Both the position numbers and the translations under genes were made by a program. The notes below the pieces were generated by a model. It ran no database searches. It was not told the DNA's origin and saw only the letters and a program-made list of their open reading frames with translations. Of a stretch of DNA of 64,000 bases, positions 1-64,000 are shown one piece after another (the first letter of the stretch is position 1; each line of letters starts with the position of its first letter). The DNA is from Pseudomonadota bacterium (lineage in GTDB: Bacteria > Myxococcota_A > UBA9042 > GCA-2863065), in assembly GCA_005776585.1 (NCBI GenBank), contig SXOX01000143.1, positions 6,032-70,031 of the forward strand. The letters are read 5' to 3'.

Positions 1-20
1 GCCTGGTCCAAGGCCGCCAG

Positions 21-740
21 ATGGCCGAGGCCAAGCAGCTCCACGAGCAGCTCAAGCCGTTTGCGCGTGAGCTTCCGGCCGCGGCGGAGGTGCACAAGAA
101 GGCGACTGGCAAGGACATCGCCGGCCTCGCCAAGAAGCTCGAGGCGGGCGGGGTCGGGGGCAAGCTCCTCTCGCTCATTCGCTCGGCTCGTGACGAGTCC
201 ATGCTCGATCACCAGGACTACATCCAGCTCGCGATTCAGGTCGGCGCCGCATTCAAGGGCCATGATCTCGGCGCCAAGCTGTCGTCCGAGGATCGCGGCC
301 CGCTGACCGAGCTCAGCCGCCGTCTCTTGGTGCTGTGCGATCGCTTCGAGCGCCAGATTCTGGCCGACAAGAACCCCGCGGCCTACGCGGCGATGACGGC
401 GGCGCACACGGCGGTCGGCTCCATGCTCGTCGCCAACGGCGAGTCCGAGGTCGCCCATCAGGTGCTCGGGAGCCTGTGGTATCGCGCGTGGGTCGTTCGC
501 TCGCCGGCGCTGGAAGCCCAAGTGCGCGCGTCGGTGCGCGTCGAGGCCAGGCGGCTGCTGCCGCAGCTCGAGCGCGCCATCCAGAAGGGCCAGGACCAGG
601 ACGCGGCCATGCTCACGGTGCTCGATCTCAAGGGCCTCGGCCTCGTCGTCCCCGATCCTCCGCCTCCGGAGGCCATCCCCGACATGAAGGCCCCCGACTA
701 CCAGTCCACGCTCGAGAAGATTCGCACCGCGCTCCGGTGA
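21..740 (+). CDS. hypothetical protein (possibly 5'-truncated by the window edge)
   Basis: 239-codon ORF with GC3-rich codon usage. The frame stays open back to nt 1, so the real start may lie upstream. No family recognised. Confidence 0.55.
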   Translation: MAEAKQLHEQLKPFARELPAAAEVHKKATGKDIAGLAKKLEAGGVGGKLLSLIRSARDESMLDHQDYIQLAIQVGAAFKGHDLGAKLSSEDRGPLTELSRRLLVLCDRFERQILADKNPAAYAAMTAAHTAVGSMLVANGESEVAHQVLGSLWYRAWVVRSPALEAQVRASVRVEARRLLPQLERAIQKGQDQDAAMLTVLDLKGLGLVVPDPPPPEAIPDMKAPDYQSTLEKIRTALR

Positions 741-771
741 AACGGCGCCTCAAAGTCGCTACCTTCCGCCC

Positions 772-2970
772 GTGCTCCTCAACCTCGGCCTTGGACTCCT
801 CGCCACCCTCGTCTTCCTCGTCCCCGCGGCCGCCGTCGCGCTCGCGCACCGACCGCACGGCCCATCGACCGACGCGCCGAGCCCGCTACCGCACCTCCTG
901 ATCGGGCTCGGCTGGGGCTTTGGCCTCGCGCCCTTCTGCGCGTTCACGTACGCCGTCTTCCTCAACGAGGCGCTCACCGTGTGGACGACCGTGGCCGCCG
1001 CACTGGGCGTCACCGCCGGCGCGCTTGCGCTCTTCGTCGCGCACGGGCGGACCATCCCCGACGGCCTGCGCCATCGCACCGGCTGGCGCGCGCTGCGGCC
1101 CGTACTGCTCGTCAGCTTCGGCGTCTTCGTCTTTTACCTGTTCAAGTTCGACGAGAGCACCTTTTTCCTCGAGTCCTGCATCCATCGCGTCGTTATGCAG
1201 ACGCTCAAGGCCACGCCCAACCCCATCGACGTGCTCGCGAGCAACGCCGACGACCAGCGGCTCGGCAACACGGCCGTCATCTCGGGCTTCGTGGTCCTCT
1301 ACCGCGAGCTCGGCTTTCGCCTCATCTACGCCTTCTGCGGCTTCGCGATGACGCTCGGCGGCTACGCGCTCGGCCTGCGCGCCCTGGGCTCGCGCGGCGC
1401 GGCCTGGTTTCTGGCGCTGGCCCTGCCGCTCAACCCGTACGTGGCGTCCATTCCGCTGCTCGACGAGAACCTACTCACGCTGGGCTACTGCTCCCTGCTG
1501 ATGCCGCTCCTGTTTGGAGCGCCCCGTCCCGGTGCCACCTCGCGCTTCCTCCCGGCCGATCTGGCGCCAGCACACGTCGGAGCGCTCTTTGGCCTGGCCG
1601 TCATGATGCGCCACGAGCTGGCCCTCTCCGGCTTTGCCCTCGTCTTCCTCGCGCTCCGGCACCCGGCGCCGCGGCTGCGGCCGTTCCTGTGGGCGTTCAT
1701 CCCGTTCAACCTCGTCACGCTGGTCTGCCACGTCCATCACTGGCTCGCGCTCGGCAGCCTGCTCAAGTTCGAGATCTACGGGCAGATCCCGAGCTTCGAG
1801 CATCGCGTCATCGGGAGCTACCCGGGGCTGCTCCAGTGGCCGTTCGCGGAGTCCGTCATTCGCACGCCCTGGAACCCGTTCCCGACCTTCCTGATGTGGC
1901 CGACGTATCTTGCAGACCACCTCGGCCTCGTCGTCTTCGGCGCGCTGCTCCTCGGGGCCGGGCTGCTCTTTTTGCGGGATCGCCCACAGGCGACGTTCTG
2001 GGCGCTGTGGTTTGCCCCGTTATACGTCGGCCTCTCGCTCCAGGAGAACTGGGACGTCCCGAACAAGATGGGCGTCATCTACATCCTGTTTCACCCGCTG
2101 CTGCTCTGGGCCTGGACCGGGCTCGCCTCCGCGGCCGCAGCGCCACGGCGCACGGGCGTGCTGCTCCTCGCGCTCGTCGGGCTGCTCTGGGTCGGCGCGC
2201 GAAGCCTTCGCTCGCTCGAGGTGCCCGAGGATCGCCGCTACTACGAGGCGTGGCCTGGGGAGCGCGAGGAAGAGCGCGCTTACGTCGACTGGGCGCGCGA
2301 TCGCGCGACGGACGTGTGGCCGTGGCCCGACCTCGGCCGCCTCGGTCCCGCCCGCCAGCTCTTTCATCCGCACAAGGTCCATTCGCTCCTCGACGCGATC
2401 CGCGCGCCGCGGCTCAACCCCGAGCCCACGGCCTACGGCTTCTTTGCGGGTGAGCACATCGACGCGACGGCTCAGCCCCTCGTGCTCGAGCTCGACCTCT
2501 CGGAGCGGCTCCTCGACCGGGGTACGCCTTGGGTGCGCGTCCTCGCGGACGGGGCCACCCAGGTCGACGTCGACCTGACGCTCCCGGGTCCCCCCTCTGT
2601 GGTGGCCAACCTCGCGCTCTCCTGGACACCGCGCCCGGTGTCGCTGCTCCTCACGCCAGGCCAGGCCCCGCGCACGGCCATTCAGCTGATCTTCGAGCCC
2701 TGGGACCCCTCGCCCGAGCGGTTGGAGTTCCTTGCCGATCGCTACCATCGTGGCCTGATGATGAACCTCGCGTGGACCGCAGAGGACCTCGCGCGTGCCC
2801 GCACGGTGACGACCACAGGGCCGATCGTGCGCCTGCGCGTCTTTCCGGGGCCGCTCTCCGTCGTCGAGAGCGTCAACAACGCGGGCCAGAACTACCTCCA
2901 GTGGCGCACGCACGTGAGCTCGAGCACGCCGCTCGCCCTCGACGGCCCCCGCGTCGTCTTCCACAACTAG
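772..2970 (+). CDS. polytopic membrane protein with soluble C-terminal domain, family unknown
   Basis: GTG start 32 nt after the previous stop. The first ~470 aa contain many hydrophobic helices (LLATLVFLVPAAAVALA, FGLAPFCAFTYAVFL, LLVSFGVFVFYLF and others), followed by a ~250 aa non-hydrophobic tail. Only the topology resembles GT-C-type enzymes. Confidence 0.7.
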   Translation: MLLNLGLGLLATLVFLVPAAAVALAHRPHGPSTDAPSPLPHLLIGLGWGFGLAPFCAFTYAVFLNEALTVWTTVAAALGVTAGALALFVAHGRTIPDGLRHRTGWRALRPVLLVSFGVFVFYLFKFDESTFFLESCIHRVVMQTLKATPNPIDVLASNADDQRLGNTAVISGFVVLYRELGFRLIYAFCGFAMTLGGYALGLRALGSRGAAWFLALALPLNPYVASIPLLDENLLTLGYCSLLMPLLFGAPRPGATSRFLPADLAPAHVGALFGLAVMMRHELALSGFALVFLALRHPAPRLRPFLWAFIPFNLVTLVCHVHHWLALGSLLKFEIYGQIPSFEHRVIGSYPGLLQWPFAESVIRTPWNPFPTFLMWPTYLADHLGLVVFGALLLGAGLLFLRDRPQATFWALWFAPLYVGLSLQENWDVPNKMGVIYILFHPLLLWAWTGLASAAAAPRRTGVLLLALVGLLWVGARSLRSLEVPEDRRYYEAWPGEREEERAYVDWARDRATDVWPWPDLGRLGPARQLFHPHKVHSLLDAIRAPRLNPEPTAYGFFAGEHIDATAQPLVLELDLSERLLDRGTPWVRVLADGATQVDVDLTLPGPPSVVANLALSWTPRPVSLLLTPGQAPRTAIQLIFEPWDPSPERLEFLADRYHRGLMMNLAWTAEDLARARTVTTTGPIVRLRVFPGPLSVVESVNNAGQNYLQWRTHVSSSTPLALDGPRVVFHN

Positions 2971-3044
2971 CCCGTCGCCGGAACGAGCGTGTCACCGGGC
3001 GGCTCGCGTTGCCGGTCTCGCTCCGACCGCCTATAACTGCGCCC

Positions 3045-4817
3045 ATGCCCCAGCGAACCGTCTTCCCCGTGCTTCCAAACGTGATTGAGCAGCAGTACCT
3101 CTTCACCCTCCAGTCGCTGTTCGGCGAGCTGGATCGCCGCGGCCCCACGCCGTTCAAGGTCTTCCGGGACTGGCTCAAGGAGCGCAACCTCTACAACAAG
3201 GAGGAGGCCGAGGACTTGCTCGCGCTCCTCGGGTGTGTCGCCAAGCCGGACGTGGCGCTCGGCGACTTTCCGCGCAAGTTCATCGCGGCCAACGGGCCCG
3301 AGCAGCAGCAGCGGGCGCTGTACGTCTGGCTCAACAACTGGAACCCCATCCTGACCAAGTACGTCTTCGAGGCCCTCGACGTCGACGCCGGTGGTCGGCT
3401 CCACTCGACCCACGAACTCTATCGGCTCATCACGAGCTACGTCTATCCGGGCACCTACGTCACGTTGCCCAACTTCCAGAGCTGGATTCGCTGGATGGGC
3501 GTGACGGGGTTCATCAAAATCATCGGCATCCGGTGGGGGCTCTCAGACAGCGGCAAGCGCGAGATGCAGACCATCCGCAACTTCGACGTCGACGAGTTCC
3601 TGGAGGACGAGGCCGACGCGGCCGCGCAGCCGGCGCCTGTTGCGGTTGCCGTCGCTGCACCCGTCGACGCCCCCGCTCCGCGGCAACCCGCGATGCCATC
3701 GGCTCCCGCGGCTCCGCCCGCCGCGTCGCCGCCGCGACCGGTCGCGCCCACGCCACCGCCCTCGGCCTCGCCCACTGCCGCCGCGACCGGAGACGAGGAG
3801 GAGCTCCCCGACATGCCGCCCGAGGCCGGTCCTCCGCCCGAGTGGACGCCGCCCGCCGACGAGCCGCCCGCCCGGTCTCCGGCGGCCGCTCCTGCCGAGC
3901 CCATGGTCGTGCGGCTCCCGGCCCCCGCCCCCGCGCCGCCGCCCCCGCCGCCCCCGAGCGCGCCTCTCGTCGCCGCGACCAGTCCGAACGTCGCCGTCGA
4001 GCAGGTCGCTGGTCGTCCCTTCGTCGCGCCGCAGACGGCCGAGGATCTCGCCGACAATGCCGGTCGGCTCCGTGCCTGGCACGCCGCGTGGCCCGCGCCT
4101 CGAATTGACACCGTAACGGCCTATGGGCTCGACCCCAAGTCGTACGCGGAGCGCAAGGAGCCCTTCGTCCTGCGGGTGCTGTTCCTCGGGCGGCTCGCGA
4201 CGGGCGGGTTCACGACCCCGGAGCACCATGGAGCGATCGCCAAGCTCCTCGGCACGCCGCTGTTCGACCTCCTCGCCACGACCGCCCGCCCCATCGAGGA
4301 CGTCCTGAGCGCCGCGGGCTGGTTCGCCGCCGAGCCCGCGATTCGCGCCTTGCTGCCCAGCGTCACCTTCGACCTGCTCGCGCTGCGGGCGTTCGTCCGT
4401 GGCCGGGGCGTCGTCGCCAACCTGGAAGCACTCGAGGCAGAGCCGCTCGTCCGCCTCTTGGCCAACGACGCCTACCGTGATCCGCGCACGCCAGCGCCCT
4501 TTTGGGCCGCGCGTGAGATGGCGGCTCTTGGGCTGTGGACCGGTCTGGGCCTCGCCGACCTGAGCGCCGTGCCCGACGACGCGGCGCGCCACAATGGCTT
4601 CCGCCTCGGCTTCCTCGGGAGCCCCTATGCTCCTGACCTTGACGCCCTCGTCGCGGCCAGCCGGGCGCTCTCGGGCTGGTTTCCGGCCGCTCACGGTGGC
4701 GACGCCGCGCTCCGGGTCGTCCATCAGGCGTATCGGTGCGGCTACGGCTGTCCGTACACTCGAACGTGCGACCTCGCGTGTCGCGAGAAGCCCGCTCGCC
4801 CACCGCGCCCCGCGTGA
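3045..4817 (+). CDS. hypothetical protein with central Pro/Ala-rich linker and Cys-rich tail
   Basis: ORF-track start 2529 rejected because it overlaps the upstream gene and its prefix is Arg/Pro junk. The in-frame ATG at 3045 opens MPQRTVFPVLPNVIEQQYLF. A low-complexity Pro/Ala stretch spans roughly 3600-3990. The C-terminus reads CGYGCPYTRTCDLAC. Confidence 0.65.
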   Translation: MPQRTVFPVLPNVIEQQYLFTLQSLFGELDRRGPTPFKVFRDWLKERNLYNKEEAEDLLALLGCVAKPDVALGDFPRKFIAANGPEQQQRALYVWLNNWNPILTKYVFEALDVDAGGRLHSTHELYRLITSYVYPGTYVTLPNFQSWIRWMGVTGFIKIIGIRWGLSDSGKREMQTIRNFDVDEFLEDEADAAAQPAPVAVAVAAPVDAPAPRQPAMPSAPAAPPAASPPRPVAPTPPPSASPTAAATGDEEELPDMPPEAGPPPEWTPPADEPPARSPAAAPAEPMVVRLPAPAPAPPPPPPPSAPLVAATSPNVAVEQVAGRPFVAPQTAEDLADNAGRLRAWHAAWPAPRIDTVTAYGLDPKSYAERKEPFVLRVLFLGRLATGGFTTPEHHGAIAKLLGTPLFDLLATTARPIEDVLSAAGWFAAEPAIRALLPSVTFDLLALRAFVRGRGVVANLEALEAEPLVRLLANDAYRDPRTPAPFWAAREMAALGLWTGLGLADLSAVPDDAARHNGFRLGFLGSPYAPDLDALVAASRALSGWFPAAHGGDAALRVVHQAYRCGYGCPYTRTCDLACREKPARPPRPA

Positions 4818-6853
4818 ACCCTCCGGCGTGGAGCACGACGAACCGTGCGGGCCTGGCCGGCCTCGTGGGACTCGTCTTCGCGCTTTATGCGCCGATTCTC
4901 GACAATGTTCTAGACAACACCGACGGCTGGCACTTCCTGCTCGAGGCCGAACGGCTGCTCTCAGGTCGCGGCAGCGCGTGGCACGACGGCGGGGATTACC
5001 TTGTCCATCAGAACGTCGCGCGCCTCGTGCCGAGCCTTTCGTGGGCAGCGCGGCACGCAATCTTCGGCACCTGGATCCCCGGCTGGCACCTGCCGAGCCT
5101 CCTGCTGCATGCGGCCAACGCCGTGCTGGTGTCGCTGCTCGCGCGTCGGCTTGGGCTCGGACCCCTGGGAGCCCTCCTCGCCGGCGGCCTCGTCGGGCTC
5201 GCCCCGCTCCACGCCCACACCGTCGCCTGGATCGGCGGGACCTTCGACCTCTTCGCCGGGACGTTCGTCCTGCTCTCCCTGCTTGGCTTGCTGTCGGGCC
5301 GACCGTGGCTGGGCTGCTCGGGTCTGGCGCTCGCGCTCCTGTCCAAGGAGAGCGCCTTCATGGCGCCGCTGGTGCTCCTGTTGGCGATGTTCACGCTCCA
5401 ACCGCAGGGTTCGCTTCGTGCGACCGCAACGCATGCCGCGCGGCGGCTGTGGCCCTACGCGCTCGTGGCCGCGGCGGTGTTGGGGCTGCGCCTGGCGCAG
5501 GTCGCGGCGCTCGGCGGGCTGGAGGCCGCGGGTCTCCCCGCGCGTGGCGTCGGCGTCCATTCGAGCGCGCTATTCGTGACCGGGCCCTTGGGTCTGGGCT
5601 ACGCGACCCTGAGCGCGGTGCTGCCGCCGCTCGCTCAGGGCCCCTGGGTCAGTGGGCTCCTAGGGCTGGCGGTCCTGGGTGGAGGCCTTGCGCTCCGACT
5701 GCGCCGCCCGACACGTCCGTTGGTCGTCTTTACGCTGGGTGCGGCGACGCTCCTGCTGCTCCCGGTCTTGCTCCTCATTGAGTCCCACGGCCCCGTGACG
5801 CCTGAGTCCTACGTCATCAATCCGCGCTACCTGTACCTGTCGTCGCTGCTGCTCGCGCCACTGCTCGCCGGGCTCCTCGTTGGCGCGGAGACCGCGGAAG
5901 CGCGCCGCCCGGTCCGCGTCCTGGCCGGCACCGTGCTCCTCGTCGGCGCAGTCGGCACGGCGGTGGCGGTCGAGCCCCAGGTCCATCGCGGGCTGCTCGT
6001 GCGGACCGTGTTCGATCGGCTGCTCGAGGAGTCGCCCAAGCCCAAGAGCACGGTGTACGTGCTCACAAACGTCTATGATCACGCGAGCTACGGGCTCCTG
6101 ACCTCGCGATGGCTCGGTGAGCACCTCAACGCGCGCATCGAGGTCGTCCAGCGCGGCTCGTGGCGCCGCGTCGTGTTGAACGCCCGCGTGACGCTCCTGG
6201 CCGACTTCGTCGACCCGATCCCCGCCCCCGACGGCGTCGACTTCGCCCCCGCCAAGCTCAACGCCGCCCGCGGGGACCGCACGTATCTCCTAACCTACGG
6301 CGGCCCCGGGGGCGCCCATCGACTGACGCGCGTCACGCTGCCCACGACCGGCCCGGCCCCGGGTGTTCCGCGGCTGCTTCCGCTCCCGTGGACCTCTCGG
6401 CCCGCCGAGCTGGTCGCCCAGCTCGTGACGACCACGCCCCAAGGTGGCGCCGTCTTTCGAATCAACAAGGACTACGTGCTCCGGGGCTACGCGCACTCTC
6501 CGGCGGCGGTGGCTCCCGTCACAGGCATCGACCCCACGCGTGTCTTCGGCTTCGATCTTGTCTATCGCTGTGAGCGCGGTCGGCCGCCCAAGGGGGACCT
6601 CAGCGTCGACAGCGGCTACCTGGAGCTGCATTGGCTCTCGCGCGACGTCCCCGCGTCGGCCGCGTTCGTGATGCTGCCTCTGACCTGCGACGGGCAACCC
6701 AAGACGGCTCGGATCCCCGTGTGGTTCGACCCGGTGTGGCAGAAGACGCGGGAGCTCTCGGGGCTCGGGATTCATCCGTTCGACGGGCGGTCCGAGGTCA
6801 CCGTCGAGTCGCTGTCCCTGATCCCCTTCGCCGGAGATGGAGCTGAGCCATGA
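4814..6853 (+). CDS. polytopic membrane protein with soluble C-terminal domain, family unknown
   Basis: GTG 4814 overlaps the stop of the previous gene (GTGA); ATG 4736 is an alternative start. A multi-helix N-terminal half (LVGLVFALYAPIL, LLLHAANAVLVSLLA and others) is followed by a ~300 aa soluble domain. It looks like a paralogue in architecture of 772-2970. Confidence 0.65.
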   Translation: MNPPAWSTTNRAGLAGLVGLVFALYAPILDNVLDNTDGWHFLLEAERLLSGRGSAWHDGGDYLVHQNVARLVPSLSWAARHAIFGTWIPGWHLPSLLLHAANAVLVSLLARRLGLGPLGALLAGGLVGLAPLHAHTVAWIGGTFDLFAGTFVLLSLLGLLSGRPWLGCSGLALALLSKESAFMAPLVLLLAMFTLQPQGSLRATATHAARRLWPYALVAAAVLGLRLAQVAALGGLEAAGLPARGVGVHSSALFVTGPLGLGYATLSAVLPPLAQGPWVSGLLGLAVLGGGLALRLRRPTRPLVVFTLGAATLLLLPVLLLIESHGPVTPESYVINPRYLYLSSLLLAPLLAGLLVGAETAEARRPVRVLAGTVLLVGAVGTAVAVEPQVHRGLLVRTVFDRLLEESPKPKSTVYVLTNVYDHASYGLLTSRWLGEHLNARIEVVQRGSWRRVVLNARVTLLADFVDPIPAPDGVDFAPAKLNAARGDRTYLLTYGGPGGAHRLTRVTLPTTGPAPGVPRLLPLPWTSRPAELVAQLVTTTPQGGAVFRINKDYVLRGYAHSPAAVAPVTGIDPTRVFGFDLVYRCERGRPPKGDLSVDSGYLELHWLSRDVPASAAFVMLPLTCDGQPKTARIPVWFDPVWQKTRELSGLGIHPFDGRSEVTVESLSLIPFAGDGAEP

Positions 6854-7230
6854 TGCCTGACCGCGCGCACCAATTCCTGCTCTCCTGGATTCAGGCGTTG
6901 AACCACCAGGGCGTGGGTGTGGAGCCCCTCTGCGCTCCGGACGTGCGCGTCAGCCGCTACGGATGGGACGCCGAGCGCGACGTGGTCGTCCAGCACCTCG
7001 CCGGCACCGGAGCGGTTCGTGAGTGGCTGGCCCTGCTTCGTCCCGTTTGTCAGTTTTCGCTCGACGGCGAAATTGTCCAAGAGGCCGGAGGCCAGCTCCG
7101 CGTCCGCTATCGCATCGTCGCGACGGACGACTTCGTCGGCGGTGGGACGTGGCGACTTCAGCTCGACGACGCAGGGCGTCTCTCGACCCTCGAGCACCGC
7201 CCCGACGACCTCGCCGTGCGTTACCGTTAG
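6850..7230 (+). CDS. small hypothetical protein (weak SnoaL/NTF2-like impression)
   Basis: ATGA overlap with the upstream gene, 126 codons. The functional call is a weak impression only. Confidence 0.5.
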   Translation: MMPDRAHQFLLSWIQALNHQGVGVEPLCAPDVRVSRYGWDAERDVVVQHLAGTGAVREWLALLRPVCQFSLDGEIVQEAGGQLRVRYRIVATDDFVGGGTWRLQLDDAGRLSTLEHRPDDLAVRYR

Positions 7231-7243
7231 GAGCGCCTGGCCC

Positions 7244-8197
7244 TCAGTCGAAGAAGTACGCCGAGACCGCGGTGAACTTGAGCGCGGCCGAGACCTGCGC
7301 GCATGAGCCGTCGGGCTGCGGTGCCAGGTCGCCTGCCGAGCCGAAGATGGCCTCGATCGCCGTCAACACGCTGGCATCGTCCATGGCGGCGGTCTTGCCA
7401 ACCGCGATGAGGTCCGCGATCGGCACGCCTCCGCCGAAGATGCCCTCGACGATGCCCCCGTCCCAGGTGAGCCTGCCACGCAGCCGCGCATCCTTGATCG
7501 TCAGGTTGTAGCGCACCCCGAAGACCACGATCGGCAGGGAAGCCTCGAACGGTCCCACGTCGATCACGCCGTCCTTCACGGTCGCGCCCTTCGCGACGCG
7601 CTCCGGCGAGTCCGGGTGGACCGAGAACGTCTGACCCGGCAGCAGCAGGCCGTCGGTGCCCAGCAGCGGCTTCCCCATCCCCGCGCGCAACAGGACCGTC
7701 ACGTCGCTGTCGTTCATCGGGTCGTCCAGCCCATCGAGCTCGAAGATGAGCAGGATGCCTCCGTCCTTGATGGCGCCCTGGACGAGCCCTTCGGCTGCGC
7801 CCAAGCCAAAGGCCTCGAACAGCGGTACGAGCGTGGCGAGCTGATTGTCGATGCCCTTCTGGCCCTCCGGGCTCATTTGATCGGCCTTCTTGCAGCCCGC
7901 CGGGTCCTTGTCATCGCTGGTTTTGCCGTCCACGTCGAAGCCGGGGCAGATACCGGGGCTCACCTCGCGCGTGAAGCCCATCGTGTCGACGACCATCACG
8001 CGCCGCGTCGCCGATTTGGAGACACCGGCCCCGGTGTCGTTTGGCGCTGCGGTCGTTTCGGCAGCAGTTGAAGCATCCGCGCCCGTGTCGGTTGACGCGG
8101 CTGCGGCGTCGGTTGCGGCGTCGACCCCCGAAGGGACGACCTCGGCGGCCGCGCAGCCCACACTCCCCAAGATCGCGCACAGTGCGAGTCGTCGCAT
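7244..8197 (-). CDS. lipoprotein, function unknown
   Basis: ORF-track start 8896 trimmed to ATG 8197, giving MRRLALCAILGSVGC (lipobox). It starts 1 nt after the DUF1552 gene stop. The remaining 233 upstream codons are Arg/Ser/Thr junk overlapping the real DUF1552 gene. Confidence 0.75.
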   Translation of the reverse strand: MRRLALCAILGSVGCAAAEVVPSGVDAATDAAAASTDTGADASTAAETTAAPNDTGAGVSKSATRRVMVVDTMGFTREVSPGICPGFDVDGKTSDDKDPAGCKKADQMSPEGQKGIDNQLATLVPLFEAFGLGAAEGLVQGAIKDGGILLIFELDGLDDPMNDSDVTVLLRAGMGKPLLGTDGLLLPGQTFSVHPDSPERVAKGATVKDGVIDVGPFEASLPIVVFGVRYNLTIKDARLRGRLTWDGGIVEGIFGGGVPIADLIAVGKTAAMDDASVLTAIEAIFGSAGDLAPQPDGSCAQVSAALKFTAVSAYFFD

Positions 8198-8198
8198 G

Positions 8199-9506
8199 TC
8201 AGACCTCAATCGCCGAGAGCCCGTCGGTGACCTGGCCCGCGCCCGCGCCGAAGCTCGCCGCGTCGATGCCCATGGCGCGGACGAGCGAGAGCGGCACCTT
8301 GCTCGCGTTCTCCTGCGATGGCGAGCGGTAGTGCAGGCCGGGCTTGAGCTTCCCGCCGCAGCCGCCGGCGAGCAGGATGGGGAACTCTTCGAGCGAGTGC
8401 GTCTTGCCGAGCGACACGTCGGACGTGCCGAGGACGACGCAGTGATCGAGGAGCGTCCCGTCGCCCTCCTTGACGGCGTCGAGCGCCCGAAGCAGCGTCG
8501 CGTACGCCTCGACGCAGTGCAGGACGATCCCGTTGACCGCCGGCTGGTCGCCCGCTTCGTCGTGCGTGAGCTGGTGGTGCCCGGCGGGCGCGGACGGAAA
8601 CAGGTGGTTCGAGACCGGCATCGTATGCCACACCGAGAACACCCGCGTCTGGTCGCACGCCAGTGACATCGCGAGCAGCTCGGCGAACGCGGCGTTCTTC
8701 TCCGCGAGCATCGGGCGACCCTCGACGTCCGGGTAGTCCGCCAGCGGCGCCGTTGGCTTCTTGCACGCGGCCAGGTTCGGCGGGCTCTCCTCGAGCCGCG
8801 CGAGCCGCTTCTCCAGCGCGCGCACACCCTCGAGGTGCTGGTCGAGCCGCACCTGGTCGGCCTTCCCCAAGCGCTTTTTGAGCCGCGTCGCGTCATCGGT
8901 CACCGCGTCCAGGATGCTGCGCCGCAACGCGACCGTGGGGTCCACGAGCGGTTTCTCACCGGGGAGCGTAAAGCCAGCGCCGAAGAGCCGCTCGAACAGC
9001 GCATGCGGCGAGCGTTCGGGCGGATTGCGGCTGCTCGGGCCGTTGTAGGAGAGGCCATCGCCGGCCTCCGCGCCGCACTCGATGGACTTGAACCGCGTCG
9101 CGTCTCCGAGCTTCTGAGCGATGACCTGATCGATGCTCGGCTGCGAGAACGTGTTCTCGCCGTAGGCGTTCTCGACCGCTGCGCCGGACAGGAAGCCCGC
9201 GGCACCGGCGTAGTGCGGCACCGAGTTGGGCGTCCCGACCTTCATGCCGGAGACGACGGTCAGCTTCGGGCTCAGCGCGGCGAGCGGCATGAGCTGCTCC
9301 GACGGGGTCCAGCCAAGGCCCTCCCCCTTCGGGGTCCAGCGCGCGGGGAGCATGCCGTTGCCCCAGAAGAAGAGGCCGAAGCGCCGTGGGAATCCGCCGT
9401 CACCGCCTTCGGCCGCGCGCGCGGTCATGGACTCCAGCCATGGGAGCGCCACCGAGACGGCCGTACCGCCGAGCAGACCGCGCAAGAGCGTGCGCCGCGA
9501 GATCAT
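8199..9506 (-). CDS. DUF1552 family protein with Tat-type signal
   Basis: Start trimmed to ATG 9506 (ATGA overlap with the upstream gene). The N-terminus MISRRTLLRGLLGGTAVSVALPWLESM, the GHHQLTHD motif and the overall layout match my memory of DUF1552. Confidence 0.85.
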   Translation of the reverse strand: MISRRTLLRGLLGGTAVSVALPWLESMTARAAEGGDGGFPRRFGLFFWGNGMLPARWTPKGEGLGWTPSEQLMPLAALSPKLTVVSGMKVGTPNSVPHYAGAAGFLSGAAVENAYGENTFSQPSIDQVIAQKLGDATRFKSIECGAEAGDGLSYNGPSSRNPPERSPHALFERLFGAGFTLPGEKPLVDPTVALRRSILDAVTDDATRLKKRLGKADQVRLDQHLEGVRALEKRLARLEESPPNLAACKKPTAPLADYPDVEGRPMLAEKNAAFAELLAMSLACDQTRVFSVWHTMPVSNHLFPSAPAGHHQLTHDEAGDQPAVNGIVLHCVEAYATLLRALDAVKEGDGTLLDHCVVLGTSDVSLGKTHSLEEFPILLAGGCGGKLKPGLHYRSPSQENASKVPLSLVRAMGIDAASFGAGAGQVTDGLSAIEV

Positions 9507-11134
9507 GGCGCCACCTCGCCTACCCGGCGAAAGGCCGGATCCAGTGCAATGAGCCGCAGCAGCGCGCGCGTCCGCCGCCCCTTCGACGTGAAGGCTTCCG
9601 TGAGCCGATCGACGACCTTGCCCTCGGCGGCGTCGAGCGGGTGGCCGACGGCGTAGGACCAGAGCTTCTGGACGTGGCAACGGGTGACGAGCGGGTCGGT
9701 CGACAGCAGGGTGACCAGTCCTTGAAAATCGGCGTAGGGGGTCCCGTCTACCTCGCCGCTGGGATCGATGACCGCGTCGTGCTCCGTGAGCCGGAAGCGG
9801 CCGATGCCGTCGAAGCTCTCGAAGCCCCAGCCCACGGGATCGGTGAACGCGTGACAGCCCGAGCACGAGGGGTCCTCCATGTGGACGACCAGCCGCTCCT
9901 TGAGCGTCTTGGCCTTCTCGGTCGGCTCGGGGATCGACGTGTTCAGGTTCGACGGCGGTGGCGGTACGAACTGGCACTGGAGCGTCTCGCGAATGAACAC
10001 GCCCCGTTGCGTCGCGCTCGACGAGGTCGGGTGGGAGTACATCCCGAGGAAGCTCGCGTGTCCCAGCACGCCGCGGCGCGGCTCGTCTGCCGGGAGCTCG
10101 ATCTTGCCAAAGCCCTCCTCCGTCGCCGCGGGAACGTTGTACAGGGCGGCCAGTCGGCGGTTGACGAAGGTCGTCCGCGTCGTGAACAGCTCGCCAAAGT
10201 CCGCGTCGCGGTCGAAGACGACATGCTCCACGAGCCGAAGCGTCTCCTCGCGCGCCATGCCGCCGAGGTCCGGGCTGTAGTGCTTGAAGACCGCCGGATC
10301 CTTGGCGAGTCGATCCAGGTCGCGGAGCCGCCACCAGTCGGTGAAGAAGGCGCGCGTCGCGTCCCGGAGCCGGGGCGAGGCGAGCAGTCGGTCCACCTCC
10401 TGGGCGAGGCCAGCCGGGGAATCCAGGCTGCCGGACTCCGCTGCTGCGAGCAGCGCGGGATCGGGCGCGGAGCTCCACAGAAATAGCGATAGGCGCGTGG
10501 CAAAGGAGTAGGCGTCGAGCAGCCCGCCCGAGCCGCGTTCTTCCCGATAGAGGAAGCCGGGTGACTGAAGCAGGGCGGTCACGAGCCAGGCGAGCCCTTG
10601 GGTGGGGCTCGTCAGCGCGGCGCCGGCCTTCTTGGCCAGGCCCGTGAACCGTGTGACCTCCTCGGGCTCGAGCGGTCGTCGAAACGCGCGGCGACCCACG
10701 GCGCGCGTCGCGGTCTCGAAGCACGGGTCGTCGGCCGCGGTCGGCGTGCATGGAAAGAGGGCTGCGAGGCGCTCCGGCGTCGCGACCGCCTGCTGGCCCA
10801 GGCTGCGCGCGGCGTCTTCATAGAGCTCGACGCCGCGCGGGGAGATCGCGGTCACCGAGGCGCCCACGGCGTCGAGGCCATCGGCCGGGAGATCCGTGTC
10901 GAGCGTCGCGGGGAGCGTGATGTCTGTCCCCAACAGATCCCGCACGCTGTTCCGATACTGGGTCACCGTCAGCCGACCCAGCGCCTTGTTGGGCGTCGGG
11001 AGCGCCACGGTGGCGACCTCCGGGCTCGCGTTGGCCGCGTCCGTCGAGGCCGAGACGACTGGACTCGACTCGGTGGCACCACCGCAGCCCGCCGCGACGG
11101 CGGCCGCGACGAAGAGACCGGCACCCCGGCTCAC
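9503..11134 (-). CDS. DUF1592/DUF1588/DUF1585-family lipoprotein with CxxCH motif (usual partner of DUF1552)
   Basis: Start trimmed to GTG 11134 (GTGA overlap with the hydrolase gene), giving VSRGAGLFVAAAVAAGC (lipobox). Motifs present: LTVTQYRNSVRDLLG, FLYREE, TTFVNRRLAALYN and CSGCH at 9851-9865. Confidence 0.8.
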   Translation of the reverse strand: MSRGAGLFVAAAVAAGCGGATESSPVVSASTDAANASPEVATVALPTPNKALGRLTVTQYRNSVRDLLGTDITLPATLDTDLPADGLDAVGASVTAISPRGVELYEDAARSLGQQAVATPERLAALFPCTPTAADDPCFETATRAVGRRAFRRPLEPEEVTRFTGLAKKAGAALTSPTQGLAWLVTALLQSPGFLYREERGSGGLLDAYSFATRLSLFLWSSAPDPALLAAAESGSLDSPAGLAQEVDRLLASPRLRDATRAFFTDWWRLRDLDRLAKDPAVFKHYSPDLGGMAREETLRLVEHVVFDRDADFGELFTTRTTFVNRRLAALYNVPAATEEGFGKIELPADEPRRGVLGHASFLGMYSHPTSSSATQRGVFIRETLQCQFVPPPPSNLNTSIPEPTEKAKTLKERLVVHMEDPSCSGCHAFTDPVGWGFESFDGIGRFRLTEHDAVIDPSGEVDGTPYADFQGLVTLLSTDPLVTRCHVQKLWSYAVGHPLDAAEGKVVDRLTEAFTSKGRRTRALLRLIALDPAFRRVGEVAP

Positions 11135-12324
11135 AGGTGCCTCTTGAGCGTGACCGCCGCCGAGACGGGCACCTTGCCTTCCAGGATGTCGGTCACAGAC
11201 GTGTCTCCCAGGACGTGGGTTCGGGCGAAGGCCAGTGCGTAGGTCGAGATGATGCGGAAGCCCAGGGCGGCCTCGAACGTATCGCAACCGAAGCCGAACG
11301 TCTGGTGACAGGCGCCGGCGAGCTCGACCCAGGTCAGGTTGACGCCCTGGGTCGTGTCGAACTGCTTGTCCGCGCCCACGGGATCGGCCCCGCCGCTCAG
11401 CGCGAGCACCGGGACGGTGACCGACGTGTGGCCCGTCGGCCCGAACCAGTCGCGGCTGATGCTGCCGGCCATCGGGATCAGTGCCACGATGCGCGGGTCA
11501 CGGACGCCCTTGGCGAAGACGGCCTTCTCGGCCGGCGTACAGGTAGCGCACTGGGCAGAGTCGAACGTCGGCCCGCTCACGAAGGTCGCGCCGCCGCTCG
11601 CCCAGCAGGTGTGGACGCCGAAGCTGTGGCCGGAGAGCACCACGCGGTCGCTCCGGAGCGTGGCGCCACCGAGCCACGTCGCGGCTTGCGTGACGGTCGC
11701 GTCGAGCGCAGCCGAAACGTCCAGCGACCGCAGGTAGTAGAGCGCGGGCGGCCGCGGCTCGACGTTGTCCAGCAGCGTGTTGCCGGTGTGGTCCGGCGCG
11801 ATCGCCACCCAGCCGTGGGACGCGAAGGAGCGCATCAGGAACGCGCTGTTCCCCGCGAAGCCCATGTGTCCGTGCGAGTGGACGAGCACCGGATAGCCCG
11901 CGGCCTCTACCGGCGGTGACGGCGGGGCGTCGATGAGGCTCACCGTGTCCGGGAAGAAGTCGACGTACTGCGGGTGCTCGCCGGTCGTCGCCGTCGTGGG
12001 GTACCACACGTGGACCTTGAGGGTGCGCGCCGAGGTCTGACCTACCGGCGAGTAGGTCGTCGAGAACGTGCGATAGCCGACGCCGAACGGGCCCGCCTGG
12101 TCGACCGGCGACGCGAGCAGGGACGGTGGCGAGGCCTCCGCCGAGTCCATAGCCTTGGGAGACCCCGCGTCGGCGCCGGCATCGTTCCACGTGGAACCCG
12201 CGTCTAGTGTGTCGGCCTGGAGCGCCGTGCCGTCGTCGCGCGTCGGCGTGCTCTCGACAGCGCTGCCGCACCCGAGCGTCGCCCAGGTCACTGTTCCGAT
12301 GACTCGCGTCTGCCAACACTTCAT
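11131..12324 (-). CDS. alpha/beta-hydrolase lipoprotein (PAF-acetylhydrolase/dienelactone-hydrolase-like)
   Basis: Start trimmed to ATG 12324, giving MKCWQTRVIGTVTWATLGC (lipobox). Nucleophile elbow GHSFG has its Ser codon at 11624-11626. A HSHGH region lies upstream. Confidence 0.75.
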   Translation of the reverse strand: MKCWQTRVIGTVTWATLGCGSAVESTPTRDDGTALQADTLDAGSTWNDAGADAGSPKAMDSAEASPPSLLASPVDQAGPFGVGYRTFSTTYSPVGQTSARTLKVHVWYPTTATTGEHPQYVDFFPDTVSLIDAPPSPPVEAAGYPVLVHSHGHMGFAGNSAFLMRSFASHGWVAIAPDHTGNTLLDNVEPRPPALYYLRSLDVSAALDATVTQAATWLGGATLRSDRVVLSGHSFGVHTCWASGGATFVSGPTFDSAQCATCTPAEKAVFAKGVRDPRIVALIPMAGSISRDWFGPTGHTSVTVPVLALSGGADPVGADKQFDTTQGVNLTWVELAGACHQTFGFGCDTFEAALGFRIISTYALAFARTHVLGDTSVTDILEGKVPVSAAVTLKRHL

Positions 12325-12478
12325 GGGTGACCCGCCGCCGTCGCACGCCAGGACCGACGACCGCTGGCACCGTAGCCGGATCCGCTGACGAATGCCAGCG
12401 TTTCTGCCGAGGGACCCTTCGCCCCATATCCGTTGACTTCGGTGCCGCCATCCGTTCCACTCGGGAGGTGGCAAACGC

Positions 12479-14212
12479 ATGATGCAGCACCACATCGAGC
12501 GCACGACGGTCTCCGCATTCTCCGCTCAATCCTCTGGCGCGGTCACGCGAGTCATCGATTGGTTCGTGCCCGAGCGCGTCTTCGAGGGCCAGCACGACGT
12601 CCGATGGCGCGCCCGACTGCTGGTCGGAGGTGCTCTCGGGATCACCGCGACGCTCGCCGTGCTCGTCCTGCTCCGGCTGCTGTTTTCCGAAGGTCGCGAA
12701 ACCCTCTGGATGATGATGGGCGGGCTCGTGCTGTCGGTGGCCACGCCCTTCGTCCTGCGGGTCACGGGCTCCCTCAAGCTCGCGGGCCTCGTCGCTCCGG
12801 GGACGGCGCTCCTCTTGCTGCCCATCGGCGCCTGGGCGAACGGGGGCCTTCATTCACTCGCCGCGTACTGGTTTCCGGCGTGGCCGCTCATCGTCGTCGT
12901 GGCGCTCGGACCGATCGCCGGCTTGACGACGGCGACCCTCCTGATCGCCGAGATCGGCGGCCTCTACGTGATCGAGGCCAGCGGACTCGCCCATCCACCC
13001 GCGCCCGACCCCGCGCAGTACCGCGGCTTCTTCGCCATGGGCGCCTCCGCCTTCGTCGCCTTCACTGGCTTCATCGCCTGGCTATACGAGTCGTCTCGCG
13101 AGCGGGCGCTCCAGGCACTTCGGGCGAGCGAGGAGCGCTACGAGGTCGCCGTGCGTGGCGCGCGTGACGCCCTGTGGGACTGGGACCTCGAGCACGACGA
13201 CCTCTTCGTCTCGTCGCAGTTCCTCCACCTGCTCGACTACGACGACGCCTCGCGTGCGATGGCGACCCCTGCGGCCGCCCTCGCGCTGGTGCATCCCGAC
13301 GACCGGCCGCTGGTCTCGTCCGTCATCCGCCAGGTGCTCACGGCCGGTGCCCCCTTCGGCGTCGAGTGCCGCATGCGGACGCGCGACGGCGCATGGCGCT
13401 GGTTCGACATCCGCGGCGACGCGCTGCGCTCCGCCGGCGGGCGCGTCACGCGCATGGCCGGCTCCGCACGTGACATCCACCGCGCGAAGGTGGCCGAGCT
13501 CGAGCTGGAGATGCGCGCCAAGGCCCTCGAGCGCAGCAACGCCGATCTCGAGCGCTTTGCGTACGTGGTCTCGCACGACCTGAAGGCGCCGGTCCGCACC
13601 GTGTCGAGCTACGCCCAGCTCGTCTGGAAGCGCTTTCATGGTCAGCTCGGCGACGACGGCGAGCGTCTGCTTCAGCCGCTCGTCGAAGGTCCCCTGCGGA
13701 TGCAGGCGATGATCGACGGCCTGCTCGCCTACGCCCGTATCGGCAAGGAGCCCGTGCCCCTCGAGCTCGTCGCGCTCGACGACGTCCTCGAGACCGTGCT
13801 CCAGAACCTGAGCGGTGCGATTGGCGAGACCGGAGCGAAGGTGACCCGCACCCCGCTGCCGAGCGTGTACGGCAACCGGCTTGCTCTGGTCCAGGTCTTC
13901 CAGAACCTCATCGACAACGCGCTGAAGTTCCGAGCCGCCCGCACCCCCGAGGTGCGCATCGCCGCCGAACGCAGCGGTGACACGTGCCAGATCGTCGTCG
14001 AAGACAACGGCATTGGCATGGCCTCCGAGCACCTCGATCGCATCTTCCAGCTCTTCCAGCGCCTGCACTCGCGCGACAAGTATCCGGGCACCGGGATCGG
14101 GCTCGCGATCTGCCAACGCATCGTCGAGCACCATCGCGGGACTCTGACGGTGACCTCGGAGCCCGACCGCGGCTCACGGTTCGTCGTGGCGCTGCCGGTC
14201 AAGGGGATCTAG
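12479..14212 (+). CDS. membrane-bound PAS sensor histidine kinase
   Basis: GGGAGG (12464-12469) lies 9 nt upstream of the ATG. It has an N-terminal multi-TM region and a PAS-like segment (ERYEVAVRGARDALWDWDL...). The H-box is FAYVVSHDLKAPVRT (His codon 13574-13576) and the ATPase G-box is GTGIGLAICQRIVEHHRG. No response regulator lies adjacent. Confidence 0.9.
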   Translation: MMQHHIERTTVSAFSAQSSGAVTRVIDWFVPERVFEGQHDVRWRARLLVGGALGITATLAVLVLLRLLFSEGRETLWMMMGGLVLSVATPFVLRVTGSLKLAGLVAPGTALLLLPIGAWANGGLHSLAAYWFPAWPLIVVVALGPIAGLTTATLLIAEIGGLYVIEASGLAHPPAPDPAQYRGFFAMGASAFVAFTGFIAWLYESSRERALQALRASEERYEVAVRGARDALWDWDLEHDDLFVSSQFLHLLDYDDASRAMATPAAALALVHPDDRPLVSSVIRQVLTAGAPFGVECRMRTRDGAWRWFDIRGDALRSAGGRVTRMAGSARDIHRAKVAELELEMRAKALERSNADLERFAYVVSHDLKAPVRTVSSYAQLVWKRFHGQLGDDGERLLQPLVEGPLRMQAMIDGLLAYARIGKEPVPLELVALDDVLETVLQNLSGAIGETGAKVTRTPLPSVYGNRLALVQVFQNLIDNALKFRAARTPEVRIAAERSGDTCQIVVEDNGIGMASEHLDRIFQLFQRLHSRDKYPGTGIGLAICQRIVEHHRGTLTVTSEPDRGSRFVVALPVKGI

Positions 14213-14453
14213 CCCGCACTATGCATGACTTTCACGCGTCAACGCTCGCGAACGCAAGCTTGCGCCGCCGTTCACCTCCTTCGGCGTACCACCAGTACGC
14301 CTCAGTCGGTGAATGCCGGCGCTCTTGGCCGCTCGTGCGGCCACCCCGGCGCTGCCGGGGACGAGCTATGGCGCTCGTGCGCCAAGATGCGCCGCGACGG
14401 CTCAGCCGTGCGTTCGCGGCGTTGACATCGCGCCATTCATGCATAATGCGGGC
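14212..14453. mobile_element. MITE-like element: 17-bp terminal inverted repeats flanked by TA
   Basis: GCCCGCACTATGCATGA (14212-14228) matches the reverse complement of TCATGCATAATGCGGGC (14437-14453) at 16/17. A second complementary block is 14239-14256 versus 14409-14425. TA sits immediately outside both ends (14210-11 and 14454-55). It fills the convergent intergenic gap. Confidence 0.4.
14331..14366. terminator. GC-rich hairpin, candidate bidirectional terminator at the centre of the inverted-repeat element
   Basis: CCCCGGC (14344-50), loop GCT, GCCGGGG (14354-60), extended by GCTCGT (14331-36) paired with ACGAGC (14361-66). No T-tract. Lies between convergent genes. Confidence 0.35.
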
Positions 14454-14460
14454 TAGTCCT

Positions 14461-14874
14461 TCACGACTGGCGCTCGAACTTCTGGCGCCGATCCTCGGCG
14501 CGTGGCACATCGGACCAATACGACGCCCGACGGCGATCGATCGTGCGATCGAGGGCGTCGTAGCCAAACAGACGCTGAATCCCGCGTATCGGGACAAACA
14601 TCGTGACGTAGATCAGCGTGAGGATGACATGCGAGTTGAACCAGCCGAGTCCCCGCCCGAGGGCCATCCAGCCGCGCCGTACAGGACCGAGCGCGCGCGG
14701 CGCCGCGATGCCGAGGACTGCCAAGAGCGCGGCGGCCCCCAGAAACACGATCGGTGAGGTCGTGTGCCCGCGCCACACCCCGAACAGTCCCAGCGAGCCA
14801 AGGATCGCCGCGCTTCCGAGGCCAAAGTGCCGGAGCGCGCTCGGCGGCGGTTCAGTCGAGGCCGTAGGCGTCAC
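14461..14874 (-). CDS. SxtJ-like small membrane protein
   Basis: ORF-track prefix rejected because it overlaps the carbamoyltransferase gene. GTG 14874 lies 23 nt inside the carbamoyltransferase 3' end. The pattern FGLGSAAILGSLGLF...RRGWMALGRGLGWFNSHVILTLIYVTMFVPIRGIQRLFGYDAL...SYW matches my memory of SxtJ family proteins, which typically follow carbamoyltransferases. Confidence 0.7.
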   Translation of the reverse strand: MTPTASTEPPPSALRHFGLGSAAILGSLGLFGVWRGHTTSPIVFLGAAALLAVLGIAAPRALGPVRRGWMALGRGLGWFNSHVILTLIYVTMFVPIRGIQRLFGYDALDRTIDRRRASYWSDVPRAEDRRQKFERQS

Positions 14875-16687
14875 GCCAGTCCTCCTTCTCGGCCAACGGC
14901 GGCTGCGCGCGCTTCTCGAAGAGGCACGTGCCCAAGACGAGCAGCTCGATGTCAGTCCGCATGAAGCAGCGATAGGCGTCGTCGAGGCTACACACGACGG
15001 GCTCACCCCGAACGTTGAACGATGTATTGACGACGACCGGGCAGGCCGTCTGCGCCTTCAGCTCGGTGAGGAGATCGAAGTAGCGCGGATTGACCTCGCG
15101 CTCGACCGTCTGGATGCGCGCCGTGTGGTCGACGTGGGTCACCGACGGGATCGTGCTTCGCGGCTGCTTCAGCTTGTCCAGGCCCCACGCATCGCCTTCG
15201 GGCGGTGACACCCGCCGCGAATCACGCACCGGCGCGACGAGGAGCATGTAGGGGCTGCGGCAGTCAAGCTCGAACCAGTCGGGCGCGTCGTCCAAGAGAA
15301 CGCTCGGCGCAAACGGTCGGAACGACTCACGGAACTTGATCTTGAGGTTCATCGTGGTCTGCATGTGCGGCGAGCGCGCATCGCCGAGGATGCTCCGCGC
15401 TCCAAGGGCCCGTGGTCCGTACTCCATCCGACCCTGAAACCAGCCCACGACCTGCTCCACCGCAATCGCCGACGCCACCGTGGCGGCGAGGGCGCCCTCC
15501 TCCACCCGTCGAAAGGGGTAGCTCCTCGTGCGCGCCCACGCCTCGATCTCATCATCGGAGTAGGACGGACCAAGAAGGGAGCCGTGTTGCGCGTCCCCGG
15601 GCTCGACCGACCGCGGCTGCTCCAGGTAGTCGTGCCAGGTCGCGAGCGCCGCCCCAAGCGCGCCTCCGGCGTCCCCCGCGGCAGGCTGGACCCAGATGCC
15701 GTCGAGAGCGCACTCGCGCAGGATCCGCCCGTTGGCGACGCAGTTGAGCGCGACCCCTCCCGCGAGGCACAGGTTGCGGGCGCCCGTGAGCGACAACGCG
15801 TGGCGAACCATCCGCAGCATCACCTCCTCGGTGACGTCCTGAATGCTGCGAGCGAGGTCCATGTCTCGCTGTCGCAGCGGGGACTCCGGCGCGCGCGGTG
15901 GGCCGCCCAGCAGCGCGTGGAATCGGTCATTGGTCATCGTCAGGCCGGTGAGGTAGTTGAAGTACGTCAGGTCGAGCCGAAACGAGCCGTCGGGCTTGAG
16001 GTCGATGAGGTGCTCCAGGATCGTGGACACATACTTCGGCTCCCCATAAGGTGCCAGACCCATGAGCTTGTACTCTCCCGAGTTGACCTTGAACCCGGCA
16101 TAGTACGTAAACGCCGAGTAGAGCAGTCCGATGGAGTGTGGAAATCGAATCTCTTTGAGCAATTCGATTCGGTTGCCGTCGCCGAAACCGATGCTGGAGG
16201 TCGCCCACTCGCCGACACCGTCCGCGGTCACGATGGCGGCGCGTTCGAATGGGCTCGGATAGAATGCGGACGCCGCGTGCGATACATGATGCGCAGGGTA
16301 GAGCAGCGGACCCGTGTAGCCGCAGGCCGTCCGGATCTCGCGCGCGGTAAAGGCCTTGCGCTTGAGCCAGGTCGGCATCGACCTGAGGTACTGGACCAAG
16401 CCGAACGGGGCGCACGCGAGGTGGGTCGTCAGAATCCGCTCGAGCTTGAGGAGCGGCTTTTCATAGTAGGCCAGATAGTCGACGTCCTCCAGAGCGACGC
16501 CGCCTTGGCGAAGGCAGTACTCGAGCGCGTGCGACGGAAAGTCTGCGTCGTGCTTACGGCGAGTGAAGCGCTCCTCCTGAGCAGCGGCGACGATCTTGCC
16601 GTTCGAGATCAGGCACGCCGCGCTGTCGTGGTAGTAAGCGGAGATCCCCACGATATGTACGGGACTGGATCTGCCTGGCGACATCAT
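14852..16687 (-). CDS. carbamoyltransferase (NodU/CmcH family)
   Basis: N-terminus VHIVGISAYYHDSAACLISNGKIVAAAQEERFTRRKHD and full-length collinearity (611 aa) with NodU/CmcH-type carbamoyltransferases. Confidence 0.92.
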   Translation of the reverse strand: MMSPGRSSPVHIVGISAYYHDSAACLISNGKIVAAAQEERFTRRKHDADFPSHALEYCLRQGGVALEDVDYLAYYEKPLLKLERILTTHLACAPFGLVQYLRSMPTWLKRKAFTAREIRTACGYTGPLLYPAHHVSHAASAFYPSPFERAAIVTADGVGEWATSSIGFGDGNRIELLKEIRFPHSIGLLYSAFTYYAGFKVNSGEYKLMGLAPYGEPKYVSTILEHLIDLKPDGSFRLDLTYFNYLTGLTMTNDRFHALLGGPPRAPESPLRQRDMDLARSIQDVTEEVMLRMVRHALSLTGARNLCLAGGVALNCVANGRILRECALDGIWVQPAAGDAGGALGAALATWHDYLEQPRSVEPGDAQHGSLLGPSYSDDEIEAWARTRSYPFRRVEEGALAATVASAIAVEQVVGWFQGRMEYGPRALGARSILGDARSPHMQTTMNLKIKFRESFRPFAPSVLLDDAPDWFELDCRSPYMLLVAPVRDSRRVSPPEGDAWGLDKLKQPRSTIPSVTHVDHTARIQTVEREVNPRYFDLLTELKAQTACPVVVNTSFNVRGEPVVCSLDDAYRCFMRTDIELLVLGTCLFEKRAQPPLAEKEDWRDAYGLD

Positions 16688-16692
16688 AGGCT

Positions 16693-18267
16693 CTACACCG
16701 TCGGCCTGAACTCGGGCGCGAGTGCCGTAGGGACGCCTCGGGGGACGGTCTCGACCCGAACCGGTGCCACAACCGCAGGCGCGACGTCCAGGAGTCCTCT
16801 TCGATCGAGATCGACCAAGGCCCAGGCGAATCCGTTGAAGAAGTACAACGGCGCCGCGAGAAAGGGGCTCTCGTGAACGACGGCAAAGGAGGCACCGACC
16901 ATGACCGAGATGAGAAAGAGCGCCCAGACGAGCAGATCGTCACGAACCCCGAGCTCCTCTGCGGGGCGCCGACGAATGCGACCGATGAGGCCGCCAATCA
17001 CGTGAAGGTGAAAGGCGATGAAGCAGGCCAGGCCAACGAGTCCGACACGCGCAAGGACGGTAACATACACGTTGTGCGGGTATCGAATGTAGAACCCCCC
17101 CGCCAGCTTGACAGGCACGAGGATCTCGCTGAAGCCGCGGCCGTACGTCGCGGAGCCGGGCTCGCTGAGGGTTCTCGTGATGATGTCCTCCCACCAGTTG
17201 ATGCGGCCCTTGCGCGTCCCGGCGAGACCTTGGGCCATCTGGCGGTCGACCTCAAAGCCCTCCTCTTGGCCCGACACGCGATTGGGCGCGTCGTCGACGA
17301 CGACCGAGCGCATGTAGTACAACAAACCAGAGAGCGTGAGGTCGCCACGGTCGCTCTTCATGCGCACATTAATCAGGTCGAGAAACGAGATGAGCGCGAT
17401 GAAGCTGATGACGAGCGCGGAAACCAGTCGCATCGCTCGAGCCCGCCGGATGATCAAGAGCGCGACGGTCGCCGTGAGCAGCGACATGAGGCCACTGCGG
17501 CTCTCGTAGAGCGCGACGGCGACGATTCCCCACAGAGCCACTGCCGCGCGTGTCAGGGGCCGCCATCCGAGCGCAGACTTTCCCGACAGGGCAAGGAAGA
17601 ACAGCGCACCGACACTCATGATGTAGCTCGCGCCGTGATTTCCAAGCAGAGGCACGTCCTCGTTGCCAAACGTGATCCATGGCGCGATGGTGTGGCGAAT
17701 GGCGTACGTCGAGGCGTGGATCAGCTCCAAGAAGAACGCGATGCCGAGGATCGCATACGTTCTGCGGCGGCGTCCTGCGTCCAGCGCCAAGTAGTACCCG
17801 AACGGAAAGAAGATCGCATAGTAGAGGACGGAGAAGTTGCGAATGGCCTCGACGCCGACCGTCGCCACATCGCCCAGCAGGTGAGCCGTACCGATGAGCG
17901 CGCAGACAATCATCCACCACATGGGCGCGGGGAAGGGGCGGGTGTGGTCCTCGCGCATCCTTCGCTGTATGGACCACGCGGCAACGACGACCAGCACCTC
18001 ACCGATGTAGATCGGGACCCCGACGCTTCCAAAGCCGATGTACGCAAAACCGCGGTTGAGGACGATGTAGCCACAGATGCCGAGCAAAACGAAGTAGTCG
18101 ATGACCGCGAGCCGCTTGAGCGCGAAGGCGATACCGCCGATGGTCGCTGTCGCCAGGACCACCGTGAGCAAGTAGGCCGCATAGCCACTGCCGGCGAGCC
18201 CGCCAATCACCGCGCAAACCGAGGCACCGAAGACGAGGACGATGAACTGGAGCAGCGCGCGCGGCAT
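16693..18267 (-). CDS. O-antigen ligase/polymerase-like (Wzy_C-type) polytopic membrane protein
   Basis: At least 10 hydrophobic helices and the loop motif YESRSGLMSLLTATVALLIIRR typical of the O-antigen ligase domain. Stops 5 nt before the carbamoyltransferase start. Confidence 0.7.
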   Translation of the reverse strand: MPRALLQFIVLVFGASVCAVIGGLAGSGYAAYLLTVVLATATIGGIAFALKRLAVIDYFVLLGICGYIVLNRGFAYIGFGSVGVPIYIGEVLVVVAAWSIQRRMREDHTRPFPAPMWWMIVCALIGTAHLLGDVATVGVEAIRNFSVLYYAIFFPFGYYLALDAGRRRRTYAILGIAFFLELIHASTYAIRHTIAPWITFGNEDVPLLGNHGASYIMSVGALFFLALSGKSALGWRPLTRAAVALWGIVAVALYESRSGLMSLLTATVALLIIRRARAMRLVSALVISFIALISFLDLINVRMKSDRGDLTLSGLLYYMRSVVVDDAPNRVSGQEEGFEVDRQMAQGLAGTRKGRINWWEDIITRTLSEPGSATYGRGFSEILVPVKLAGGFYIRYPHNVYVTVLARVGLVGLACFIAFHLHVIGGLIGRIRRRPAEELGVRDDLLVWALFLISVMVGASFAVVHESPFLAAPLYFFNGFAWALVDLDRRGLLDVAPAVVAPVRVETVPRGVPTALAPEFRPTV

Positions 18268-18341
18268 CCTGGCCTTTGTTACCTGCGGCCGACCGGTCGG
18301 TCAATGAATCGGCGCGCGGCGCGCTCGGGTGACGTGGCGCG

Positions 18342-19757
18342 TCACGCGGTCTTGAGCAAGGCCAACAGCGGATCTTCGCGCAGGTCGGCCGGATCGCCCT
18401 CGACGCCGAGGTCGTGAAACAGCGCGCGTAGCACGTGCTCCGGCCGCACGACGGCGCCGTCGGCCGCGAGCGCCCCGGTCTTGAGATTGACCGCCTGAGG
18501 GTTCATGCCCAGGTCCGACGAGGCGCCAATGACCTTGCCGCCCTGAATGGGACCGCCCGCGAGGAAGCAGCTGTTGCCAAGCCAGTGATCGCGGCCGCCG
18601 CGGTCGTTGACGAGCGGCGAGCGCGAGAACTCCGAAAAGCCGACGATGACGGTGTGGTCGAGCCAGCTCGTGCCCGTGCCGGCGTACTCGCTGGCGGCGA
18701 GGTCTTCGATGAGTCGCGCGACGGCGTTCATGCCAGCCATCTGGCGCGGGCCGTGATCGCTCTGCCAGTCATCGTAGTGCGTGTCCAGGCCACTCGTGGC
18801 CTCGATGCTCACCACGCGGCTGACGCCGTTCTTCAGCGCCTGCGAGGCCAAGGCGGCCTGCGCTCCGGGCGATGCGAGGGCGGCGGTGCCCGTGTCCGCG
18901 ATGCCGTAGTGCGAACGCAGCGACGACATGGCCTCCGTCTTGGCCTGGAAGTCGAAGAGCGCGTCGAGCTTGGCGGACATGACCTCGTCCAGCTTTTGCC
19001 GGGACACCTCAGCGGCTTGAAGCAGCGGCGAGGCCTGGGACTCGGGACAGGAGGCCGTCAGCGCGAGCAGCTGCTCGATCTGCGCCTCCGCGGTCGACGT
19101 TAACGGCGCCGCTCCCGGCTTGAGCGCGCGGACCAGGTCAGGGACGCTATTGACGCGCAGGCCGGTAGCGAAGTTGGGAAGCTCGGTGTTGTAGGACTCG
19201 ACGCGGCTCGAGAGGTTGGGGATGGGCTGCTCCTCGCCCAGCAGTGACGCCATCCACGTCGCGATCGAGGAGCCGCGCGCCAGCAGACCGCTCGGCGGCT
19301 TGCCGGTGAGGAAGCGGCGGCGCCCGACCTCATGGGTGAGCGTGTCCATGCTCATGCCACGCACGACGGCGAGCTTGTCGCCGTGCTTGGCCAGGTCGCC
19401 GACGTAGGGCCCGAGCACCATGCCGGGCGCGGCCTCCGTCAACAGATTGGTGACTGGGGACTTGAGCAGCTCGTAGGCCGGTTGGATCTTGGTGTCGTCG
19501 ACGGCGTCGGCGTTGAACACGTTGGGGTCGCGTGGGTCGAGTCCCAACAGGACGTCCCAGCCGCCGGAGAAGTAGCAGAAGACGTAGTACCGGTCGGTCG
19601 ACTTGGCACTCGCCCCCGGCGTGCCGGCTGCGCGCGCCAGCCGCTCGGCGCCGCGCAGGAGGGAGAGCCCGAGACCGGCGCCAAGGCTGCCCAAGAGGAG
19701 CTGCCGGCGGCTCAGCGTGCCGCGCACCGTCGAGGTCGTCATGTTTCGTTCACGCAT
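18342..19757 (-). CDS. DUF1501 family protein with Tat signal
   Basis: AGGAGG lies 6 nt upstream of ATG 19757. Tat motif SRRQLLLGSLGAGLGL. Also YVFCYFSGGWDVLLGLDP and the C-terminal signature FSEFSRSPLVNDRGGRDHW. Confidence 0.88.
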   Translation of the reverse strand: MRERNMTTSTVRGTLSRRQLLLGSLGAGLGLSLLRGAERLARAAGTPGASAKSTDRYYVFCYFSGGWDVLLGLDPRDPNVFNADAVDDTKIQPAYELLKSPVTNLLTEAAPGMVLGPYVGDLAKHGDKLAVVRGMSMDTLTHEVGRRRFLTGKPPSGLLARGSSIATWMASLLGEEQPIPNLSSRVESYNTELPNFATGLRVNSVPDLVRALKPGAAPLTSTAEAQIEQLLALTASCPESQASPLLQAAEVSRQKLDEVMSAKLDALFDFQAKTEAMSSLRSHYGIADTGTAALASPGAQAALASQALKNGVSRVVSIEATSGLDTHYDDWQSDHGPRQMAGMNAVARLIEDLAASEYAGTGTSWLDHTVIVGFSEFSRSPLVNDRGGRDHWLGNSCFLAGGPIQGGKVIGASSDLGMNPQAVNLKTGALAADGAVVRPEHVLRALFHDLGVEGDPADLREDPLLALLKTA

Positions 19758-19772
19758 ACCCGCCTCCTGAGC

Positions 19773-20498
19773 CTAGTACGTGGTGAAGTCCGGGTGAGTG
19801 ACGAGAGCGACACAGACCGCCGTCCATCCCGCGAGCGGCGACTGCGCCGTGTGCTCGACCGAGGCGTAGAGCCAGCGCCACGGCTCCAAGTGGGCGTCGT
19901 CGGTCACGGTGGCCGTCAGGCGCCGGCCGTGAAACCGCAACAGCAGAGCGCGGAGGTTGTCTTTGATCTTCTCCGGAGCCGACTTCCAGGTATCCGTTGG
20001 CGACGACGACGCGAAGAAGACCGGCGAGGCGCCGCCATCGGCCGCGGCGAGCTTTCCGCACACCGAGCGCGCTGCGTCTCCCAGGAACTTCATGAAGAGG
20101 GTCGAGGCCGTGAGGTCCTCCTGGGTGATCTCGACGAAGTCTGGCCTGCCCAGCGTCTTGCCGAGCTGCTGAAACAGGTTGACCTCGGCTTGCCCCTGCT
20201 TCTCCGTCCAGCCGATGCCACCCGTCACGCGCCGAATCGCGGCGTCGAGCTGATCGATGTTCATGCGCCTGCGCGGTCGTTGCAGCGGCTCGGCCACCGG
20301 TGACAGCGGCAACAGGGCGACCTCGCCCTCCGGATGAACCGCGACCTGGGCCGGCACCTGCACGGGTGCCGCCTCCGCCGGGGGCAGTCCAGGCTCGAGG
20401 TGGCCTGGCGTGCTGCTCGGCGCGACTGGCGTCTGAATCACGGCATCGCGCGCGCATCCGGCGACCAGAATGGGCAAAAGACAGGCGAGGTGTCTCAT
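19773..20498 (-). CDS. lipoprotein, function unknown
   Basis: Start trimmed to ATG 20498 (ATGA overlap with the upstream gene), giving MRHLACLLPILVAGC (lipobox). Sits between the CxxCH protein and the DUF1501 gene. Confidence 0.7.
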   Translation of the reverse strand: MRHLACLLPILVAGCARDAVIQTPVAPSSTPGHLEPGLPPAEAAPVQVPAQVAVHPEGEVALLPLSPVAEPLQRPRRRMNIDQLDAAIRRVTGGIGWTEKQGQAEVNLFQQLGKTLGRPDFVEITQEDLTASTLFMKFLGDAARSVCGKLAAADGGASPVFFASSSPTDTWKSAPEKIKDNLRALLLRFHGRRLTATVTDDAHLEPWRWLYASVEHTAQSPLAGWTAVCVALVTHPDFTTY

Positions 20499-22057
20499 CG
20501 AACCCTCCGGTACGTCGCGCTCGTCACGATGGCTTTGACCACGTCTCGGAACTCGAAGCCGCCCGAGACGAAGTCGTACGTCGTCTCCGCAAGCCAGCCC
20601 TCCTCTTCGGGCTGCACCGCACGACCGAGCAGCCACTCCGCGGCGTGGCGCGCGACGCAGGTGGGCAGGCGATCATCGACGATGGCGCGCATGGCCAGCA
20701 GCCGCGGGCCCTCCTCGACGTGCGCCACGTGCTCCGGGCGAAGGAAGTCGTAGGCCATGAGCCAGCCGCGGAACGGCAGCTCCTCGGGGGAGGTCGCCTT
20801 CGTGATGTAGAACGTCTTGCACTCCGCGCTGCACTGAAGCCCCGTCAGCGCACACGCCTCGCAGTCGGCGCGCTTCCCAGGGAACGCCGCGGGCGAGAGC
20901 CAGCCGATGCCGTTGGGTGTCCACCGACCCCAATAGCTGGCCGTGGGCTCCAGAAGCGCGTGGCAGTACTTGCAGCCGGAGCGCAGCTGCAGGTCCGGGT
21001 GGTTCGCCAGTTTGTCGCTCGAAAAGGGGATACCCCCCGGCGGAGGCTGAAACGGCTGACACAGAAAGGCGTTGTGAAAGCGGTTGGCCCGCGCCCGCTG
21101 CGTCTGAAAGCGGAGCAAGAACGCGGGGCTCGTGAGGATGCCCGCCTGCTCCGGGCCCAGATCGACGGCGATCCAGGTGTCCTTGTCCATGAAGGTGAGG
21201 TCCGGAAGCTTGGACTTGGGGACCGGGTTGGGCTCGTAGCGCAGGTTGGCGCCGACGTTCGTCTGCCAACGCAGGAAGTGGACGAGCGGGCCGTTGACAT
21301 AGGCCGTCTGGCTCGTGAACAGCTCCGTGTACGGGCGCTTGTCCCGGATGATGGCCGCGATGCGACGGTCGAGGTCACCTGCGATGGCCTCCAGCACGCG
21401 CGCGGTCGCATCGCCACCGCGGCACCAGCGCAACATGGGGCCGCATCCGCAGCCCTTGTCGGAGAATCCGCCCGTGGTGCCGCAGTCCGAGCCGTTTGGC
21501 GAGATGACGGCGTCTTGCGCATCGTAGCCGCAGACTTTGATCGGGAGGTCCGGTGCCCAATACGGCGCGACCTGAATCCACCCCTCGCGCGACGTTCCGT
21601 CCGGCTGCAGCTTGGACACGATGGCGCCGTCGGGCGTCGTCTCGAGCGGCTCGTCGAGACAGCCGAGCTCCCCTCCGCGATACAGCTTGGCCGTCTGCCG
21701 GCGCCAGTGGAGCTGCCCGGTCTTGGTCAGACCCGTGGTAGCCGCCAGCAGAGTGAGGTTTGCGACGTTGTTCCAGAGAAGCGCCTGGTGGTGCCGCAGA
21801 GCCTGTCCGACGAAGGCTTCGCTGTCGAGCCACTCGTCGACGAGAGCCCCCGGGATGCTCTCGGACGCGTCGAGCGCCGCGAACTCCTCGGGTGTCGGGA
21901 CGTCACCACGAAGGTCGAGGCTGAGCGCTCTCAAGAGGCGATATCGGTCGAGCTCTGGGGCCTCCGCCGCACAAACGGATGCGGGAGCCGAGACCTCAGC
22001 GGCGGCCGGGGCCGCGAGCAAGAGAGCCAGAAAGAGCGCAGAGCGCGGTTGGAGCAT
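20495..22057 (-). CDS. secreted CxxCH protein, DUF1549/DUF1588/DUF1585-like (partner of DUF1501)
   Basis: GGAGGG lies 8 nt upstream of ATG 22057. Signal peptide MLQPRSALFLALLLAAPAAAE. LRALSLDLRGDVPTPEEFAAL resembles the DUF1549 N-terminus, and TELFTSQTAYVNGPLVHFL resembles DUF1588. CKYCH at 20960-20974. The exact family is uncertain. Confidence 0.7.
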   Translation of the reverse strand: MLQPRSALFLALLLAAPAAAEVSAPASVCAAEAPELDRYRLLRALSLDLRGDVPTPEEFAALDASESIPGALVDEWLDSEAFVGQALRHHQALLWNNVANLTLLAATTGLTKTGQLHWRRQTAKLYRGGELGCLDEPLETTPDGAIVSKLQPDGTSREGWIQVAPYWAPDLPIKVCGYDAQDAVISPNGSDCGTTGGFSDKGCGCGPMLRWCRGGDATARVLEAIAGDLDRRIAAIIRDKRPYTELFTSQTAYVNGPLVHFLRWQTNVGANLRYEPNPVPKSKLPDLTFMDKDTWIAVDLGPEQAGILTSPAFLLRFQTQRARANRFHNAFLCQPFQPPPGGIPFSSDKLANHPDLQLRSGCKYCHALLEPTASYWGRWTPNGIGWLSPAAFPGKRADCEACALTGLQCSAECKTFYITKATSPEELPFRGWLMAYDFLRPEHVAHVEEGPRLLAMRAIVDDRLPTCVARHAAEWLLGRAVQPEEEGWLAETTYDFVSGGFEFRDVVKAIVTSATYRRVR

Positions 22058-22093
22058 GTCGCGAGCCCTCCGGCGTGAGGTGGCGAGCGCGTC

Positions 22094-22112
22094 GTGGGAC
22101 GCACGATCCCAC
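22094..22112 (-). terminator. weak hairpin downstream of the giant gene
   Basis: GTGGGA (22094-99), 7-nt loop, TCCCAC (22107-12), 49 nt past the stop at 22161. No T-tract. Confidence 0.25.
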
Positions 22113-22160
22113 CAAGCTACCTACGCGATCCCGCTGCCGGAGGCAACGCAGAAGGTGAGC

Positions 22161-22430
22161 CTACGGCGTCTTGAGTTTGGTCTCCCCCGTGGAGCACTTG
22201 CCACCGAGGAGGAGGGTAAACTCGGTGCGTCGGTTCTTCTCGTAGTCGATCTCATTGGGGTTGTCGGCCCGGTACACCGGCTTGCTGGCACCGAAGCCGC
22301 GACGCGTCAGCAGCTTGGCCTCGACGCCGAGTCGGACGAGTTCGGCCTTGACGACCTTGCCGCGGTTCTTGGACAGCGTGAGGTTCTTGAGGTCGTTGCC
22401 CTCCTCACTGGCGTGACCGTCGACGCCGAC
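22161..22430 (-). repeat. direct repeat copy 1 (3' end of the giant/OmpA ORF); copy 2 is at 39884-40154
   Basis: My manual alignment gives 15 substitutions plus one 1-nt indel over 270 nt. Homology starts exactly at the stop codon (cta). Confidence 0.9.
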
Positions 22431-23879
22431 CTCGATGACGAGCTTGTTCTCGAGGATCTTCTTGGCGACGACCTCGAGCGTCTTCTTGGCCTCGGCCGTC
22501 AGGTCCCACTTGCCCTTCGCAAAGATGACGTACTCGGGCAGCGTGCGGGCGCACTCCTTCTCGACCTCGATGATCTTCTCGACGTACTTCGTCGTGCTGC
22601 CACCATCGGGACAGCCCTGCTTCTCCGCAGGCCCGGGCAGGTTCGGGCACTTGTCGGCCGTGTCCTGGACGCCGTCGCCGTCGTTATCCAGTTCCGGACA
22701 CCCGTCGTCGTCCTGGTAGCCGTCCTTGTCCTCCCGCTCCGACGGGCACCGATCCAGCGCGTCCGCCACGCCGTCGCCATCCGCGTCGCCGTCGGGGCAG
22801 CCATCCTTGTCCTCGACGCCGTTCCAGTCCTCCGCCTGGTTGGGGCACTTGTCCTCCGCGTCCACGATCCCGTCTTTGTCGTTGTCCCACTCCGGGCAGC
22901 CGTCGTTGTCGGCAAAGCCGTCCTTGTCCTCGGGCGACAGCGGGCACTCATCCGCACGGTCCTCGATGCCGTCGCCGTCGCTGTCGTTGGTCCGGGGCGC
23001 CCACTGCAGCCCCGCCAAGAAGCGGAAGTTCGGGGCGCCGTAGCCCTGCACGAGCCCCGCGCCCACCGCGGCCTGGATGCTCAGTCCCGAGATGACCCAA
23101 AACTTGGGCCCAAACAGCACCTCGAGGTTGGTCGAGTCGAGCGACGAGAAGAAGTCCTTGGTCAGTGGCGTGCGACCAAAGATCTCGAGGTCGAGATGCA
23201 CCCGATCGATCCACGCGGCCACGTCGATGCCCAAGCCAAACGTCAGCTCGTGGCCAAACGTCGTGCCAAACAAGGTCGACTCCTTCGGCCGAAACCGGAA
23301 GCCCAGGTTCAGCGCCGTGACGGTCCGGTCCGTCCGATAGTCGAAAATGGTGTTCAGCAGCACACCCACCGTCGGGTCTCCCCGGAACTTGTCCTTGTTC
23401 CCCGTCGGCAGCGTCAGCCCAAACGACATTCCAATCCCGAAGCCGCCCGTCTGGTTGTTCAGCAGCTTCCCACGCACCCGAAACGTCATGTCGCCGAGGC
23501 CCGCTCCCGACACCGGCGCAATCGCCTTGACGTCGTCCGCCGACGTCATCTGGATCGCGACCGGCAGGCTCAGCTCGATCTGCGCCCAGTCCGCCAGGCC
23601 CACGCCCAAGCCGATATCGCAAAACGTCTGGCTCTCGACCAGGATCTCCTCGTGGTTGCCGGCCTTGAGAAACAACGGCTTGCGCTCGCCGTAAAACAGC
23701 ACCGACGCGTACGGCTGCCACTTCGGCCCCACCATCGACTCCTCCACCGACCAGATGCGGTACCGACCGCCCCCGGGCATGAAGTTCTCGATGTTGACCT
23801 CCGCCGTCGCCTGCGCCGACGCCCCCGTGGGCGCCATCATCGGCACCGCCAGCGCCGCCAGCACCAGCAGCGGGAGCAC
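22161..23879 (-). CDS. possible independent sub-ORF: OmpA-family outer-membrane protein (barrel-like domain + TSP3 repeats + OmpA-like C-terminus)
   Basis: In-frame GTG 23879 (alternatives GTG 23906, TTG 23900) gives (ARRRAR)VLPLLVLAALAVPMMAPTGASAQA|TAEV, a signal peptide with an AxA site. It is followed by ~270 aa of alternating beta-strand pattern ending FLAGLQWAP. Next come DGDGIEDRADECP-type TSP3 repeats. The OmpA-like C-terminus reads VGVDGHASEEGNDLKNLTLSKNRG...NRRTEF. There is no stop codon upstream, so separateness is unproven. Confidence 0.4.
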   Translation of the reverse strand: MLPLLVLAALAVPMMAPTGASAQATAEVNIENFMPGGGRYRIWSVEESMVGPKWQPYASVLFYGERKPLFLKAGNHEEILVESQTFCDIGLGVGLADWAQIELSLPVAIQMTSADDVKAIAPVSGAGLGDMTFRVRGKLLNNQTGGFGIGMSFGLTLPTGNKDKFRGDPTVGVLLNTIFDYRTDRTVTALNLGFRFRPKESTLFGTTFGHELTFGLGIDVAAWIDRVHLDLEIFGRTPLTKDFFSSLDSTNLEVLFGPKFWVISGLSIQAAVGAGLVQGYGAPNFRFLAGLQWAPRTNDSDGDGIEDRADECPLSPEDKDGFADNDGCPEWDNDKDGIVDAEDKCPNQAEDWNGVEDKDGCPDGDADGDGVADALDRCPSEREDKDGYQDDDGCPELDNDGDGVQDTADKCPNLPGPAEKQGCPDGGSTTKYVEKIIEVEKECARTLPEYVIFAKGKWDLTAEAKKTLEVVAKKILENKLVIEVGVDGHASEEGNDLKNLTLSKNRGKVVKAELVRLGVEAKLLTRRGFGASKPVYRADNPNEIDYEKNRRTEFTLLLGGKCSTGETKLKTP

Positions 23880-26800
23880 CCGTGCTCGCCGTCGCGCCAA
23901 GAGCACGAGACCCGCCAGCAGCAGCACCGCCAGCGCGCCGGTCCCCGCACCCGGCCGACCCGAGGCGTCGCACCGGAAGACGTTGTCGCCGATCACCTTC
24001 GCCACCGAATAGTCGTCGTCCTTCACCAGCGGCTTCGTTCCGTTGTCGACCTCGTCCTTGTCGTTGACGCCGCCGTCGTCGGAGTCACCATCCAGCGGGT
24101 CGCTGCCGTAGACCAAGAGCTCGAGCTTGTCATTGAGGCCGTCGTCGTCGGAGTCCGGATCCTTGTGGTCGGTCTTCGTCACCTTCCCGTTCGAGACGTT
24201 CTTGATGCCGAGCTTCTCGTCGTGGTCCGTCAGCCCATCGCCGTCGGTGTCAAACAGCCCGTCGGTCGGATCCAGCGGGTCCGACTCCGGCGGATCCCCC
24301 ACCTTGCCGTCCCCGTTCAGGTCCTCCTCGCCATCCTTCAGCTTGTCGGCGTCTGTGTCCGGGTTCAGCGGGTTGGTCTTCGTCGTCGGATCCGCGTCCG
24401 CCTTGAATTTCGTCGCGTCCGTGTCCTTCGTCGGCTGGTTCACCCCCAGCTCCGTCCCGTCCTGCACCCCGTCCTGGTCCGTGTCCCGCTCCTTCGGGTC
24501 CGTCTGGGTCGTGTTGACCTCCTTGCCGTCGGTCAGGCCGTCCTCGTCGGAGTCCTGATCCCGCGTGTTCGTGCCAATCACCTGCTCCTGCGCATCCGAC
24601 AAGCCGTCGTCGTCGTCGTCCTGGTCCGCGCAGTTCAGCGTCCCGTCCTGGTCGTAGTCCAGCAGCTCCGGCGCCGCCGGCGTCGACGCCTTGTTCAGCG
24701 AATCGGTGCCGCAGATCCCCTCCTCCTTGTCTGAGACCAGGTCGTTGTCGTCGTCCGGATCCTTGCAGTCGATGATCTGGTCCCCGTCCGTGTCCTCCAG
24801 TGACTCCAGGCTCGGCGTCGACGTCGACGACAGCGGGTCCGTCCCGCAGTAGACCTCCACGCCGTCTGAAACGCCGTCCTTGTCCGCGTCCGACTGGCTG
24901 CCGTCACAGTCGCCGTTCTGATCTTTGTCCTCGGACACCGACTTCGGGTCCAAGGGGTTCGTGTGGCAAAACAGCTCTTTCTTGTCGTTCTCCGTGTCGC
25001 CGTCGGTGTCCGCCTTCGTCGGGTACGTCTCGCCCGCGCTCACGTCCCCGTCCGGCTTTCCGTTGTGGTTCGCATCCTCGTCGCCATCCAACAGCCCGTC
25101 CCCGTCCGTGTCCGGGTTCGTCGGGTCCGTCTTCAAGCAGTTGTTCTGCGCGTCCACCCCGTAGCAGCTCGACGCCGCCACCTCGAGCCCGTCGCTCAGA
25201 CCGTCGCCATCGGTGTCCGTCTTCAGCGGCGACGTCTCCTTCGGCTGCGTCACCCCGTCGTGATCCGCATCCTCCGCCCCGTCCTTCAGCCCGTCCCCGT
25301 CCGTGTCCGGCTTGTTCTTCTCCGTCCCAATCGCCAGCTCCGCCAGGTCCGGCTCCGCGTCGTTGTCGTCGTCCAAGTCCACGCAGTTCAGCGTCAGGTC
25401 CCCGTCGGTGTCGGTCAGGTCGTCGATCGTCGGCTTCAGCGACCCGTCCAGCGGATCCGTCTTGCACGTCGTCTCCGTCACGTCCGGCGCGCCGTCCCCG
25501 TCGTCGTCGGTGTCCTGCGTGTTGCAGATCCCGTCCTTGTCCGTGTCCACCGGATGCGACGCCGCCGACAGTGGATCCGACCCGCACGCCGTCTCCTGAT
25601 CGTTCGGCCAGCCGTCCGCGTCCTGGTCCAGATCCTTCGGATCGCACAGCCCGTCCTTGTCCGTGTCCACCGGCACGCTCGCCGCGCTCTTGGGATCGGT
25701 GCCGCAGAAGGTCTCGTCCGACGTCTTCCACAGGTCCCCGTCCGGATCCGCGTCCGGGTCCACCACGTCACACACGCCGTCCCCATCGGTGTCCACCGGC
25801 TTGCTCAGCGCCGACTTCGGATCCGTCTTGCACAAGGCCTCCGTCGCGTTCAGCCACCCGTCGTTGTCCTCGTCGTTGTCCAGCGGATCGCACAGCTTGT
25901 CCCCGTCGGTGTCCGTCGGCAGCGACAGCGGGTCGTGCGCGTTCGTGCCGCACTTCTGCTCCGTGTCGTCGTCCCAGTTATCGCCGTCGTCGTCCGGGTC
26001 CACCTTGTCGCACAGCTGATCGGCGTCCGCGTCCTGCCCGTTGTCCTTCGGGTTGTCGGCCTTCTTCTTCGGGTCCGTCCCGCACGTCGTCTCCACCGCG
26101 TTCGCCCAGCCGTCGCCGTCCTCGTCCTGGTCCAGCAGGTCGCACACGCCGTTCTTGTCGGTATCCACCGGCACCGACGACGCATCCCGCGGATCCGTCT
26201 GGCACAAGAGCTCCTTCGCGTCCGTCCACTGATCGTTGTCGTCGTCGGGATCAATCACGTCGCACAGGTGATCTCCGTCCACGTCCAGGCCCGCCGTCCC
26301 CGGGTTGTCGCTGTTCACCGTCGGGTCCGTCCCACACACCTGCTCCACGTTGTTCGCCCACGTGTCCCCGTCCCGGTCGGCGTCCTCCACGTCGCAGATC
26401 CCGTCGGCGTCCTGGTCGTGCGCCGCGTCAATCGGCGTGGACGTCCCCAGCAGCGGGTCCGACCCGCAGCCAAGCTCAAACGTGTCCACGAAGCCGTCCG
26501 CGTCGTCGTCCAAATCCGACGCGTCGCACTGCGTGTCCCCGCCCGGCAACGCCCCGTCCGTGTTCTTCGGCACCGACGCCTGGTTCAGCGAGTTGCTGCC
26601 ACACACCAGCTCCTCGATGTCCGAGTGTCCGTCCGCGTCGTCATCGGTGTCCGAGCAGTTCGGGAGACCGTCGTTGTCCAGATCGTTGGCCAGCAGCGGA
26701 CCCGGCACCGACGCCTTCGACTCCGGATCCGTGTTGCACAGCAGCTCGAAGCCGTTGCTCACCCCGTCCTTGTCGAAGTCCTCCTTCGCGCAGATCCCGT

Positions 26801-29800
26801 CCGTCAGGCAGTCCGTGTCCAGGCAGTCAATCGCCGTGTCGCCGTCGTTGTCGTTGCCGTCACCGCACTGCTGCTCCTTGGCGCCGCACGAGGCCTCCGT
26901 CGTGTCGAACTGCTTGTTGCAGTCGGCGTCAATCCCCGCCAGCTTGCAGTTCTTCGCCGCCCCCGGCCGGATCTTGTCCGTGTTCTTCGCCTCCGGGTTC
27001 AGCGGACACTCCGTCGCCTCCGTCGCGTCCGAGGCCTGGTCGTCGTCGTCGTCCGGATCCACGCAGTTCAGCAGCAGATCGTTGTCCGGGTTGGCGACCT
27101 CGTCAGACGTCGGCACGTCCAGCACCGACTTCGGATCGTGGCCGCACAGGATCTCCACCCCGTTCTTGATGCCGTCCTGGTCGAAGTCCGCGTTCGCGCA
27201 CGCCGCCACCAGCACGCAGTCGTCGTCGGCGCAGTCCACCAGACCGTCGGCGTCCTCGTCCTTGCCGCCCGTGCACTGCTCGCCGCACACCACCGTTACG
27301 TCCGCCGCCGGAGAGCCGGAGCCCCCGCACGCCGCCACCTCGTCGACCACCAGCGTGTAGGTCGAGCCCGCGTTCACCGACAGCGATCCCTGCCCGCCGT
27401 CTGCGCACGTCGAGGACACCGCCAGCGCCGAGCCCGCGCACGTCAGGTCCGCGCACCCGTTGACGAAGACGTTGACCGAGTACTGCTTCGTCCCCGCGTT
27501 CTTCACCCGGAAGGTCACCGTCTCCGTCGTCGTCGCCGACAGCTTCAGCACCCCGTCCGCCCCCGACCCGCACGGAAACGCGTTGTCGAACGGCACCAGG
27601 CTCTTCGTCTCGCCGCACGCCACCGGCAAGGCCGACGCGCACGTCTCGCCCGCGCACTCCGGAGACGCCGTACACGCTGCGTCCACGCAGTCCACTTGGC
27701 CGTCGCAGTCGTTGTCGAAGCTGTCGTTGCACGCGTCCGCCGCCGACGTCTCCGTGCCGCCGGGGTTGATGGCCTTGCGCGTGTCGTCGCAGTCCGTCCC
27801 CGTCTTCGGGCACACCGCGTTCGCCGCCCCGCCCGGCACCCCGTATCCGTCGCCGTCGCCGTCCAGGCACGGATCCTTGCAGTCGTCCAGATTGTCCTTG
27901 TCTAGGTCGATCTTGCAGTTGGTCGTGCACGTCGCCACCGCGGCGTCGCAGTCCTGCTCGTTGCACACCTTGTCGCCGTCTCCGTCCGGCAGGCCCTGGT
28001 CGATGGTTCCATCGCAGTCGTCGTCCTGGCCGTCGCAGACCAGCTCCCCGCAGCTCGTCGCCGCGCCCGGCGTCCCGAGATGCGTCTTCGACGTCGAGTA
28101 CGTCGCCGTCCCTGCCGACAAGCACCACACGCTCGCGTCGTCGTTCGACGCGTTCGTCTGCGTCGTCGCGCTCTGGAGCTCAATCGACCGCGACTTGTTC
28201 GTATCCGCCGCATGCCCCAGCTCGCAGGCGTACCCCGTGAAGTCCAGCAGGTCGAGCACCGCGCTCGTCCCATCCAGCAGCTGGAGCTGGTCGCCCACCT
28301 GCGACAGCTGGAATTGCCCGTCGCAGAACGCGTCTGCCGGCAGGCCGTCCGACCCATTTTGGGGGCCCAGCGCGATGACGTAGAAGCCCTTCGCCGCGAC
28401 CTCGCCCTTCTTGCCCAGAGCGACCGCGCAGTCGCTCGCAAACGTCTGCACCTGGCCCTGCTGATTCTTCAGCTTCAGACCCAGGCTCCCGAGGTCGATC
28501 TTCGCGTTCGACCGGTTGTACAGCTCAATCCACTGCTCGCCCGGCAGGCCCGACAGCTTCTTGATGTGCACCTCCGTAATCGCCAGGGCGCCCGCCTCCG
28601 TCTGGCACGTCGCCGAGCAGCCGTCACCCGACGTCGTGTTCCCGTCGTCACACGTCTCGCCCGCCGTGATCTTGGTGTCGCTGCACACCGAGCACGCCAG
28701 CTCCTGCGGATCGTCCAAGCCGTTGCAGTCGTTGTCGCCTGGCACCGCGCACTGCTCCGCCTGATCCGGGTGCGTCGTCGCCCCGCTGGCGAGCGGGTTG
28801 TCGTTGCAGTCCGCCTTCGACTGCGGGCACGCCGACAGATCGCCGTTGTACGGCAGCGTCGCGTCGCCATAGCCGTCCGCGTCCGCGTCGATGCAGTGAT
28901 CGCACGCGTTGCTCCCCGACAGCTCCGGCTTCTTGTCGTCGTCCCTGTCCGACTGCAGCGTCACCTCTGAGATAAACAAGCCCGGGTTGTCATTGTTGTT
29001 GTTGTCCAGCGTGTCGTAGAACAACACGACGTCCACCGATTGTCCCGCCTTCTCCGGCGGCAGCGGCACCGACACCGTGTCGAAGAGGCCAGACGCCGTC
29101 TTCTTCCCCGACTCGAAGATCACGTACTTCTTATCGCCCGCCGCCTTGCACTGCGTCTTCGGCGTCTGCGGATCCAGGCACACGCCAAAGATGTCCTTGC
29201 TGGTCGACGCCTCGCCTCGGTTCGCGTACCGAATCAGCAGCGACGGGAACGGCATCCCCGCCGGGATCGTCAACGTACGCGCCAAAAACGCCTTCACCGA
29301 CGTCTGCCCGCCCGTCTGCACCGACGACACGTTCCCGTTCAGGACCGTCTCCCAGCCCTTGTCCCCTGCGTTCAGCGTGCTCGCCCCGTACTGAAACACC
29401 CGCGTCGCCGCGTTGTTGTCCGGATCGTTGTCGTCGGGAATCAGGCCCGCGTCGCCCGTCGTAAACGTAAACGTCTTCGCACACACCGCGCACGCCGCGT
29501 CATTGGTGCAGCTCGCGTCCAGGCAGTCGATCTTCGTGTCCCCGTTGTCGTCCTTCCCGTTCGCGCAGTCCTCGGTCCCGCAGTCGCTGTCGTTGCCGTT
29601 CAGGAAGCCGTCGCAGTCGTCGTCGTCGGGCGTGTTGCACACCTCCGTCTTCCCGGGGTTGATCGCCGCGACGACGTCATTGCAGTCCGGCTTGCCGAAG
29701 TTCGGGCACTGGCTCGGACCCGGCGTCCCGTTCGCCATCCGCGGGCTCGCCGCGTCCGAGTAGCCGTCCTTGTCCCCGTCCCAGCACGGATCGCACTGCG

Positions 29801-32800
29801 TCGAGGCCCCCTCCTGCAGCGCGTCCCCGTCGACGTCCGACGCCACCACGATCCGGTCGATCGCCAAGCCCGGCGTCAGCACCAGGTTCGGCACCACCGT
29901 GTCGAAGAACACCGTCACCGTCACCGATTGGCCCAGGTGCGCCTTCAGGTCGATCACCAGGTGGTCCTGCGTCCCATCGGTATAACTGGGCTGCGGCAGC
30001 GCGTTGTTCGGCGTCTTGTTGCCCACCACGACCGCCGCCGCGTTGTCCTTGTCGCACGCGCCGCCCGGCGCCACGTTGAAGCAGACGCCCATCACGTCGA
30101 ACGCCGGGTTCGGGTTGCCCTGCAGCTTGTAGACCACCTCGAGCCGGGGCGCGGGGCCGCCCGTCACTGCGTTCGGCACCGCGAAGGTGCGCGTCAGGTG
30201 CGCGATCTTCCGCGTCGCGTCCACCCCCAGGCCCGTCGCGCCACCCGTCTTCCACACGCCGTTCGACAGCGGCAGACCCTGCGTCGGCGCGCCCGGCAGA
30301 TACGCCATCGGACCGGTCGGCACAAAACCCTGGCCCGCGCCCGAGTCGAACGTGAAGTCGATGCTGCACGGCGAGCAGAACGGATCCCCCGTGCACGCCA
30401 CGTCCGCGCAGTCCGTCAGCCCATTGCTGCCGTTGTCCAGACCGTCGGTGCAGTCCTCACCGCACTGCGCGTCCAGCAGGTCCGTCTTCGTGTTGCAGTT
30501 GTCGTCGACGTTGTTGCTGCAGAGCTCGATCTTGGTCGGGAAGATCTGGTCGTTGCCATCCACGCAGTCCTCCGCCGCGCCGCCCGTGCATTGCGCCGGT
30601 GTCGCCGAGCCCGCCGCACCAAAGCCGTCCTGGTCCACGTCGATGCACGGGTCACATCCCGCCTGCGCCCCAAACTCGCCCTTGCTGTCCCCGTCCACGT
30701 CCGACCGCACGTCGATCCGGCCGACGAACGCCCCCTCGAACGCCGTCGCGCCCGCGCCGCCCGCCGACGTGAAGCGCACCACCGCCGTCGGCGAGGTGCC
30801 GCCCAGGCTCGCCACGTCCACCGTCAGGGTCGTCAGCGCCGTCGCGTTGGCGCACGTGTGCGCGTTCGGCGCCCCCGCCGTGCTCCCCGTCGGGTTCACG
30901 AACACGTCCAGGCACTGGTTGGTGCCGTCGCCCTGGAGCTTGTAGGACACGACCAGCTGCGTCTTCGGGATCGCTGCAGACGTCGCCGGAATCGCAATCT
31001 GTCGCCGAATCGTCGTGTCCACCGCCGTCGCCGGCAGCTTCGGCGCGCCGAGCCCCGTCTCGAAGCCCGTGCCGCCGCCAAACGCCGAGGCCCCGTGCGC
31101 GAACGCCCCCGCGCCGCTCCCGCTCCCCGTGATCGTCCAGTCCTGCACGCCCGTCGCGAAGTTGAACACCGACCCGCACGAGGCCACGCACACCGTCGGG
31201 TTGTTGCCCGTGCACGTGAAGCCCGCCTCGATCGCGCACGCCTGCGAGCAGCCGTCCCCGTTGTCCGCCGCCGCGCAGCCGTTGTTGCCGCACCCGTCGT
31301 CGCAGGCCTCGTTCGACGCCTTCTTCCCGTCGCCACACAATGAGGTGCACACGTTCGGGGTGTTCGTGTTGCACGCAAACCCAAATTCGATCGCCGTGCA
31401 GTTCGCGGCGCACCCGTCGACCGCCGTCGTGTTCCCGTCGTCACACGCCTCGCCGTCCGACACGTTCCGCTCGCCGTCGCCGCACGCCTTCACCTTCACG
31501 GTCACGGTCGCCGTCGCCGTCGCGTTCGCCTTGTCCGTCACCGTGTAGGTAAACGTCGTCGTTCCCGCGAAGCTGCCCGAACGCGTAAACGTCACCCCCA
31601 GCTTGTCCCCATTGATGGTCACCGTGCCCCCGGAGGCTGGCTGCGTCACCGACTTCACCGTCAGCACGTCCGGCGTCGTGTCCGCCGTGTCCACGTCCGT
31701 GTCGTTGGCCAGCACCGGGATCGACACCGGCGTGCTCTCGTAGGTCTGCGCTGCGTCGTCGACCGCCACCGGCAGGTCGTTGGCCACCGCCAGGTTCACC
31801 GTGACCGTCGCCGACGACGTCACGTTCGCGCTGTCCTTCAGCGTGTACTGGAAGCTGCCGGAGCCGTTGAAGTTCAGCTGCGGCTTGAAGGTGATCGTCG
31901 TCCCCGAGAGCGAGACCGTCCCCTTGTTCGCGCCCTGCACCGACGTCACCGTCAGCACGTCCGGCACCGTGTCTGCCTTGTCCGGATCAAGATCGTTGGA
32001 CAGGAGCGTGGCCGCCGTGATCGTCACGTCCACGTCCTCGGTGCCGTTCACCGAGTCCGCCACCGCCGTCGGCGCGTCGTTGCTCGCTGAGACCGTGACC
32101 GTCACCGTCGCCGCCGTCGACGTCTTCGGCGCCGACACGCCGTCGGTCGTCCCATTGTCCGTCACCGTGTAGGTAAACGTGTCCGTCCCGTTGAAGTGCG
32201 CCTTCGGCGTGTACGTCACGTTGCCGCCCGAGAGCGCGACCGTGCCACCCTGCGCCGTCGCACCGCCCACCAGCGCCACCGTCAGCGTCTGCGCCGACTC
32301 GTTCGCGGGGCCCTTGCTGTCGTTCGACGTCAGGTCCGACGCCGCAAACGTCAGCGGCGTGTCCTCGCCCGTCGACTTGCTGTCCGCGCTCGCCGAGGGC
32401 GTGTCGTTGACCTCTGTTACCGTGAGAGTCACCGTCTTCGTCGCCGTCTGCGCCGCGCCGCCCGTGTTCCCCTGGTCGTCGATGTCGACTTTGAGCGTGG
32501 CCGCGCCGTTGAAGTCGGCCGTCGGCTTGTACGACAGCGTCGCCAGCGCGTTGTTGGCCGCCGTCACCGTTGCCGTGAACGTCATCGGCGCGTCGTCGGT
32601 ACCATCCGACCCGCCCGAGAACGTCAGCCCCGTCAGCTGCGTGACCGTCACCGTGCCGTTCGTCGGCGTCAGCGTCACCTTCACCGCGCCGCTGGCCGCG
32701 TCCACGTCCGCGACGGAGACCACGTTCCCCGTCCCCGTGAACGTCAGGACCGCGTCCTCGGCGACCGACCGGGTCGCCGGTGCGGCGATCGTCGGCGCAT

Positions 32801-35800
32801 CGTTGACCGCCGTAATCGTAAACGTCACCGTCTTGCTATCGGTCTTGGCGCCGCCCGAGCCCGCGCTGCCCTGGTCCGTCACATCGACGACCACCTTCGC
32901 GGTCGCGCCCGTGAAGTTTGCCGTCGGGCTGAAGCTCAACGTCGCCAGCGCCGCGTTCACGTTGGTCAGCGTGCCCGTGAACGCCATCGCGGGGTCGCTG
33001 TTGCCGTCCCCCGCCGAGAACGACAGGCCCGTCACGCTGCTCAGGTTCACCGTGCCGTCCGTCGCCGTCAGCGTCACCTTCACCGACGCCGCGTCCTCGT
33101 CTGCGACCGACACCACGAGCCCCGCGCCCGTGAACGCGAACGTGCCGTCTTCGGTCACCGTCTGCGCCCCCGGCGCCGTAATCGCCGGCGGATCGTTGAC
33201 CGCGTTCACCTGCAGCGGCACGTTCGCCGTCACCTGCTTCGCCCCGCCCGTGCCCGTCTGGCCCCCGTCGCTCACCGTCACGACCAGCGTGTCTCCGCCG
33301 TCGTAGTTGCCGTCCGGGTCGTACTTCAGGCCGTCCAGCGCCGTCGTCGTCGCCGCCGGCGTGCCCGAGAACGTCATCGTCGCGTTCTTCGTGCCGTCGC
33401 CGGTCGTAAACGTCAGGCCCGTCGTGCCCGACAGCGAGAGCTTGCCGTGGGTCACCGTCAGCGTCGTCGTGACGGTCGTTGCGTCCACGTCCGACACCGC
33501 GATCGCGTTGCTGTTGCCCGCGTTGAACGTCAGCACCGCGTGCTCCGCCACCGCCTGCGTCGCCACCGGGGCGGTGACCGACGGCGCGTCGTTGACCGCC
33601 GTCACTATGAGCCCGATGTCCGCCGTAAAGGACTTCTCCCCGCCCGAGCCCGTGTTGCCCCCGTCCATGAGCTTGACCTTCAGGGTCTCGTTCGACGTCG
33701 CGTTCAGCGCCGTCGTAAACGTCGCGTTCCCGGCCGTCAGATAGGTGTTCAGGTCGGTCAGCGTGCCCGACAGTGTGAGCACGCCCGTGCCGGAGCCCGA
33801 CGCCGTCACGCCGCCGCTGCTCGACCCCGTGACGGTGCCCGACGCCACCGTCAGCGTCGCCGTCATCGTGCCCGTGCCCACGTCCAGATCGCTGAACGTC
33901 AGGCCGGACAGCGACTTCGCGACGTCCTCGGTGACCGCAAACGAGCCCCCCGGCGCGGAGACCGTCGGACCGTCGTTGACCGCGCTGACGGTGATGCTGC
34001 GCGCCAGCGTGTGCGACTTGGCTCCCCCGGAACCGGTCGCGCCCTGGTCGTCGGCCTTGACTGAGATCGACGCTGTGCCATTGAACTGTGCCGTCGGCTT
34101 GAAAACCAGGCCATCCAGCGCGGCGTTCACGTCATCCAGCGTCCCCGTGAACGTCATCGCCGCGTCCGAATCGCCGTCGCCCGCCGTAAACGTCAGGCTC
34201 GTCGTCGTCGCCAGCGTCGCCGTGCCGTCGCTGACCGTCACCGTCATCTGGAACTCCGAGGTCCCCACGTCCACATCCGACACCGCGAACGCGTTGGCCC
34301 CCGACAGCGTCAGCGCCGTGTCCTCGGTCGTCGACGGCGCCACCGGGCCCGACATCACCGGCGCGTCGTTCACCGCCGCCACCGTCAGCGCGATCGTGTG
34401 CGTCGCGTTCACCGTCCCCGCGAACGCCGCGTCATCCACCTCGATGGTCACCGCCGCCGCGCCGTTGTACTGCGCGTTCCCCAGGAAGCTCAGCGTCGCC
34501 AGCGCCGCATTCAGGTTGGCGACCGTGCCCGTGAACGTCGCCCCGCCGCTCGAGGTGAACCCGCCCGCGTCCAGCGTCAGGCCCGTCGTCGTCGTGATCG
34601 TGAACGTCCCGTTCGACGTGCTCAGCGTGACCGACAGCGTCGCCGGGTCCGGATCCGTGATCGACACCTGGTTGCTGCCCGTGAACGCGATGCTCTCGTC
34701 CTCGTTGGGTGCCGCCGTCGCCGGTGCGGTGATGGTCGGGAGGGTGTTTGGCGCGACGCACGAGCCCCCAGACAGCGTATTGCCCCCAGAGCAGCTGAGG
34801 CAGTTGTTGGAGCTCGGACCGTTGCAGGTTGCACAGCTGCCGTCGCACGCCCCGCAGAGGCGGTTCGTCGAGGGCGTGCACGCGATGACCTCGTACTGAG
34901 ACGCCGTGCAGGCCGGGCTACACGCTTGGCAGGTTGCGCCGAAGAAGCCGGTCGCGCAGGTGCACGCGCTGCCGGGCGTCGGGCAGGTAAAGCCGGCCTC
35001 GACGACACACACGCTCGAACAGCCATCGCCGGCTGTGGTGTTTCCGTCGTCACAGCCCTCGCCAGCGTCGAGCGCGCTGTTGCCGCAGGTGTCGGGCGCA
35101 AACGTCTTCGCGAAAATCTCCGAGGCCGTGCCATTGCCGCCAGACCAGGCAACCAGGTACTTCCCGCTCGTGGTCCCAAAGACGGCGGACTGCAGCACGG
35201 CCGTCTTCTGCGTGTCTCCAGCAGCCGGTTGGAAGCTGATGCGGAAGTCCGTTCCGAACTCGTTGCCGACCGAGGGGCCTTCACCCACGAGCTCCTGGCC
35301 GAAGATCTCGATCTCGTCTTGAATCGCGCCATCGATGTCGTCGTCGCCGGTCCACGTGACGAGGAAGCGCTTGTGCGCGTGGTTGTAGGTGACGAACGGA
35401 TTGCCGGCGCCAAACCCGACGTTGCCGTCGGGCCCCGCGTCACTCAAGCGGAGGTCGGCTGCGCCCTGGACGGTCCCGACGGCCGCGACGAGCCGGCCAA
35501 ACACCTCGATCTCAGTCGTATTGGTTGCACCCAGGTTAGCCGAAAATGCGATGAGGTACCTATTTGCGGCCTCACTCCACGCGACGTGGCTTTGTCCCGC
35601 GCCAATCCGCTCGGCGATCTTGAAGTCCGTGCCCAGCTCCGCACCTGTGGATGCGTGGAGCCGCTGGCCGAGGATCTGGCGGCTATTCGGCGGGTTCGCC
35701 GTATTCTGGGTGTTGCTCCACACGACGAGGTACTCGCCCGCCGTCGCGTTGTAGGCGATCGCCGGAAAGTTGCAGTTGACGTTCGCTGAGGACGCGTCCA

Positions 35801-36416
35801 CCAGCGGGACGTCGACAAGAAATTGTGCGCCAGATGCGGTGCCAGAACTCGACACGAGCCGGGCGCCGATGCGCACCTGAAAGCCCAGGGTCAGGTCATC
35901 GGACTCCCAGGCCACCAGAAAACCGCCCGTCGCCGTGTTCGCCGCGACGGTCGGGTTGAGGTCGAGCGCGAACGACCCCGCGGTTTGATCCGAGAGCTGC
36001 TGCGCTGAACCGGAGAGGGCGCCGGCGGCGGTGACGAGCTGCCCGAAGATCTCGTTCTCGTTCTGGGTGTCCGCGGACTCCTCGTCCCACACGACGTAGT
36101 ACGTGTTCGTGTTGGCGTTCCACGCCACGGCCGGTCGCGCCGGAAAGGTTGCCGACGAGCGGATCTCGATGACAGACCCAAGCGCTGCAAAGCTGCCGTC
36201 GAGGCGCTGCCCGAGGATCTTCTTGCTCGTCGTGTTGCGGAAGACGAGCAGGTACTCATTCGAGGTCGCGTTGTAGGCCAGCCCCGCATCGGTGTTGCGC
36301 GCCCCTTGGGACGTGAGCTGGATGTCGGTCCCCGAGATCGTCGGGTTGGCACTCGCCAGCGACGCCCCGCCGAGACAAGCAAGGACCACCGTGAAGACAA
36401 AAGATGTACGCTTCAT
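22161..36416 (-). CDS. giant secreted mosaic surface/adhesin-like protein, continuous in frame with an OmpA-family outer-membrane protein
   Basis: Uninterrupted 4751-codon ORF. GGAGGG lies 6 nt upstream of ATG 36416. Signal peptide MKRTSFVFTVVLACLGGASLASA. Recognisable modules throughout (see sub-features). All overlapping ORF-track entries are low-complexity Arg/Pro/Ser translations. Confidence 0.9.
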   Translation of the reverse strand: MKRTSFVFTVVLACLGGASLASANPTISGTDIQLTSQGARNTDAGLAYNATSNEYLLVFRNTTSKKILGQRLDGSFAALGSVIEIRSSATFPARPAVAWNANTNTYYVVWDEESADTQNENEIFGQLVTAAGALSGSAQQLSDQTAGSFALDLNPTVAANTATGGFLVAWESDDLTLGFQVRIGARLVSSSGTASGAQFLVDVPLVDASSANVNCNFPAIAYNATAGEYLVVWSNTQNTANPPNSRQILGQRLHASTGAELGTDFKIAERIGAGQSHVAWSEAANRYLIAFSANLGATNTTEIEVFGRLVAAVGTVQGAADLRLSDAGPDGNVGFGAGNPFVTYNHAHKRFLVTWTGDDDIDGAIQDEIEIFGQELVGEGPSVGNEFGTDFRISFQPAAGDTQKTAVLQSAVFGTTSGKYLVAWSGGNGTASEIFAKTFAPDTCGNSALDAGEGCDDGNTTAGDGCSSVCVVEAGFTCPTPGSACTCATGFFGATCQACSPACTASQYEVIACTPSTNRLCGACDGSCATCNGPSSNNCLSCSGGNTLSGGSCVAPNTLPTITAPATAAPNEDESIAFTGSNQVSITDPDPATLSVTLSTSNGTFTITTTTGLTLDAGGFTSSGGATFTGTVANLNAALATLSFLGNAQYNGAAAVTIEVDDAAFAGTVNATHTIALTVAAVNDAPVMSGPVAPSTTEDTALTLSGANAFAVSDVDVGTSEFQMTVTVSDGTATLATTTSLTFTAGDGDSDAAMTFTGTLDDVNAALDGLVFKPTAQFNGTASISVKADDQGATGSGGAKSHTLARSITVSAVNDGPTVSAPGGSFAVTEDVAKSLSGLTFSDLDVGTGTMTATLTVASGTVTGSSSGGVTASGSGTGVLTLSGTLTDLNTYLTAGNATFTTALNATSNETLKVKLMDGGNTGSGGEKSFTADIGLIVTAVNDAPSVTAPVATQAVAEHAVLTFNAGNSNAIAVSDVDATTVTTTLTVTHGKLSLSGTTGLTFTTGDGTKNATMTFSGTPAATTTALDGLKYDPDGNYDGGDTLVVTVSDGGQTGTGGAKQVTANVPLQVNAVNDPPAITAPGAQTVTEDGTFAFTGAGLVVSVADEDAASVKVTLTATDGTVNLSSVTGLSFSAGDGNSDPAMAFTGTLTNVNAALATLSFSPTANFTGATAKVVVDVTDQGSAGSGGAKTDSKTVTFTITAVNDAPTIAAPATRSVAEDAVLTFTGTGNVVSVADVDAASGAVKVTLTPTNGTVTVTQLTGLTFSGGSDGTDDAPMTFTATVTAANNALATLSYKPTADFNGAATLKVDIDDQGNTGGAAQTATKTVTLTVTEVNDTPSASADSKSTGEDTPLTFAASDLTSNDSKGPANESAQTLTVALVGGATAQGGTVALSGGNVTYTPKAHFNGTDTFTYTVTDNGTTDGVSAPKTSTAATVTVTVSASNDAPTAVADSVNGTEDVDVTITAATLLSNDLDPDKADTVPDVLTVTSVQGANKGTVSLSGTTITFKPQLNFNGSGSFQYTLKDSANVTSSATVTVNLAVANDLPVAVDDAAQTYESTPVSIPVLANDTDVDTADTTPDVLTVKSVTQPASGGTVTINGDKLGVTFTRSGSFAGTTTFTYTVTDKANATATATVTVKVKACGDGERNVSDGEACDDGNTTAVDGCAANCTAIEFGFACNTNTPNVCTSLCGDGKKASNEACDDGCGNNGCAAADNGDGCSQACAIEAGFTCTGNNPTVCVASCGSVFNFATGVQDWTITGSGSGAGAFAHGASAFGGGTGFETGLGAPKLPATAVDTTIRRQIAIPATSAAIPKTQLVVSYKLQGDGTNQCLDVFVNPTGSTAGAPNAHTCANATALTTLTVDVASLGGTSPTAVVRFTSAGGAGATAFEGAFVGRIDVRSDVDGDSKGEFGAQAGCDPCIDVDQDGFGAAGSATPAQCTGGAAEDCVDGNDQIFPTKIELCSNNVDDNCNTKTDLLDAQCGEDCTDGLDNGSNGLTDCADVACTGDPFCSPCSIDFTFDSGAGQGFVPTGPMAYLPGAPTQGLPLSNGVWKTGGATGLGVDATRKIAHLTRTFAVPNAVTGGPAPRLEVVYKLQGNPNPAFDVMGVCFNVAPGGACDKDNAAAVVVGNKTPNNALPQPSYTDGTQDHLVIDLKAHLGQSVTVTVFFDTVVPNLVLTPGLAIDRIVVASDVDGDALQEGASTQCDPCWDGDKDGYSDAASPRMANGTPGPSQCPNFGKPDCNDVVAAINPGKTEVCNTPDDDDCDGFLNGNDSDCGTEDCANGKDDNGDTKIDCLDASCTNDAACAVCAKTFTFTTGDAGLIPDDNDPDNNAATRVFQYGASTLNAGDKGWETVLNGNVSSVQTGGQTSVKAFLARTLTIPAGMPFPSLLIRYANRGEASTSKDIFGVCLDPQTPKTQCKAAGDKKYVIFESGKKTASGLFDTVSVPLPPEKAGQSVDVVLFYDTLDNNNNDNPGLFISEVTLQSDRDDDKKPELSGSNACDHCIDADADGYGDATLPYNGDLSACPQSKADCNDNPLASGATTHPDQAEQCAVPGDNDCNGLDDPQELACSVCSDTKITAGETCDDGNTTSGDGCSATCQTEAGALAITEVHIKKLSGLPGEQWIELYNRSNAKIDLGSLGLKLKNQQGQVQTFASDCAVALGKKGEVAAKGFYVIALGPQNGSDGLPADAFCDGQFQLSQVGDQLQLLDGTSAVLDLLDFTGYACELGHAADTNKSRSIELQSATTQTNASNDDASVWCLSAGTATYSTSKTHLGTPGAATSCGELVCDGQDDDCDGTIDQGLPDGDGDKVCNEQDCDAAVATCTTNCKIDLDKDNLDDCKDPCLDGDGDGYGVPGGAANAVCPKTGTDCDDTRKAINPGGTETSAADACNDSFDNDCDGQVDCVDAACTASPECAGETCASALPVACGETKSLVPFDNAFPCGSGADGVLKLSATTTETVTFRVKNAGTKQYSVNVFVNGCADLTCAGSALAVSSTCADGGQGSLSVNAGSTYTLVVDEVAACGGSGSPAADVTVVCGEQCTGGKDEDADGLVDCADDDCVLVAACANADFDQDGIKNGVEILCGHDPKSVLDVPTSDEVANPDNDLLLNCVDPDDDDDQASDATEATECPLNPEAKNTDKIRPGAAKNCKLAGIDADCNKQFDTTEASCGAKEQQCGDGNDNDGDTAIDCLDTDCLTDGICAKEDFDKDGVSNGFELLCNTDPESKASVPGPLLANDLDNDGLPNCSDTDDDADGHSDIEELVCGSNSLNQASVPKNTDGALPGGDTQCDASDLDDDADGFVDTFELGCGSDPLLGTSTPIDAAHDQDADGICDVEDADRDGDTWANNVEQVCGTDPTVNSDNPGTAGLDVDGDHLCDVIDPDDDNDQWTDAKELLCQTDPRDASSVPVDTDKNGVCDLLDQDEDGDGWANAVETTCGTDPKKKADNPKDNGQDADADQLCDKVDPDDDGDNWDDDTEQKCGTNAHDPLSLPTDTDGDKLCDPLDNDEDNDGWLNATEALCKTDPKSALSKPVDTDGDGVCDVVDPDADPDGDLWKTSDETFCGTDPKSAASVPVDTDKDGLCDPKDLDQDADGWPNDQETACGSDPLSAASHPVDTDKDGICNTQDTDDDGDGAPDVTETTCKTDPLDGSLKPTIDDLTDTDGDLTLNCVDLDDDNDAEPDLAELAIGTEKNKPDTDGDGLKDGAEDADHDGVTQPKETSPLKTDTDGDGLSDGLEVAASSCYGVDAQNNCLKTDPTNPDTDGDGLLDGDEDANHNGKPDGDVSAGETYPTKADTDGDTENDKKELFCHTNPLDPKSVSEDKDQNGDCDGSQSDADKDGVSDGVEVYCGTDPLSSTSTPSLESLEDTDGDQIIDCKDPDDDNDLVSDKEEGICGTDSLNKASTPAAPELLDYDQDGTLNCADQDDDDDGLSDAQEQVIGTNTRDQDSDEDGLTDGKEVNTTQTDPKERDTDQDGVQDGTELGVNQPTKDTDATKFKADADPTTKTNPLNPDTDADKLKDGEEDLNGDGKVGDPPESDPLDPTDGLFDTDGDGLTDHDEKLGIKNVSNGKVTKTDHKDPDSDDDGLNDKLELLVYGSDPLDGDSDDGGVNDKDEVDNGTKPLVKDDDYSVAKVIGDNVFRCDASGRPGAGTGALAVLLLAGLVLLARRRARVLPLLVLAALAVPMMAPTGASAQATAEVNIENFMPGGGRYRIWSVEESMVGPKWQPYASVLFYGERKPLFLKAGNHEEILVESQTFCDIGLGVGLADWAQIELSLPVAIQMTSADDVKAIAPVSGAGLGDMTFRVRGKLLNNQTGGFGIGMSFGLTLPTGNKDKFRGDPTVGVLLNTIFDYRTDRTVTALNLGFRFRPKESTLFGTTFGHELTFGLGIDVAAWIDRVHLDLEIFGRTPLTKDFFSSLDSTNLEVLFGPKFWVISGLSIQAAVGAGLVQGYGAPNFRFLAGLQWAPRTNDSDGDGIEDRADECPLSPEDKDGFADNDGCPEWDNDKDGIVDAEDKCPNQAEDWNGVEDKDGCPDGDADGDGVADALDRCPSEREDKDGYQDDDGCPELDNDGDGVQDTADKCPNLPGPAEKQGCPDGGSTTKYVEKIIEVEKECARTLPEYVIFAKGKWDLTAEAKKTLEVVAKKILENKLVIEVGVDGHASEEGNDLKNLTLSKNRGKVVKAELVRLGVEAKLLTRRGFGASKPVYRADNPNEIDYEKNRRTEFTLLLGGKCSTGETKLKTP
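23886..23972 (-). other. MYXO-CTERM-like tripartite sorting signal located internally (aa 4149-4177)
   Basis: CDASGRPGAGTG + ALAVLLLAGLVLLA + RRR, that is a Cys/Gly motif, a hydrophobic helix and an Arg cluster. This arrangement normally forms the extreme C-terminus of a protein. Confidence 0.55.
24042..27188 (-). repeat. ~1050 aa array of thrombospondin type-3-like calcium-binding repeats (aa ~3077-4125)
   Basis: Dozens of DxDxDGxxDxxDxDDDxD units. Many occur in a longer ~45-50 aa super-repeat, (E)xxCGTDPxxxxSxPxDTDxDGxCDxxDxDxDGDGW. Confidence 0.8.
28062..28589 (-). other. lamin-tail-domain (LTD)-like module (aa ~2610-2785)
   Basis: LAITEVHIKKLSGLPGEQWIELYNRSNAKIDLGSLGLKLKN...FYVIAL...LSQVGDQLQLLD matches the LTD hallmark (INE...EfvELyN...vdLsGw.L). 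It is preceded by a Myxococcus-type Cys-rich repeat, ETCDDGNTTSGDGCSATC. Confidence 0.65.
28683..31172 (-). repeat. three paralogous ~270-295 aa modules (aa 1749-2017, 2018-2312, 2313-2578)
   Basis: Each module opens with F-x-F-(A/D/T)-(T/S)-G (SVFNFATG, SIDFTFDSG, AKTFTFTTG). Each has a beta-rich body with (V)VYKLQG/LIRYANRG and a (D)VDGD/DRDDD acidic turn. Each ends in Cys-rich DCxDxxxxxxPxxxExCxxxDDDCxG motifs (putative metal-binding motif as in MopE-like proteins). Confidence 0.65.
31488..34739 (-). repeat. ~11 tandem ~95-100 aa Ig/cadherin-like repeats (aa 560-1643)
   Basis: Units are delimited by VNDAP/VNDGP/VNDPP/VNDTP/SNDAP/ANDLP and contain ...TLT(V)T..G(T)...GLTF..GDG.....MTFTGT....N.AL..L.Y.P...F.G. 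This is typical of large bacterial adhesins. Confidence 0.75.
35097..36347 (-). repeat. 7 x ~51-69 aa protein repeat (aa 24-440), beta-propeller-like, family not recognised
   Basis: Recurring signature [AV]-[AV]-[WY]-N-x5-[YF]-L-[VLI]-[VA]-[WF] then I/V-F/L-G-Q/R-x-L-x5-G. Examples: GLAYNATSNEYLLVF, AVAWNANTNTYYVVW, TVAANTATGGFLVAW, AIAYNATAGEYLVVW, HVAWSEAANRYLIAF, FVTYNHAHKRFLVTW, AVFGTTSGKYLVAW. The aromatic anchors are at aa 59, 110, 170, 233, 291, 355 and 424. Confidence 0.7.
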
Positions 36417-36422
36417 AACTCA

Positions 36423-36428
36423 CCCTCC
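36423..36428 (-). promoter_or_regulatory. Shine-Dalgarno of the giant gene
   Basis: The minus strand reads GGAGGG TGAGTT ATG. Confidence 0.6.
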
Positions 36429-36545
36429 GCTCTCTGCGACCGTCCTTCCCTGGACCAGGTCGCGCTGACCCCAAGATTCCTTCCCCGCTCGACCCGCTCC
36501 CACGTGCGTCGAAGGGGACTGTCCGTCCGACGACCGGCAGCGCCG

Positions 36546-37349
36546 CTAGGCGGCCCCCGGTCGCTCCACCGAAAAGACCAGATACGCGAAGTCTGCGCCC
36601 TTCACTGGCGCCGCCCGCCCGAGACGTAGACCGCGACGCAGATAGCCCTCTTCGAGGCGGCTCTCCCAGGGAACCGCATGAAAGCCGTGGCGGCTCCATG
36701 CCGGCTCCGTCCAGCCGACGGCGTGCTCTTTTGCGGTCAACGCGACCACGTAGATCCCGGTCTCGAGCGCCTCTCCAGCCGGTCCTCCAAGCGCAACCAA
36801 TGCGGCTCGGCGCTCCTGCCCGCCGCTTTGGTTCACGACCTGCTCGGTGACCACGAGCTGCAGCGGCAGCCCGGCGCGCATGGGCACCGTCATGCGGACC
36901 GGGCCCGAGACCACGTGCGCGTGCTCACCCAGGCGGGGCTCGTGGCGGTAGCTCAGGCCAAGGAACGACCCTGCGGGGTAGGCGACCTGGACCTGGAGCG
37001 ACTTCAGGTCGGGTCGGGCTGCGAGCCCGTGGAGCCCGACCAGCCCCAAGCGCACTCGGCCCTCGAACGTGGCGCGGGCCTCCTCGGCGAGCCTCGTGTT
37101 CGAGACCACCGCTCGCAGCCCTGCGAGGCGAAACGGCTCCGCGTCCGGAGTCGCCGTGCGCAGGTACTCCCACGGCCCGCCCTCGAGGCGTCCGCTCGAG
37201 ACCCAGCGCGCGACACTCGGGCTCGGTCGCGCTTGGCGCGTTGCTGCTATCGCGTCGTCGGTCGCCATGGTCGCCGCGACCGCGCCGCCCACGAGCGCCG
37301 AGGCGTCTTGGAGGAAGCGTCGTCGGCCTTGCGTCTTCATTTCGGTCAT
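36546..37349 (-). CDS. Tat-signal secreted protein, function unknown
   Basis: Start trimmed to ATG 37349 with GGGAG 7 nt upstream. MTEMKTQGRRRFLQDASALVGGAVAATMA is a twin-arginine signal. No family recognised. Confidence 0.7.
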   Translation of the reverse strand: MTEMKTQGRRRFLQDASALVGGAVAATMATDDAIAATRQARPSPSVARWVSSGRLEGGPWEYLRTATPDAEPFRLAGLRAVVSNTRLAEEARATFEGRVRLGLVGLHGLAARPDLKSLQVQVAYPAGSFLGLSYRHEPRLGEHAHVVSGPVRMTVPMRAGLPLQLVVTEQVVNQSGGQERRAALVALGGPAGEALETGIYVVALTAKEHAVGWTEPAWSRHGFHAVPWESRLEEGYLRRGLRLGRAAPVKGADFAYLVFSVERPGAA

Positions 37350-37431
37350 CTTGCGTCTCCCGTGCTGGTAGGAACGTGGGCCGCATGCTATCCGATCCTT
37401 GTACTCGATTGCCAGATGGGAGCCAAAGTCG

Positions 37432-37731
37432 ATGTCCAAGGTGCTGCTGTTGAGCGATTTCGAGCCGCACGTCGGGGCCCAGTTCGACGTGAGCTGGCCG
37501 GAACCCGAGTCGAGCGTTCCGCTGACGCTCTTGGAGGCCGTGCCGATTCAACGCTCCACGGACGGGCGCAGCTTCGCGCTGAGGTTCGATGGGCCTGCGG
37601 AGCCTCTTCTGCCGCAGCAGATCCACGAGCTCCTTCACCCCGACCAGGGACCGTTGCAGCTGTTCTTGGTCCCAGTCGTAGGCGCACGCCCTGGTCGGCT
37701 CCTGTACGAGGCGATCTTCTCGCGCCTTTAG
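37432..37731 (+). CDS. small (99 aa) conserved hypothetical, possibly DUF6916-like
   Basis: GGGAG lies 8 nt upstream of ATG 37432. The pattern FEPHVGAQFDV....PLTLLEAV......GRSFALRFDGPAEPLLPQQIHELLHPDQGPLQLFLVPV....RLLYEAIF matches my recollection of a small family often found beside tail-collar triplets. Name is from memory. Confidence 0.65.
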   Translation: MSKVLLLSDFEPHVGAQFDVSWPEPESSVPLTLLEAVPIQRSTDGRSFALRFDGPAEPLLPQQIHELLHPDQGPLQLFLVPVVGARPGRLLYEAIFSRL

Positions 37732-38207
37732 TGGGCGCCTCTGGCGCCGATCCAGCGAAGGGCGAGGTAGGCGCCTTCGTCGGCGACGAGCGTGAACTCG
37801 AGCCGATCGTAGAGCCGGAGGGCCGGGTTGTCGCGTTCGACGCGCAGGCCAATCGACCGTCCCGCGTCCTGCGCGCCTGCCTGGAGGGACCGCAGCAGCT
37901 GTGTGCCCAGGCCGCGTCCTCGCCACTCGGGAACCAGACAAACATCAACAACGTACAGCTCTGTCTGGCGGGGCTCGACCCAGAGGCGACCCACGCGCTC
38001 GTCTTCGATCCAAAGGATATGGTCGTTTTCGACGCTGAAGCGGCGCGCGTAGTCCACCCGCTGGGCTTCGAGCTGCTGGCTCAGGACTGCGTCTCGGAGC
38101 GCATCCGGCAGCGCCGAGAACATCGCCGCTCGCTCCAGACGAAAGAGCGCCGCGAGAAAGGGCTCGTCCGTCGTTTGGCGCGGAACGCTCCGCAAGGCCG
38201 TCTGCAC
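37728..38207 (-). CDS. GNAT family N-acetyltransferase
   Basis: GTG start 14 nt after the collar gene stop. The acetyl-CoA motif region VCLVPEWRGRGLGTQLLRSL and the tail NPALRLYDRLEF are GNAT hallmarks. Its stop overlaps the stop of the convergent gene 37432-37731 by 2 nt. Confidence 0.85.
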   Translation of the reverse strand: MQTALRSVPRQTTDEPFLAALFRLERAAMFSALPDALRDAVLSQQLEAQRVDYARRFSVENDHILWIEDERVGRLWVEPRQTELYVVDVCLVPEWRGRGLGTQLLRSLQAGAQDAGRSIGLRVERDNPALRLYDRLEFTLVADEGAYLALRWIGARGAH

Positions 38208-38221
38208 GCGTCGTCGTCCGT

Positions 38222-38734
38222 CTAGCTGCGCGGCGGAAAGATGCCCTGCAGCGCAATCGCGAAGGTGACGGCGAGCGACGGCATCCGGTTCTCGTGGGCC
38301 GCAGGAGACGCCGTGATGGCGTCAGCCCGCAGGAGGCCCGTTGGCGTTCCTTGCCGCGCGAACATGCTGAGGGAGTTGTCCGCCAGGAAGGAGCCAGCTG
38401 GGTTGGCCGCGCCGGCGGAGTCGATGACGCCCTGAAGTGGATGCGAGTGGGGCGGGACCTGCGACTCGGTCAACGTGACACTCGCGACGCCGCCGGTCTC
38501 ACCGAGGCTACGGAACGACAGCCCTGGACCCTGACCCCAGTGCATCGGAACTCGGCCTTGGAGATCAGGGAGCCCGAACGTTGTCTGGCCATTTCCGCCA
38601 ACCGTCGTTCCGAGGAGGGAGACGAGCGCCGTGTTCTGCGAGATGGGCATGATCTGGCCGTTGCAGGCTGCCCAGCCCTTGGGAGCGAAGGTGAAGGCAA
38701 AGGGACGAATCTCAGCGACAAAGGGCTCGGACAT
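38222..38734 (-). CDS. phage-tail-collar domain (MdpB/COG4675-like) protein, paralogue 1
   Basis: GGAGGA lies 5 nt upstream. MSEPFVAEIRPFAFTFAPKGWAACNGQIMPISQNTALVSLLGTTVGGNGQTTFGLPDLQGRVP, then PPHSHPL, and C-terminal IALQGIFPPRS. Confidence 0.88.
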   Translation of the reverse strand: MSEPFVAEIRPFAFTFAPKGWAACNGQIMPISQNTALVSLLGTTVGGNGQTTFGLPDLQGRVPMHWGQGPGLSFRSLGETGGVASVTLTESQVPPHSHPLQGVIDSAGAANPAGSFLADNSLSMFARQGTPTGLLRADAITASPAAHENRMPSLAVTFAIALQGIFPPRS

Positions 38735-38746
38735 GAGGTCCTCCGA

Positions 38747-39247
38747 TCATGATTGCGTGGGAAAGATACCAAAGAGGGCGATGATGAACGAGATGCACTG
38801 GTACGGCTGCATGTTCTCATGCGGCTGTGTGCCGTAGACCCCCGCCTTGAAGGAGGCGGGCAACATGGCTCGGGTCGTCCCTTCGCCATAGGCGGGGAGC
38901 GACGCCGTCGTGAGGAGCCGACCCGTGGGATCGGTCGAGGCGGTGCCGGGTGCGGCCGTATTCAACGCGTGGCTGTGAGCCGGCAGCTGGCTCGCGATCA
39001 GCGTGACCGTCTCCGAGCCGCCCGACTCCCCGATGATGAAGCCGTTTCCCTGATGCAGGGGCACACGGCCGCGCAGATCGGGCAGCGCGAAGGTGCTCTG
39101 GCCATCGCCGCCATAGGTCGTACCGATGAGAGCGAACAAGGTCTCGCTCTCCGCGATGCTCTGAAGCGAGCCATCGCAGAAGGCCCAGCCGACCGGAGCG
39201 AAGTTCCCGCCGAACATGCGAATCTCGCCAACGTACGGTTCTGCCAT
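38747..39247 (-). CDS. phage-tail-collar domain (MdpB-like) protein, paralogue 2
   Basis: AAGGA lies upstream. MAEPYVGEIRMFGGNFAPVGWAFCDGSLQSIAESETLFALIGTTYGGDGQSTFALPDLRGRVP, then PAHSHAL, and C-terminal IALFGIFPTQS. Confidence 0.88.
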   Translation of the reverse strand: MAEPYVGEIRMFGGNFAPVGWAFCDGSLQSIAESETLFALIGTTYGGDGQSTFALPDLRGRVPLHQGNGFIIGESGGSETVTLIASQLPAHSHALNTAAPGTASTDPTGRLLTTASLPAYGEGTTRAMLPASFKAGVYGTQPHENMQPYQCISFIIALFGIFPTQS

Positions 39248-39295
39248 GCGGTTCCTTTCGGTCTCCGCCCGCGTGAGCGGCGGAGCTCCTTGGTA

Positions 39296-39808
39296 TCAAT
39301 TCTGAGACGGGAAGATCCCCTGGAGCGCGATGCAGTAGTTTATGGTCAAGAACGGCTGTTGATTCGAGTGCGGCTGACCGCCACCGCTCGAGTTGCCGAG
39401 GGTGCCTGCCGCGAGCGGCGACGTGAGGGCGCCGGTTCCGTAGACGGGCGCAGACGATGCCGCGAGGATCGCGCCGCGCGGTGTGCCGGTGAAGCCCGCC
39501 GCGCTGGTGACCGCGATGCCGCCACCGCCCAACGTGTGGCCTGGCATGTGGTTCGCTGCGAGCGTCACGTTCGTTTCGCCGAGCTGCATGCCGATAGGAA
39601 TGTCGTTGCTCTTGTGGAGCGGCACGCGACCCCGAAGATCCGGCAACCCGAACGTCGTCTGGCCATTCCCCCCGAAGTTCGTCCCAAGGAGCGCAAACAG
39701 GGCCTGGTTCTGGTTGATCGCGAGTAGCTGGCCGTTGCACTGGGCCCACCCCTTCGGTGGAAAGCCGAAGCTGAAGGGTCTGATTTCGCCAATGAACGGC
39801 TCTGTCAT
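39296..39808 (-). CDS. phage-tail-collar domain (MdpB-like) protein, paralogue 3
   Basis: Start trimmed to ATG 39808 with AGGAGGAG upstream. MTEPFIGEIRPFSFGFPPKGWAQCNGQLLAINQNQALFALLGTNFGGNGQTTFGLPDLRGRVP. The HSH motif is replaced by PGHTL. C-terminal IALQGIFPSQN. Confidence 0.88.
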   Translation of the reverse strand: MTEPFIGEIRPFSFGFPPKGWAQCNGQLLAINQNQALFALLGTNFGGNGQTTFGLPDLRGRVPLHKSNDIPIGMQLGETNVTLAANHMPGHTLGGGGIAVTSAAGFTGTPRGAILAASSAPVYGTGALTSPLAAGTLGNSSGGGQPHSNQQPFLTINYCIALQGIFPSQN

Positions 39809-39883
39809 GCTGCTCCTCCTGTGCCCGGTGTCCGCCGCGCGACTCCGGGACACTACGTACCATTGGTGCCCCCAGTCAAGTTC

Positions 39884-40316
39884 CTACGGCGTCTTGAGCT
39901 TGGTCTCCCCCGTGGAGCACTTGCCTCCGACGAGGAGGGTAAGCTCAGTGCGTCGGTTCTTCTCGTAGTCGATCTCATTGGGGTTGTCGGCCCGGTAGAC
40001 CAGGCTTGCTGGCACCGAAGCCGCGCCGCGCGAGGAGCTTGGCCTCGACGCCGAGGCGGACGAGCTCGGCCTTGACGACCTTGCCGCGGTTCTTGGACAG
40101 CGTGAGGTTCTTCAGGTCGTTGCCCTCCTCGCTGGCGTGCCCGTCGACGCCGACTTCGGCTCCGTCGTGCACAGCGCCTCCGTCGCGTTCAGGCACCGCC
40201 GCCACCGACTCTGCCGCTGCCGCTGCCGCTGCTGCTGTCGCCGACTCCGGTGCCGGTGCCGTTACTGCCGCCGGTGCCAAGCCGAGCTCGGCACCTCCGG
40301 GCCGGCGGAGCGGCAA
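39884..40316 (-). pseudogene. truncated, frameshifted OmpA-domain gene remnant (mosaic of two parts of the giant gene)
   Basis: 39884-40154 is the diverged copy of 22161-22430, with a 1-nt insertion near 39993 that breaks the frame. 40149-40197 matches 25810-25858 (the TSP3 region) at ~46/52 nt. Upstream is Ala-rich low complexity with no signal peptide, and the first half of the OmpA domain is missing. Confidence 0.8.
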
Positions 40317-40393
40317 TCTCTCCTACGATCCGGGACTCGGCCCCTGCGTCAGCCGATCGGCGCGACGTGCCCGCCAGAACGCTCCTGTCGCGC

Positions 40394-41176
40394 TCAGACC
40401 CCCCGGAAGGCGGGCTTGCGCTTCTGGAAGAACGCGCTCACGCCCTCCATCATGTCGGCGCTGGCCAGGCACTGGACCTGCGCTTCGATCTCGTGGTCGA
40501 GCGCGGCAGAGAGTGTTCCCGCCGTGCCGCGCTCGAGGTTGCGCTTGGCGAGGCCCAGCGCCAACGGTGGACCGTCTGCGAGGCGCTGGGCGAGCGCCAT
40601 GGCCTCTGTCTCGACCTGGTCGTCGGCCACCACCCGTGTTGCGAGACCCAGCTCGCCGGCCCGCTTGCCGTCGAAGGTCTCGGCCAACAGCACGAGCTCC
40701 TTGGCGCGCCCCAAGCCCACGAGGCGCGAGAGGGTGAAGCTCGAGCCACCGTCGGGCACGAGCGCGATGCGGGTGAAGACGGCGCCGAGCTTGGCGTCCT
40801 CGCCGATGACCCGAAGGTCGCACGCGAGCGCGAGATCGAAGCCGAAGCCGACGGCCGGCCCCCGAATCGCTGCAACGACCGGCTTGGGCGACTCCGTCAC
40901 CGCGCGAATCAGCCGGTGGAACGTCTCGCGAATCACCTCGGCGTGGGGGCGCTTGCCGAGCTCCCCGGCCGCGGCCATGAGGTCGGCGCCCGAACAGAAG
41001 GCCTTGCCTTCGCCGGTCAACACGATGGCCCGGACGTTGCTGTCTTCGCGGGCGGTCTCGATGGCTTCTGCCAAGGCGACGCACGTAGCCGGTACCAGGC
41101 CATTGCGCGACTGCGGTCGGTTGAGGGCGATCCTGCGAATCGCACCGAGAGAAGAAACAATCACATCGTCAGCCAT
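40394..41176 (-). CDS. enoyl-CoA hydratase/isomerase (crotonase) family protein
   Basis: GGAGGA lies 5 nt upstream. Motifs: IALNRPQSRNGL, VRAIVLTGEGKAFCSGADL and PVVAAIRGPAVGFGFDLALACDLRV. Confidence 0.92.
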   Translation of the reverse strand: MADDVIVSSLGAIRRIALNRPQSRNGLVPATCVALAEAIETAREDSNVRAIVLTGEGKAFCSGADLMAAAGELGKRPHAEVIRETFHRLIRAVTESPKPVVAAIRGPAVGFGFDLALACDLRVIGEDAKLGAVFTRIALVPDGGSSFTLSRLVGLGRAKELVLLAETFDGKRAGELGLATRVVADDQVETEAMALAQRLADGPPLALGLAKRNLERGTAGTLSAALDHEIEAQVQCLASADMMEGVSAFFQKRKPAFRGV

Positions 41177-41278
41177 GAAATCCTCCGAACTCCGCGCGTC
41201 TTAGCAGCGTTCGAAGCGCCTGTCGCGCTCGTTGCCGCTCCTGTTGACGCGCTATCAGTGAGGTAGTCCACTCCCGCC

Positions 41279-42073
41279 GTGCTTCGTGCCCTCGCCATCA
41301 CGGGTGTCCTTGCCGCCACGGTTTCGGCGTGCGCCGTCGCCGCACGCGACTCTGAGGCTGCCGACACGCGGTCGCTGCGGGCGCACGAGCCGTCCTGGTA
41401 CGTGCTCGGCCGCTACTCGACGACGGTCAAGCCCGAGGAGCTCGAGCGCAACGCCAACATCGATCTCGGTACCCGGCGTGTCGACGGCTCCGTCATTCCG
41501 CCCGGCAAGCGCTGGTCGTTCAATCAGCGCGTCGGGGAGCGCAGCTTCGAGCGGGGCTATCGCGCTGCACCCACGCTCACCATCGAGGGAAAGCGCGCAG
41601 CCGTCGGCGGGGGTATCTGCCTCGTCAGCTCCGTCGTGTTCAACGCGGTGCTCCTCGCCGATCTCGCCATCATTCAGCGCGCACCCCACTCCCGGCCCAT
41701 CCCGTACGTGCCGCTCGGCCGTGACGCCACGGTCTCCTTCGGGCACCACGATCTCGTCGTCGAGAATGGCCACCCGTTTCCGGTCCGTCTGCGGGCCTGG
41801 ATGGACGGCTCTCGCATTACCGTCGAGGTGCTTGGGACTGCGCGGCTTGCGCACGAGATCGCCCTTGAGACCGCCGACGAGGAGCCCGCCAGCCTTCGCC
41901 GCGAGATTCAGGCGCTGCCCACGGGTGACGACAAGATCCGTATTGGCGGCGTGTGGGTGCGCCTCTACCGCCATCGAAAGCGGCACGGCTCGGTCGTAGC
42001 CACCGAGCGCATCGGGACCTCGAGCTACTATCCGTTTCGAATCGTCCCGCGCGACGAGCGGCGCTCCCCGTGA
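41279..42073 (+). CDS. VanW-domain lipoprotein
   Basis: GTG start, lipobox ATVSAC. PGKRWSFNQRVGERSFERGY...GGGICLVSSVVFNAVLLADLAIIQRAPHSRPIPYVPLGRDATVSFGHHDLVVEN is the VanW core. Confidence 0.85.
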   Translation: MLRALAITGVLAATVSACAVAARDSEAADTRSLRAHEPSWYVLGRYSTTVKPEELERNANIDLGTRRVDGSVIPPGKRWSFNQRVGERSFERGYRAAPTLTIEGKRAAVGGGICLVSSVVFNAVLLADLAIIQRAPHSRPIPYVPLGRDATVSFGHHDLVVENGHPFPVRLRAWMDGSRITVEVLGTARLAHEIALETADEEPASLRREIQALPTGDDKIRIGGVWVRLYRHRKRHGSVVATERIGTSSYYPFRIVPRDERRSP

Positions 42074-42078
42074 GAGCA

Positions 42079-42714
42079 ATGCTGCTTTTCACGGTGGCGC
42101 TGTCGCGACTCGCGGCCGCCGAGGAATCGCCCTTTCTCGAGACCGCGCGCCCGTTCGCGGCGCTGCACGGCCCTCGCCTCGTCGCCTTGGCGCGCGCCAC
42201 GCTGGATCGGGTCGTCCTGCACGGCGACTCCGACCCGCCGACGCCGCCACAGGGTGTCCCTGCGCCGTTTGGCGTGTTCATCACGCTCGTCCGCGACGGC
42301 GACGTCCGTGGCTGCTACGGCACGATGGAGCCCTCCAGCCGCTCGGTCGAGGGGCTCGTCGTCGACGCAACCCTCGGTGCCGCGCGTCAGGATCCGCGCA
42401 ATCGGCCCATTGCGGGACACGAGCTCGGCCGCATCGAGATCGTGCTGTCGTTCGCGGGCCCCACGATCCCGATGCTGGCCATGACCGAGGTCGATCCCAA
42501 GCGGGAGGGCCTGCTCGTCCGCGCGGGGTTGCGCAATTCGGTGCTGCTGCCGGGCGAGGCGCGCACGGCGCGATGGCAGCTCCAGCGCAGCCTGCGTCAG
42601 GCCGGAATTCGTCGCGGCGAAGCCTACGAGATGTTCCGCTTTCGCACGGTGACGGTGTATGAACGCGGCGGCGCGGGAGTCGCCCGCCGCCGCACAGGGG
42701 GTCGTGCCCCCTGA
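42079..42714 (+). CDS. AMMECR1-domain protein with an apparent N-terminal signal-like segment
   Basis: ATG 42079 lies 6 nt after the VanW stop. FGVFITLVRDGDVRGCYGTMEP and AARQDPRNRPI match the AMMECR1 signature (LRGCIG ... DPRF.P). The N-terminus is MLLFTVALSRLAAAEE. Confidence 0.75.
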   Translation: MLLFTVALSRLAAAEESPFLETARPFAALHGPRLVALARATLDRVVLHGDSDPPTPPQGVPAPFGVFITLVRDGDVRGCYGTMEPSSRSVEGLVVDATLGAARQDPRNRPIAGHELGRIEIVLSFAGPTIPMLAMTEVDPKREGLLVRAGLRNSVLLPGEARTARWQLQRSLRQAGIRRGEAYEMFRFRTVTVYERGGAGVARRRTGGRAP

Positions 42715-42732
42715 AGCCCTGGAGGAGTGCTC

Positions 42733-45700
42733 ATGTTGCGTTCGATTCGAATCCTGCTTTCCCTGGCGCTGGTCTGCGTCTCGTCGATGGCCTTGGCCGC
42801 GGACACGGACCCACCGGGCCTCGACATGCCCCGTGGCGTCATCAAGGGCAAGCTCGTGCGCGAGGACACCGCCGATCCCATCGGTCGCATGTGGCTCACC
42901 CTGTCTGCGCCCGACCGGCGCTACTCGCGCTCGGCCTCGACCGACACCTTCGGGCGCTTCGAGTTCGTTCACATTCCCAAGGGCGACGGCTATCGACTGA
43001 CGTTCTTCAACGACGGCTACGCGACGCGCGAGTACGGCCCCTTCTCGGTCAAAGACGAGAGCACCCCCGTCACCCTCGACTGGAAGGCCAAGCCCGTACC
43101 GCCCCAGGCCGTGCCGTACACGTACAGCGACACCTTCCTGCCCGGAGAGAACATCACCGTGATGGTGCGCTCCATCCGGGTCGTCGCCGTCGACGTCGAC
43201 GTCTATCGCGTGCCGGCGGCCGAGGTGAAGGAGAAGCTCTCGGGCTTCACCGACCGCAAGCGCCTCAAGCTCGAGAAGGGCTGGAAGCCGGTGCTCACCT
43301 ATCGGCAACCGGTGGCAGCCAAGGGCGACCTCATCTGGAGGCAGTCCAAGGTCGAGCCGGCGTTCCAGGATCCGGGCCTCTACGTGATTCGGGTGCGTGC
43401 GGGCACGACTGAGAAGCTCATCCCGGTCGTGGTCACAAACCTCGCGCTCGTCACCAAGCGCACTCCTGACGCGGTCTGGGTCTGGGCCGCCAACCTGAAG
43501 ACGGGCGCGCCCGTGGCCGGCGTCGAGGTGGGCTGCGAGCCCGCCGATCCGACCGGCAAGGCGCTCAGCCCCAAGCCCGAGGCGTGTGCGTCGGGCACGA
43601 CCGACAAGAGCGGCCTCGTGAAGTTCGCCGGCAGCGGCAAGGGCAATCTGCGCTACTGGGGCTTCTCGGGCGAGAGCATGGGTTACGTCGACACCGTCCC
43701 CTCCGCCGCGGCCAAGAGCCTCGAGTTCCGGACCTACGTCTACACCGATCGCCCCGCCTATCGCCCCGGCGATGAGCTGAGCTTCAAGGTCGTCGCCCGT
43801 TCCAGCGAGGCGGGCTCCTATCGCGTGGTCCCCAACGAGGAATGGACGGTCACGATCAAGGACCCGGAGGACGAGGTCGTCTCCACCAAGACCTACACGA
43901 CGGGCGCGTTCGGCACCTTCAACGGCGCCTTCGTGCTGCCGCCCGAGCCGGCGCTCGGCACGTGGTCCATCACCGCGGAGTCCGATGGTCGGGTGCAGTC
44001 CGGCTTCTTCAAGGTGCTCGCCTATCGCAAACCGGACTTCAAGCTCGATCTCTCCACGCCGCGCCCGCAGGTCGTGCAGGGAAACCCGGTGCAGGTCGAC
44101 GTGAGCGGCCAATACTACTTTGGCGCGCCCCTGCGGGGGGCCAAGGCCACGTATACCGTCTACGAGACGCAGTTCCGGCCCTGGTGGTACGACACCTATT
44201 GGGGCGAGTACGAGGGCGAGGGCGCCGAGACGTATGGATACGGCTCCGTCGTACAGAACGGCACGGTCACCCTCGACGACGCCGGGCGGGCCCGCATCTC
44301 CGTCGAGGTCGAGCGCGCGAGCGTGGACCGCAACGTGACCGTCGAGGTCGTCATCGCCGATGCGACCGGCCGCGAGGTCTCCGCGCGCCAGAAGGTGCTC
44401 GTCACGCGCGGCACGTTCAGCCTGGGCGTCGTCTCCGATGGCCGCATCTACAAGGTCGGCGAGACGGCCACCTTTACCGTCGACACCGCCCGCTTCGATG
44501 GCGCGCCCTCGTCGCGGCCCGTGACGCTCACCGCGTCGCTCGAGACCTGGGACGCCGCGCACAAGATCTGGATCTACAAGGATCTCGCCACCCAGTCGGT
44601 AACGACCGACGTGAAGGGCAAGGCGACGTGGAAGTACAAGGTCCCGCGCGACGGCTTCATCCGGGTCGAGGCCGCGGCTGAAGACGAACTCAAGAACCCC
44701 ATCGTCCAGTCGTCGTTTTTTTGGGCGACCAAGGCCGCCGTCGTCTCCGGCGGCTACAAGAAGAAGTCCATCGACATCGTGGCCGATCGCGGGGGCTACA
44801 AGTCCGGTGACACGGCACGCGTGCTCGTGAATACGACACGTGAGTCGCCCTGGGTGCTGTTCACGGTCGAAGGCGACGGCGTCTTCGAAGCGCGCGTCGA
44901 GAAGGTCACCGGCAACAGCCGGATGGTGGAGGTCAAGCTCGGACCCAAGCACGCGCCCAACGTCTACCTCGGGGTCGCCTACGTCGGGGACAAGCAGTTC
45001 GGCTCGCTCCAGCGGAGCATCGAGGTCTCGCCCAAAGAGAAGATCCTCAAAATCGGGCTGGCCTCGGACAAGGCCGTCTACGAGCCCGGCCAGAAGGCCA
45101 AGTACACGGTCACCGTGACCGATCCCGCGGGGAAGCCGGCGGAGGCGGAGGTCTCGCTGGCGCTCGTCGATCAAGCCATCTACGCGATCTCGCCGGAGCT
45201 TGCGCCCGACATGGCCCGTTTTTTTTACGGCACGCGGCCCAACCCCACGACGACCTCACACTCGTTTCCGCAACGATACTTGGGCGGCGCGGACAAGGAC
45301 ACCGAGGACAAGTCCTCGAAGCCGCGACGGGACTTCAAGGACACCGCGTTCTGGCACGCGGCCGTCGTGACCGACGCGACCGGAAAGGCCGTCGTCGAGA
45401 TCCCGCTCCCGGACAACCTGACGACGTGGCGCCTGACCGTGCGCGGCGTGACTAAGAGCACGCTAGTTGGGACCGCGACCCACGAGATCAAGACCTCGAA
45501 GAACCTGATGGCTACCATCGCCCTCCCGCGGTTCGTGCGCCATGGCGACCGCATCGAGGTCGTGGGCATGATCCACAACCGCAGCGAAGACCTGCCGGCC
45601 GTCACGGCGACGCTTTCGGTGAAGGGCGAGGCGACGATCGACGGCGCGGCGACCATTACCATTCCCATCAAGTCGAACACGAGCCACGCGCATCGCTGGG

Positions 45701-47391
45701 CGGTGCAGATCAAAGGCGGCGCCTCGGCCGTCTTCACGATTTCGGCGGCAGGCGGCAAGTTCAAGGATGCCGAGGAGCGCACCATCACCGCGTCGCCGGT
45801 CATGGTCGAGCGCATCGCCGGCGCCTCGGGTTCGTTCACGGCCTCGGGACAGGCCACCGTCACGGTTCCGGAGGCCGTCCCAGGGACCGCCCGGCTGGGC
45901 GTGCGCTTAGCGCCGTCGCTTGCGGCCGCCGTCGTCGAGAGCTTGGAGGACTTGGCCACGTTCCCCTACGGCTGCGTCGAGCAGACGATGTCTAGCTTCA
46001 TCCCCGACGTCGTCGCCTCCAAGGCGCTGCAAGCGCTGAAAGGGCTGCCACGAACCGGCAAGCTCCGCGCGCTGGACCAGATGGTCAAGCGCGGCCTGGA
46101 CCGCATCGAGGACCTGCGGCGCGATGATGGCGCCTTCGGCTGGTGGGAGGGCGATGCTCCCAACGGCTACCTCACGGCGTACGTGCTCTACGGGCTCGGA
46201 AAGGCGCGGGGAGCGGGGTTCACGGTCTCCGATGACGCGCTCACGCGCACGCATGACGCGCTCGTCTCGCTGCGCAAGTCGACGGGCGATTGGACCGCGC
46301 GGGCCTTCATGGCGCTCGCGATTGCGCAGCTACCCAAGACCTTCAAGGACCCGCTCGCGAACCTGCCGGCGGAGCTCACGGCCATTCGAGCGCACGTCGC
46401 CGACCTCGACCCGTATGGCCTTGCCGTCGCGATCCTCGCGCACGCCGGCGTCGGTCGCCTGTCGGAGGCGGCTCCGCTCGTGGAGGCACTGAGAAAGCGG
46501 GCGGAGCTCGTGGGCGATCTCGCCTCGTTCCCCGGCTCACTGTCGCGCTATTCGTGGTCGGACAACACCCACGAGACGACCGCCTACGCCGCTCGGGCGC
46601 TGCTGGCCGCCGATCCCAAGGACTCGTTGGCGCAGAAGGCCATCGCGTGGCTCCTCGCGCGTCGCAAGGGCGGCTTCTGGGACACGACCAAGGACACGGC
46701 CGCGGCGGTCGAGGCGATCGTGAGCTTTGCGCAGTCCACCGGCGAGCTCGAGGGCCGCTATCGCGCCACGGTGACCCTGAACGGCGCGCCCGCGGGTGAT
46801 CTCGAGGCCAAGGGCGCGCTTCTCTGGAAGGACCTGCCCATCCCGGCGGACAAGGTCCGTGGGGGTGAGAACCTGCTCGCCGTGACGTTCGACCCGGGCT
46901 CCAAGGGCTCGCTCTACTGGAGCGCCAAGGTGCGCTACGGCGCCACGCCGGTCGAGCGCAAAGAGGGGCTCACGGTCTCACGGACTCTCCGTCGCGTGGT
47001 CACCGAGCGCGTCGGTACGGAGTTCAAGACGCGGCTCGAGCCCGTCGAGCAGCGGGGTCTCGCGATTGGCGACGTCGTCGACGTTCGGATCGACGTCGAG
47101 GCGCCCACCAGCATGGACTACCTCATCGTGGAGGATCCGCTGCCATCTGGGTTCGAGGTCTCGACCCAGGATCGCGGCGGCGCCGTCCGACGGGAGGTGC
47201 GCGACAACCGCGTGGCGTTCTTCCAGACCCGGATCGGCAAGGGTCGCACGAGCTTCACCTATCAAATGCGGGCCGAGATGGCCGGGACCGTCACCGCGGC
47301 GCCGACGGCCGCTTGGCTCATGTACCTGCCACAGGTCTTCGGCAACGGTGCCCCGGACACGCTGCAGACGGCGGTCCCGACGGGCAAGTGA
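42733..47391 (+). CDS. bacterial alpha-2-macroglobulin family protein with thioester motif
   Basis: GGAGGAG lies 5 nt upstream of ATG 42733 (the ORF-track GTG 42727 is less likely). Signal peptide MLRSIRILLSLALVCVSSMALA|AD. A CarboxypepD_reg-like N-terminal domain is followed by MG-domain-like repeats. Thioester FPYGCVEQTMSSF has CVEQ at 45973-45984. Confidence 0.92.
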   Translation: MLRSIRILLSLALVCVSSMALAADTDPPGLDMPRGVIKGKLVREDTADPIGRMWLTLSAPDRRYSRSASTDTFGRFEFVHIPKGDGYRLTFFNDGYATREYGPFSVKDESTPVTLDWKAKPVPPQAVPYTYSDTFLPGENITVMVRSIRVVAVDVDVYRVPAAEVKEKLSGFTDRKRLKLEKGWKPVLTYRQPVAAKGDLIWRQSKVEPAFQDPGLYVIRVRAGTTEKLIPVVVTNLALVTKRTPDAVWVWAANLKTGAPVAGVEVGCEPADPTGKALSPKPEACASGTTDKSGLVKFAGSGKGNLRYWGFSGESMGYVDTVPSAAAKSLEFRTYVYTDRPAYRPGDELSFKVVARSSEAGSYRVVPNEEWTVTIKDPEDEVVSTKTYTTGAFGTFNGAFVLPPEPALGTWSITAESDGRVQSGFFKVLAYRKPDFKLDLSTPRPQVVQGNPVQVDVSGQYYFGAPLRGAKATYTVYETQFRPWWYDTYWGEYEGEGAETYGYGSVVQNGTVTLDDAGRARISVEVERASVDRNVTVEVVIADATGREVSARQKVLVTRGTFSLGVVSDGRIYKVGETATFTVDTARFDGAPSSRPVTLTASLETWDAAHKIWIYKDLATQSVTTDVKGKATWKYKVPRDGFIRVEAAAEDELKNPIVQSSFFWATKAAVVSGGYKKKSIDIVADRGGYKSGDTARVLVNTTRESPWVLFTVEGDGVFEARVEKVTGNSRMVEVKLGPKHAPNVYLGVAYVGDKQFGSLQRSIEVSPKEKILKIGLASDKAVYEPGQKAKYTVTVTDPAGKPAEAEVSLALVDQAIYAISPELAPDMARFFYGTRPNPTTTSHSFPQRYLGGADKDTEDKSSKPRRDFKDTAFWHAAVVTDATGKAVVEIPLPDNLTTWRLTVRGVTKSTLVGTATHEIKTSKNLMATIALPRFVRHGDRIEVVGMIHNRSEDLPAVTATLSVKGEATIDGAATITIPIKSNTSHAHRWAVQIKGGASAVFTISAAGGKFKDAEERTITASPVMVERIAGASGSFTASGQATVTVPEAVPGTARLGVRLAPSLAAAVVESLEDLATFPYGCVEQTMSSFIPDVVASKALQALKGLPRTGKLRALDQMVKRGLDRIEDLRRDDGAFGWWEGDAPNGYLTAYVLYGLGKARGAGFTVSDDALTRTHDALVSLRKSTGDWTARAFMALAIAQLPKTFKDPLANLPAELTAIRAHVADLDPYGLAVAILAHAGVGRLSEAAPLVEALRKRAELVGDLASFPGSLSRYSWSDNTHETTAYAARALLAADPKDSLAQKAIAWLLARRKGGFWDTTKDTAAAVEAIVSFAQSTGELEGRYRATVTLNGAPAGDLEAKGALLWKDLPIPADKVRGGENLLAVTFDPGSKGSLYWSAKVRYGATPVERKEGLTVSRTLRRVVTERVGTEFKTRLEPVEQRGLAIGDVVDVRIDVEAPTSMDYLIVEDPLPSGFEVSTQDRGGAVRREVRDNRVAFFQTRIGKGRTSFTYQMRAEMAGTVTAAPTAAWLMYLPQVFGNGAPDTLQTAVPTGK

Positions 47392-48371
47392 GGCGCACCG
47401 GCGCAGTCCTGGTCCTGATCCTCGGCGTGAGCGGTGGCTGCCGCCGCGACGAGGACGCGTCGGGGCAGCCGGTCAAGCCTGCGGCGCCCGAGGCCCCGGA
47501 GCCCGAGCGTCGGTCGTTTTTGAAGGAGCCTGCCGGCGTCCCGCCCGATCCGCTGGTGCCCAAGCTGCTCGAGATCGAGGTGCGCGCCGCTACGGACGTG
47601 AGCGCGCTCAGGCTCGACGAGGTCCAGGGCAAGACTCGCGTCGTCCGCTCCGAAGGGCCGGAGGTCGCCGCTTTCCTCAAGGCCTACGCCGCGTGGTATG
47701 CGCCGCTCGATGCGCCCGCGGACGCGACCATGGGCGTCGCACCCGAGCTCGGCATGGCGTTTCCGGCCGCACGCGTCGCGCTTGCCGGCACTGCGTCCTT
47801 GCGGCGACAGGAGCTGCTCGCGCTCGTCGCCCAGGGTGCTCGAGGCAACCTCATCTTGTGGTTCGACGTGATGGCCATGCGTTCGCGCCTCACGGGCGGA
47901 GGCGTCACCGGCGCGTGGCGCGGCATCACGCGGCTGCGAGATGACATCCCCGGAGAGGGCCCCAAGCTCGGCGGCACGCCCGTCCTACGCGGCGCGGCCA
48001 TCGCGGCGCTCGATGTGCCGCTTCTGCCCGAGCCGCTGCCGTCGCCCTTTCGTGCGCTGGTGACCGAGGACGCGTGTCTCGGTCCAAAGCGTGAGCACGA
48101 GGCGCGACGCTCTCGGGTTGGGAAGGCTGGCCCCGACGCCAAGGTCCCGACGCTCGAGTCGCTCCCGGTGGCCTGGCGTGGCGCGTTCGAGGCACCCGAC
48201 GGAACGCGCGTCGCATGGCTGCTCCCCGCTTCGACCGACGCGCTCGCCGGTGCGCTCGACGCCACGACGGAGGCGCTGGTCCCCGTGCTCAAGCAGGGTG
48301 GCAAGGCGTGGGTGCTCGTCGCGTTGCCGTTGGCCGAGGAGTACCTGCCCGAGGGGTCGCCGACCCGTTGA
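47388..48371 (+). CDS. lipoprotein, function unknown
   Basis: GTG 47388 overlaps the A2M stop (GTGA), giving VRRTGAVLVLILGVSGGC (lipobox). Confidence 0.65.
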   Translation: MRRTGAVLVLILGVSGGCRRDEDASGQPVKPAAPEAPEPERRSFLKEPAGVPPDPLVPKLLEIEVRAATDVSALRLDEVQGKTRVVRSEGPEVAAFLKAYAAWYAPLDAPADATMGVAPELGMAFPAARVALAGTASLRRQELLALVAQGARGNLILWFDVMAMRSRLTGGGVTGAWRGITRLRDDIPGEGPKLGGTPVLRGAAIAALDVPLLPEPLPSPFRALVTEDACLGPKREHEARRSRVGKAGPDAKVPTLESLPVAWRGAFEAPDGTRVAWLLPASTDALAGALDATTEALVPVLKQGGKAWVLVALPLAEEYLPEGSPTR

Positions 48372-48418
48372 CGTCGGCTTCGAGTTGCATTGGGCCCTAA
48401 GCGCGCCACAATGGCCTC

Positions 48419-48718
48419 ATGAAGACGGCTACCATATCCCAAACCAAGAACTCGTTGAGTGCGCTGCTCGACCTCGTTCGGCAAGGTGAGACCATCCTCA
48501 TCATGGATCGCACGTGCCCCATCGCGCGGATAGAGCCCATCGTTCGCGGTGACGCGTCAGACACGGTCGGCCGCATCGAGCGGCTCGAGCGAGGCGGCTG
48601 GATCCGTCGCGGCAACGAATCCCTTCCCGATGAGCTTCTCGACGAGCCACCGCCGATGCCGCGCGCAGGAGCCGACATTCTTGCCGTCTTGCTTTCTGAG
48701 CGGGACGCGTCGCGATGA
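48419..48718 (+). CDS. type II antitoxin, Phd/YefM (prevent-host-death) family
   Basis: MKTATISQTKNSLSALLDLVRQGETILIMDRTCPIARIEP is a typical N-terminus. ATGA overlap with the downstream PIN gene. Confidence 0.85.
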   Translation: MKTATISQTKNSLSALLDLVRQGETILIMDRTCPIARIEPIVRGDASDTVGRIERLERGGWIRRGNESLPDELLDEPPPMPRAGADILAVLLSERDASR

Positions 48719-49140
48719 AGTTCTGGGACAGCTCGGGCATCGTCCCTTTGCTCGTCACCCAGTCAACGACGGCACGACTCTTGGACCTCTACCGCGAGGA
48801 TTCCGCGCTCGCCGCCTGGTGGGGCAGCCGTACTGAGTGCGACTCAGCGGTCGCACGGCTCGAACGTGAGGGCGCCCTGACGACAGCCGAAACCACGCGA
48901 GCCCTGAAGCGCCTGACGTCGCTGTCCGGACGCTGGCGGGAGGTGCAGCCGCTTCCGGAGCTGCGCGATATCGCACGCCGCTACCTTCGGACGCACCCGC
49001 TGCGGGCCGGAGACGCGCTTCAGCTCGCCGCGGCGTTCGTCGTTGCCGAGCGCCAACCAGAGTCGCTCGAGTTCGTTTGTCTCGACGACCGCTTGAGCGT
49101 GGCCGCCGAGCGCGAAGGGTTCCCTGTCATCCGGGTGTGA
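48715..49140 (+). CDS. vapC: type II toxin, PIN-domain ribonuclease VapC family
   Basis: Acidic residues sit in canonical PIN positions (MKFWDSSGIV, GDALQLAAA, CLDDRL), it is 141 aa long, and it is coupled to the antitoxin. Confidence 0.85.
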   Translation: MKFWDSSGIVPLLVTQSTTARLLDLYREDSALAAWWGSRTECDSAVARLEREGALTTAETTRALKRLTSLSGRWREVQPLPELRDIARRYLRTHPLRAGDALQLAAAFVVAERQPESLEFVCLDDRLSVAAEREGFPVIRV

Positions 49141-49229
49141 ACGGGATGAGGGCGCAGCGAAACCGCTTGACGCCTTCACCCTTCGACGTGTACAAGTCCC
49201 GCGCTTCCACGACTTGGGAGCCTGTCGCC

Positions 49230-49916
49230 ATGCTTGCGCCGCGAATCGCCCCCAGCATCCTCTCAGCCAACTTCGCTCGCCTCGGCGACGACGTTCGGCG
49301 AGTCGAGGCCGGTGGCGCCGACGTCATCCATGTCGACGTGATGGACGGGCAGTTCGTGCCCAACCTCACCATTGGCCCACAAGTCGTCCGTGACCTCCGC
49401 CCGGTCACGAAGCTCGTGCTCGATTGTCACTTGATGATCGAGACCCCTGACGCTCTCGTCGGGGACTTCGTGAAGGCGGGGGCTGACATGATCTCCGTGC
49501 ACGCAGAAGCGTGCCGCCACCTTCACCGCACCGTGCACGTCATCAAGGCGCACGGGGTCAAGGCCGGCGTGGCCATCAACCCGGCCACTCCTGCCGAAGC
49601 GGTGCTACCGTTGCTCGAGGACCTCGACTTCGTCCTCGTCATGTCGGTCAACCCCGGTTTTGGAGGCCAGTCCTTCATCCCCGCGGTGTTGCACAAGGTG
49701 CGCCGGATTCGCGCCGAGGCCGACCAGCGCAACCCGAGCTTGTCCATCGAGATCGATGGTGGTATCAACGCCACCACCGCGACCGTGGCGCGGGAAGCGG
49801 GAGTCGACCTCTTCGTGGCCGGCTCGGCCGTCTTCGGCGACACGGACGTAGCGAACGCGATCCGTCGGCTCCAACGAGCCGTCGGCGCCACACCCGATCA
49901 CCTTGCCGGGGCGTAG
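49230..49916 (+). CDS. rpe: ribulose-phosphate 3-epimerase
   Basis: Start trimmed to ATG 49230 with GGGAG 9 nt upstream. [45 protein letters not shown] and [12 protein letters not shown] are classic Rpe motifs. 228 aa. Confidence 0.95.
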
Positions 49917-49983
49917 CGCAGCCTGGTAGCGCGTTCGGTTCGGGACCGAAAGGTCGCTGGTTCGAATCCAGTCGCCCCGACCA
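49907..49983 (+). tRNA. tRNA-Pro (anticodon CGG)
   Basis: Hand-folded cloverleaf. Acceptor CGGGGCG/CGCCCCG, D-stem GCGC/GCGC, anticodon stem TTCGG/CCGAA with loop TTCGGGA. Variable loop AGGTC, T-arm GCTGG-TTCGAAT-CCAGT, discriminator A and encoded CCA. Confidence 0.9.
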
Positions 49984-50125
49984 GGTTGCTGGCAGCATCC
50001 CGAGCGGAGGTGGCCCTCAAAAGCCCCTCCGCACTGCCGGCAACACCCCTCTTCCACACCGTCGTCTCATTCCGCCCTCTCGGGCGGAGACAGGCGACGT
50101 TTGCCTGTGCTAGCATCGCGCGGCT

Positions 50126-50581
50126 ATGCGGAGAACGCTCCTACCATCGCTGTTTCTCCTCGCCGCGTGCGGCATCGGACCGGATGGCAACTCCGGCACC
50201 GACGGCAAACGCAGCGACGCCCAGGAGATCAAGCTCGACGAGTGGGCGACCGACGAGAACGGCATCGACTACGGGCACGGCGATCGCACCGACTGGAAGC
50301 GGTTCGTCGTCCCACGGAACGGCACGCTCTTCGTCGAGGTCGCCTTCGACAACGCCAACGTCAAGGCCGTCGTTGCGCTCTACGACCGCTACGGGCGCAA
50401 GCTCGGCGAGAAGGCCAAGGAGAAGGGAAAGGGCGAGCCGGTCAAGTTCGAGGGCGAGGTCGGCAAGGGCAAGTACTTCGTACAGGTCATGGCGCGCGAC
50501 TCGGAGGACAAGTCCATCTACTCCGTGCGCGTCTCGATGGAAGGTGGCTCGAACATCGGCGACATCCCGCCGCCGGAATGA
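50126..50581 (+). CDS. lipoprotein, function unknown (pre-peptidase-C-terminal-like beta domain impression)
   Basis: MRRTLLPSLFLLAAC is a lipobox. 151 aa. The stop lies 4 nt before the PP2C start. Confidence 0.7.
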   Translation: MRRTLLPSLFLLAACGIGPDGNSGTDGKRSDAQEIKLDEWATDENGIDYGHGDRTDWKRFVVPRNGTLFVEVAFDNANVKAVVALYDRYGRKLGEKAKEKGKGEPVKFEGEVGKGKYFVQVMARDSEDKSIYSVRVSMEGGSNIGDIPPPE

Positions 50582-50584
50582 CCC

Positions 50585-51913
50585 ATGGCGCTGCGCATCA
50601 CCCCCTACGCCCTGACCGACGTCGGTCGGCAACGCGACAACAACGAGGACGCCTTCGACGTCATGCCGGAGGAGGAGTTCTACGTCGTCGCCGACGGCAT
50701 GGGCGGCCACGCCTCGGGCCAGGTCGCCAGCCGCGTCGCCGTCGAGAGCATTCGCAAGTACATGGGGGACCTGCGCAAGCGGCCCGGTCACGAGCTGACC
50801 TACCCCACGCCGGAGACCTACGGTCCGCCGGAGAAGCTGCTGTCCAACGCGATCCAGTGGGCCAACGAGCGCGTGTTCATCGAGTCGATGAAGGACCGCA
50901 AGCTCGAGGGCATGGGCACAACCATTGTGTGCGTGCTCGGCTTCGACCGCTGGGTCGTGCTCGGGCACGTCGGCGATAGCCGGATCTATCGGTTTCGCGA
51001 CGGGCAGGTGAAGCAGGTCACGCGCGACCACTCGCTCTTCAACCACCTGATCGACCAGGGCAAGCTGCGCACCGACGCGGAGAAGAAGAGCTTCAAGGAC
51101 AAGAACATCATCCTCAAGGCGCTCGGGCTCAAGGACTACGTCGAGCCGGAGGTCAACGTCCTCGAGAAGCAGGCGGGCGACATCTACGTGCTGTGCTCCG
51201 ACGGCCTGTCCGATCAGGTCGATGACTGGATTTTGGCCAACGTGCTGGAGTCAGAGACCGAGGACCTCGATCGCGCCTGCCAGACGCTCGTGCGGCTCGC
51301 CAACGAGGCCGGTGGCAAGGACAACTGCACCGTCATGCTGCTGCATCTGGAGGAGGCCACGAGCCCCGCCTTGGCGATTCCGGCCGAGAAGCCCACCGTC
51401 TTGTTCGATGCGTCGACGCGGATTACCACGCATCCGGACTCGACCCGGCCCACAATGAAGGCAATGACTGACGCCGACTCGTTTTCCGAGACCGAGCCGA
51501 CGCTCGACCTCGTGGCCGAGACGCCACGGTCGCGACCTTACGAGCCGGAGCTTCCACCGACGGCCCCGCTGCTCAAGGCCAAGAAGATGCCCGACCTTCC
51601 GCCGACGGATCCGGTCGTGAAGACCGTGCGCGTCCCGGCCCCCGCCTTTGCGGGGACCTCTGGGACCGCGGTTGTCGGTGCCTCGACCGTCAAGCCCAAG
51701 GTCGAGGTGCCACCTGCAGCGCTGCCCTCGATCATCATCGCAGATGACCTCGAGCTCGAGCACGAGCGCACGATTCCGGAGATGCCGCGCTTCGTCGACC
51801 CCGACGAAGGCGACGAGGCGTTTGCCGAGACGCTCAAGCACCTCGTGCTGGCCGAGGACGGCAAAGGCGCGCCCGTGCCGCCTCCCAAGACCAAGGGTGG
51901 TGAGACCAAGTGA
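50585..51913 (+). CDS. PP2C-family Ser/Thr protein phosphatase with Pro-rich C-terminal extension
   Basis: ALTDVGRQRDNNEDAF, VVADGMGGHASGQVAS, GMGTTIV, LCSDGLS and GGKDNCTVML are PP2C motifs. A ~190 aa low-complexity tail follows. Confidence 0.92.
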   Translation: MALRITPYALTDVGRQRDNNEDAFDVMPEEEFYVVADGMGGHASGQVASRVAVESIRKYMGDLRKRPGHELTYPTPETYGPPEKLLSNAIQWANERVFIESMKDRKLEGMGTTIVCVLGFDRWVVLGHVGDSRIYRFRDGQVKQVTRDHSLFNHLIDQGKLRTDAEKKSFKDKNIILKALGLKDYVEPEVNVLEKQAGDIYVLCSDGLSDQVDDWILANVLESETEDLDRACQTLVRLANEAGGKDNCTVMLLHLEEATSPALAIPAEKPTVLFDASTRITTHPDSTRPTMKAMTDADSFSETEPTLDLVAETPRSRPYEPELPPTAPLLKAKKMPDLPPTDPVVKTVRVPAPAFAGTSGTAVVGASTVKPKVEVPPAALPSIIIADDLELEHERTIPEMPRFVDPDEGDEAFAETLKHLVLAEDGKGAPVPPPKTKGGETK

Positions 51914-53547
51914 GAGCGCTTGCGGTCGCTGCGAGCTGCGCCATGGTCGCGTCGTGTGCCAAGACCGAGGAGGTCGCCGCGACCGCCGCCGAGACGGTGA
52001 CGTCGGTGGACATCGCCCTGACCGAGACCATCTCCGACACGGGCCCCCCCGATGCCGTCAGCGCTTTGGACCCAGGCGTGGACACGGCACCCCTGCCTCC
52101 GCCGGTCTTCGGCCCGGAGGCTCGCGGGCTCGTGGTCGCGCGCGGCGCACTGCACGTCCACTCGGTCTTCTCCCACGACGCGTGCGATGGGCATGTCGAC
52201 GAGGTCAGCGTCGATGCCGCGTGTGAGGCCGAGTTCATCGCGCAGATTTGCACGTCGGGGCTCGACTTCATCTTCCTGACAGACCACCCGTCCAACATGA
52301 GCAAGCACCCGTTTCCGGCGCTGCTCCACCATGACGAGAAGCGCGGCGACACGCTCGTGAAGTCCGCTGCGGGCGATCCGTACGCCAACGTCGTGCACTG
52401 CAAGGACGGCGACGGCGGGCTAACGGCGCATGACGTCGTCATCACGGTCGGCTTCGAGGGCACACACACGATGCCCGTGCGGTTGGGCAAGCACCTCGAT
52501 CCGCCCGAGCTCGAGAAGTATGCCCTGACCGACGTCAACGACCTCGAGAAGCAGAAGTCCGTGGGCGCCGCGGTGCACGCGGTCGACGGCGTCTGGCTCA
52601 ATGCGCACTCCGAAGAGGACGAGATCTCGGCCGAGCGCCTGGCCGCACTGCCTCTCGATGGCATGGAGCTGTACAACACGCACGCCAACTTCAACGTGAT
52701 CCTCAAGGGCGGCAAGCTCGAGAAGCTGTTCGACCTCCAGGCGTTCCTCGACGGCGCGCCCGAGCCGCCCGCCGCCGATCTCGTGCTCTTGTCCATGCTC
52801 GACGTCTTCCCCGAGCCTGGGATTATCAAGTGGTACAAGGTCTCGGCCATGCGGCCGATTACGGCAGTCATCGGCGCCGACGTCCACCAGAACGTGAATC
52901 TTGACGGCTACTGCACGCCGGGCGGGCAGTACGAGGCGCTCTGTGACGCGCTCGCCGAGCAGTACCCCGCGCTCGTCGCGGCGCTCAAGAAGGGCGGGCC
53001 GCTCAAGCTCACCGATCAGAAGCGCATCGACTCCTATGAGCGGATCTTTCGCTGGTTTCACAATCGCGTCTACGTGACGGAGCGCTCGGCCAATGCGGTG
53101 GCCGACGGTATCCGCAAGGGTCGCGTTATGACGGTGTTCACCGTTTTCGGCGAGGTCGCCAATGTTGACGTGCACGCGACCGAGGCCGGGTCCATCGTGG
53201 AGATGGGCGGTCAGGTCAGCCTCGCCAAGTCGCCCAAGATCGTCGTGCGACCCCCGGATCCGCCCGTCGCGCGGCCATGGTCGCCATTTACGGCCGACGA
53301 GGCCAAGAGTGCTGTCGTCACGGCCAAGCTCATGCTGGTCGACAAGGACGGCAAGACCGAGGTCTCCGCCGAGTTCGAGGCCAAGCCCGACGCGCTGCTC
53401 ACGTTTGGACCAGACCGTCCGGGTCGCTATCACGTCGAGGTCATGATCACGCCCAAGCACCTGTCGCGGGCGCTCGCGGGCCGCAAGGACCTCGCGGAGA
53501 AGAGCTACCGCTGGCTCGTGACCAATCCGATCTACGTCGCCAAGTAG
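51910..53547 (+). CDS. lipoprotein with PHP-like metal-dependent phosphoesterase motifs
   Basis: GTG 51910 overlaps the PP2C stop (GTGA). Lipobox AMVASC. His-rich motifs: ALHVHSVFSHDA, FIFLTDHPS, GFEGTH and ELYNTHANF. The family assignment is tentative. Confidence 0.6.
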   Translation: MRALAVAASCAMVASCAKTEEVAATAAETVTSVDIALTETISDTGPPDAVSALDPGVDTAPLPPPVFGPEARGLVVARGALHVHSVFSHDACDGHVDEVSVDAACEAEFIAQICTSGLDFIFLTDHPSNMSKHPFPALLHHDEKRGDTLVKSAAGDPYANVVHCKDGDGGLTAHDVVITVGFEGTHTMPVRLGKHLDPPELEKYALTDVNDLEKQKSVGAAVHAVDGVWLNAHSEEDEISAERLAALPLDGMELYNTHANFNVILKGGKLEKLFDLQAFLDGAPEPPAADLVLLSMLDVFPEPGIIKWYKVSAMRPITAVIGADVHQNVNLDGYCTPGGQYEALCDALAEQYPALVAALKKGGPLKLTDQKRIDSYERIFRWFHNRVYVTERSANAVADGIRKGRVMTVFTVFGEVANVDVHATEAGSIVEMGGQVSLAKSPKIVVRPPDPPVARPWSPFTADEAKSAVVTAKLMLVDKDGKTEVSAEFEAKPDALLTFGPDRPGRYHVEVMITPKHLSRALAGRKDLAEKSYRWLVTNPIYVAK

Positions 53548-53550
53548 TCC

Positions 53551-54882
53551 CTAGTGCGCTGAGATGGTCGCCTCGGCGGGTTTGGGGGCAGCCGCCGCCA
53601 GGCAGGCATCCTCCAGCGGCTTGTAGGCCGACTTGGGCCACTTCGCCGTCGCCTGATTCAAGCGGTCGACGACCATCTCCGCGGTGATGACCTCCGGCAG
53701 CAGGTCGCGCGTGCCGTCCGGGTAGTAAATCACATACGCCGGTATCCCGCTGCGCCCGAGCTCCTCGAGCCACTTGCCGATGGTCTCGTCGTCGTTGGTC
53801 CAGTCTGCCTTCATCGGCAGGATGCCGGTCTCGACGAGCGTGCTACGGACGACCTCGGTCTCGAGGAAGACCTTCTCGTTCGTCTTGCAGTTGGCGCACC
53901 AGTCGGCCGTGTAGTCCATGAATACGGGGCGCTGGCGGCGCCGCTCGAGCTCTACGCGCGTGGGGCTGAAGCCCGCCCACTGGATGTGCCCGTCCTTGAC
54001 CACGGGCGCCTCGTGGCCGCCCGTCTCCGAGGCCCGCGCCGACTTGTCGAGGCTCAGCCAGCGGCCCCCGAGCAGCACGAGGCCGGCGATGACGGCGAGG
54101 CGTACGCCGAGACGCTGTCCAGCCGCATGATGAACGGCGGCAAAGCGACCCACCATCCACAGCCCCAAAGAGACGGCCAGGATGAACGCAAGCGTCCAAA
54201 GCGCGGCGTCAGGCGTCACCTGGTTGAGAAGCACTCCGTAGAGCCACACTGCCGCCGCCAAGAGCGAGAAACCCATGAGGTGCTTGAAGGTCTCCATCCA
54301 CGCGCCAGGCTTGGGGAGCCGGCGCCCGAGGCCGGGGACGAAGCTCACGAGCGTGAACGGCAAGGCGAGTCCCAGGCCAATGGTGGCAAACAGGGCGACC
54401 GTGACCGCCGGGGAGGTGTCCTTGGCGAGCGCGAAGCTGACGGCTGCGCCGAGGAAGGGCGCGGAGCAGGGCGTCGACATCACGGCAGCGACGACGCCGT
54501 TCATGAACGACGCACGCAGGCCCTGCGGACCGGCGTCGGCGGCGACGTTGACCGAGATCTCGAAGACGCCGAGCGCGTTGAGGCCGAAGGCGACCATCAG
54601 GATGACGAGCGCGGCCACGAAGGCGGGGTTCTGAAACTGCATCCCCCAGCCCACGGCCTGACCCGACGCACGGAGGGCGCTCACGATGGCGGCAAACACG
54701 ATGAACGAGAGGACGATGCCCGCCGTATACGCGACGCCGTGCTTGCGATGGGTGCTGGCGTCTGCGGCGCCGTGCTCGACCAGGTGATAGACCTTGAGCG
54801 TGAGCACCGGCAGCACGCAGGGCATGAGGTTCAGGATGACGCCGCCGAGGAAGGCCAGCGCGAGGTACGACAGAAGCTCCAT
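53551..54882 (-). CDS. dsbD: DsbD-like thiol:disulfide interchange protein (transmembrane core + C-terminal thioredoxin domain; no N-terminal DsbD-alpha domain)
   Basis: MELLSYLALAFLGGVILNLMPCVLPVLTLKV and STPCSAPFLGAA are the paired membrane Cys motifs. Thioredoxin CANC at 53887-53898 (DWCANCK). Confidence 0.88.
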   Translation of the reverse strand: MELLSYLALAFLGGVILNLMPCVLPVLTLKVYHLVEHGAADASTHRKHGVAYTAGIVLSFIVFAAIVSALRASGQAVGWGMQFQNPAFVAALVILMVAFGLNALGVFEISVNVAADAGPQGLRASFMNGVVAAVMSTPCSAPFLGAAVSFALAKDTSPAVTVALFATIGLGLALPFTLVSFVPGLGRRLPKPGAWMETFKHLMGFSLLAAAVWLYGVLLNQVTPDAALWTLAFILAVSLGLWMVGRFAAVHHAAGQRLGVRLAVIAGLVLLGGRWLSLDKSARASETGGHEAPVVKDGHIQWAGFSPTRVELERRRQRPVFMDYTADWCANCKTNEKVFLETEVVRSTLVETGILPMKADWTNDDETIGKWLEELGRSGIPAYVIYYPDGTRDLLPEVITAEMVVDRLNQATAKWPKSAYKPLEDACLAAAAPKPAEATISAH

Positions 54883-54993
54883 GCACGTCTCCAGGCCCAG
54901 CGGCTTTGCGAATCACCAACGAACCGTAACACGGGCCGGGCGGTTGTTCATTCCGCTCGTGCAGAAACGTACGGCTGCGCTCCAGTCTCGGTT

Positions 54994-55485
54994 TCAGCGA
55001 TAGGTCACGGTCAGCACGGTCAGTTGGCGCTCGCCCTTGGGCGTACCGACCCTTACAACGTCTCCTGCGCGCTTGCCCATGAGCGACTGGCCGACCGGCG
55101 AGCGCCACGAGATCCGGTCCATCTTGGGGTCGAACTCGTCCTCGCCAACGAGCTGCCAGACGTGCTCGTGCTCGTCGCCCGCGTCGTCTTCCTCGGTGAC
55201 GCTCACCGTCGCGCCGAATTGGATGACGTGGCCCGTGTTGGCGCGCGGATCGACGATGACCGCTGCGTCGAGCCGGCGACTCAGAAACTGAATGCGGCGG
55301 TCGATCTCTCGCAGGCGCTTCTTGCCGTAGATGTACTCGGCGTTCTCGCTCCGGTCGCCATGCGCGGCGGCCTCCTCGACCGCCTTGACCATCGTCGGAC
55401 GCTCGACAGTCCACAGGGTATCGAACTCGGCCTTCAAGCGGCGATGGCCGTCCGGTGTGAGGTAGTTCGGGCCTGCCTGTCCCAT
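54994..55485 (-). CDS. greB: transcription elongation factor GreB
   Basis: Start trimmed to ATG 55485 (TAATG overlap with the upstream stop). GDRSENAEYIYGKKRLREIDRRIQFL is GreB-type. 163 aa. Confidence 0.9.
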   Translation of the reverse strand: MGQAGPNYLTPDGHRRLKAEFDTLWTVERPTMVKAVEEAAAHGDRSENAEYIYGKKRLREIDRRIQFLSRRLDAAVIVDPRANTGHVIQFGATVSVTEEDDAGDEHEHVWQLVGEDEFDPKMDRISWRSPVGQSLMGKRAGDVVRVGTPKGERQLTVLTVTYR

Positions 55486-56096
55486 TACTGAAGGAACAGC
55501 GGTTGGGCCTTCTTGCAGGCCAGCTCGAGCGCCGGGAGGAGCTTGAGCGCGGACTCTTCGAGCGTGGCGCGGCAGTTGAAGTAGCGCTCGGCGCCGTCCT
55601 TCCACCGCGCGACGACGAGGTAGAGCCGCTTACCGCCGTCCGCGCTCGCGACGACGAGGCGGCCCTCGGGGTTGGTCAGCGGCTCGTCTTTGATGATCGA
55701 GAACGAACCGCTCTTGAACTGCGCGAACTCGACCTTGTCCGCCGTGGCCTTCCAGTCCTTGGGCTCGCACATGCCGTCGCAGTTTCCGCCGGCACCGAAC
55801 TGCGTCATGAAGCCGAGCTTGGCGTCGTCTGGGGGCTTGAAGCGACCGGGGATGACGCCCACGGTCCAGCCGGTCGGGACGGTGAGGGCGATGCGGTCGT
55901 CGTCCAGGAGCTTGGCCTCGAAGGTGACCTTGGGGCCGTCGGCCGGTACCGCGGCTTGCACGGGTGCGAGCACCTCCGCCGCGAAGGCCTTGAGCGCATC
56001 GGCAGGGTCCGGTGCCTTGGCGGCAGGCGACGTGGGTGCGTCCTTCTTGCAGCCCATGAGGGCCAGAGTCATCGCGAAGGTGGTGAGCCGAAGCAT
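55485..56096 (-). CDS. lipoprotein, function unknown
   Basis: Start trimmed to ATG 56096 with GGGAG 7 nt upstream. MLRLTTFAMTLALMGC is a lipobox. Confidence 0.7.
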   Translation of the reverse strand: MLRLTTFAMTLALMGCKKDAPTSPAAKAPDPADALKAFAAEVLAPVQAAVPADGPKVTFEAKLLDDDRIALTVPTGWTVGVIPGRFKPPDDAKLGFMTQFGAGGNCDGMCEPKDWKATADKVEFAQFKSGSFSIIKDEPLTNPEGRLVVASADGGKRLYLVVARWKDGAERYFNCRATLEESALKLLPALELACKKAQPLFLQ

Positions 56097-56393
56097 GGCC
56101 GACTCCCTAACCGACGGTGCGGTGCCGGTCAATGCGTGCGTTGGTGCCTCGGAGCGCTTGACGCTCCGGCCTCGACCGGACACCCTTCGTATGGTGACGA
56201 TACGTACCATCGCAATTTGTTCGGTTTGGAGTGGTGATGCCAATCGGCTTTCGCTCGTTGGCGGCCATATGGCGACGCTCGATCGTCAAACCGTGCAGCC
56301 AGAGCGGATCTACGTGTTCGACGGCGCCGATTCCCCTCCTCCGTGGCTTCGAGGTCGAATCGTATCCGTTTACGGGTATTTCCAGAGTGGCGG

Positions 56394-56927
56394 TCAGCCG
56401 GGCGCGGGGCTGACATGAGGCAAGAGAAGCGAAGGCGGTGGCTTGCCGCAGGAAGACTCGTGGATTGCGTCGATGAGCCAGGTGATGGCGTCGGTCGTGT
56501 GGAGCCGCAACGTGCCGAGCACGGAGAGGATGCGTTCTGCGAATCGCGCGCCGCGGTCGGACTTGCAGCCAGACGTGCGCTTGCGCCAGAGCACGGGGCC
56601 GCGCAGCGCGCGCTCGGCGAGGTTGTTGGTCGGGTCGACTCCGCCGATGCTGAGAAAGGTGAAGAGTGCCGGCTCCAAGGCGAGCAGGTTCTTGCACGTC
56701 CGCTGCGTTTTCGGATGGTCGCACGTCGCACCGCTGCGGAGGGCTTCAAGGATCTGGCGACGGGTCGGTTCGGCCAAGGTGTTGAGGCCGGCAATCGCCT
56801 CGAGCTGCAGCCCAGTTGTCTTCAAGGCCACCGGCAATGCGCCGACGGCGCACGGACCGGCCAGGATCGGCGCCGCCCCGACATCGAAACCGACGACGAC
56901 CATCAATTCCTCAAGGTTCACTGCCAT
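56394..56927 (-). pseudogene. C-terminal fragment (~177 aa) of an IS66-family transposase
   Basis: CKNLLALEPALFTFLSIGGVDPTNNLAERALRGPVLWRKRTSGCKSDRGARFAERILSVLGTLRLH carries the NNxAERxLR...RK...G motif block of the IS66 TnpC C-terminus. No DDE N-terminal part precedes it. Confidence 0.6.
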
Positions 56928-57311
56928 GAGCTCCCTTTCGGACCGCGGCGGCCCTGGCCCCACTGGCCCGCCGGCGGCGGTCCGCACGTCAGCCCGTCGG
57001 AAGAAGCCGTCCGGCGTTCTGGCTGTGGTGCCGCGCGCGGATTTGTGGACGAAGGTCGCACCACGTCGGCGTACGCCGACCAAGGCGTGTTCCCGAGGGG
57101 GGACAGCCCGCACGGGCGAACGTCCTGGCGGCAGTTCGTCGACGAGCCGTGTCGCCCGGGTCGTGGAGAGATTGAGTTCGCTCGGTTCGGCGGCATCGGC
57201 TCCAGCACCCTGGCATCGCGGCGATAGTGACTTCGCTGCCCTCCGACTACGGACGACCGGCCTGCCTTCCGGATTGTCCCCGCCGCTGCGGCGTCGGGCG
57301 TTCCACTGTTC

Positions 57312-58240
57312 ATGTTGATTGATGTGACCCTCCCGAGCGGAGCAGTCGTGCTCGCGGCGGTGCCCGACGTCGAGGCCGTGTCGAATGCGGTTGCGCGTGC
57401 CACGCAGCACTGACGCCGCCGTCGTCCGTGCGCATCCGGCCGCGTGTCGAGCGTGTCGACATCCGCAGCGGGATCGATGGCCTGGCAGTGCTCGTCACGT
57501 GCGCACTCGGGCGTGACGTTTTCTCGGGGCACGTCTTCGTGCTTGTGGGACGACGGGCGTGCCGGACACGGCACAGCCCGAGCCGTGGCGGCGAGACGCT
57601 AAAGCACGTGCTCGGCGCCACGAACCGGACGCTCGTCGTCGGCGGGAACACAGGCCGCGACGCCGCCTGCGTGCCCGGCTCGCGAGCGCAGCCTGGCTGC
57701 TGGAGCCAGGTACGACGGCGGTTCTGCGACGCCCAAACGACAGGTTCCGAGGCCGACCGGGTGCTCGATCATCTCGTCTACGCCCTTCCCGTCCATCGAG
57801 AGGCCGCCGACCGTCGGATCGTCGGCCCTGCCGACCACCTTCATCTGCACCGGTCGCACTCGGCAGCGGCCCTCGATGTGATCCCCGCCTGGCTCGACGC
57901 CGAGCGAGCCAAGCACCTGCCACGGAGCGCAACATGCAAGGCGCACCAGGTGCGCCCACTGAAACGCCGTCCTCTGAAAAAAGGTGACCCAGATCTGGAG
58001 CAACACCCAGGAGAACGCCCTGCAAACCGCCTACCTTGGCCCCGAGAATTTCGTGCTCGTCGGTCCCGACGACGCGAGTCGGACTCGCGCCGCACTCTGC
58101 TTCCTGTCGCGACCTGCGAGACGTGCAAAGTGAATCCTCTCGCGCATCTCGCCGGCATGCTGCCGCGGCCGCTGGATCGCACCGCCGAGGCCATCGACGA
58201 TCTGCTCCGGCATCGCTGGAAGCCACCGAATCACGCGCAT
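57312..58240 (+). mobile_element. internally deleted, decayed IS66-family element (tnpA' tail, tnpB' head, tnpC' tail)
   Basis: 57312-57413 gives MLIDVTLPSGAVVLAAVPDVEAVSNAVARATQH* (TnpA-like C-terminus). From 57428, DIRSGIDGLAVLVTCALGRDVFSGHVFVLVGRR resembles the TnpB/Orf2 motif DMRKGIDGLA...DPFSGHLFVF. From ~57700 a degraded TnpC C-terminus follows (GDPDLEQHPGERPANR in place of the NNxAER block, then TCKVNPLAHLAGML...IDDLLRHRWKPP). Confidence 0.55.
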
Positions 58241-58326
58241 GCCATCGACACACCAAGGGCGGCCCAGCGCAAGAAGCGTCGAGCGGGGCGACCCCGCGGA
58301 CGGCCACGCTCGGGCGGCTGCGCTCG

Positions 58327-58791
58327 TCAGCCGTCACAGGCTCTCTCACCCACCACCTCCAGCGTGCAGGGGCCGGCACAGCGGTCGAGCCAGACCGGAG
58401 GAAAACCCGCTGGGCAGTTCCCCTCCCCCCCAGTCGATAGCGTTTCTACAGATGTGTACCCTTCCCGCTCGACCCGGAGTCGCCATCCGGATGAGGCCAG
58501 CATCTCGTATGTAAGGCCGCCGTATTCGCACAATGTGATTTGGCCACTCGCGCGCAGAGCGATGCTCTTTCCCGAAGAGTCGAAAGCGGTAACGACTGCA
58601 TCGCAGATCCTCGTCTGACGGCACCGGTCCCACACTGCCACAGCGGGGCCGTAGTACGCGGAGACGATACAACTCACGTCACCCCCTTGGCAGCCGGCCG
58701 ACATCCACACGAGCCCGAGAACCGAGATCCCGGCCACGCCTGCCCGCCGGCGCACGCCGCGACGGTCGCAGCGCCGCTGACGGAGTGTCAT
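58327..58791 (-). CDS. Cys-containing lipoprotein, function unknown
   Basis: Start trimmed to ATG 58791 (ATGA overlap with the GT2 stop). GISVLGLVWMSAGC is a lipobox. Confidence 0.65.
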   Translation of the reverse strand: MTLRQRRCDRRGVRRRAGVAGISVLGLVWMSAGCQGGDVSCIVSAYYGPAVAVWDRCRQTRICDAVVTAFDSSGKSIALRASGQITLCEYGGLTYEMLASSGWRLRVEREGYTSVETLSTGGEGNCPAGFPPVWLDRCAGPCTLEVVGERACDG

Positions 58792-59675
58792 TTCACGTTC
58801 TCGCAGGCCACGTTGACGAGCTTGAGCAGCGCATTTCCACCGGCAGCAACGTAGCGGGCGGTTGCGAGTACGGCCTCGGCGTAGCGTACGTCTGGGTGAT
58901 CTGGTTCGTTCGCCGAGGACGTCAGGACAAATTCCGCCATCGACGTGAGATCGCGCTGGTTGAAGGCTGCGGCCGCGGCCAGGACGGCCGTCTCCCGGAC
59001 GGCCGGACCGGGCTGCCCGGCGCGCTCTCCGACGGCGCGGCCGGCGGTGACGACACGATCCCATTGGCCGAGCGAGAAAGCCGCGCGAGCGATGCAGTGC
59101 CAAGCGTGGGGTCCGGGCTCCATCGCCTCTGCGATGGCCAGGTTGCGAGCCTCTTTGCGGAGCACGGACTGCTGGTCCATGTAGCCGACATGCCGAAGTC
59201 GGACCTGCGAGTCGGCCGCGGTCTCGTCGCAGACGTCGACCTGCTCGTGCACGGGAAAACGAAACCGGATGCCGCTCTGTCGGCGGATCCAGCGCGGTAG
59301 GAGTGCCTGCTCGACGCGGCCGTCTGGGAAGGGCAGCGCCATCTCGACCAAGAGCAGGTTGGGCGGATTGGGCATGACGAGCCGCGTCCGAACGCGGTCG
59401 TCGTCGGTCGAGACCACGCGCTCGTCGGCGTCGATGACCAGGATCCAATCGCCGGTTGCGGCGCCGAGCGCGACGTTGCGTGCCGCCGCGAAGTCGTCCC
59501 GCCACGGGATCTCCAGCAGCCGCGCGCCAAAGCGTGCCGCGACCTCGCGGGTGCGGTCGGTCGAGCCCGTGTCCACGACGACCAGCTCGTCGACGAGTCC
59601 ACGCAGGCTCTCGAGGCACCCCGGGAGGAGGGGTTCCTCGTTCCTGACGATGAGAGCGGCGCTAGCGAGCGGCAT
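58788..59675 (-). CDS. family-2 glycosyltransferase with helical C-terminal domain
   Basis: SAALIVRNEEPLLPGCLESL...VVVDTGSTDRT...AARNVALGAATGDWILVIDADE shows the GT2 fold motifs, including DxD. Confidence 0.88.
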   Translation of the reverse strand: MPLASAALIVRNEEPLLPGCLESLRGLVDELVVVDTGSTDRTREVAARFGARLLEIPWRDDFAAARNVALGAATGDWILVIDADERVVSTDDDRVRTRLVMPNPPNLLLVEMALPFPDGRVEQALLPRWIRRQSGIRFRFPVHEQVDVCDETAADSQVRLRHVGYMDQQSVLRKEARNLAIAEAMEPGPHAWHCIARAAFSLGQWDRVVTAGRAVGERAGQPGPAVRETAVLAAAAAFNQRDLTSMAEFVLTSSANEPDHPDVRYAEAVLATARYVAAGGNALLKLVNVACENVK

Positions 59676-59829
59676 GCGGGCACTTTACGACGACGCCAAA
59701 GGAACTCCAGCGTCCCGGTTAAGTTCCCAAGGTTAATTTTTTTTCACCGGAATGATTGGAATTTTTCCTCGGGCGGCACACCGCGCGATCCCGGGCGCAT
59801 GGCGGGCTATGGGTAGTTGGGACCGGAGG

Positions 59830-60984
59830 CTACATCGGCGGTGGCGGACCGCCCGCGTCGGCGGTTCCCGGGGGGCCTGGCGGTGGCGGGCCCTGGAGCG
59901 GTGCGCAGCTCCCTTGCGGTGTACACGCCAGCCCCGGCGGGCACTGACCGTTGCCACACAGAGGCATGCAGACGTTCAGGTGCCCGTCGCACGCATAGCC
60001 AGCACGACACGTCGCGCCACAGCCGACGAGGCACATGCGCCGAACGCCCATCGCCACACAAGCCGAGCCCTCGGGGCAAGGCGCACTCTCGCATGGCGCC
60101 GCGCAGTAGCCACCGGGCCATCCGCCGGTGAAGGGCGAGCCAATGGGCGTCCCCATGAGGCACTGACCCTGGGCGCACTCCATCGGATTCGCGCAGGGCG
60201 CCCCCACGGGGCGATTCGTCGGTGGTGGGCCGACCTGCTTGTCGACACACCTGCCCTCCGGACCGCAGACCAGCGTGCCTCCGCACGAGAAGCCCTGCCG
60301 GCAGTCCGGCATGCACGCGCCGACCGTCGCGTTGCAGACATATCCCTGGCGGCAGGTCCCGCCTTCGGGGCCACACGCGGGGAGGCAATAGCCGCCGTCT
60401 GCCAATGTCACACACGTGGACGACGCGGCACACGCCGCCGTGGCGCTGCACTGCGCCGTGCAGAGTCCGTCGATCCAGCCCGTCGCGGCGCCGCCGTTGG
60501 ACGCATCGAACGCCTCGATGCAGAAGCCGGACGTGCAGGCGTTGTCTCCGTCACAGGCGGCGCCCAGCTCCGCGCCGGTCGGGGACCCGGCGACCAAGGT
60601 GCCGTCGCCACAGACGCCGTCGGTGCCGCAGGTCTGCCCCGTGGGACACGGTGGTCCGCCGCGGCAGTCGGGCACGCACGCGCCGATCGCCGCTTGGCAC
60701 ACCCAGCCACCCCGGCAGCCGCCTGTGCACGCCGCCATGCACAGCTTGCCGGCCGCGAGCGCGACGCACTTTGCGCCATCGACGCACGCGGAGTCATCGC
60801 ACGCCGCCGTGCACGTGCCCCCTGGAAACCCGGTGGGTGCCCCATAGCGGTTCTCCTGGAGGCAGAAGCCTGACGCGCACTCCGTCTTCTCGCTGCACGC
60901 GGAGCCGATGAGCGCGGTCCCTACCTTGCACCCCGAGAGCAAGAGCGCTGCGACGACCAACCCGTTTCGCGCGAGGCCGCTCAT
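59830..60984 (-). CDS. Cys-rich lipoprotein made of three ~110 aa tandem repeats plus Pro-rich tail
   Basis: Lipobox LLLSGC. Three units follow the pattern G..C....C.SG.C........G(W)PGG.C...C....C..G..CV......C...C...CR.GY.C.....C.P.C. They start at GSACSEKTECASGFC, GAACDGDNACTSGFC and GAPCANPMECAQGQC. Confidence 0.8.
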   Translation of the reverse strand: MSGLARNGLVVAALLLSGCKVGTALIGSACSEKTECASGFCLQENRYGAPTGFPGGTCTAACDDSACVDGAKCVALAAGKLCMAACTGGCRGGWVCQAAIGACVPDCRGGPPCPTGQTCGTDGVCGDGTLVAGSPTGAELGAACDGDNACTSGFCIEAFDASNGGAATGWIDGLCTAQCSATAACAASSTCVTLADGGYCLPACGPEGGTCRQGYVCNATVGACMPDCRQGFSCGGTLVCGPEGRCVDKQVGPPPTNRPVGAPCANPMECAQGQCLMGTPIGSPFTGGWPGGYCAAPCESAPCPEGSACVAMGVRRMCLVGCGATCRAGYACDGHLNVCMPLCGNGQCPPGLACTPQGSCAPLQGPPPPGPPGTADAGGPPPPM

Positions 60985-60985
60985 C

Positions 60986-61606
60986 TCAGAGCGCCTTGAG
61001 TCCGGCGAGCGCGCTGGCGTTCTGGCGCCGAATCAGCAGCACGCGCTCGAACAGCTCCTTCGCCGCCGGCTTGTTGCCGCGTCGGATGTGACTCCAGCCG
61101 AGCCCCAGCATCATGTCGAGGTCCGACGGGTACTCCTCCAGCACGGCCTTGTAGTCCGCCTCGGCCTCGGCGTAGCGGCCCATCGAGAAGTGGATGTAGG
61201 CCAGCCGACTCGCGGCGAGGTAGTTGCGCGGCGCAAGCTTGAGGATGGCCGTCGCGAGCTTCTCGGCAGCGGCCCACTTCTGCTGTGCCATGAGCGGCAG
61301 CATGGCGCCCAGTCTGGGCTCGAGCGCCTTTGGAGCGAGCGCCGACGCCTTGTCGTAGTACGTGATGGCCTCCCCGTAGTGCCCCAACAGATACGACAGC
61401 CAACCTGCCCGCAACACGGCGACGTAGTTGGAGCCGTCTTCGGCCAAGATGGCTTGGACGTCCTTGAGCGCGCGGTCGTTCTTGTTGGTCGCCTCGCTCG
61501 CGAACGACGACTCGAAGAGCTTCGCGATGCCCTCGCGATCGGCCATCGCGCTCGTCGCGGAGAGCACCATCGTTGCGGCGAACAGCTTCGTCAGGGTGGT
61601 CATCAT
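60986..61606 (-). CDS. secreted TPR-repeat protein
   Basis: AAGGGAGAAGGA sits just upstream of ATG 61606 (the ORF-track start 61636 is less likely). Signal peptide MMTTLTKLFAATMVLSATSAMA. TPR-like helices, for example LGHYGEAITYYDKASALAP and MGRYAEAEADYKAVLEEYP. Confidence 0.8.
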   Translation of the reverse strand: MMTTLTKLFAATMVLSATSAMADREGIAKLFESSFASEATNKNDRALKDVQAILAEDGSNYVAVLRAGWLSYLLGHYGEAITYYDKASALAPKALEPRLGAMLPLMAQQKWAAAEKLATAILKLAPRNYLAASRLAYIHFSMGRYAEAEADYKAVLEEYPSDLDMMLGLGWSHIRRGNKPAAKELFERVLLIRRQNASALAGLKAL

Positions 61607-61642
61607 GTTCCGTCCTTCTCCCTTGCTCTGGGTCATGCTCAG

Positions 61643-62917
61643 CTAGAAGCTCGTGCGGATGCCCAACGTGGCGCCCACACGGTGAAAGGTGCGACTCTCG
61701 CCGGAGGTCTCGTCGCCGATGTCGTGACGAAACTCCAGCTCCAACCCGACATTCGGTACGGGCCAGTAGGTTGCCCCGACGCGATAGCCGCCAATGAAGC
61801 GTACGTCGCTCGTGTACATCGTGAGGCCCTCGTCTTCGACGAACGCCCGGCGCGGCCCGCCCCAGCCGACGAGGCGCAGCTCCAGGTCTCCACGGGGCGC
61901 CCACGTCAGCCCGAGCTGACCCGAGAACAGAATGGCGCTGCTGACGGTCGACGTCGCGCTCTTCAAGACGAGGAGGTCAGGGCCCAGCGACAGACGCAGG
62001 CGACCCGACAGCAGGCTGACCTCGAAGCGCGGACGGGCTTGAAACGTCACCAGATCCGAGTGAGCGCTGACGGCGAGGTCGAGCTTGCCGCCGAACACGT
62101 CGTGCTGAATGCCAACGCCGAGCGTGACCACCCCCGTCTGGTTGTTCGTGTCGCTGCTCGAGAGCAGCACGCCGCCCGACAGCGTCCCCGTCCATCGGCC
62201 GCGCCCGAGGTAGAGGCCCAAGATCGGCGTCACCGACCAGTAGTTGCTCGACCCATAGCGCAGCTCGGAGTGGACGAAGCTCGTCCCGAGCCACAGCCCG
62301 ACGCGATAGGGCCACTCCACGCCCAAGGTGACAGTCGCTCCCTTGACGTCCTTCACATTCCACGGAGCCGGGTCGCGCAGATAGGTGCCGTAAGCGCCGA
62401 TGGCGATGCGAACGGGCCGTGTCGTGTCCAGGCGCTGGCAGTCTGCCGGCCGTGTATCGCCGTCTACCGCTGCGACGCTGGCGCAGAGGGCCCGACCTCG
62501 CGCGGTTTCTCCCAGCCGGACGAGCGTCAGTCCCAGGCCAAGCGTGAGCTCGCGGTCCGAGGGGTTCTCCGCAAGCAGCGCCTCGTACAGCGGCCGTGCC
62601 TCGCCGAAACGTCCCGTGGCGTACTTCACGAGCGCGAGACGGGCACGCGCGAAGGTGTCCTTGGGCGCAATCGCCAGCGCTCGCTGACACGCCTCCTCTG
62701 CCGCGACCCAGCGCGCCGCGACGATGTTGGCCCACGAGAGCCCGAGCCAGGGGTCGAGTGAGGCCGGGTACTGTTTGGCGACGCGTGTGTAGGCGTCGAT
62801 GGCTTCGTCAGTCTTGCCCGAATCCAGCAGCGACCAGGCAAGGGCGAGGTCCTCGGCCTCCGTGGCCGCGGCCGTCGTCGCGCAGCAAAGGCAGGCGGTC
62901 ACAAGGACTAGTCGCAT
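61643..62917 (-). CDS. TPR domain fused to a C-terminal outer-membrane beta-barrel
   Basis: Signal peptide MRLVLVTACLCCATTAAA. ~170 aa of TPR (GKTDEAIDAYTRVAKQYP, GRFGEARPLYEALLAENP) are followed by ~250 aa of alternating beta-strand pattern ending in the OMP-type terminal GATLGIRTSF. Confidence 0.8.
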   Translation of the reverse strand: MRLVLVTACLCCATTAAATEAEDLALAWSLLDSGKTDEAIDAYTRVAKQYPASLDPWLGLSWANIVAARWVAAEEACQRALAIAPKDTFARARLALVKYATGRFGEARPLYEALLAENPSDRELTLGLGLTLVRLGETARGRALCASVAAVDGDTRPADCQRLDTTRPVRIAIGAYGTYLRDPAPWNVKDVKGATVTLGVEWPYRVGLWLGTSFVHSELRYGSSNYWSVTPILGLYLGRGRWTGTLSGGVLLSSSDTNNQTGVVTLGVGIQHDVFGGKLDLAVSAHSDLVTFQARPRFEVSLLSGRLRLSLGPDLLVLKSATSTVSSAILFSGQLGLTWAPRGDLELRLVGWGGPRRAFVEDEGLTMYTSDVRFIGGYRVGATYWPVPNVGLELEFRHDIGDETSGESRTFHRVGATLGIRTSF

Positions 62918-64000
62918 CGGATCGCCTCCATCAGCAGCTTGCCGGCGCGAAAGGCCTGAATCCGCGACGCGCCCTCGCCGTGAAGGTGCGCCACAGTGAT
63001 GCGGTCGGGCAGGTGACCTGCCCCGACGACGCGTTGGGTCTCGAGCGCCGTCTCCACGGTAAAGCCGCGCTCGTCGCGCTGCAGTCGAGTCGAGGTCGGC
63101 ACCGCACCCGCCGAAGTGAACGGCATCAGCAGCTCAGCCAGGATGCGGGCGGGCCACGCGACGAGCGCCGTTACGGCCGGGCTATCCACCCACGTGACCT
63201 CGCGCGTGTCGAGGTGCGGCACGCGCCCCATCGCCAGGTAGAACGTCCCAAGCAGCGTGTGTCGGGGTCCGCGATAGTCGAGCACCGTGGTGTAGCGCTC
63301 ATCGGAGTGGATCGCCGCGCGTGCCGGCTGGCCTTCGACGACGACGAGCTCGCGTGTTCCCAGCGCGTCGATGTGGCTCTCCCAGACCTCATCGAAGGTG
63401 CGCTTTCCGGCCCGCACGTGCCAGTGAAAGCGCCGGCCCGGCGACAGCGTGAGCGCCTGTCGCACGGCCGCGTCGACGCTCACGGAGGCAATGTCCTGGC
63501 CCTGGGTTGGGACGCCGTAGGTGACATAGCGCTGGTTCTTGTGCTCGTGGGTCACGTAGTGCAGCAGCTCGCCATAGAGCGTGGGTGCGCCGATCTCCGC
63601 AGAGCGCTGCACCTGGAAGTGCAGGTGCGGCAATGGCGAGCGGCCGGAGTTTCCGACGCGGCCGAGCGGCTGCCCGACGGTCACGAGCTCGCCCTCGACC
63701 ACCGTGATGCTCTCCTTTTGAAGGTGACACAGGGCTGTGTAGACCTCACCGGCGTGCCATAGCAGGACGAGGTTGCCCCAGTTGTTGACTGTGTCGACCT
63801 CCCCGATGGGGTTGTCGTCGAGGTGATTGACGACCCGCACGACGCGCCCTGCCGCTGGAGCGACGACCGGCGCGCGATACGCGTGGAAGTCGGTGAGCGC
63901 CGTGCCGTCCCCTCGAAACGGGCGGTCATCCTCGCCGACGACCTCGAAGTCCCAGGCATGGCGCCACGCGCCTTGATGCGTGCGGTCGCCATCGTGGCCT
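62908..64000 (-). CDS. M23-family metallopeptidase, 5'-truncated by the window edge
   Basis: The ORF-track GTG 63840 is internal. The same frame stays open to nt 64000 and encodes HAWDF (the HxxxD motif) at about 63946-63960. It then encodes DFHAYRAPVVAPAAGRVV, LLWHAGEVYTALCHLQKESITVVEGELVTVGQPLGRVGNSGRSPLPHLHFQV (the HxH motif). A ~220 aa C-terminal domain is unassigned. Confidence 0.85.
   Translation of the reverse strand, partial: GHDGDRTHQGAWRHAWDFEVVGEDDRPFRGDGTALTDFHAYRAPVVAPAAGRVVRVVNHLDDNPIGEVDTVNNWGNLVLLWHAGEVYTALCHLQKESITVVEGELVTVGQPLGRVGNSGRSPLPHLHFQVQRSAEIGAPTLYGELLHYVTHEHKNQRYVTYGVPTQGQDIASVSVDAAVRQALTLSPGRRFHWHVRAGKRTFDEVWESHIDALGTRELVVVEGQPARAAIHSDERYTTVLDYRGPRHTLLGTFYLAMGRVPHLDTREVTWVDSPAVTALVAWPARILAELLMPFTSAGAVPTSTRLQRDERGFTVETALETQRVVGAGHLPDRITVAHLHGEGASRIQAFRAGKLLMEAIRCD

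Follow-up and report, generated by a model that had tools for sequence, protein, structure and literature searches.

A single giant open reading frame carries, back to back in its interior, a MYXO-CTERM-class sorting signal and a second signal peptide, and we consider it best explained as the gene of a secretory polyprotein, a fused TraA/TraB-type pair made up of an adhesin and its barrel/OmpA partner. From sequence and predicted structure, we put the probability of this reading at about 0.7. The frame lies in a 64,000-nucleotide stretch of DNA (the window) that was assembled from short metagenomic reads (ENA ERZ27257034, k141 contig). A sequence-only reading of this DNA had offered three accounts of the ORF (two genes joined by error or stop-codon loss, a polyprotein, or dual expression from an internal start), and the second of these is, on comparative evidence, the best supported.

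One reading frame spans an adhesin and an outer-membrane protein

The single ORF of 4751 codons plus stop (22161..36416) is on the reverse (-) strand, as are all of the features described below, and it runs from the adhesin through the sorting signal and the putative internal signal peptide to a TraB-like outer-membrane protein. A Shine-Dalgarno sequence, GGAGG (36424..36428), read directly from the sequence, is found 7 nt 5' of the ATG at 36416. The translation and a hydropathy peak mark an N-terminal Sec signal peptide, MKRTSFVFTVVLACLGGASLASA|N (aa 1-23; 36348..36416), which is on the same chain as the MYXO-CTERM-class signal, as is expected of MYXO-CTERM proteins. The GC3 is 0.92 across the 4751-aa ORF, and only three segments of its 4751 residues reach a Kyte-Doolittle(15) value of 1.9 or more: the N-terminal signal peptide and the two helices of the junction.

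Residues 24-4148 (23973..36347) form a giant extracellular adhesin-like region, in which Pfam and NCBIfam models find cysteine-rich acidic repeats, cadherin-like/tandem-95 repeats, a lamin-tail domain, MopE-like motifs and many TSP3 calcium-binding repeats. Over its last ~3100 aa (aa ~1645-4743), the ORF is collinear with four related loci (L013, L014, L015 and L018) at 47-50% identity, and this collinear stretch runs through the junction into the OmpA end.

The C-terminal 548-550 aa make up a complete outer-membrane protein based on Pfam (OmpA), NCBIfam (TraB) and an AlphaFold2 model (mean pLDDT 83) with a 12-strand barrel, TSP3 repeats and an OmpA-like domain; thus, the earlier claim that a complete OmpA-family protein follows the junction is borne out. 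The 12-strand outer-membrane beta-barrel (aa ~4210-4472; 23001..23789), on which AlphaFold2, Foldseek and NCBIfam TraB agree, has block-mean pLDDT values mostly >90, and the fold is confident from aa ~4210, which is ~8 residues past the predicted cleavage site. The closest solved folds to this barrel are the 12-strand barrels of FapF (5o65) and a COG4313 channel (4rl8), matched by Foldseek with TM-scores of 0.65-0.71 on the target; the likeness is one of fold only, the identity is 12-16%, and both lack the TSP3/OmpA module. The barrel is joined to the OmpA-like domain by TSP3-type calcium-binding repeats (aa 4473-4602; 22611..23000), which have invariant D/C/G columns (alignments A1 and A3) and match 5wtl in Foldseek. 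The OmpA-like peptidoglycan-binding domain itself (aa 4618-4737; 22206..22565) is matched by PF00691 at aa 4632-4722 with 47.1 bits (cut-off 27.2), and by Foldseek to Pal and OmpA C-terminal domains. This order of barrel, TSP3 repeats and OmpA domain, seen with AlphaFold2, Foldseek and Pfam, is the architecture of TraB. Indeed, the TraB model NF033763 scores 189 bits on the C-terminal part, over the barrel, and 176 bits on the whole protein; since the cut-off is 700, we regard the window part as a TraB-like paralogue and not as TraB.

A sorting signal and a predicted signal peptide meet at the junction

The range to which the sequence-only reading had drawn attention, 23808-23990, corresponds to aa 4143-4203. 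Within it, aa 4149-4179 (nt 23972-23880) read CDASGRPGAGTG-ALAVLLLAGLVLLA-RRRAR in the translation of the ORF, and V4180 (GTG 23879) follows RRRAR directly and is itself followed by LPLLVLAALAVPMMAPTGASAQATAEV, with no stop codon between. The Cys/Gly motif, hydrophobic helix and Arg cluster reported earlier are thus present, and uninterrupted. The Cys/Gly signature CDASGRPGAGTG (aa 4149-4160; 23937..23972), which coincides with a TIGR03382 match, holds C4149 in a Gly-rich context and in an invariant column (alignments A4 and A5), and is the proposed site of lipidation and of myxosortase cleavage. Helix 1, ALAVLLLAGLVLLA (aa 4161-4174; 23895..23936), is a hydropathy peak that matches an AlphaFold2 helix at aa 4159-4175, and would be the transmembrane helix of the sorting signal and a putative stop-transfer sequence. 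RRRAR (aa 4175-4179; 23880..23894), located by translation and alignment, is the predicted cytoplasmic Arg cluster of that signal.

In isolation, the 88-aa junction segment scored 19.7 bits with TIGR03382 (GC_trans_RRR; cut-off 15.85), but 14.5 bits with TIGR03901 (MYXO-CTERM; cut-off 20), so that the sorting signal, for which an HMM check had been suggested, is recognized by the first model and not by the second. On the homologous junctions, TIGR03901 yields 10-25.6 bits, and 3 of 10 reach the 20-bit cut-off. The MYXO-CTERM family is defined as C-terminal, and C-terminal sorting signals are by definition the last residues of a protein. Here, 572 in-frame residues follow RRRAR, and the signal is therefore not at the extreme C-terminus.

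Helix 2, VLPLLVLAALAVPMMA (aa 4180-4195; 23832..23879), also a hydropathy peak and matched by an AlphaFold2 helix at aa 4181-4194, would be the h-region of an internal signal peptide. RRRAR appears to double as its n-region, and PTGASA (aa 4196-4201; 23814..23831), delimited by A-x-A|Q conservation, is its c-region, which together give a Sec type I layout of RRRAR, VLPLLVLAALAVPMMA and PTGASA|Q with small residues at -3 and -1. The h-region and AxA motif noted previously are thus both present, but the cut had been assigned to AQA|T. Because of family-wide conservation, we place it two residues upstream, at ASA|Q: the alignment of 13 fused loci shows A-x-A|Q to be conserved, and AxA follows helix 2 in 109 of 125 fused representatives (it occurs in 13.8% of random windows), in which the P1' residue is most often Q. 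The predicted signal peptidase I cut is thus likely to fall after A4201, between nt 23814 and 23813.

The fused junction is conserved and widespread

The sequence-only reading had proposed an alignment of orthologous loci to ask whether a stop codon separates the two parts; in 10 of 16 related loci (Myxococcota MAGs) there is none, and the junction is in the same frame. Seven of these 10 loci have complete, stop-bounded ORFs of 1351-3867 aa, and the in-frame junction is found in independent MAGs at 41-52% identity. With a junction profile searched against 1.84 billion representatives, 426 clusters score at E ≤1e-10; of the top 147, at least 125 have the Cys, helix 1, an R/K-rich loop (median length 6 aa in the 125 fused representatives) and helix 2, all at an internal position. 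One of these fused members lies in the finished genome of a cultured Corallococcus (CP022203.1), between ftsA and ftsZ. Such recurrence of the in-frame junction, in 10 related loci and at least 125 cluster representatives, is far more than chance would produce. Judging by the profile search, the fused adhesin/outer-membrane layout is not rare.

Among more distant relatives, the two parts are separate adjacent genes in L021, L022 and L023. The first gene encodes a TSP3 adhesin with a MYXO-CTERM end and a stop, and the second encodes a barrel/OmpA protein with its own Met and signal peptide; in L023, a single in-frame stop separates the adhesin from the barrel/OmpA part.

In one related lineage, P0076 (loci L004-L007), the frame shifts by 1 nt a short way upstream of the sorting signal.

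A model for a secretory polyprotein and its alternatives

In the model that we favor, the N-terminal signal peptide would lead the chain to Sec and ~4100 adhesin residues would pass into the periplasm, until helix 1 of the MYXO-CTERM-class signal halted transfer in the inner membrane, with RRRAR in the cytoplasm. Helix 2 would enter the membrane in the opposite orientation and, as an internal signal peptide, set export going again for the last 550 residues. Signal peptidase I would cut after ASA (aa 4201) and free the TraB-like protein; BAM would then place it in the outer membrane, with its OmpA domain bound to peptidoglycan. Cys 4149 would be lipidated, and the myxosortase MrtX, which cleaves MYXO-CTERM at Cys (PMC11980579), would cut just past it. 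A ~52-residue hairpin peptide would remain in the inner membrane, presumably to be degraded. The products would be a lipid-anchored adhesin and a TraB-like anchor, and the fusion would guarantee their 1:1 synthesis; one might speculate that the FapF-like barrel serves specifically to dock or export the adhesin of the same chain. MYXO-CTERM sorting calls for MrtX in the genome and, in M. xanthus, for a type II secretion system as well; among the ORFs scanned in the 64-kb window, we found neither a CPBP protease (myxosortase) nor type II secretion genes.

If the junction instead served dual expression, the long ORF would give the adhesin, with its tail discarded, and the TraB-like protein would come mainly or additionally from an internal start. 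The candidate starts listed in the sequence-only reading, GTG 23906 (V4171), TTG 23900 (L4173) and GTG 23879 (V4180), are indeed in frame in the ORF, and initiation at V4171 would yield a textbook n-h-c signal peptide, so that some internal initiation may occur here; likewise, the partner gene of split relatives has its own start, as in L021-L023 and in the overlapping traA and traB. However, no Shine-Dalgarno-like motif is found within 17 nt of any of the three window candidates, while real starts in these genomes carry GGAGG, seen both at the true start of the ORF and at the L017/L012 gene boundary, and, in a genome of 67% GC, chance alone would place GTG and TTG codons in helices rich in Val and Leu. 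Moreover, conservation does not support an internal start: the 48 codons that precede the cleavage site in L019 are free of ATG, GTG and TTG, as is the stretch of L017 upstream of its h-region, and across the aligned fused loci there is no conserved start codon or Shine-Dalgarno motif at the junction. Dual expression also leaves the absence of a stop codon in more than 100 lineages unexplained, and we consider it unlikely.

Similarly, we think it quite improbable that the chain stays uncleaved, its two helices lodged for good in the inner membrane as a hairpin between adhesin and OmpA-type module, neither of which is released. The hairpin is conserved in single-chain homologues, as such a tether would be, but it is flanked by an invariant Cys and a conserved A-x-A, and a plain hairpin needs neither. 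Other loci encode the same two modules in separate genes, divided by a stop, and MXAN_5598, a published fused member, was detected in outer-membrane vesicles (PMC4158809). Since the barrel fold starts only ~8 residues past the cleavage site, we infer that an uncut chain, with helix 2 in the inner membrane, could not reach the outer membrane.

Finally, we reject the proposal that two adjacent genes only seem to be one through faulty sequencing or assembly, or that their stop codon was lost very recently and in this genome alone. The short-read origin of the contig and the frame change in the P0076 lineage would be in keeping with it, but the same in-frame junction is present in 10 independent loci from several MAGs (41-52% identity), 7 of them with complete ORFs, in at least 125 cluster representatives and in the finished genome of the Corallococcus isolate, and GC3 stays at 0.92 across the ORF.

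Extending the polyprotein reading beyond the window, we lean slightly towards the view that the fused genes may make up a large class of secretory polyproteins in bacteria, one that is essentially unstudied. Their two-helix inner-membrane hairpin would be cleaved at both of its periplasmic ends by two different proteases, a CPBP-family myxosortase and signal peptidase I, to release adhesin and anchor at a fixed 1:1 ratio. In the fused family, a C-terminal-type sorting signal would then act as internal punctuation, coupled directly to a signal peptide. Double cleavage, if true, would make these proteins a clear case of polyprotein logic in the biogenesis of the bacterial envelope, with a built-in means to fix the adhesin:anchor stoichiometry. 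Annotation pipelines label the fused proteins 'OmpA family' or 'Ig-like domain-containing', and would thus overlook their two-product nature. M. xanthus, for which mrtX mutants exist, offers a tractable fused member, MXAN_5598.

Comparison with known systems

A cleaved internal signal peptide that restarts export is known from the Bradyrhizobium japonicum FbcH cytochrome b/c1 precursor, a membrane polyprotein in which this signal frees the downstream protein. Unlike the window protein, FbcH belongs to a respiratory complex and has neither a C-terminal-type sorting signal nor an outer-membrane product. Haloferax volcanii HVO_0405, an ArtA substrate, carries its tripartite sorting signal mid-protein, and this non-C-terminal signal is still processed by its enzyme of the sortase class, according to the account of Abdul Halim et al. 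(2017) cited in PMC11980579. HVO_0405 differs from the window protein in being archaeal, in its use of PGF-CTERM and an archaeosortase, and in being a Tat substrate.

The two parts of the window protein resemble TraA and TraB of the M. xanthus outer-membrane exchange system, which form 1:1 complexes (PMC12045341). TraA, like the window adhesin part, is an adhesin with a signal peptide and MYXO-CTERM, and TraB, which is the best NCBIfam match of the C-terminal part, similarly has a signal peptide, barrel, TSP3 repeats and OmpA domain. In M. xanthus, traA and traB overlap by 4 bases (PMC3325183) and are thus two translationally coupled ORFs, whereas the window has one. We found no PA14 or variable-domain head in the window protein, and no sign of outer-membrane exchange.

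The nearest described protein is MXAN_5598, in which an internal MYXO-CTERM is followed by a barrel and OmpA and for which processing of the N-terminal part was proposed (Guo, Haft and Wall, mBio 2025, PMC11980579). The sequence-only reading had known of no described case of the polyprotein arrangement, and in this respect is out of date. The authors likened MXAN_5598 to TraA and TraB combined, called internal MYXO-CTERM cases rare, and made no mention of a second helix or an internal signal-peptidase site (PMC11980579). From the shared ftsA-ftsZ synteny in Corallococcus, we infer that MXAN_5598 is the protein that NCBI names 'adventurous gliding motility protein AgmC'. The window gene is not between ftsA and ftsZ, unlike the AgmC gene of Corallococcus, and its junction loop is 5 aa, compared to ~13 aa in AgmC. 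The AgmC N-terminal domain NF047640 (cut-off 275 bits) scores 398.8 bits on the Corallococcus protein (P0158), but has no match in the window protein at E ≤1e-5. Yet the junction profile matches P0158 from end to end, with the Cys, helix 1, R-rich loop, helix 2 and AVA|Q all in place. The fused layout of the window protein, a single ORF with a large N-terminal adhesin, an internal MYXO-CTERM-type motif, a barrel and an OmpA domain, is thus one already described for MXAN_5598, in a group of proteins that have barely been studied.

The giant ORF and its outer-membrane part

The ORF at 22161-36416 (minus strand) encodes 4751 residues, for which an exact-match look-up returned no record. It begins with a canonical N-terminal Sec signal peptide, MKRTSFVFTVVLACLGGASLASA, and its ATG is preceded, at a distance of 7 nt, by a GGAGG Shine-Dalgarno motif. 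On the same strand, domain matches assign the ∼4100 residues after the signal peptide to adhesin-type repeats: cysteine-rich acidic repeats, cadherin-like/tandem-95 repeats, a lamin-tail domain, MopE-like motifs and many TSP3 repeats. Residues 4149-4179 read CDASGRPGAGTG-ALAVLLLAGLVLLA-RRRAR and run into VLPLLVLAALAVPMMAPTGASAQATAEV with no stop between. Translation thus bears out the in-frame read-through described in the sequence-only reading, and the three in-frame GTG/TTG codons are present where that reading placed them.

The last ∼550 residues form a complete outer-membrane protein, and the earlier assignment to the OmpA type is supported by an NCBIfam match to TraB, by AlphaFold2 and by Foldseek. 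TraB, which works with the TraA receptor during outer-membrane exchange in myxobacteria, is the best NCBIfam match, but the score is only 189 bits compared to a cut-off of 700, and we therefore consider this part a TraB-like paralogue. The AlphaFold2 model of aa 4140-4751 (mean pLDDT 83) consists of two junction helices, a disordered c-region, a 12-strand barrel from ∼aa 4210, TSP3 repeats and an OmpA-like domain. In Foldseek, the barrel is nearest to FapF and a COG4313 channel, and the TSP3/OmpA module to Capnocytophaga OmpA and Pal-type domains.

Around the giant gene, two adjacent small ORFs ∼2.3 kb upstream (38747-39247 and 39296-39853, both minus strand) each match the phage tail collar domain PF07484 with 99 bits, and positions 42727-47391 (plus strand) encode a bacterial alpha-2-macroglobulin of 1554 aa, in which MG2, bait region, TED and MG10 domains are recognized. 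Just downstream of the giant gene, two Planctomycete-type sets of DUF1552/DUF1592/DUF1588 and DUF1501/DUF1549-like genes (8199-11287 and 18342-22057, minus strand) flank genes for a Wzy-like O-antigen ligase and a carbamoyltransferase.

A conserved, predicted internal export signal

The whole protein has only three strongly hydrophobic segments, the N-terminal signal peptide and the two junction helices. Scoring the isolated junction segment with sorting-signal HMMs, a check put forward in the sequence-only reading, gave a divided result: the segment passed the TIGR03382 MYXO-CTERM-class model (19.7 bits versus a cut-off of 15.85) and fell short of TIGR03901 (14.5 bits versus a cut-off of 20). 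In junction alignments the Cys of the sorting signal is invariant. Of 125 fused proteins, 109 carry an AxA motif in the c-region that follows helix 2, whereas random windows taken from these proteins contain one in 13.8% of cases. The P1' residue at this site is most often Q, and family conservation points to ASA|Q, after A4201, instead of the AQA|T site first proposed. By these features helix 2 is predicted to form an internal signal peptide that is intact and has kept its cleavage motif across the family, which is new in this analysis.

The best explanation, to which we assign a probability of about 0.7, is a polyprotein cut by both a sorting-signal protease and signal peptidase. A myxosortase would act at the invariant Cys, and signal peptidase would act at the AxA site after helix 2, in the window after A4201. 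We favor double cleavage because the AxA motif is conserved, the Cys is invariant and the barrel is folded ∼8 residues past the cleavage site. No myxosortase or type II secretion genes were found among the ORFs scanned in the 64-kb window.

Dual expression, in which the barrel part is made from an internal start, may account for some initiation in the window gene itself, but is unsupported as a general feature, because neither start codons nor Shine-Dalgarno motifs are conserved across loci. One fused locus (L019) lacks any ATG, GTG or TTG over the 48 codons that precede the cleavage site, another (L017) has no start codon upstream of the h-region, and Shine-Dalgarno-like motifs precede candidates in only 2 of 13 loci (L016, and L017 before a GTG inside the h-region). 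The GTG/TTG candidates in the window lack such a motif, whereas true starts in these genomes carry GGAGG, both at the ATG of the giant ORF and at the ATGA-overlapped boundary between L017 and L012. Internal starts are therefore not a conserved feature. An uncut chain, in which barrel and helix 2 stay joined, fits the model poorly: with the barrel confidently folded from ∼8 residues after the site, helix 2 would be unable to lie in the inner membrane while the barrel sits in the outer one.

The fused form in other genomes

Searching with the junction plus the part that follows it, we recovered the same in-frame junction in short-contig relatives (P0003, P0004 and P0089), and a scan of species-representative genomes gave 16 loci, every one from Myxococcota or 'Deltaproteobacteria' MAGs. 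Walking upstream in frame from the matched part, we found complete stop-bounded fused ORFs of 1351-3867 aa at L012, L013, L014, L015, L017, L018 and L019, and fused layouts cut by contig ends at L009, L010 and L016. The aligned loci share DDF..GDNVFGC, a Gly-rich stretch, helix 1, an Arg loop of 2-6 residues, helix 2, A-x-A|Q and NVNIxNF. Over its last ∼3100 residues, through the junction, the window protein aligns collinearly with L013, L014, L015 and L018 (47-50% identity), while the N-terminal heads differ.

Residues 1-1640 (36416-31500, minus strand), including the cadherin-like/tandem-95 run, have no counterpart in the otherwise collinear L013-L018; this lack of a counterpart for the N-terminal ∼1600 aa suggests that adhesin heads can be exchanged over a conserved stalk-and-anchor module. 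On contig SXOO01000280.1, two giant fused genes (3078 and 2716 aa; L017 and L012) lie in tandem, the stop of the first overlapping the ATG of the second (ATGA; L017 ∼11810-11860), with GGAGG a few bases upstream.

Used as a profile, a 150-aa junction alignment (A4) gave only one 114-aa match, we think because low-complexity words from the hydrophobic and TSP3 stretches overloaded the word pre-filter. A second junction alignment (A5), run exhaustively as a profile against 1.84 billion cluster representatives, gave 2518 matches at E ≤1e-3 and 426 at E ≤1e-10. At least 125 of the best 147 matches, in proteins of up to 6313 aa, show the full series of Cys, helix 1, R/K loop and helix 2 in an internal position. 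ATB49739.1, encoded in the finished Corallococcus macrosporus DSM 14697 genome, belongs to one of the matched clusters; the Corallococcus AgmC representative carrying the junction (P0158) had no exact-match location, and its cluster mate P0271 was located. As judged from these matches, the fused layout is widespread, not rare. Since the junction recurs in complete ORFs from independent loci, in these representatives and in a finished genome, we reject the proposal that error or recent stop-codon loss joined two genes. Two apparent stand-alone close relatives (P0001 and P0002) both start at a contig edge and are uninformative on fusion.

Alternation of fused and split forms

The question of whether a stop codon separates the modules in orthologous loci has two answers: it is absent from the fused loci and present in the distant L021, L022 and L023, in which the same two modules are separate genes. 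In these three loci the TSP3 adhesin gene ends with a Cys, a hydrophobic stretch, RRRxRR and a stop, and the gene after it, encoding the barrel/OmpA part, begins with a Met and signal peptide of its own; in L023, the modules are kept apart by just one in-frame stop. Fused and split forms alternate among relatives, and since they are evolutionarily interchangeable, the fused form would yield the same two mature products. In a neighbor-joining tree of barrels, which lacks bootstrap support and is used only to suggest repeated fusion, the fused relatives of the window form one clade and P0076 and P0089 fall elsewhere, suggesting that fusion arose more than once.

Inside the fused clade of this tree are stand-alone, barrel-only relatives of ∼400 aa (L020, PKDL01000012.1, 1509-2729, and P0135), which have a signal peptide of their own but lack the TSP3/OmpA module within the ORF; this form may be a secondary split or a partial duplication. 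In a distant fused lineage (L004-L007, JGI metagenome contigs with P0076), the sorting signal, signal peptide and barrel share one frame, and the TSP3 adhesin upstream of them (ORF from L005:1246) occupies another, with a 1-nt frame change inside CAAGCCCGCCCGACCC (L005 ∼2950-3000). The stretch compared is identical in contigs of all four samples. Possible explanations for the frame change are a systematic indel error, a pseudogene and a real frameshift. On the P0004 contig (L001), type VI secretion genes TssK (VasE) and TssL (DotU) at 4090-6239 lie ∼900 bp downstream of the fused adhesin/TraB-like gene, with one unannotated ORF between; this linkage was not seen in the window.

Relation to known systems

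Literature searches on bacterial internal-signal-peptide polyproteins, FbcH, and AgmC in Myxococcus gave nothing useful. Guo, Haft and Wall (mBio 2025, PMC11980579) showed the conserved Cys to be the point at which the myxosortase MrtX cuts MYXO-CTERM. The Discussion of that paper describes MXAN_5598 as having, 'in an atypical configuration', an internal MYXO-CTERM that separates a large adhesin from a barrel/OmpA part, perhaps from gene fusion, and likens it to TraA plus TraB. Processing of its N-terminal part is proposed, such ORFs are called rare, and LPXTG and an H. volcanii ArtA substrate are cited as precedents for internal sorting signals (PMC11980579). Thus, although the sequence-only reading knew of no described case of a doubly cleaved polyprotein, the layout and the proposed N-terminal processing had been published. 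Outer-membrane vesicles have also been found to contain MXAN_5598 (PMC4158809). The traA (MYXO-CTERM) and traB genes of M. xanthus are two ORFs with a 4-base overlap (PMC3325183) whose products form 1:1 complexes (PMC12045341), whereas the window has one fused ORF.

Corallococcus and Myxococcus members are named 'adventurous gliding motility protein AgmC' at NCBI, and the Corallococcus AgmC gene sits between ftsA and ftsZ. The same context is reported for MXAN_5598, and from this shared ftsA-ftsZ position we infer that AgmC and MXAN_5598 are orthologues. The window protein lacks the AgmC N-terminal domain, and its neighborhood differs, with DUF1501/DUF1552-type genes, a Wzy-like gene and a carbamoyltransferase. 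It is a separate member of the MXAN_5598/AgmC architecture, to which our analysis adds, beyond the literature, the predicted internal signal peptide, the wide spread, the alternation of forms and the unconserved internal starts.

Follow-up and report, generated by a model that had tools for sequence, protein, structure and literature searches.

The phage T4 proteins gp12 and gp37 are homotrimers located at the tip of a long virion shaft, in which an HxH motif binds metal on the trimer axis, and both require phage chaperones. Among bacteria, RhiB and MrpB (COG4675, "microcystin-dependent protein") are small collar proteins that lack signal peptides and are encoded outside prophages. The rhiABC genes include a single Collar gene and are under quorum-sensing control by RhiR/RhiI, while RhiA and RhiC carry no Pfam domain. 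In virophage DSLV2, three consecutive collar proteins (QIG59353-QIG59355) co-purify and run as one band of ~55 kDa on native PAGE, which its authors read as a 1:1:1 heterotrimer (PMC12724248). The DSLV2 tail proteins form 16-nm fibres and bind Synechococcus cells, for which LPS has been proposed as receptor, and DSLV2-type collar proteins fall into clades according to gene position (PMC12724248).

The 64-kb stretch of DNA analyzed here (the window) contains a cassette built around three such genes (Table 1). As in DSLV2, three consecutive PF07484 proteins of similar size are encoded in a fixed order, with one clade per position. Whereas the DSLV2 proteins are virion proteins encoded beside capsid genes, the bacterial triplet is chromosomal, lacks virus genes, and is accompanied by a giant adhesin, a GNAT, a DUF6916 protein, and a Tat-signal protein. 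The collars resemble the tips of T4 gp12 (PDB 1OCY, 1H6W) and gp37 in having a collar domain followed by HxH within ~170-190 residues, but they are three different chains without a shaft, and collar A of the window has HTL in place of HxH. With RhiB and MrpB they share a small size, the absence of a signal peptide, and a location outside prophages, while the presence of three collar paralogues together with a GNAT, DUF6916, and a giant adhesin sets the cassette apart from rhiABC. We consider it somewhat more probable than not (roughly 0.55) that the cassette is a domesticated receptor-binding module resembling the gp12/gp37 tip, forming a 1:1:1 heterotrimer that works with the giant protein. 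A literature search found no paper on the bacterial cassette.

Table 1. Features of the collar cassette in the window.
Feature	Coordinates	Strand	Details
Collar A, triplet position 1	39296..39808	minus	170 aa; Pfam Collar (PF07484) E 1.1e-28
Collar B, triplet position 2	38747..39247	minus	166 aa; Pfam Collar E 1.3e-28
Collar C, triplet position 3	38222..38734	minus	170 aa; Pfam Collar E 1e-25
Cassette GNAT N-acetyltransferase	37728..38207	minus	159 aa from GTG; Pfam Acetyltransf_7 E 5e-10, Acetyltransf_1, FR47
DUF6916 protein, convergent with GNAT	37432..37731	plus	99 aa; Pfam PF21880 E 1.4e-23
Tat-signal protein (T family)	36546..37349	minus	267 aa; twin-arginine motif RRRFLQ, then hydrophobic region
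Giant surface protein	22161..36416	minus	4751 aa; Sec-type signal peptide, Ig repeats, C-terminal OmpA (Pfam)
Copy of the 3' end of the giant gene	39930..40200	minus	pairwise DNA alignment; Pfam OmpA on ORF 39975-40316

All genes named in the original prediction, which had been made from the letters of the window alone, were found at the coordinates it gave. The three tandem genes were recognized by Pfam as members of the Collar family (E 1e-25 or better), they end in the predicted IAL.GIFP, and an N-terminal hydrophobic stretch is absent from all three, in agreement with the predicted lack of signal peptides. The intergenic gaps (A-B, B-C, and C-GNAT) measure 48, 12, and 14 nt, and Shine-Dalgarno sequences precede collar A (AGGAGGAG), collar B (GAAAGGA), and collar C (GGAGGA), again as described. 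The GNAT and the small convergent gene have 2 nt in common between their stop codons, as had been noted, and their gene coordinates overlap by 4 nt; the suggestion that the small gene encodes DUF6916 was correct. Public gene calls start the GNAT at an ATG at 38123, giving 131 aa. The genes for DUF6916 and the Tat-signal protein diverge, with start codons 82 nt apart. The latter protein begins with MTEMKTQGRRRFLQDASALVGGAVAATMA, in which a hydrophobic region comes after a twin-arginine motif, and no Pfam domain was found in it, which matches the prediction of a Tat-signal protein without recognizable domains.

Judged by sequence, the collars are shaft-less equivalents of the C-terminal receptor-binding domain of T4 gp12. 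Each consists of a collar domain, HxH, a variable stretch of ~40 residues, and a conserved C-terminus (QPHxNxQPY...IALxGIFP); throughout the surveyed loci, the segment from HxH to QPH varies between flanks that are conserved on both sides. Collar A matches the tail protein family phrog_9116 over its whole length (E 9.5e-21), and PDB sequences matched by collar B include the phage tail fibres 8kec (E 5e-8) and 9qgo, and T4 gp12 1ocy (E 3e-4). These full-length resemblances to tail proteins and tail-fibre structures of phages, T4 gp12 included, favor a heterotrimer. Modeled by AF2 as a monomer, collar B did not reach a confident fold (pLDDT 48); a chain that is obligately intertwined would be expected to behave in this way. 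At E<=1e-10, the relatives of collar B fill more than 8000 protein clusters, and the top matches listed are mostly 59-65% identical, while the best matches of collar A among the surveyed loci are position-1 proteins of at most 58% identity; overall, the cassette proteins of the window share only 50-62% identity with their orthologues. The collar genes are labeled "tail fiber protein" by PGAP, and relatives of the window's genes "microcystin-dependent protein" by JGI.

To place the window among its relatives, 85 loci from 80 species genomes in at least nine phyla were surveyed, drawn from more than 596 matches in species genomes. Exactly three tandem collars were present in 78 of the 85, and 3 further loci contained two triplets; one or two collars were never seen in an uncut, unbroken locus of this set. 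The best non-self match of a collar lay at the same triplet position in 220 of 234 cases, with a median identity of ~70% within a position, across phyla, and 47-50% between positions. These comparisons identify A, B, and C as three ancient orthologous subfamilies in fixed order and strict 1:1:1 number. GNATs of the cassette type were scored within 6 kb of the triplet, and among the 48 loci with complete flanks, 46 contained such a GNAT, 42 DUF6916, 43 a giant Ig-repeat protein, and 39 all three. The genes are usually arranged as G>A>B>C>(T>)N>D< (giant, collars, optional Tat protein, GNAT, DUF6916).

The same set of genes was found on distant metagenome and MAG contigs through precomputed Pfam labels, and on replicons of cultured Aminobacter, Paenibacillus, Deinococcus, Ruegeria TM1040, and Sinorhizobium. 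Look-ups centered on DUF6916 found adjoining collar genes in 4 of 4 cases. Recurrence in 80 independent species genomes puts this combination of genes far beyond what chance would produce. By homology, the cassette is present in hundreds of bacterial species of at least nine phyla, among which it has spread both vertically and horizontally. The description of the triplet as an orphan was thus mistaken, as the window's divergent and rearranged copy belongs to a cassette that is very widespread. The GNAT, DUF6916, and the Tat-signal protein proved to be real recurrent partners of collar triplets.

The survey also gave strong comparative support, through strict counts, fixed order, and positional orthologous clades, to the original suggestion of a heterotrimer, for which the virophage triplet provides an experimental precedent. 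Quite likely, A, B, and C would assemble in the cytoplasm into a single intertwined heterotrimer, with an axial metal bound by the HxH motifs and a tip of variable loops that binds a ligand, probably a glycan. Each paralogue could instead form a homotrimer of its own, a separate lectin or fibre tip, resulting in three specificities and no mixed complex. T4 gp12 and gp37 set an example for this, and since all three paralogues normally keep a full HxH, each could form a six-histidine site: of 78 proteins per position, 77 (A), 73 (B), and 77 (C) contain PxHxH. In addition, one of the three DSLV2 proteins was stable as a homotrimer in simulation (PMC12724248). Independent homotrimers should tolerate the loss or duplication of single genes, however, whereas the counts are three or multiples of three, with order and positional clades maintained across phyla, and the DSLV2 triplet co-purifies as a complex read as mixed. 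Co-variation was not seen between the variable-region lengths of A, B, and C, an uninformative result given how little these lengths vary.

The window itself bears on this question through its histidines. The original prediction had placed PGHTL in the third paralogue; it is the first gene (39808>39296) that encodes PGHTL, while the second encodes PAHSH and the third PPHSH. Collar A is the only one of the 78 position-1 proteins without PxHxH, having lost the second histidine, so that PGHTL is a peculiarity of the window's copy rather than a feature of the family. Losing this histidine would cost a homotrimeric site three ligands, but a mixed site a single one. Taken with the counts and clades, this leaves separate homotrimers improbable. 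Collar B combines PAHSH with the C-terminal QPHxNxQPY, while in collar C the family motif GGxxPHNNxQPY of the position-3 consensus has degenerated to SPAAHENRMPS.

A collar domain, "tail fiber protein" labels, and matches to PHROG tail families would also be expected if a tail-fibre module had been left behind by a prophage or tailocin. Domains of capsid, terminase, sheath, tube, baseplate, or integrase proteins were absent from the 64-kb window in precomputed Pfam labels, which cover ~10 kb to either side of the cassette, and in Pfam scans of another 20 large ORFs. No phage structural, lysis, or integration genes were found in these parts of the window or among the labeled genes of related loci. 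IMG/VR contained only 8 loci in 2.9 million contigs, against the more than 596 in species genomes. The phage relatives, for the most part minor tail, tail fibre, or tail proteins by annotation, are less than 42% identical, and the conserved partners of the triplet are not phage genes. The original judgment that this is no prophage tail module therefore holds, and the remnant explanation is refuted for practical purposes.

The link between triplet and adhesin, which had only been hinted at, is real: in 43 of the 48 complete loci, a giant Ig-repeat gene is adjacent to the triplet and co-directional, at a median distance of 58 bp. The giants of the cassette carry Sec signals or T9SS-like tails. 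In the window, this slot is filled by the 4751-aa protein, in which Pfam detects Cadherin_5/Big_9/Cadherin_4 repeats, LTD, MopE, TSP3 repeats, and a C-terminal OmpA domain. The OmpA remnant noted beside the triplet turned out to be a copy of the 3' end of this gene (~270 nt, ~95% identical, with a 1-nt insertion), comprising the end of the OmpA domain and the stop codon. It sits directly upstream of collar A, the usual position of the giant, and marks the former site of the gene, which now lies downstream of T instead of upstream of A. The window copy is thus an atypical, divergent, and rearranged member of the cassette family, and since its collar A lacks one histidine, it may work differently or be decaying. 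An HMM of the C-terminal (beta-helix) domain usual for these giants matched 54 loci, but not the giant of the window, which argues against our main reading.

A Tat-signal partner was encoded in 50 of the 85 loci (~60%), in two nearly exclusive forms: the T family in 32 loci (by family or motif-based detection) and a long form of DUF6916 with a twin-arginine signal in 19, with both in one locus only. The association made in the original prediction is thus frequent, but not universal, as 35 loci had no detectable Tat partner. Homologues of the T family lie beside the triplet in ~28 other loci, each with an RR motif, as found with our own HMM. Tat-signal Peripla_BP_6 proteins occupy the same slot in Deinococcus and in another locus, so that Tat-signal partners of three unrelated families recur in one slot; the protein at this place in Aminobacter and Ruegeria is signal-less.

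Signal-less subunits are known to be exported as Tat hitch-hikers, such as the hydrogenase HybC with HybO and DmsB with DmsA. The cassette resembles these, by analogy of mechanism only, in that a folded, signal-less oligomer bearing a cofactor would be encoded beside one twin-arginine partner; it differs from them in having no redox cofactor and in the loci without a Tat partner. Conceivably, the folded trimer is carried out by the T protein, Tat-DUF6916, or a Tat binding protein. The RR motifs on all T homologues, each adjoining a triplet, and the near-exclusive distribution of the two forms favor this route, while the signal-less collars and the 35 loci without a partner weigh against it, and we regard it as doubtful. 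Once outside the cytoplasm, the trimer could well serve as specificity tip or co-receptor with the giant adhesin, in surface recognition or adhesion, in line with the suggested cell-surface role and fibre or lectin function of the triplet.

Alternatively, the collars may remain inside the cell in a cytoplasmic role of the kind suspected for RhiB/MrpB, with the giant and Tat proteins as co-regulated neighbors rather than partners. Signal peptides are missing from the collars, the GNAT, and the short DUF6916, many loci lack a Tat partner, and the GNAT and a GNAT-DUF6916 fusion (P0209) must act in the cytoplasm, because acetyl-CoA is cytoplasmic. We nevertheless find such a role hard to reconcile with a fold that is an extracellular receptor-binding domain with a variable tip, with the close, co-directional giant gene, and with unrelated Tat-signal families in the same slot, and consider it unlikely.

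In the heterotrimer reading, the GNAT and DUF6916 might tentatively be seen as joint cytoplasmic maturation factors, DUF6916 as assembly chaperone or adaptor and the GNAT acetylating the complex, plausibly at its N-termini. The collars have conserved N-termini, Met-(Ala/Ser/Thr)-Glu/Gln/Asp-Pro, as putative acetylation sites. A dedicated GNAT carries out N-terminal acetylation of the signal-less secreted protein EsxA in Mycobacterium marinum (PMC10653941). Like this enzyme and RimI/J/L, the cassette GNAT is a small GNAT whose gene is linked to those of signal-less proteins, in which a small residue after Met is conserved; unlike in the EsxA case, its target could equally be a lysine, a sugar, or a small molecule. 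The models closest to the GNAT are generic, the nearest NCBIfam model being RimI at E 4e-7, far below the cut-off. The DUF6916 protein was modeled by AF2 as a small six-strand beta protein (pLDDT 88.8, pTM 0.81), which had no significant fold match in the PDB, and so no relative hinting at a chaperone role.

These 2 genes also raise the possibility that the collars are a secreted lectin-like bacteriocin or antagonistic factor, for which the GNAT, alone or with DUF6916, provides immunity or a toxin-antitoxin-like module. Reuse of phage receptor-binding modules is reported for bacteriocin-like tailocins (PMC4684702), other systems employ GNATs for immunity or as toxins (PMC9177977), and the N>D< pair is tightly coupled. 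However, the pair is usually convergent, unlike co-transcribed toxin-antitoxin pairs, and tRNA-acetylating toxin families are not among the close relatives of the GNAT. With no toxin domain in any conserved cassette member and no match in PADLOC, an antagonistic function seems very improbable. The sequencing runs that hold the window are exclusively DNA runs of a freshwater metagenome.

The gene set described in the original prediction was recovered in full from the ORF list and a Pfam scan (see table), which assigned PF07484 (Collar) to all three tandem genes, collars A, B and C, with E-values of 1e-25 to 1e-28. The small convergent gene, for which DUF6916 had been suggested, does encode a protein of that family. 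The collar and GNAT genes are separated by gaps of 48, 12 and 14 nt and preceded by good Shine-Dalgarno sequences, and the stop codons of the GNAT and DUF6916 genes have 2 nt in common. Scans of the window for sigma-70 promoters and terminators gave scores at or below chance.

Cassette genes in the window and their domain assignments
Gene	Coordinates	Strand	Product and evidence
Collar A	39296-39808	minus	170 aa; PF07484, 99.4 bits (gathering score 24 bits)
Collar B	38747-39247	minus	166 aa; PF07484, 99.1 bits (gathering score 24 bits)
Collar C	38222-38734	minus	170 aa; PF07484, 89.9 bits (gathering score 24 bits)
GNAT	37728-38207	minus	Acetyltransf_7 40 bits, Acetyltransf_1 36.8 bits, above gathering score
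DUF6916	37432-37731	plus	99 aa, convergent; PF21880 83.2 bits (gathering score 27), E 1.4e-23
T protein	36546-37349	minus	267 aa, no Pfam domain; N-terminus MTEMKTQGRRRFLQDASALVGGAVAATMA, a twin-arginine signal
Giant protein	22161-36416	minus	4751 aa; Sec-type signal, Cadherin_5/Big_9/Cadherin_4 repeats, LTD, MopE, TSP3, C-terminal OmpA

The triplet had been regarded as an orphan. The main correction is one of scale: these genes form a very widespread cassette that includes the giant adhesin and that, as a whole, is undescribed. Collar B matched more than 8000 protein clusters (90% identity) at E<=1e-10, and the top hits listed were mostly 59-65% identical over their full length. The contigs of three collar B relatives, belonging to two acidobacterial MAGs (Thermoanaerobaculia and Blastocatellia) and one 1.6-Mb contig, each carried a giant Big_9/Cadherin protein, three Collar proteins, DUF6916, a GNAT, and a Pfam-less protein of ~250 aa. 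With the collar B alignment as query, one-genome-per-species collections contained collar carriers in more than 596 species genomes. From these matches, 80 loci were taken, and a total of 85 loci was analyzed with HMMs built for the purpose. The loci surveyed belong to seven phyla, namely Pseudomonadota (alpha, beta, and gamma), Acidobacteriota, Chloroflexota, Verrucomicrobiota, Actinomycetota, Bacteroidota, and Methylomirabilota, while Deinococcota and Bacillota were added through plasmid and chromid records.

An exact triplet of tandem, co-directional collar genes was found in 78 of the 85 loci and two triplets in another three; the remaining four were frameshifted or cut by contig ends. For the flanking genes, we considered the 48 loci whose flanks extend for 5 kb or more on both sides of the triplet, counting as a giant any Ig-repeat ORF of at least 500 aa. 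Of these, 46 have a GNAT gene, 43 a giant, and 42 DUF6916, with the complete set in 39. The GNAT and the small gene are real partners of the collars in other genomes, as had been proposed. The giant gene lies at a median distance of 58 bp from the triplet, and the usual order is G>A>B>C>(T>)N>D<, where G is the giant, T the Tat-signal protein, N the GNAT, and D DUF6916. The association also held in reverse: four out of four DUF6916 proteins, picked only for their long contigs, are encoded next to genes for collars, a giant, and a GNAT. With DUF6916 as a single query sequence, a word-index search returned only two proteins. Its closest relative (44% identity) comes from a JGI contig that also encodes three Collar proteins, a GNAT, and a Big_9/Cadherin_5 protein. 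Literature searches covering the cassette, secretome evidence, and the function of RhiB/MrpB found no paper on the bacterial cassette. In two Blastocatellia loci (L011 and L013, 11539-11862), an IS200-type Y1 transposase gene separates the triplet from the giant gene that lies downstream, and seems to have cut off a beta-helix fragment of 105 aa.

Each collar position forms its own lineage. Median identity between loci is ~70% for proteins in the same position, and 47-50% across positions, equal to that within a locus; the best non-self hit falls in the same position for 220 of 234 proteins. This indicates that the triplication is old, and that different phyla have retained the genes in the same number and order. 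The three collars of the window likewise each match their own position best. Along the chain, a conserved collar domain (residues 1-65) is followed by a conserved stretch that ends in a PxHxH motif near residues 89-93, some 40-55 variable residues, and a conserved C-terminus (GGSQPHxNxQPY...IALxGIFPS). The PxHxH motif is kept in 77, 73, and 77 of 78 proteins at positions A, B, and C, respectively. In the window, B carries AHSH (as PAHSH) and C carries PHSH (as PPHSH), while A has GHTL with a single histidine; the PGHTL variant, previously assigned to the third paralog, thus belongs to the first.

The N-terminal half of the collars matches solved tail fibers and T4 gp12, and phrog_9116, a phage "tail protein" family, was matched over the whole collar length (E 1e-18 to 1e-26). 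In the T4 fiber proteins gp12 and gp37, this domain binds LPS as an intertwined trimer, whose three chains each contribute an HxH motif to a metal site on the axis, for six histidine ligands per trimer. As a family, the cassette collars carry an HxH after the collar domain and may likewise bind metal; in the window, B and C have this motif and A has one histidine only. The closest functional precedent is the virophage DSLV2, whose three collar proteins, encoded consecutively, co-purify and form a single band of ~55 kDa on native PAGE, read by the authors as a 1:1:1 heterotrimer (PMC12724248). These proteins form 16-nm fibers and bind Synechococcus cells, with LPS as proposed receptor, and virophage collar proteins fall into positional clades (PMC12724248). 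The bacterial triplets are similarly consecutive, on the same strand, fixed in order, and orthologous by position; a 1:1:1 complex like that proposed for DSLV2 is predicted here. An AlphaFold2 (AF2) monomer model of collar B was of low confidence (pLDDT 48, pTM 0.18) and resembled an unfolded chain despite 118 aligned sequences, which would fit an obligate oligomer but does not prove one.

Based on the positional orthology, the relatedness to gp12-type fibers, the AF2 monomer, and the DSLV2 precedent, we estimate a probability of roughly three in four that A, B, and C form a single ABC heterotrimer. The core of the original prediction, a heterotrimer outside any prophage with real partners, is largely borne out, the heterotrimer on comparative grounds: the tandem triplets, their fixed order, and their positional orthology support it, with the complex itself being predicted from sequence. 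The same three chains could instead assemble into three separate homotrimers, which we consider clearly improbable given this evidence. The variable regions of the three collars showed no co-variation in length, but vary too little for this to bear on the heterotrimer. Paralogous collars in Solibacter have been reported to be under positive selection. One locus labeled as viral (L101; IMG/VR UViG 2848685470_000004, 5.4 kb) carries nine tandem collar ORFs, probably three triplets in a row, with no other genes visible on the contig.

A prophage or tailocin remnant was considered and rejected. No capsid, terminase, sheath, tube, baseplate, or integrase gene was found among the Pfam labels of ~10 kb on each side of the cassette and 20 further large ORFs of the window, in agreement with the earlier verdict that this is not a prophage, and the same gene classes were absent among the labeled genes of related loci. 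In addition, IMG/VR contained only eight loci, and the relatives of the collars in phage genomes, mostly annotated as minor tail, tail fiber, or tail proteins, are less than 42% identical. None of the cassette members was matched by PADLOC, nor was DUF6916 matched in PHROG. Among cellular systems, the rhiABC genes contain a single collar gene flanked by rhiA and rhiC, together with the quorum-sensing genes rhiR and rhiI (PMC13133039). The window differs in having three collar genes with a GNAT, DUF6916, and Tat protein as neighbors, and no LuxI or LuxR domains were found in its scanned ORFs.

The GNAT and DUF6916 genes are almost always adjacent and typically convergent. A natural fusion protein of 267 aa (P0209) contains GNAT at residues 61-140 and DUF6916 at residues 174-261, which argues that the two act together. 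DUF6916 was confidently modeled by AF2 as a small protein of six beta-strands (pLDDT 88.8), to which nothing in the PDB was significantly similar by Foldseek (best E 0.19); no paper mentioning DUF6916 was found in a literature search. The GNAT has no specific equivalog in NCBIfam, where RimI was the closest model, far below cut-off, and it matched only uncharacterized GNATs among PDB sequences. The collars have a conserved N-terminus, Met-Ala-(Glu/Gln/Asp)-Pro, that would be compatible with removal of the methionine and N-alpha-acetylation. Together, DUF6916 and the GNAT might mature the heterotrimer.

The T protein of the window begins with QGRRRFLQD followed by ASALVGGAVAATMA, fitting an S/T-R-R-x-F-L-K-like motif with a hydrophobic region, and is a predicted Tat substrate. 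BLAST and phmmer searches with this protein found only the window's own copies. Homologs were detected with a seeded HMM, in a family too divergent for an exact count; all of those detected contain the RR motif, and their genes usually follow collar C. The ~250-aa proteins on the contigs of collar B relatives, where read, likewise have twin-arginine N-termini (TRRGFL, TRREVL, and RRREFLK). Besides the T family, there is a long form of DUF6916 with a twin-arginine signal, and where loci contain two DUF6916 genes, one of each form is present in 17 of 22. T was found in 32 of the 85 loci and Tat-DUF6916 in 19, with both in one locus only, for a union of 50 loci. Profile-profile comparison of the T family with DUF6916 (hhalign) was not significant (E 0.07, probability 0.8%), and we claim no homology. 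In Deinococcus ficus and one other locus (L095), the slot is filled by a Peripla_BP_6 protein with a twin-arginine signal, while in Aminobacter and Ruegeria it is filled by a propeller-like protein without a signal.

Since three unrelated families with a Tat signal occupy this slot next to collars that have none, the trimer may be exported by hitch-hiking through the Tat pathway. We regard this route as doubtful: 35 of the 85 loci have no detectable Tat partner, and the slot protein of Aminobacter and Ruegeria is signal-less. The Tat partner proposed earlier thus occurs often among the loci, but not in all. The slot proteins of these two genera, of 400-500 aa and encoded between collar C and the GNAT (Aminobacter, L107, 10071-11555; Ruegeria TM1040, L110, 10650-11867), show weak similarity to FG-GAP and Tectonin domains, which are propeller lectin-like, and the one from Aminobacter has a Lys/Ala-rich, histone-H1-like N-terminus.

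The giants of the cassettes carry Sec signals or, in Flavobacterium, a T9SS-like domain at the C-terminus. Most giants end in a common beta-helix-like domain of ~300-400 aa without a Pfam match, detected in 54 loci (for example at about 8180-9442 in L008 and about 8200-9457 in L089). This domain contains the motif RLRQRxxTTxRLPGYGG and a cysteine two to eight residues from the end (e.g., GGAACPTPP), and could have a role in docking or sorting. The HMM of this domain had no match in the window, where the giant ends in OmpA.

From these features, we infer that the cassette functions as a phage-derived binding module for recognition or adhesion. At its core would be a metal-centered heterotrimer. 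DUF6916 and the GNAT would act in its maturation, Tat hitch-hiking might export it, and the giant surface protein would be its partner. In its most complete form, this reading holds that a phage receptor-binding tip was captured in many phyla and became part of a cellular organelle, as an obligate ABC metal-centered lectin whose assembly and acetylation in the cytoplasm depend on a dedicated pair of DUF6916 and GNAT, carried in folded form through Tat by a signal-bearing adaptor, mounted on or partnered with the giant adhesin, and tuned by fast-evolving loops that set cell adhesion; that all of these elements would hold together seems unlikely. If they did, the cassette would represent a new class of modular surface-recognition system, and Tat piggy-back export would gain a new use outside redox proteins. 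Bacteria of soil and water very commonly encode COG4675/Collar ("microcystin-dependent" or "tail fiber") proteins, and soil metaproteomics has detected COG4675 proteins (PMC5579227). The fixed seven-part cassette is a concrete and testable object with several culturable carriers, among them Aminobacter aminovorans KCTC 2477, Ruegeria sp. TM1040, Deinococcus ficus CC-FR2-10, Ensifer adhaerens, Paenibacillus sp. 37, and Chiayiivirga flava DSM 24163. A typical locus is that of Aminobacter aminovorans pAA01, with collars WP_067968327, WP_067968330, and WP_067968333. The variable tip of the cassette and its link to a giant adhesin point to cell-cell or cell-surface recognition, with relevance for aggregation, biofilms, symbiosis, and predation, and the Tat-signal proteins that recur beside the collars suggest a new, testable route by which a folded phage-type trimer could be exported.

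Within this family, the copy in the window, which stems from a freshwater metagenome contig, is an odd member. The sequencing runs that contain the window are DNA runs only, and MopE and DUF4215 repeats in its giant may point to Myxococcota. The triplet, GNAT, and DUF6916 genes are contiguous within 6 kb and the N>D< convergence is kept, while the genes run A B C N>D< T G instead of the usual G A B C T N D. Its collars are only 50-62% identical to their orthologs; collar A is the sole one of 78 position-1 proteins without the second histidine, and the QPHNN motif of collar C is degraded. Upstream of collar A, positions 39930-40200 directly repeat ~270 nt at 22161-22430 with ~95% identity; the repeated segment is the giant gene's 3' end, stop codon included. 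This upstream copy, which has a 1-nt insertion, is what had been called an OmpA remnant, and the pair brackets the whole 17.8-kb cassette. The repeat implies that the giant gene was formerly directly upstream of A, and moved by duplication or rearrangement. GC3 is 0.79-0.83 for the six small cassette genes and 0.92 for the giant, and the 38-40 kb bin has the second-lowest GC content of the window (0.649), which could stem from a distinct origin or level of expression.

Genes neighboring the cassette in the window encode, among similar functions, an enoyl-CoA hydratase, VanW, AMMECR1, an alpha-2-macroglobulin, a histidine kinase, and an O-antigen ligase. Just past the cassette on the other strand, 41279-47391 encodes VanW, AMMECR1, and a 1552-aa bacterial alpha-2-macroglobulin with MG2, A2M, and TED domains. 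Past the 3' end of the giant gene are the O-antigen ligase (16693-18300) and Planctomycete-type PSD/PSCyt (DUF1592, DUF1588, DUF1595, DUF1587, DUF1585), DUF1501, and PSCyt2 proteins (9503-11497, 18342-19772, and 20495-22120). Further away, an ORF at 57428-58618 partly matches the IS66 transposase and IS66 Orf2 (TnpB), and is probably a decayed insertion sequence.
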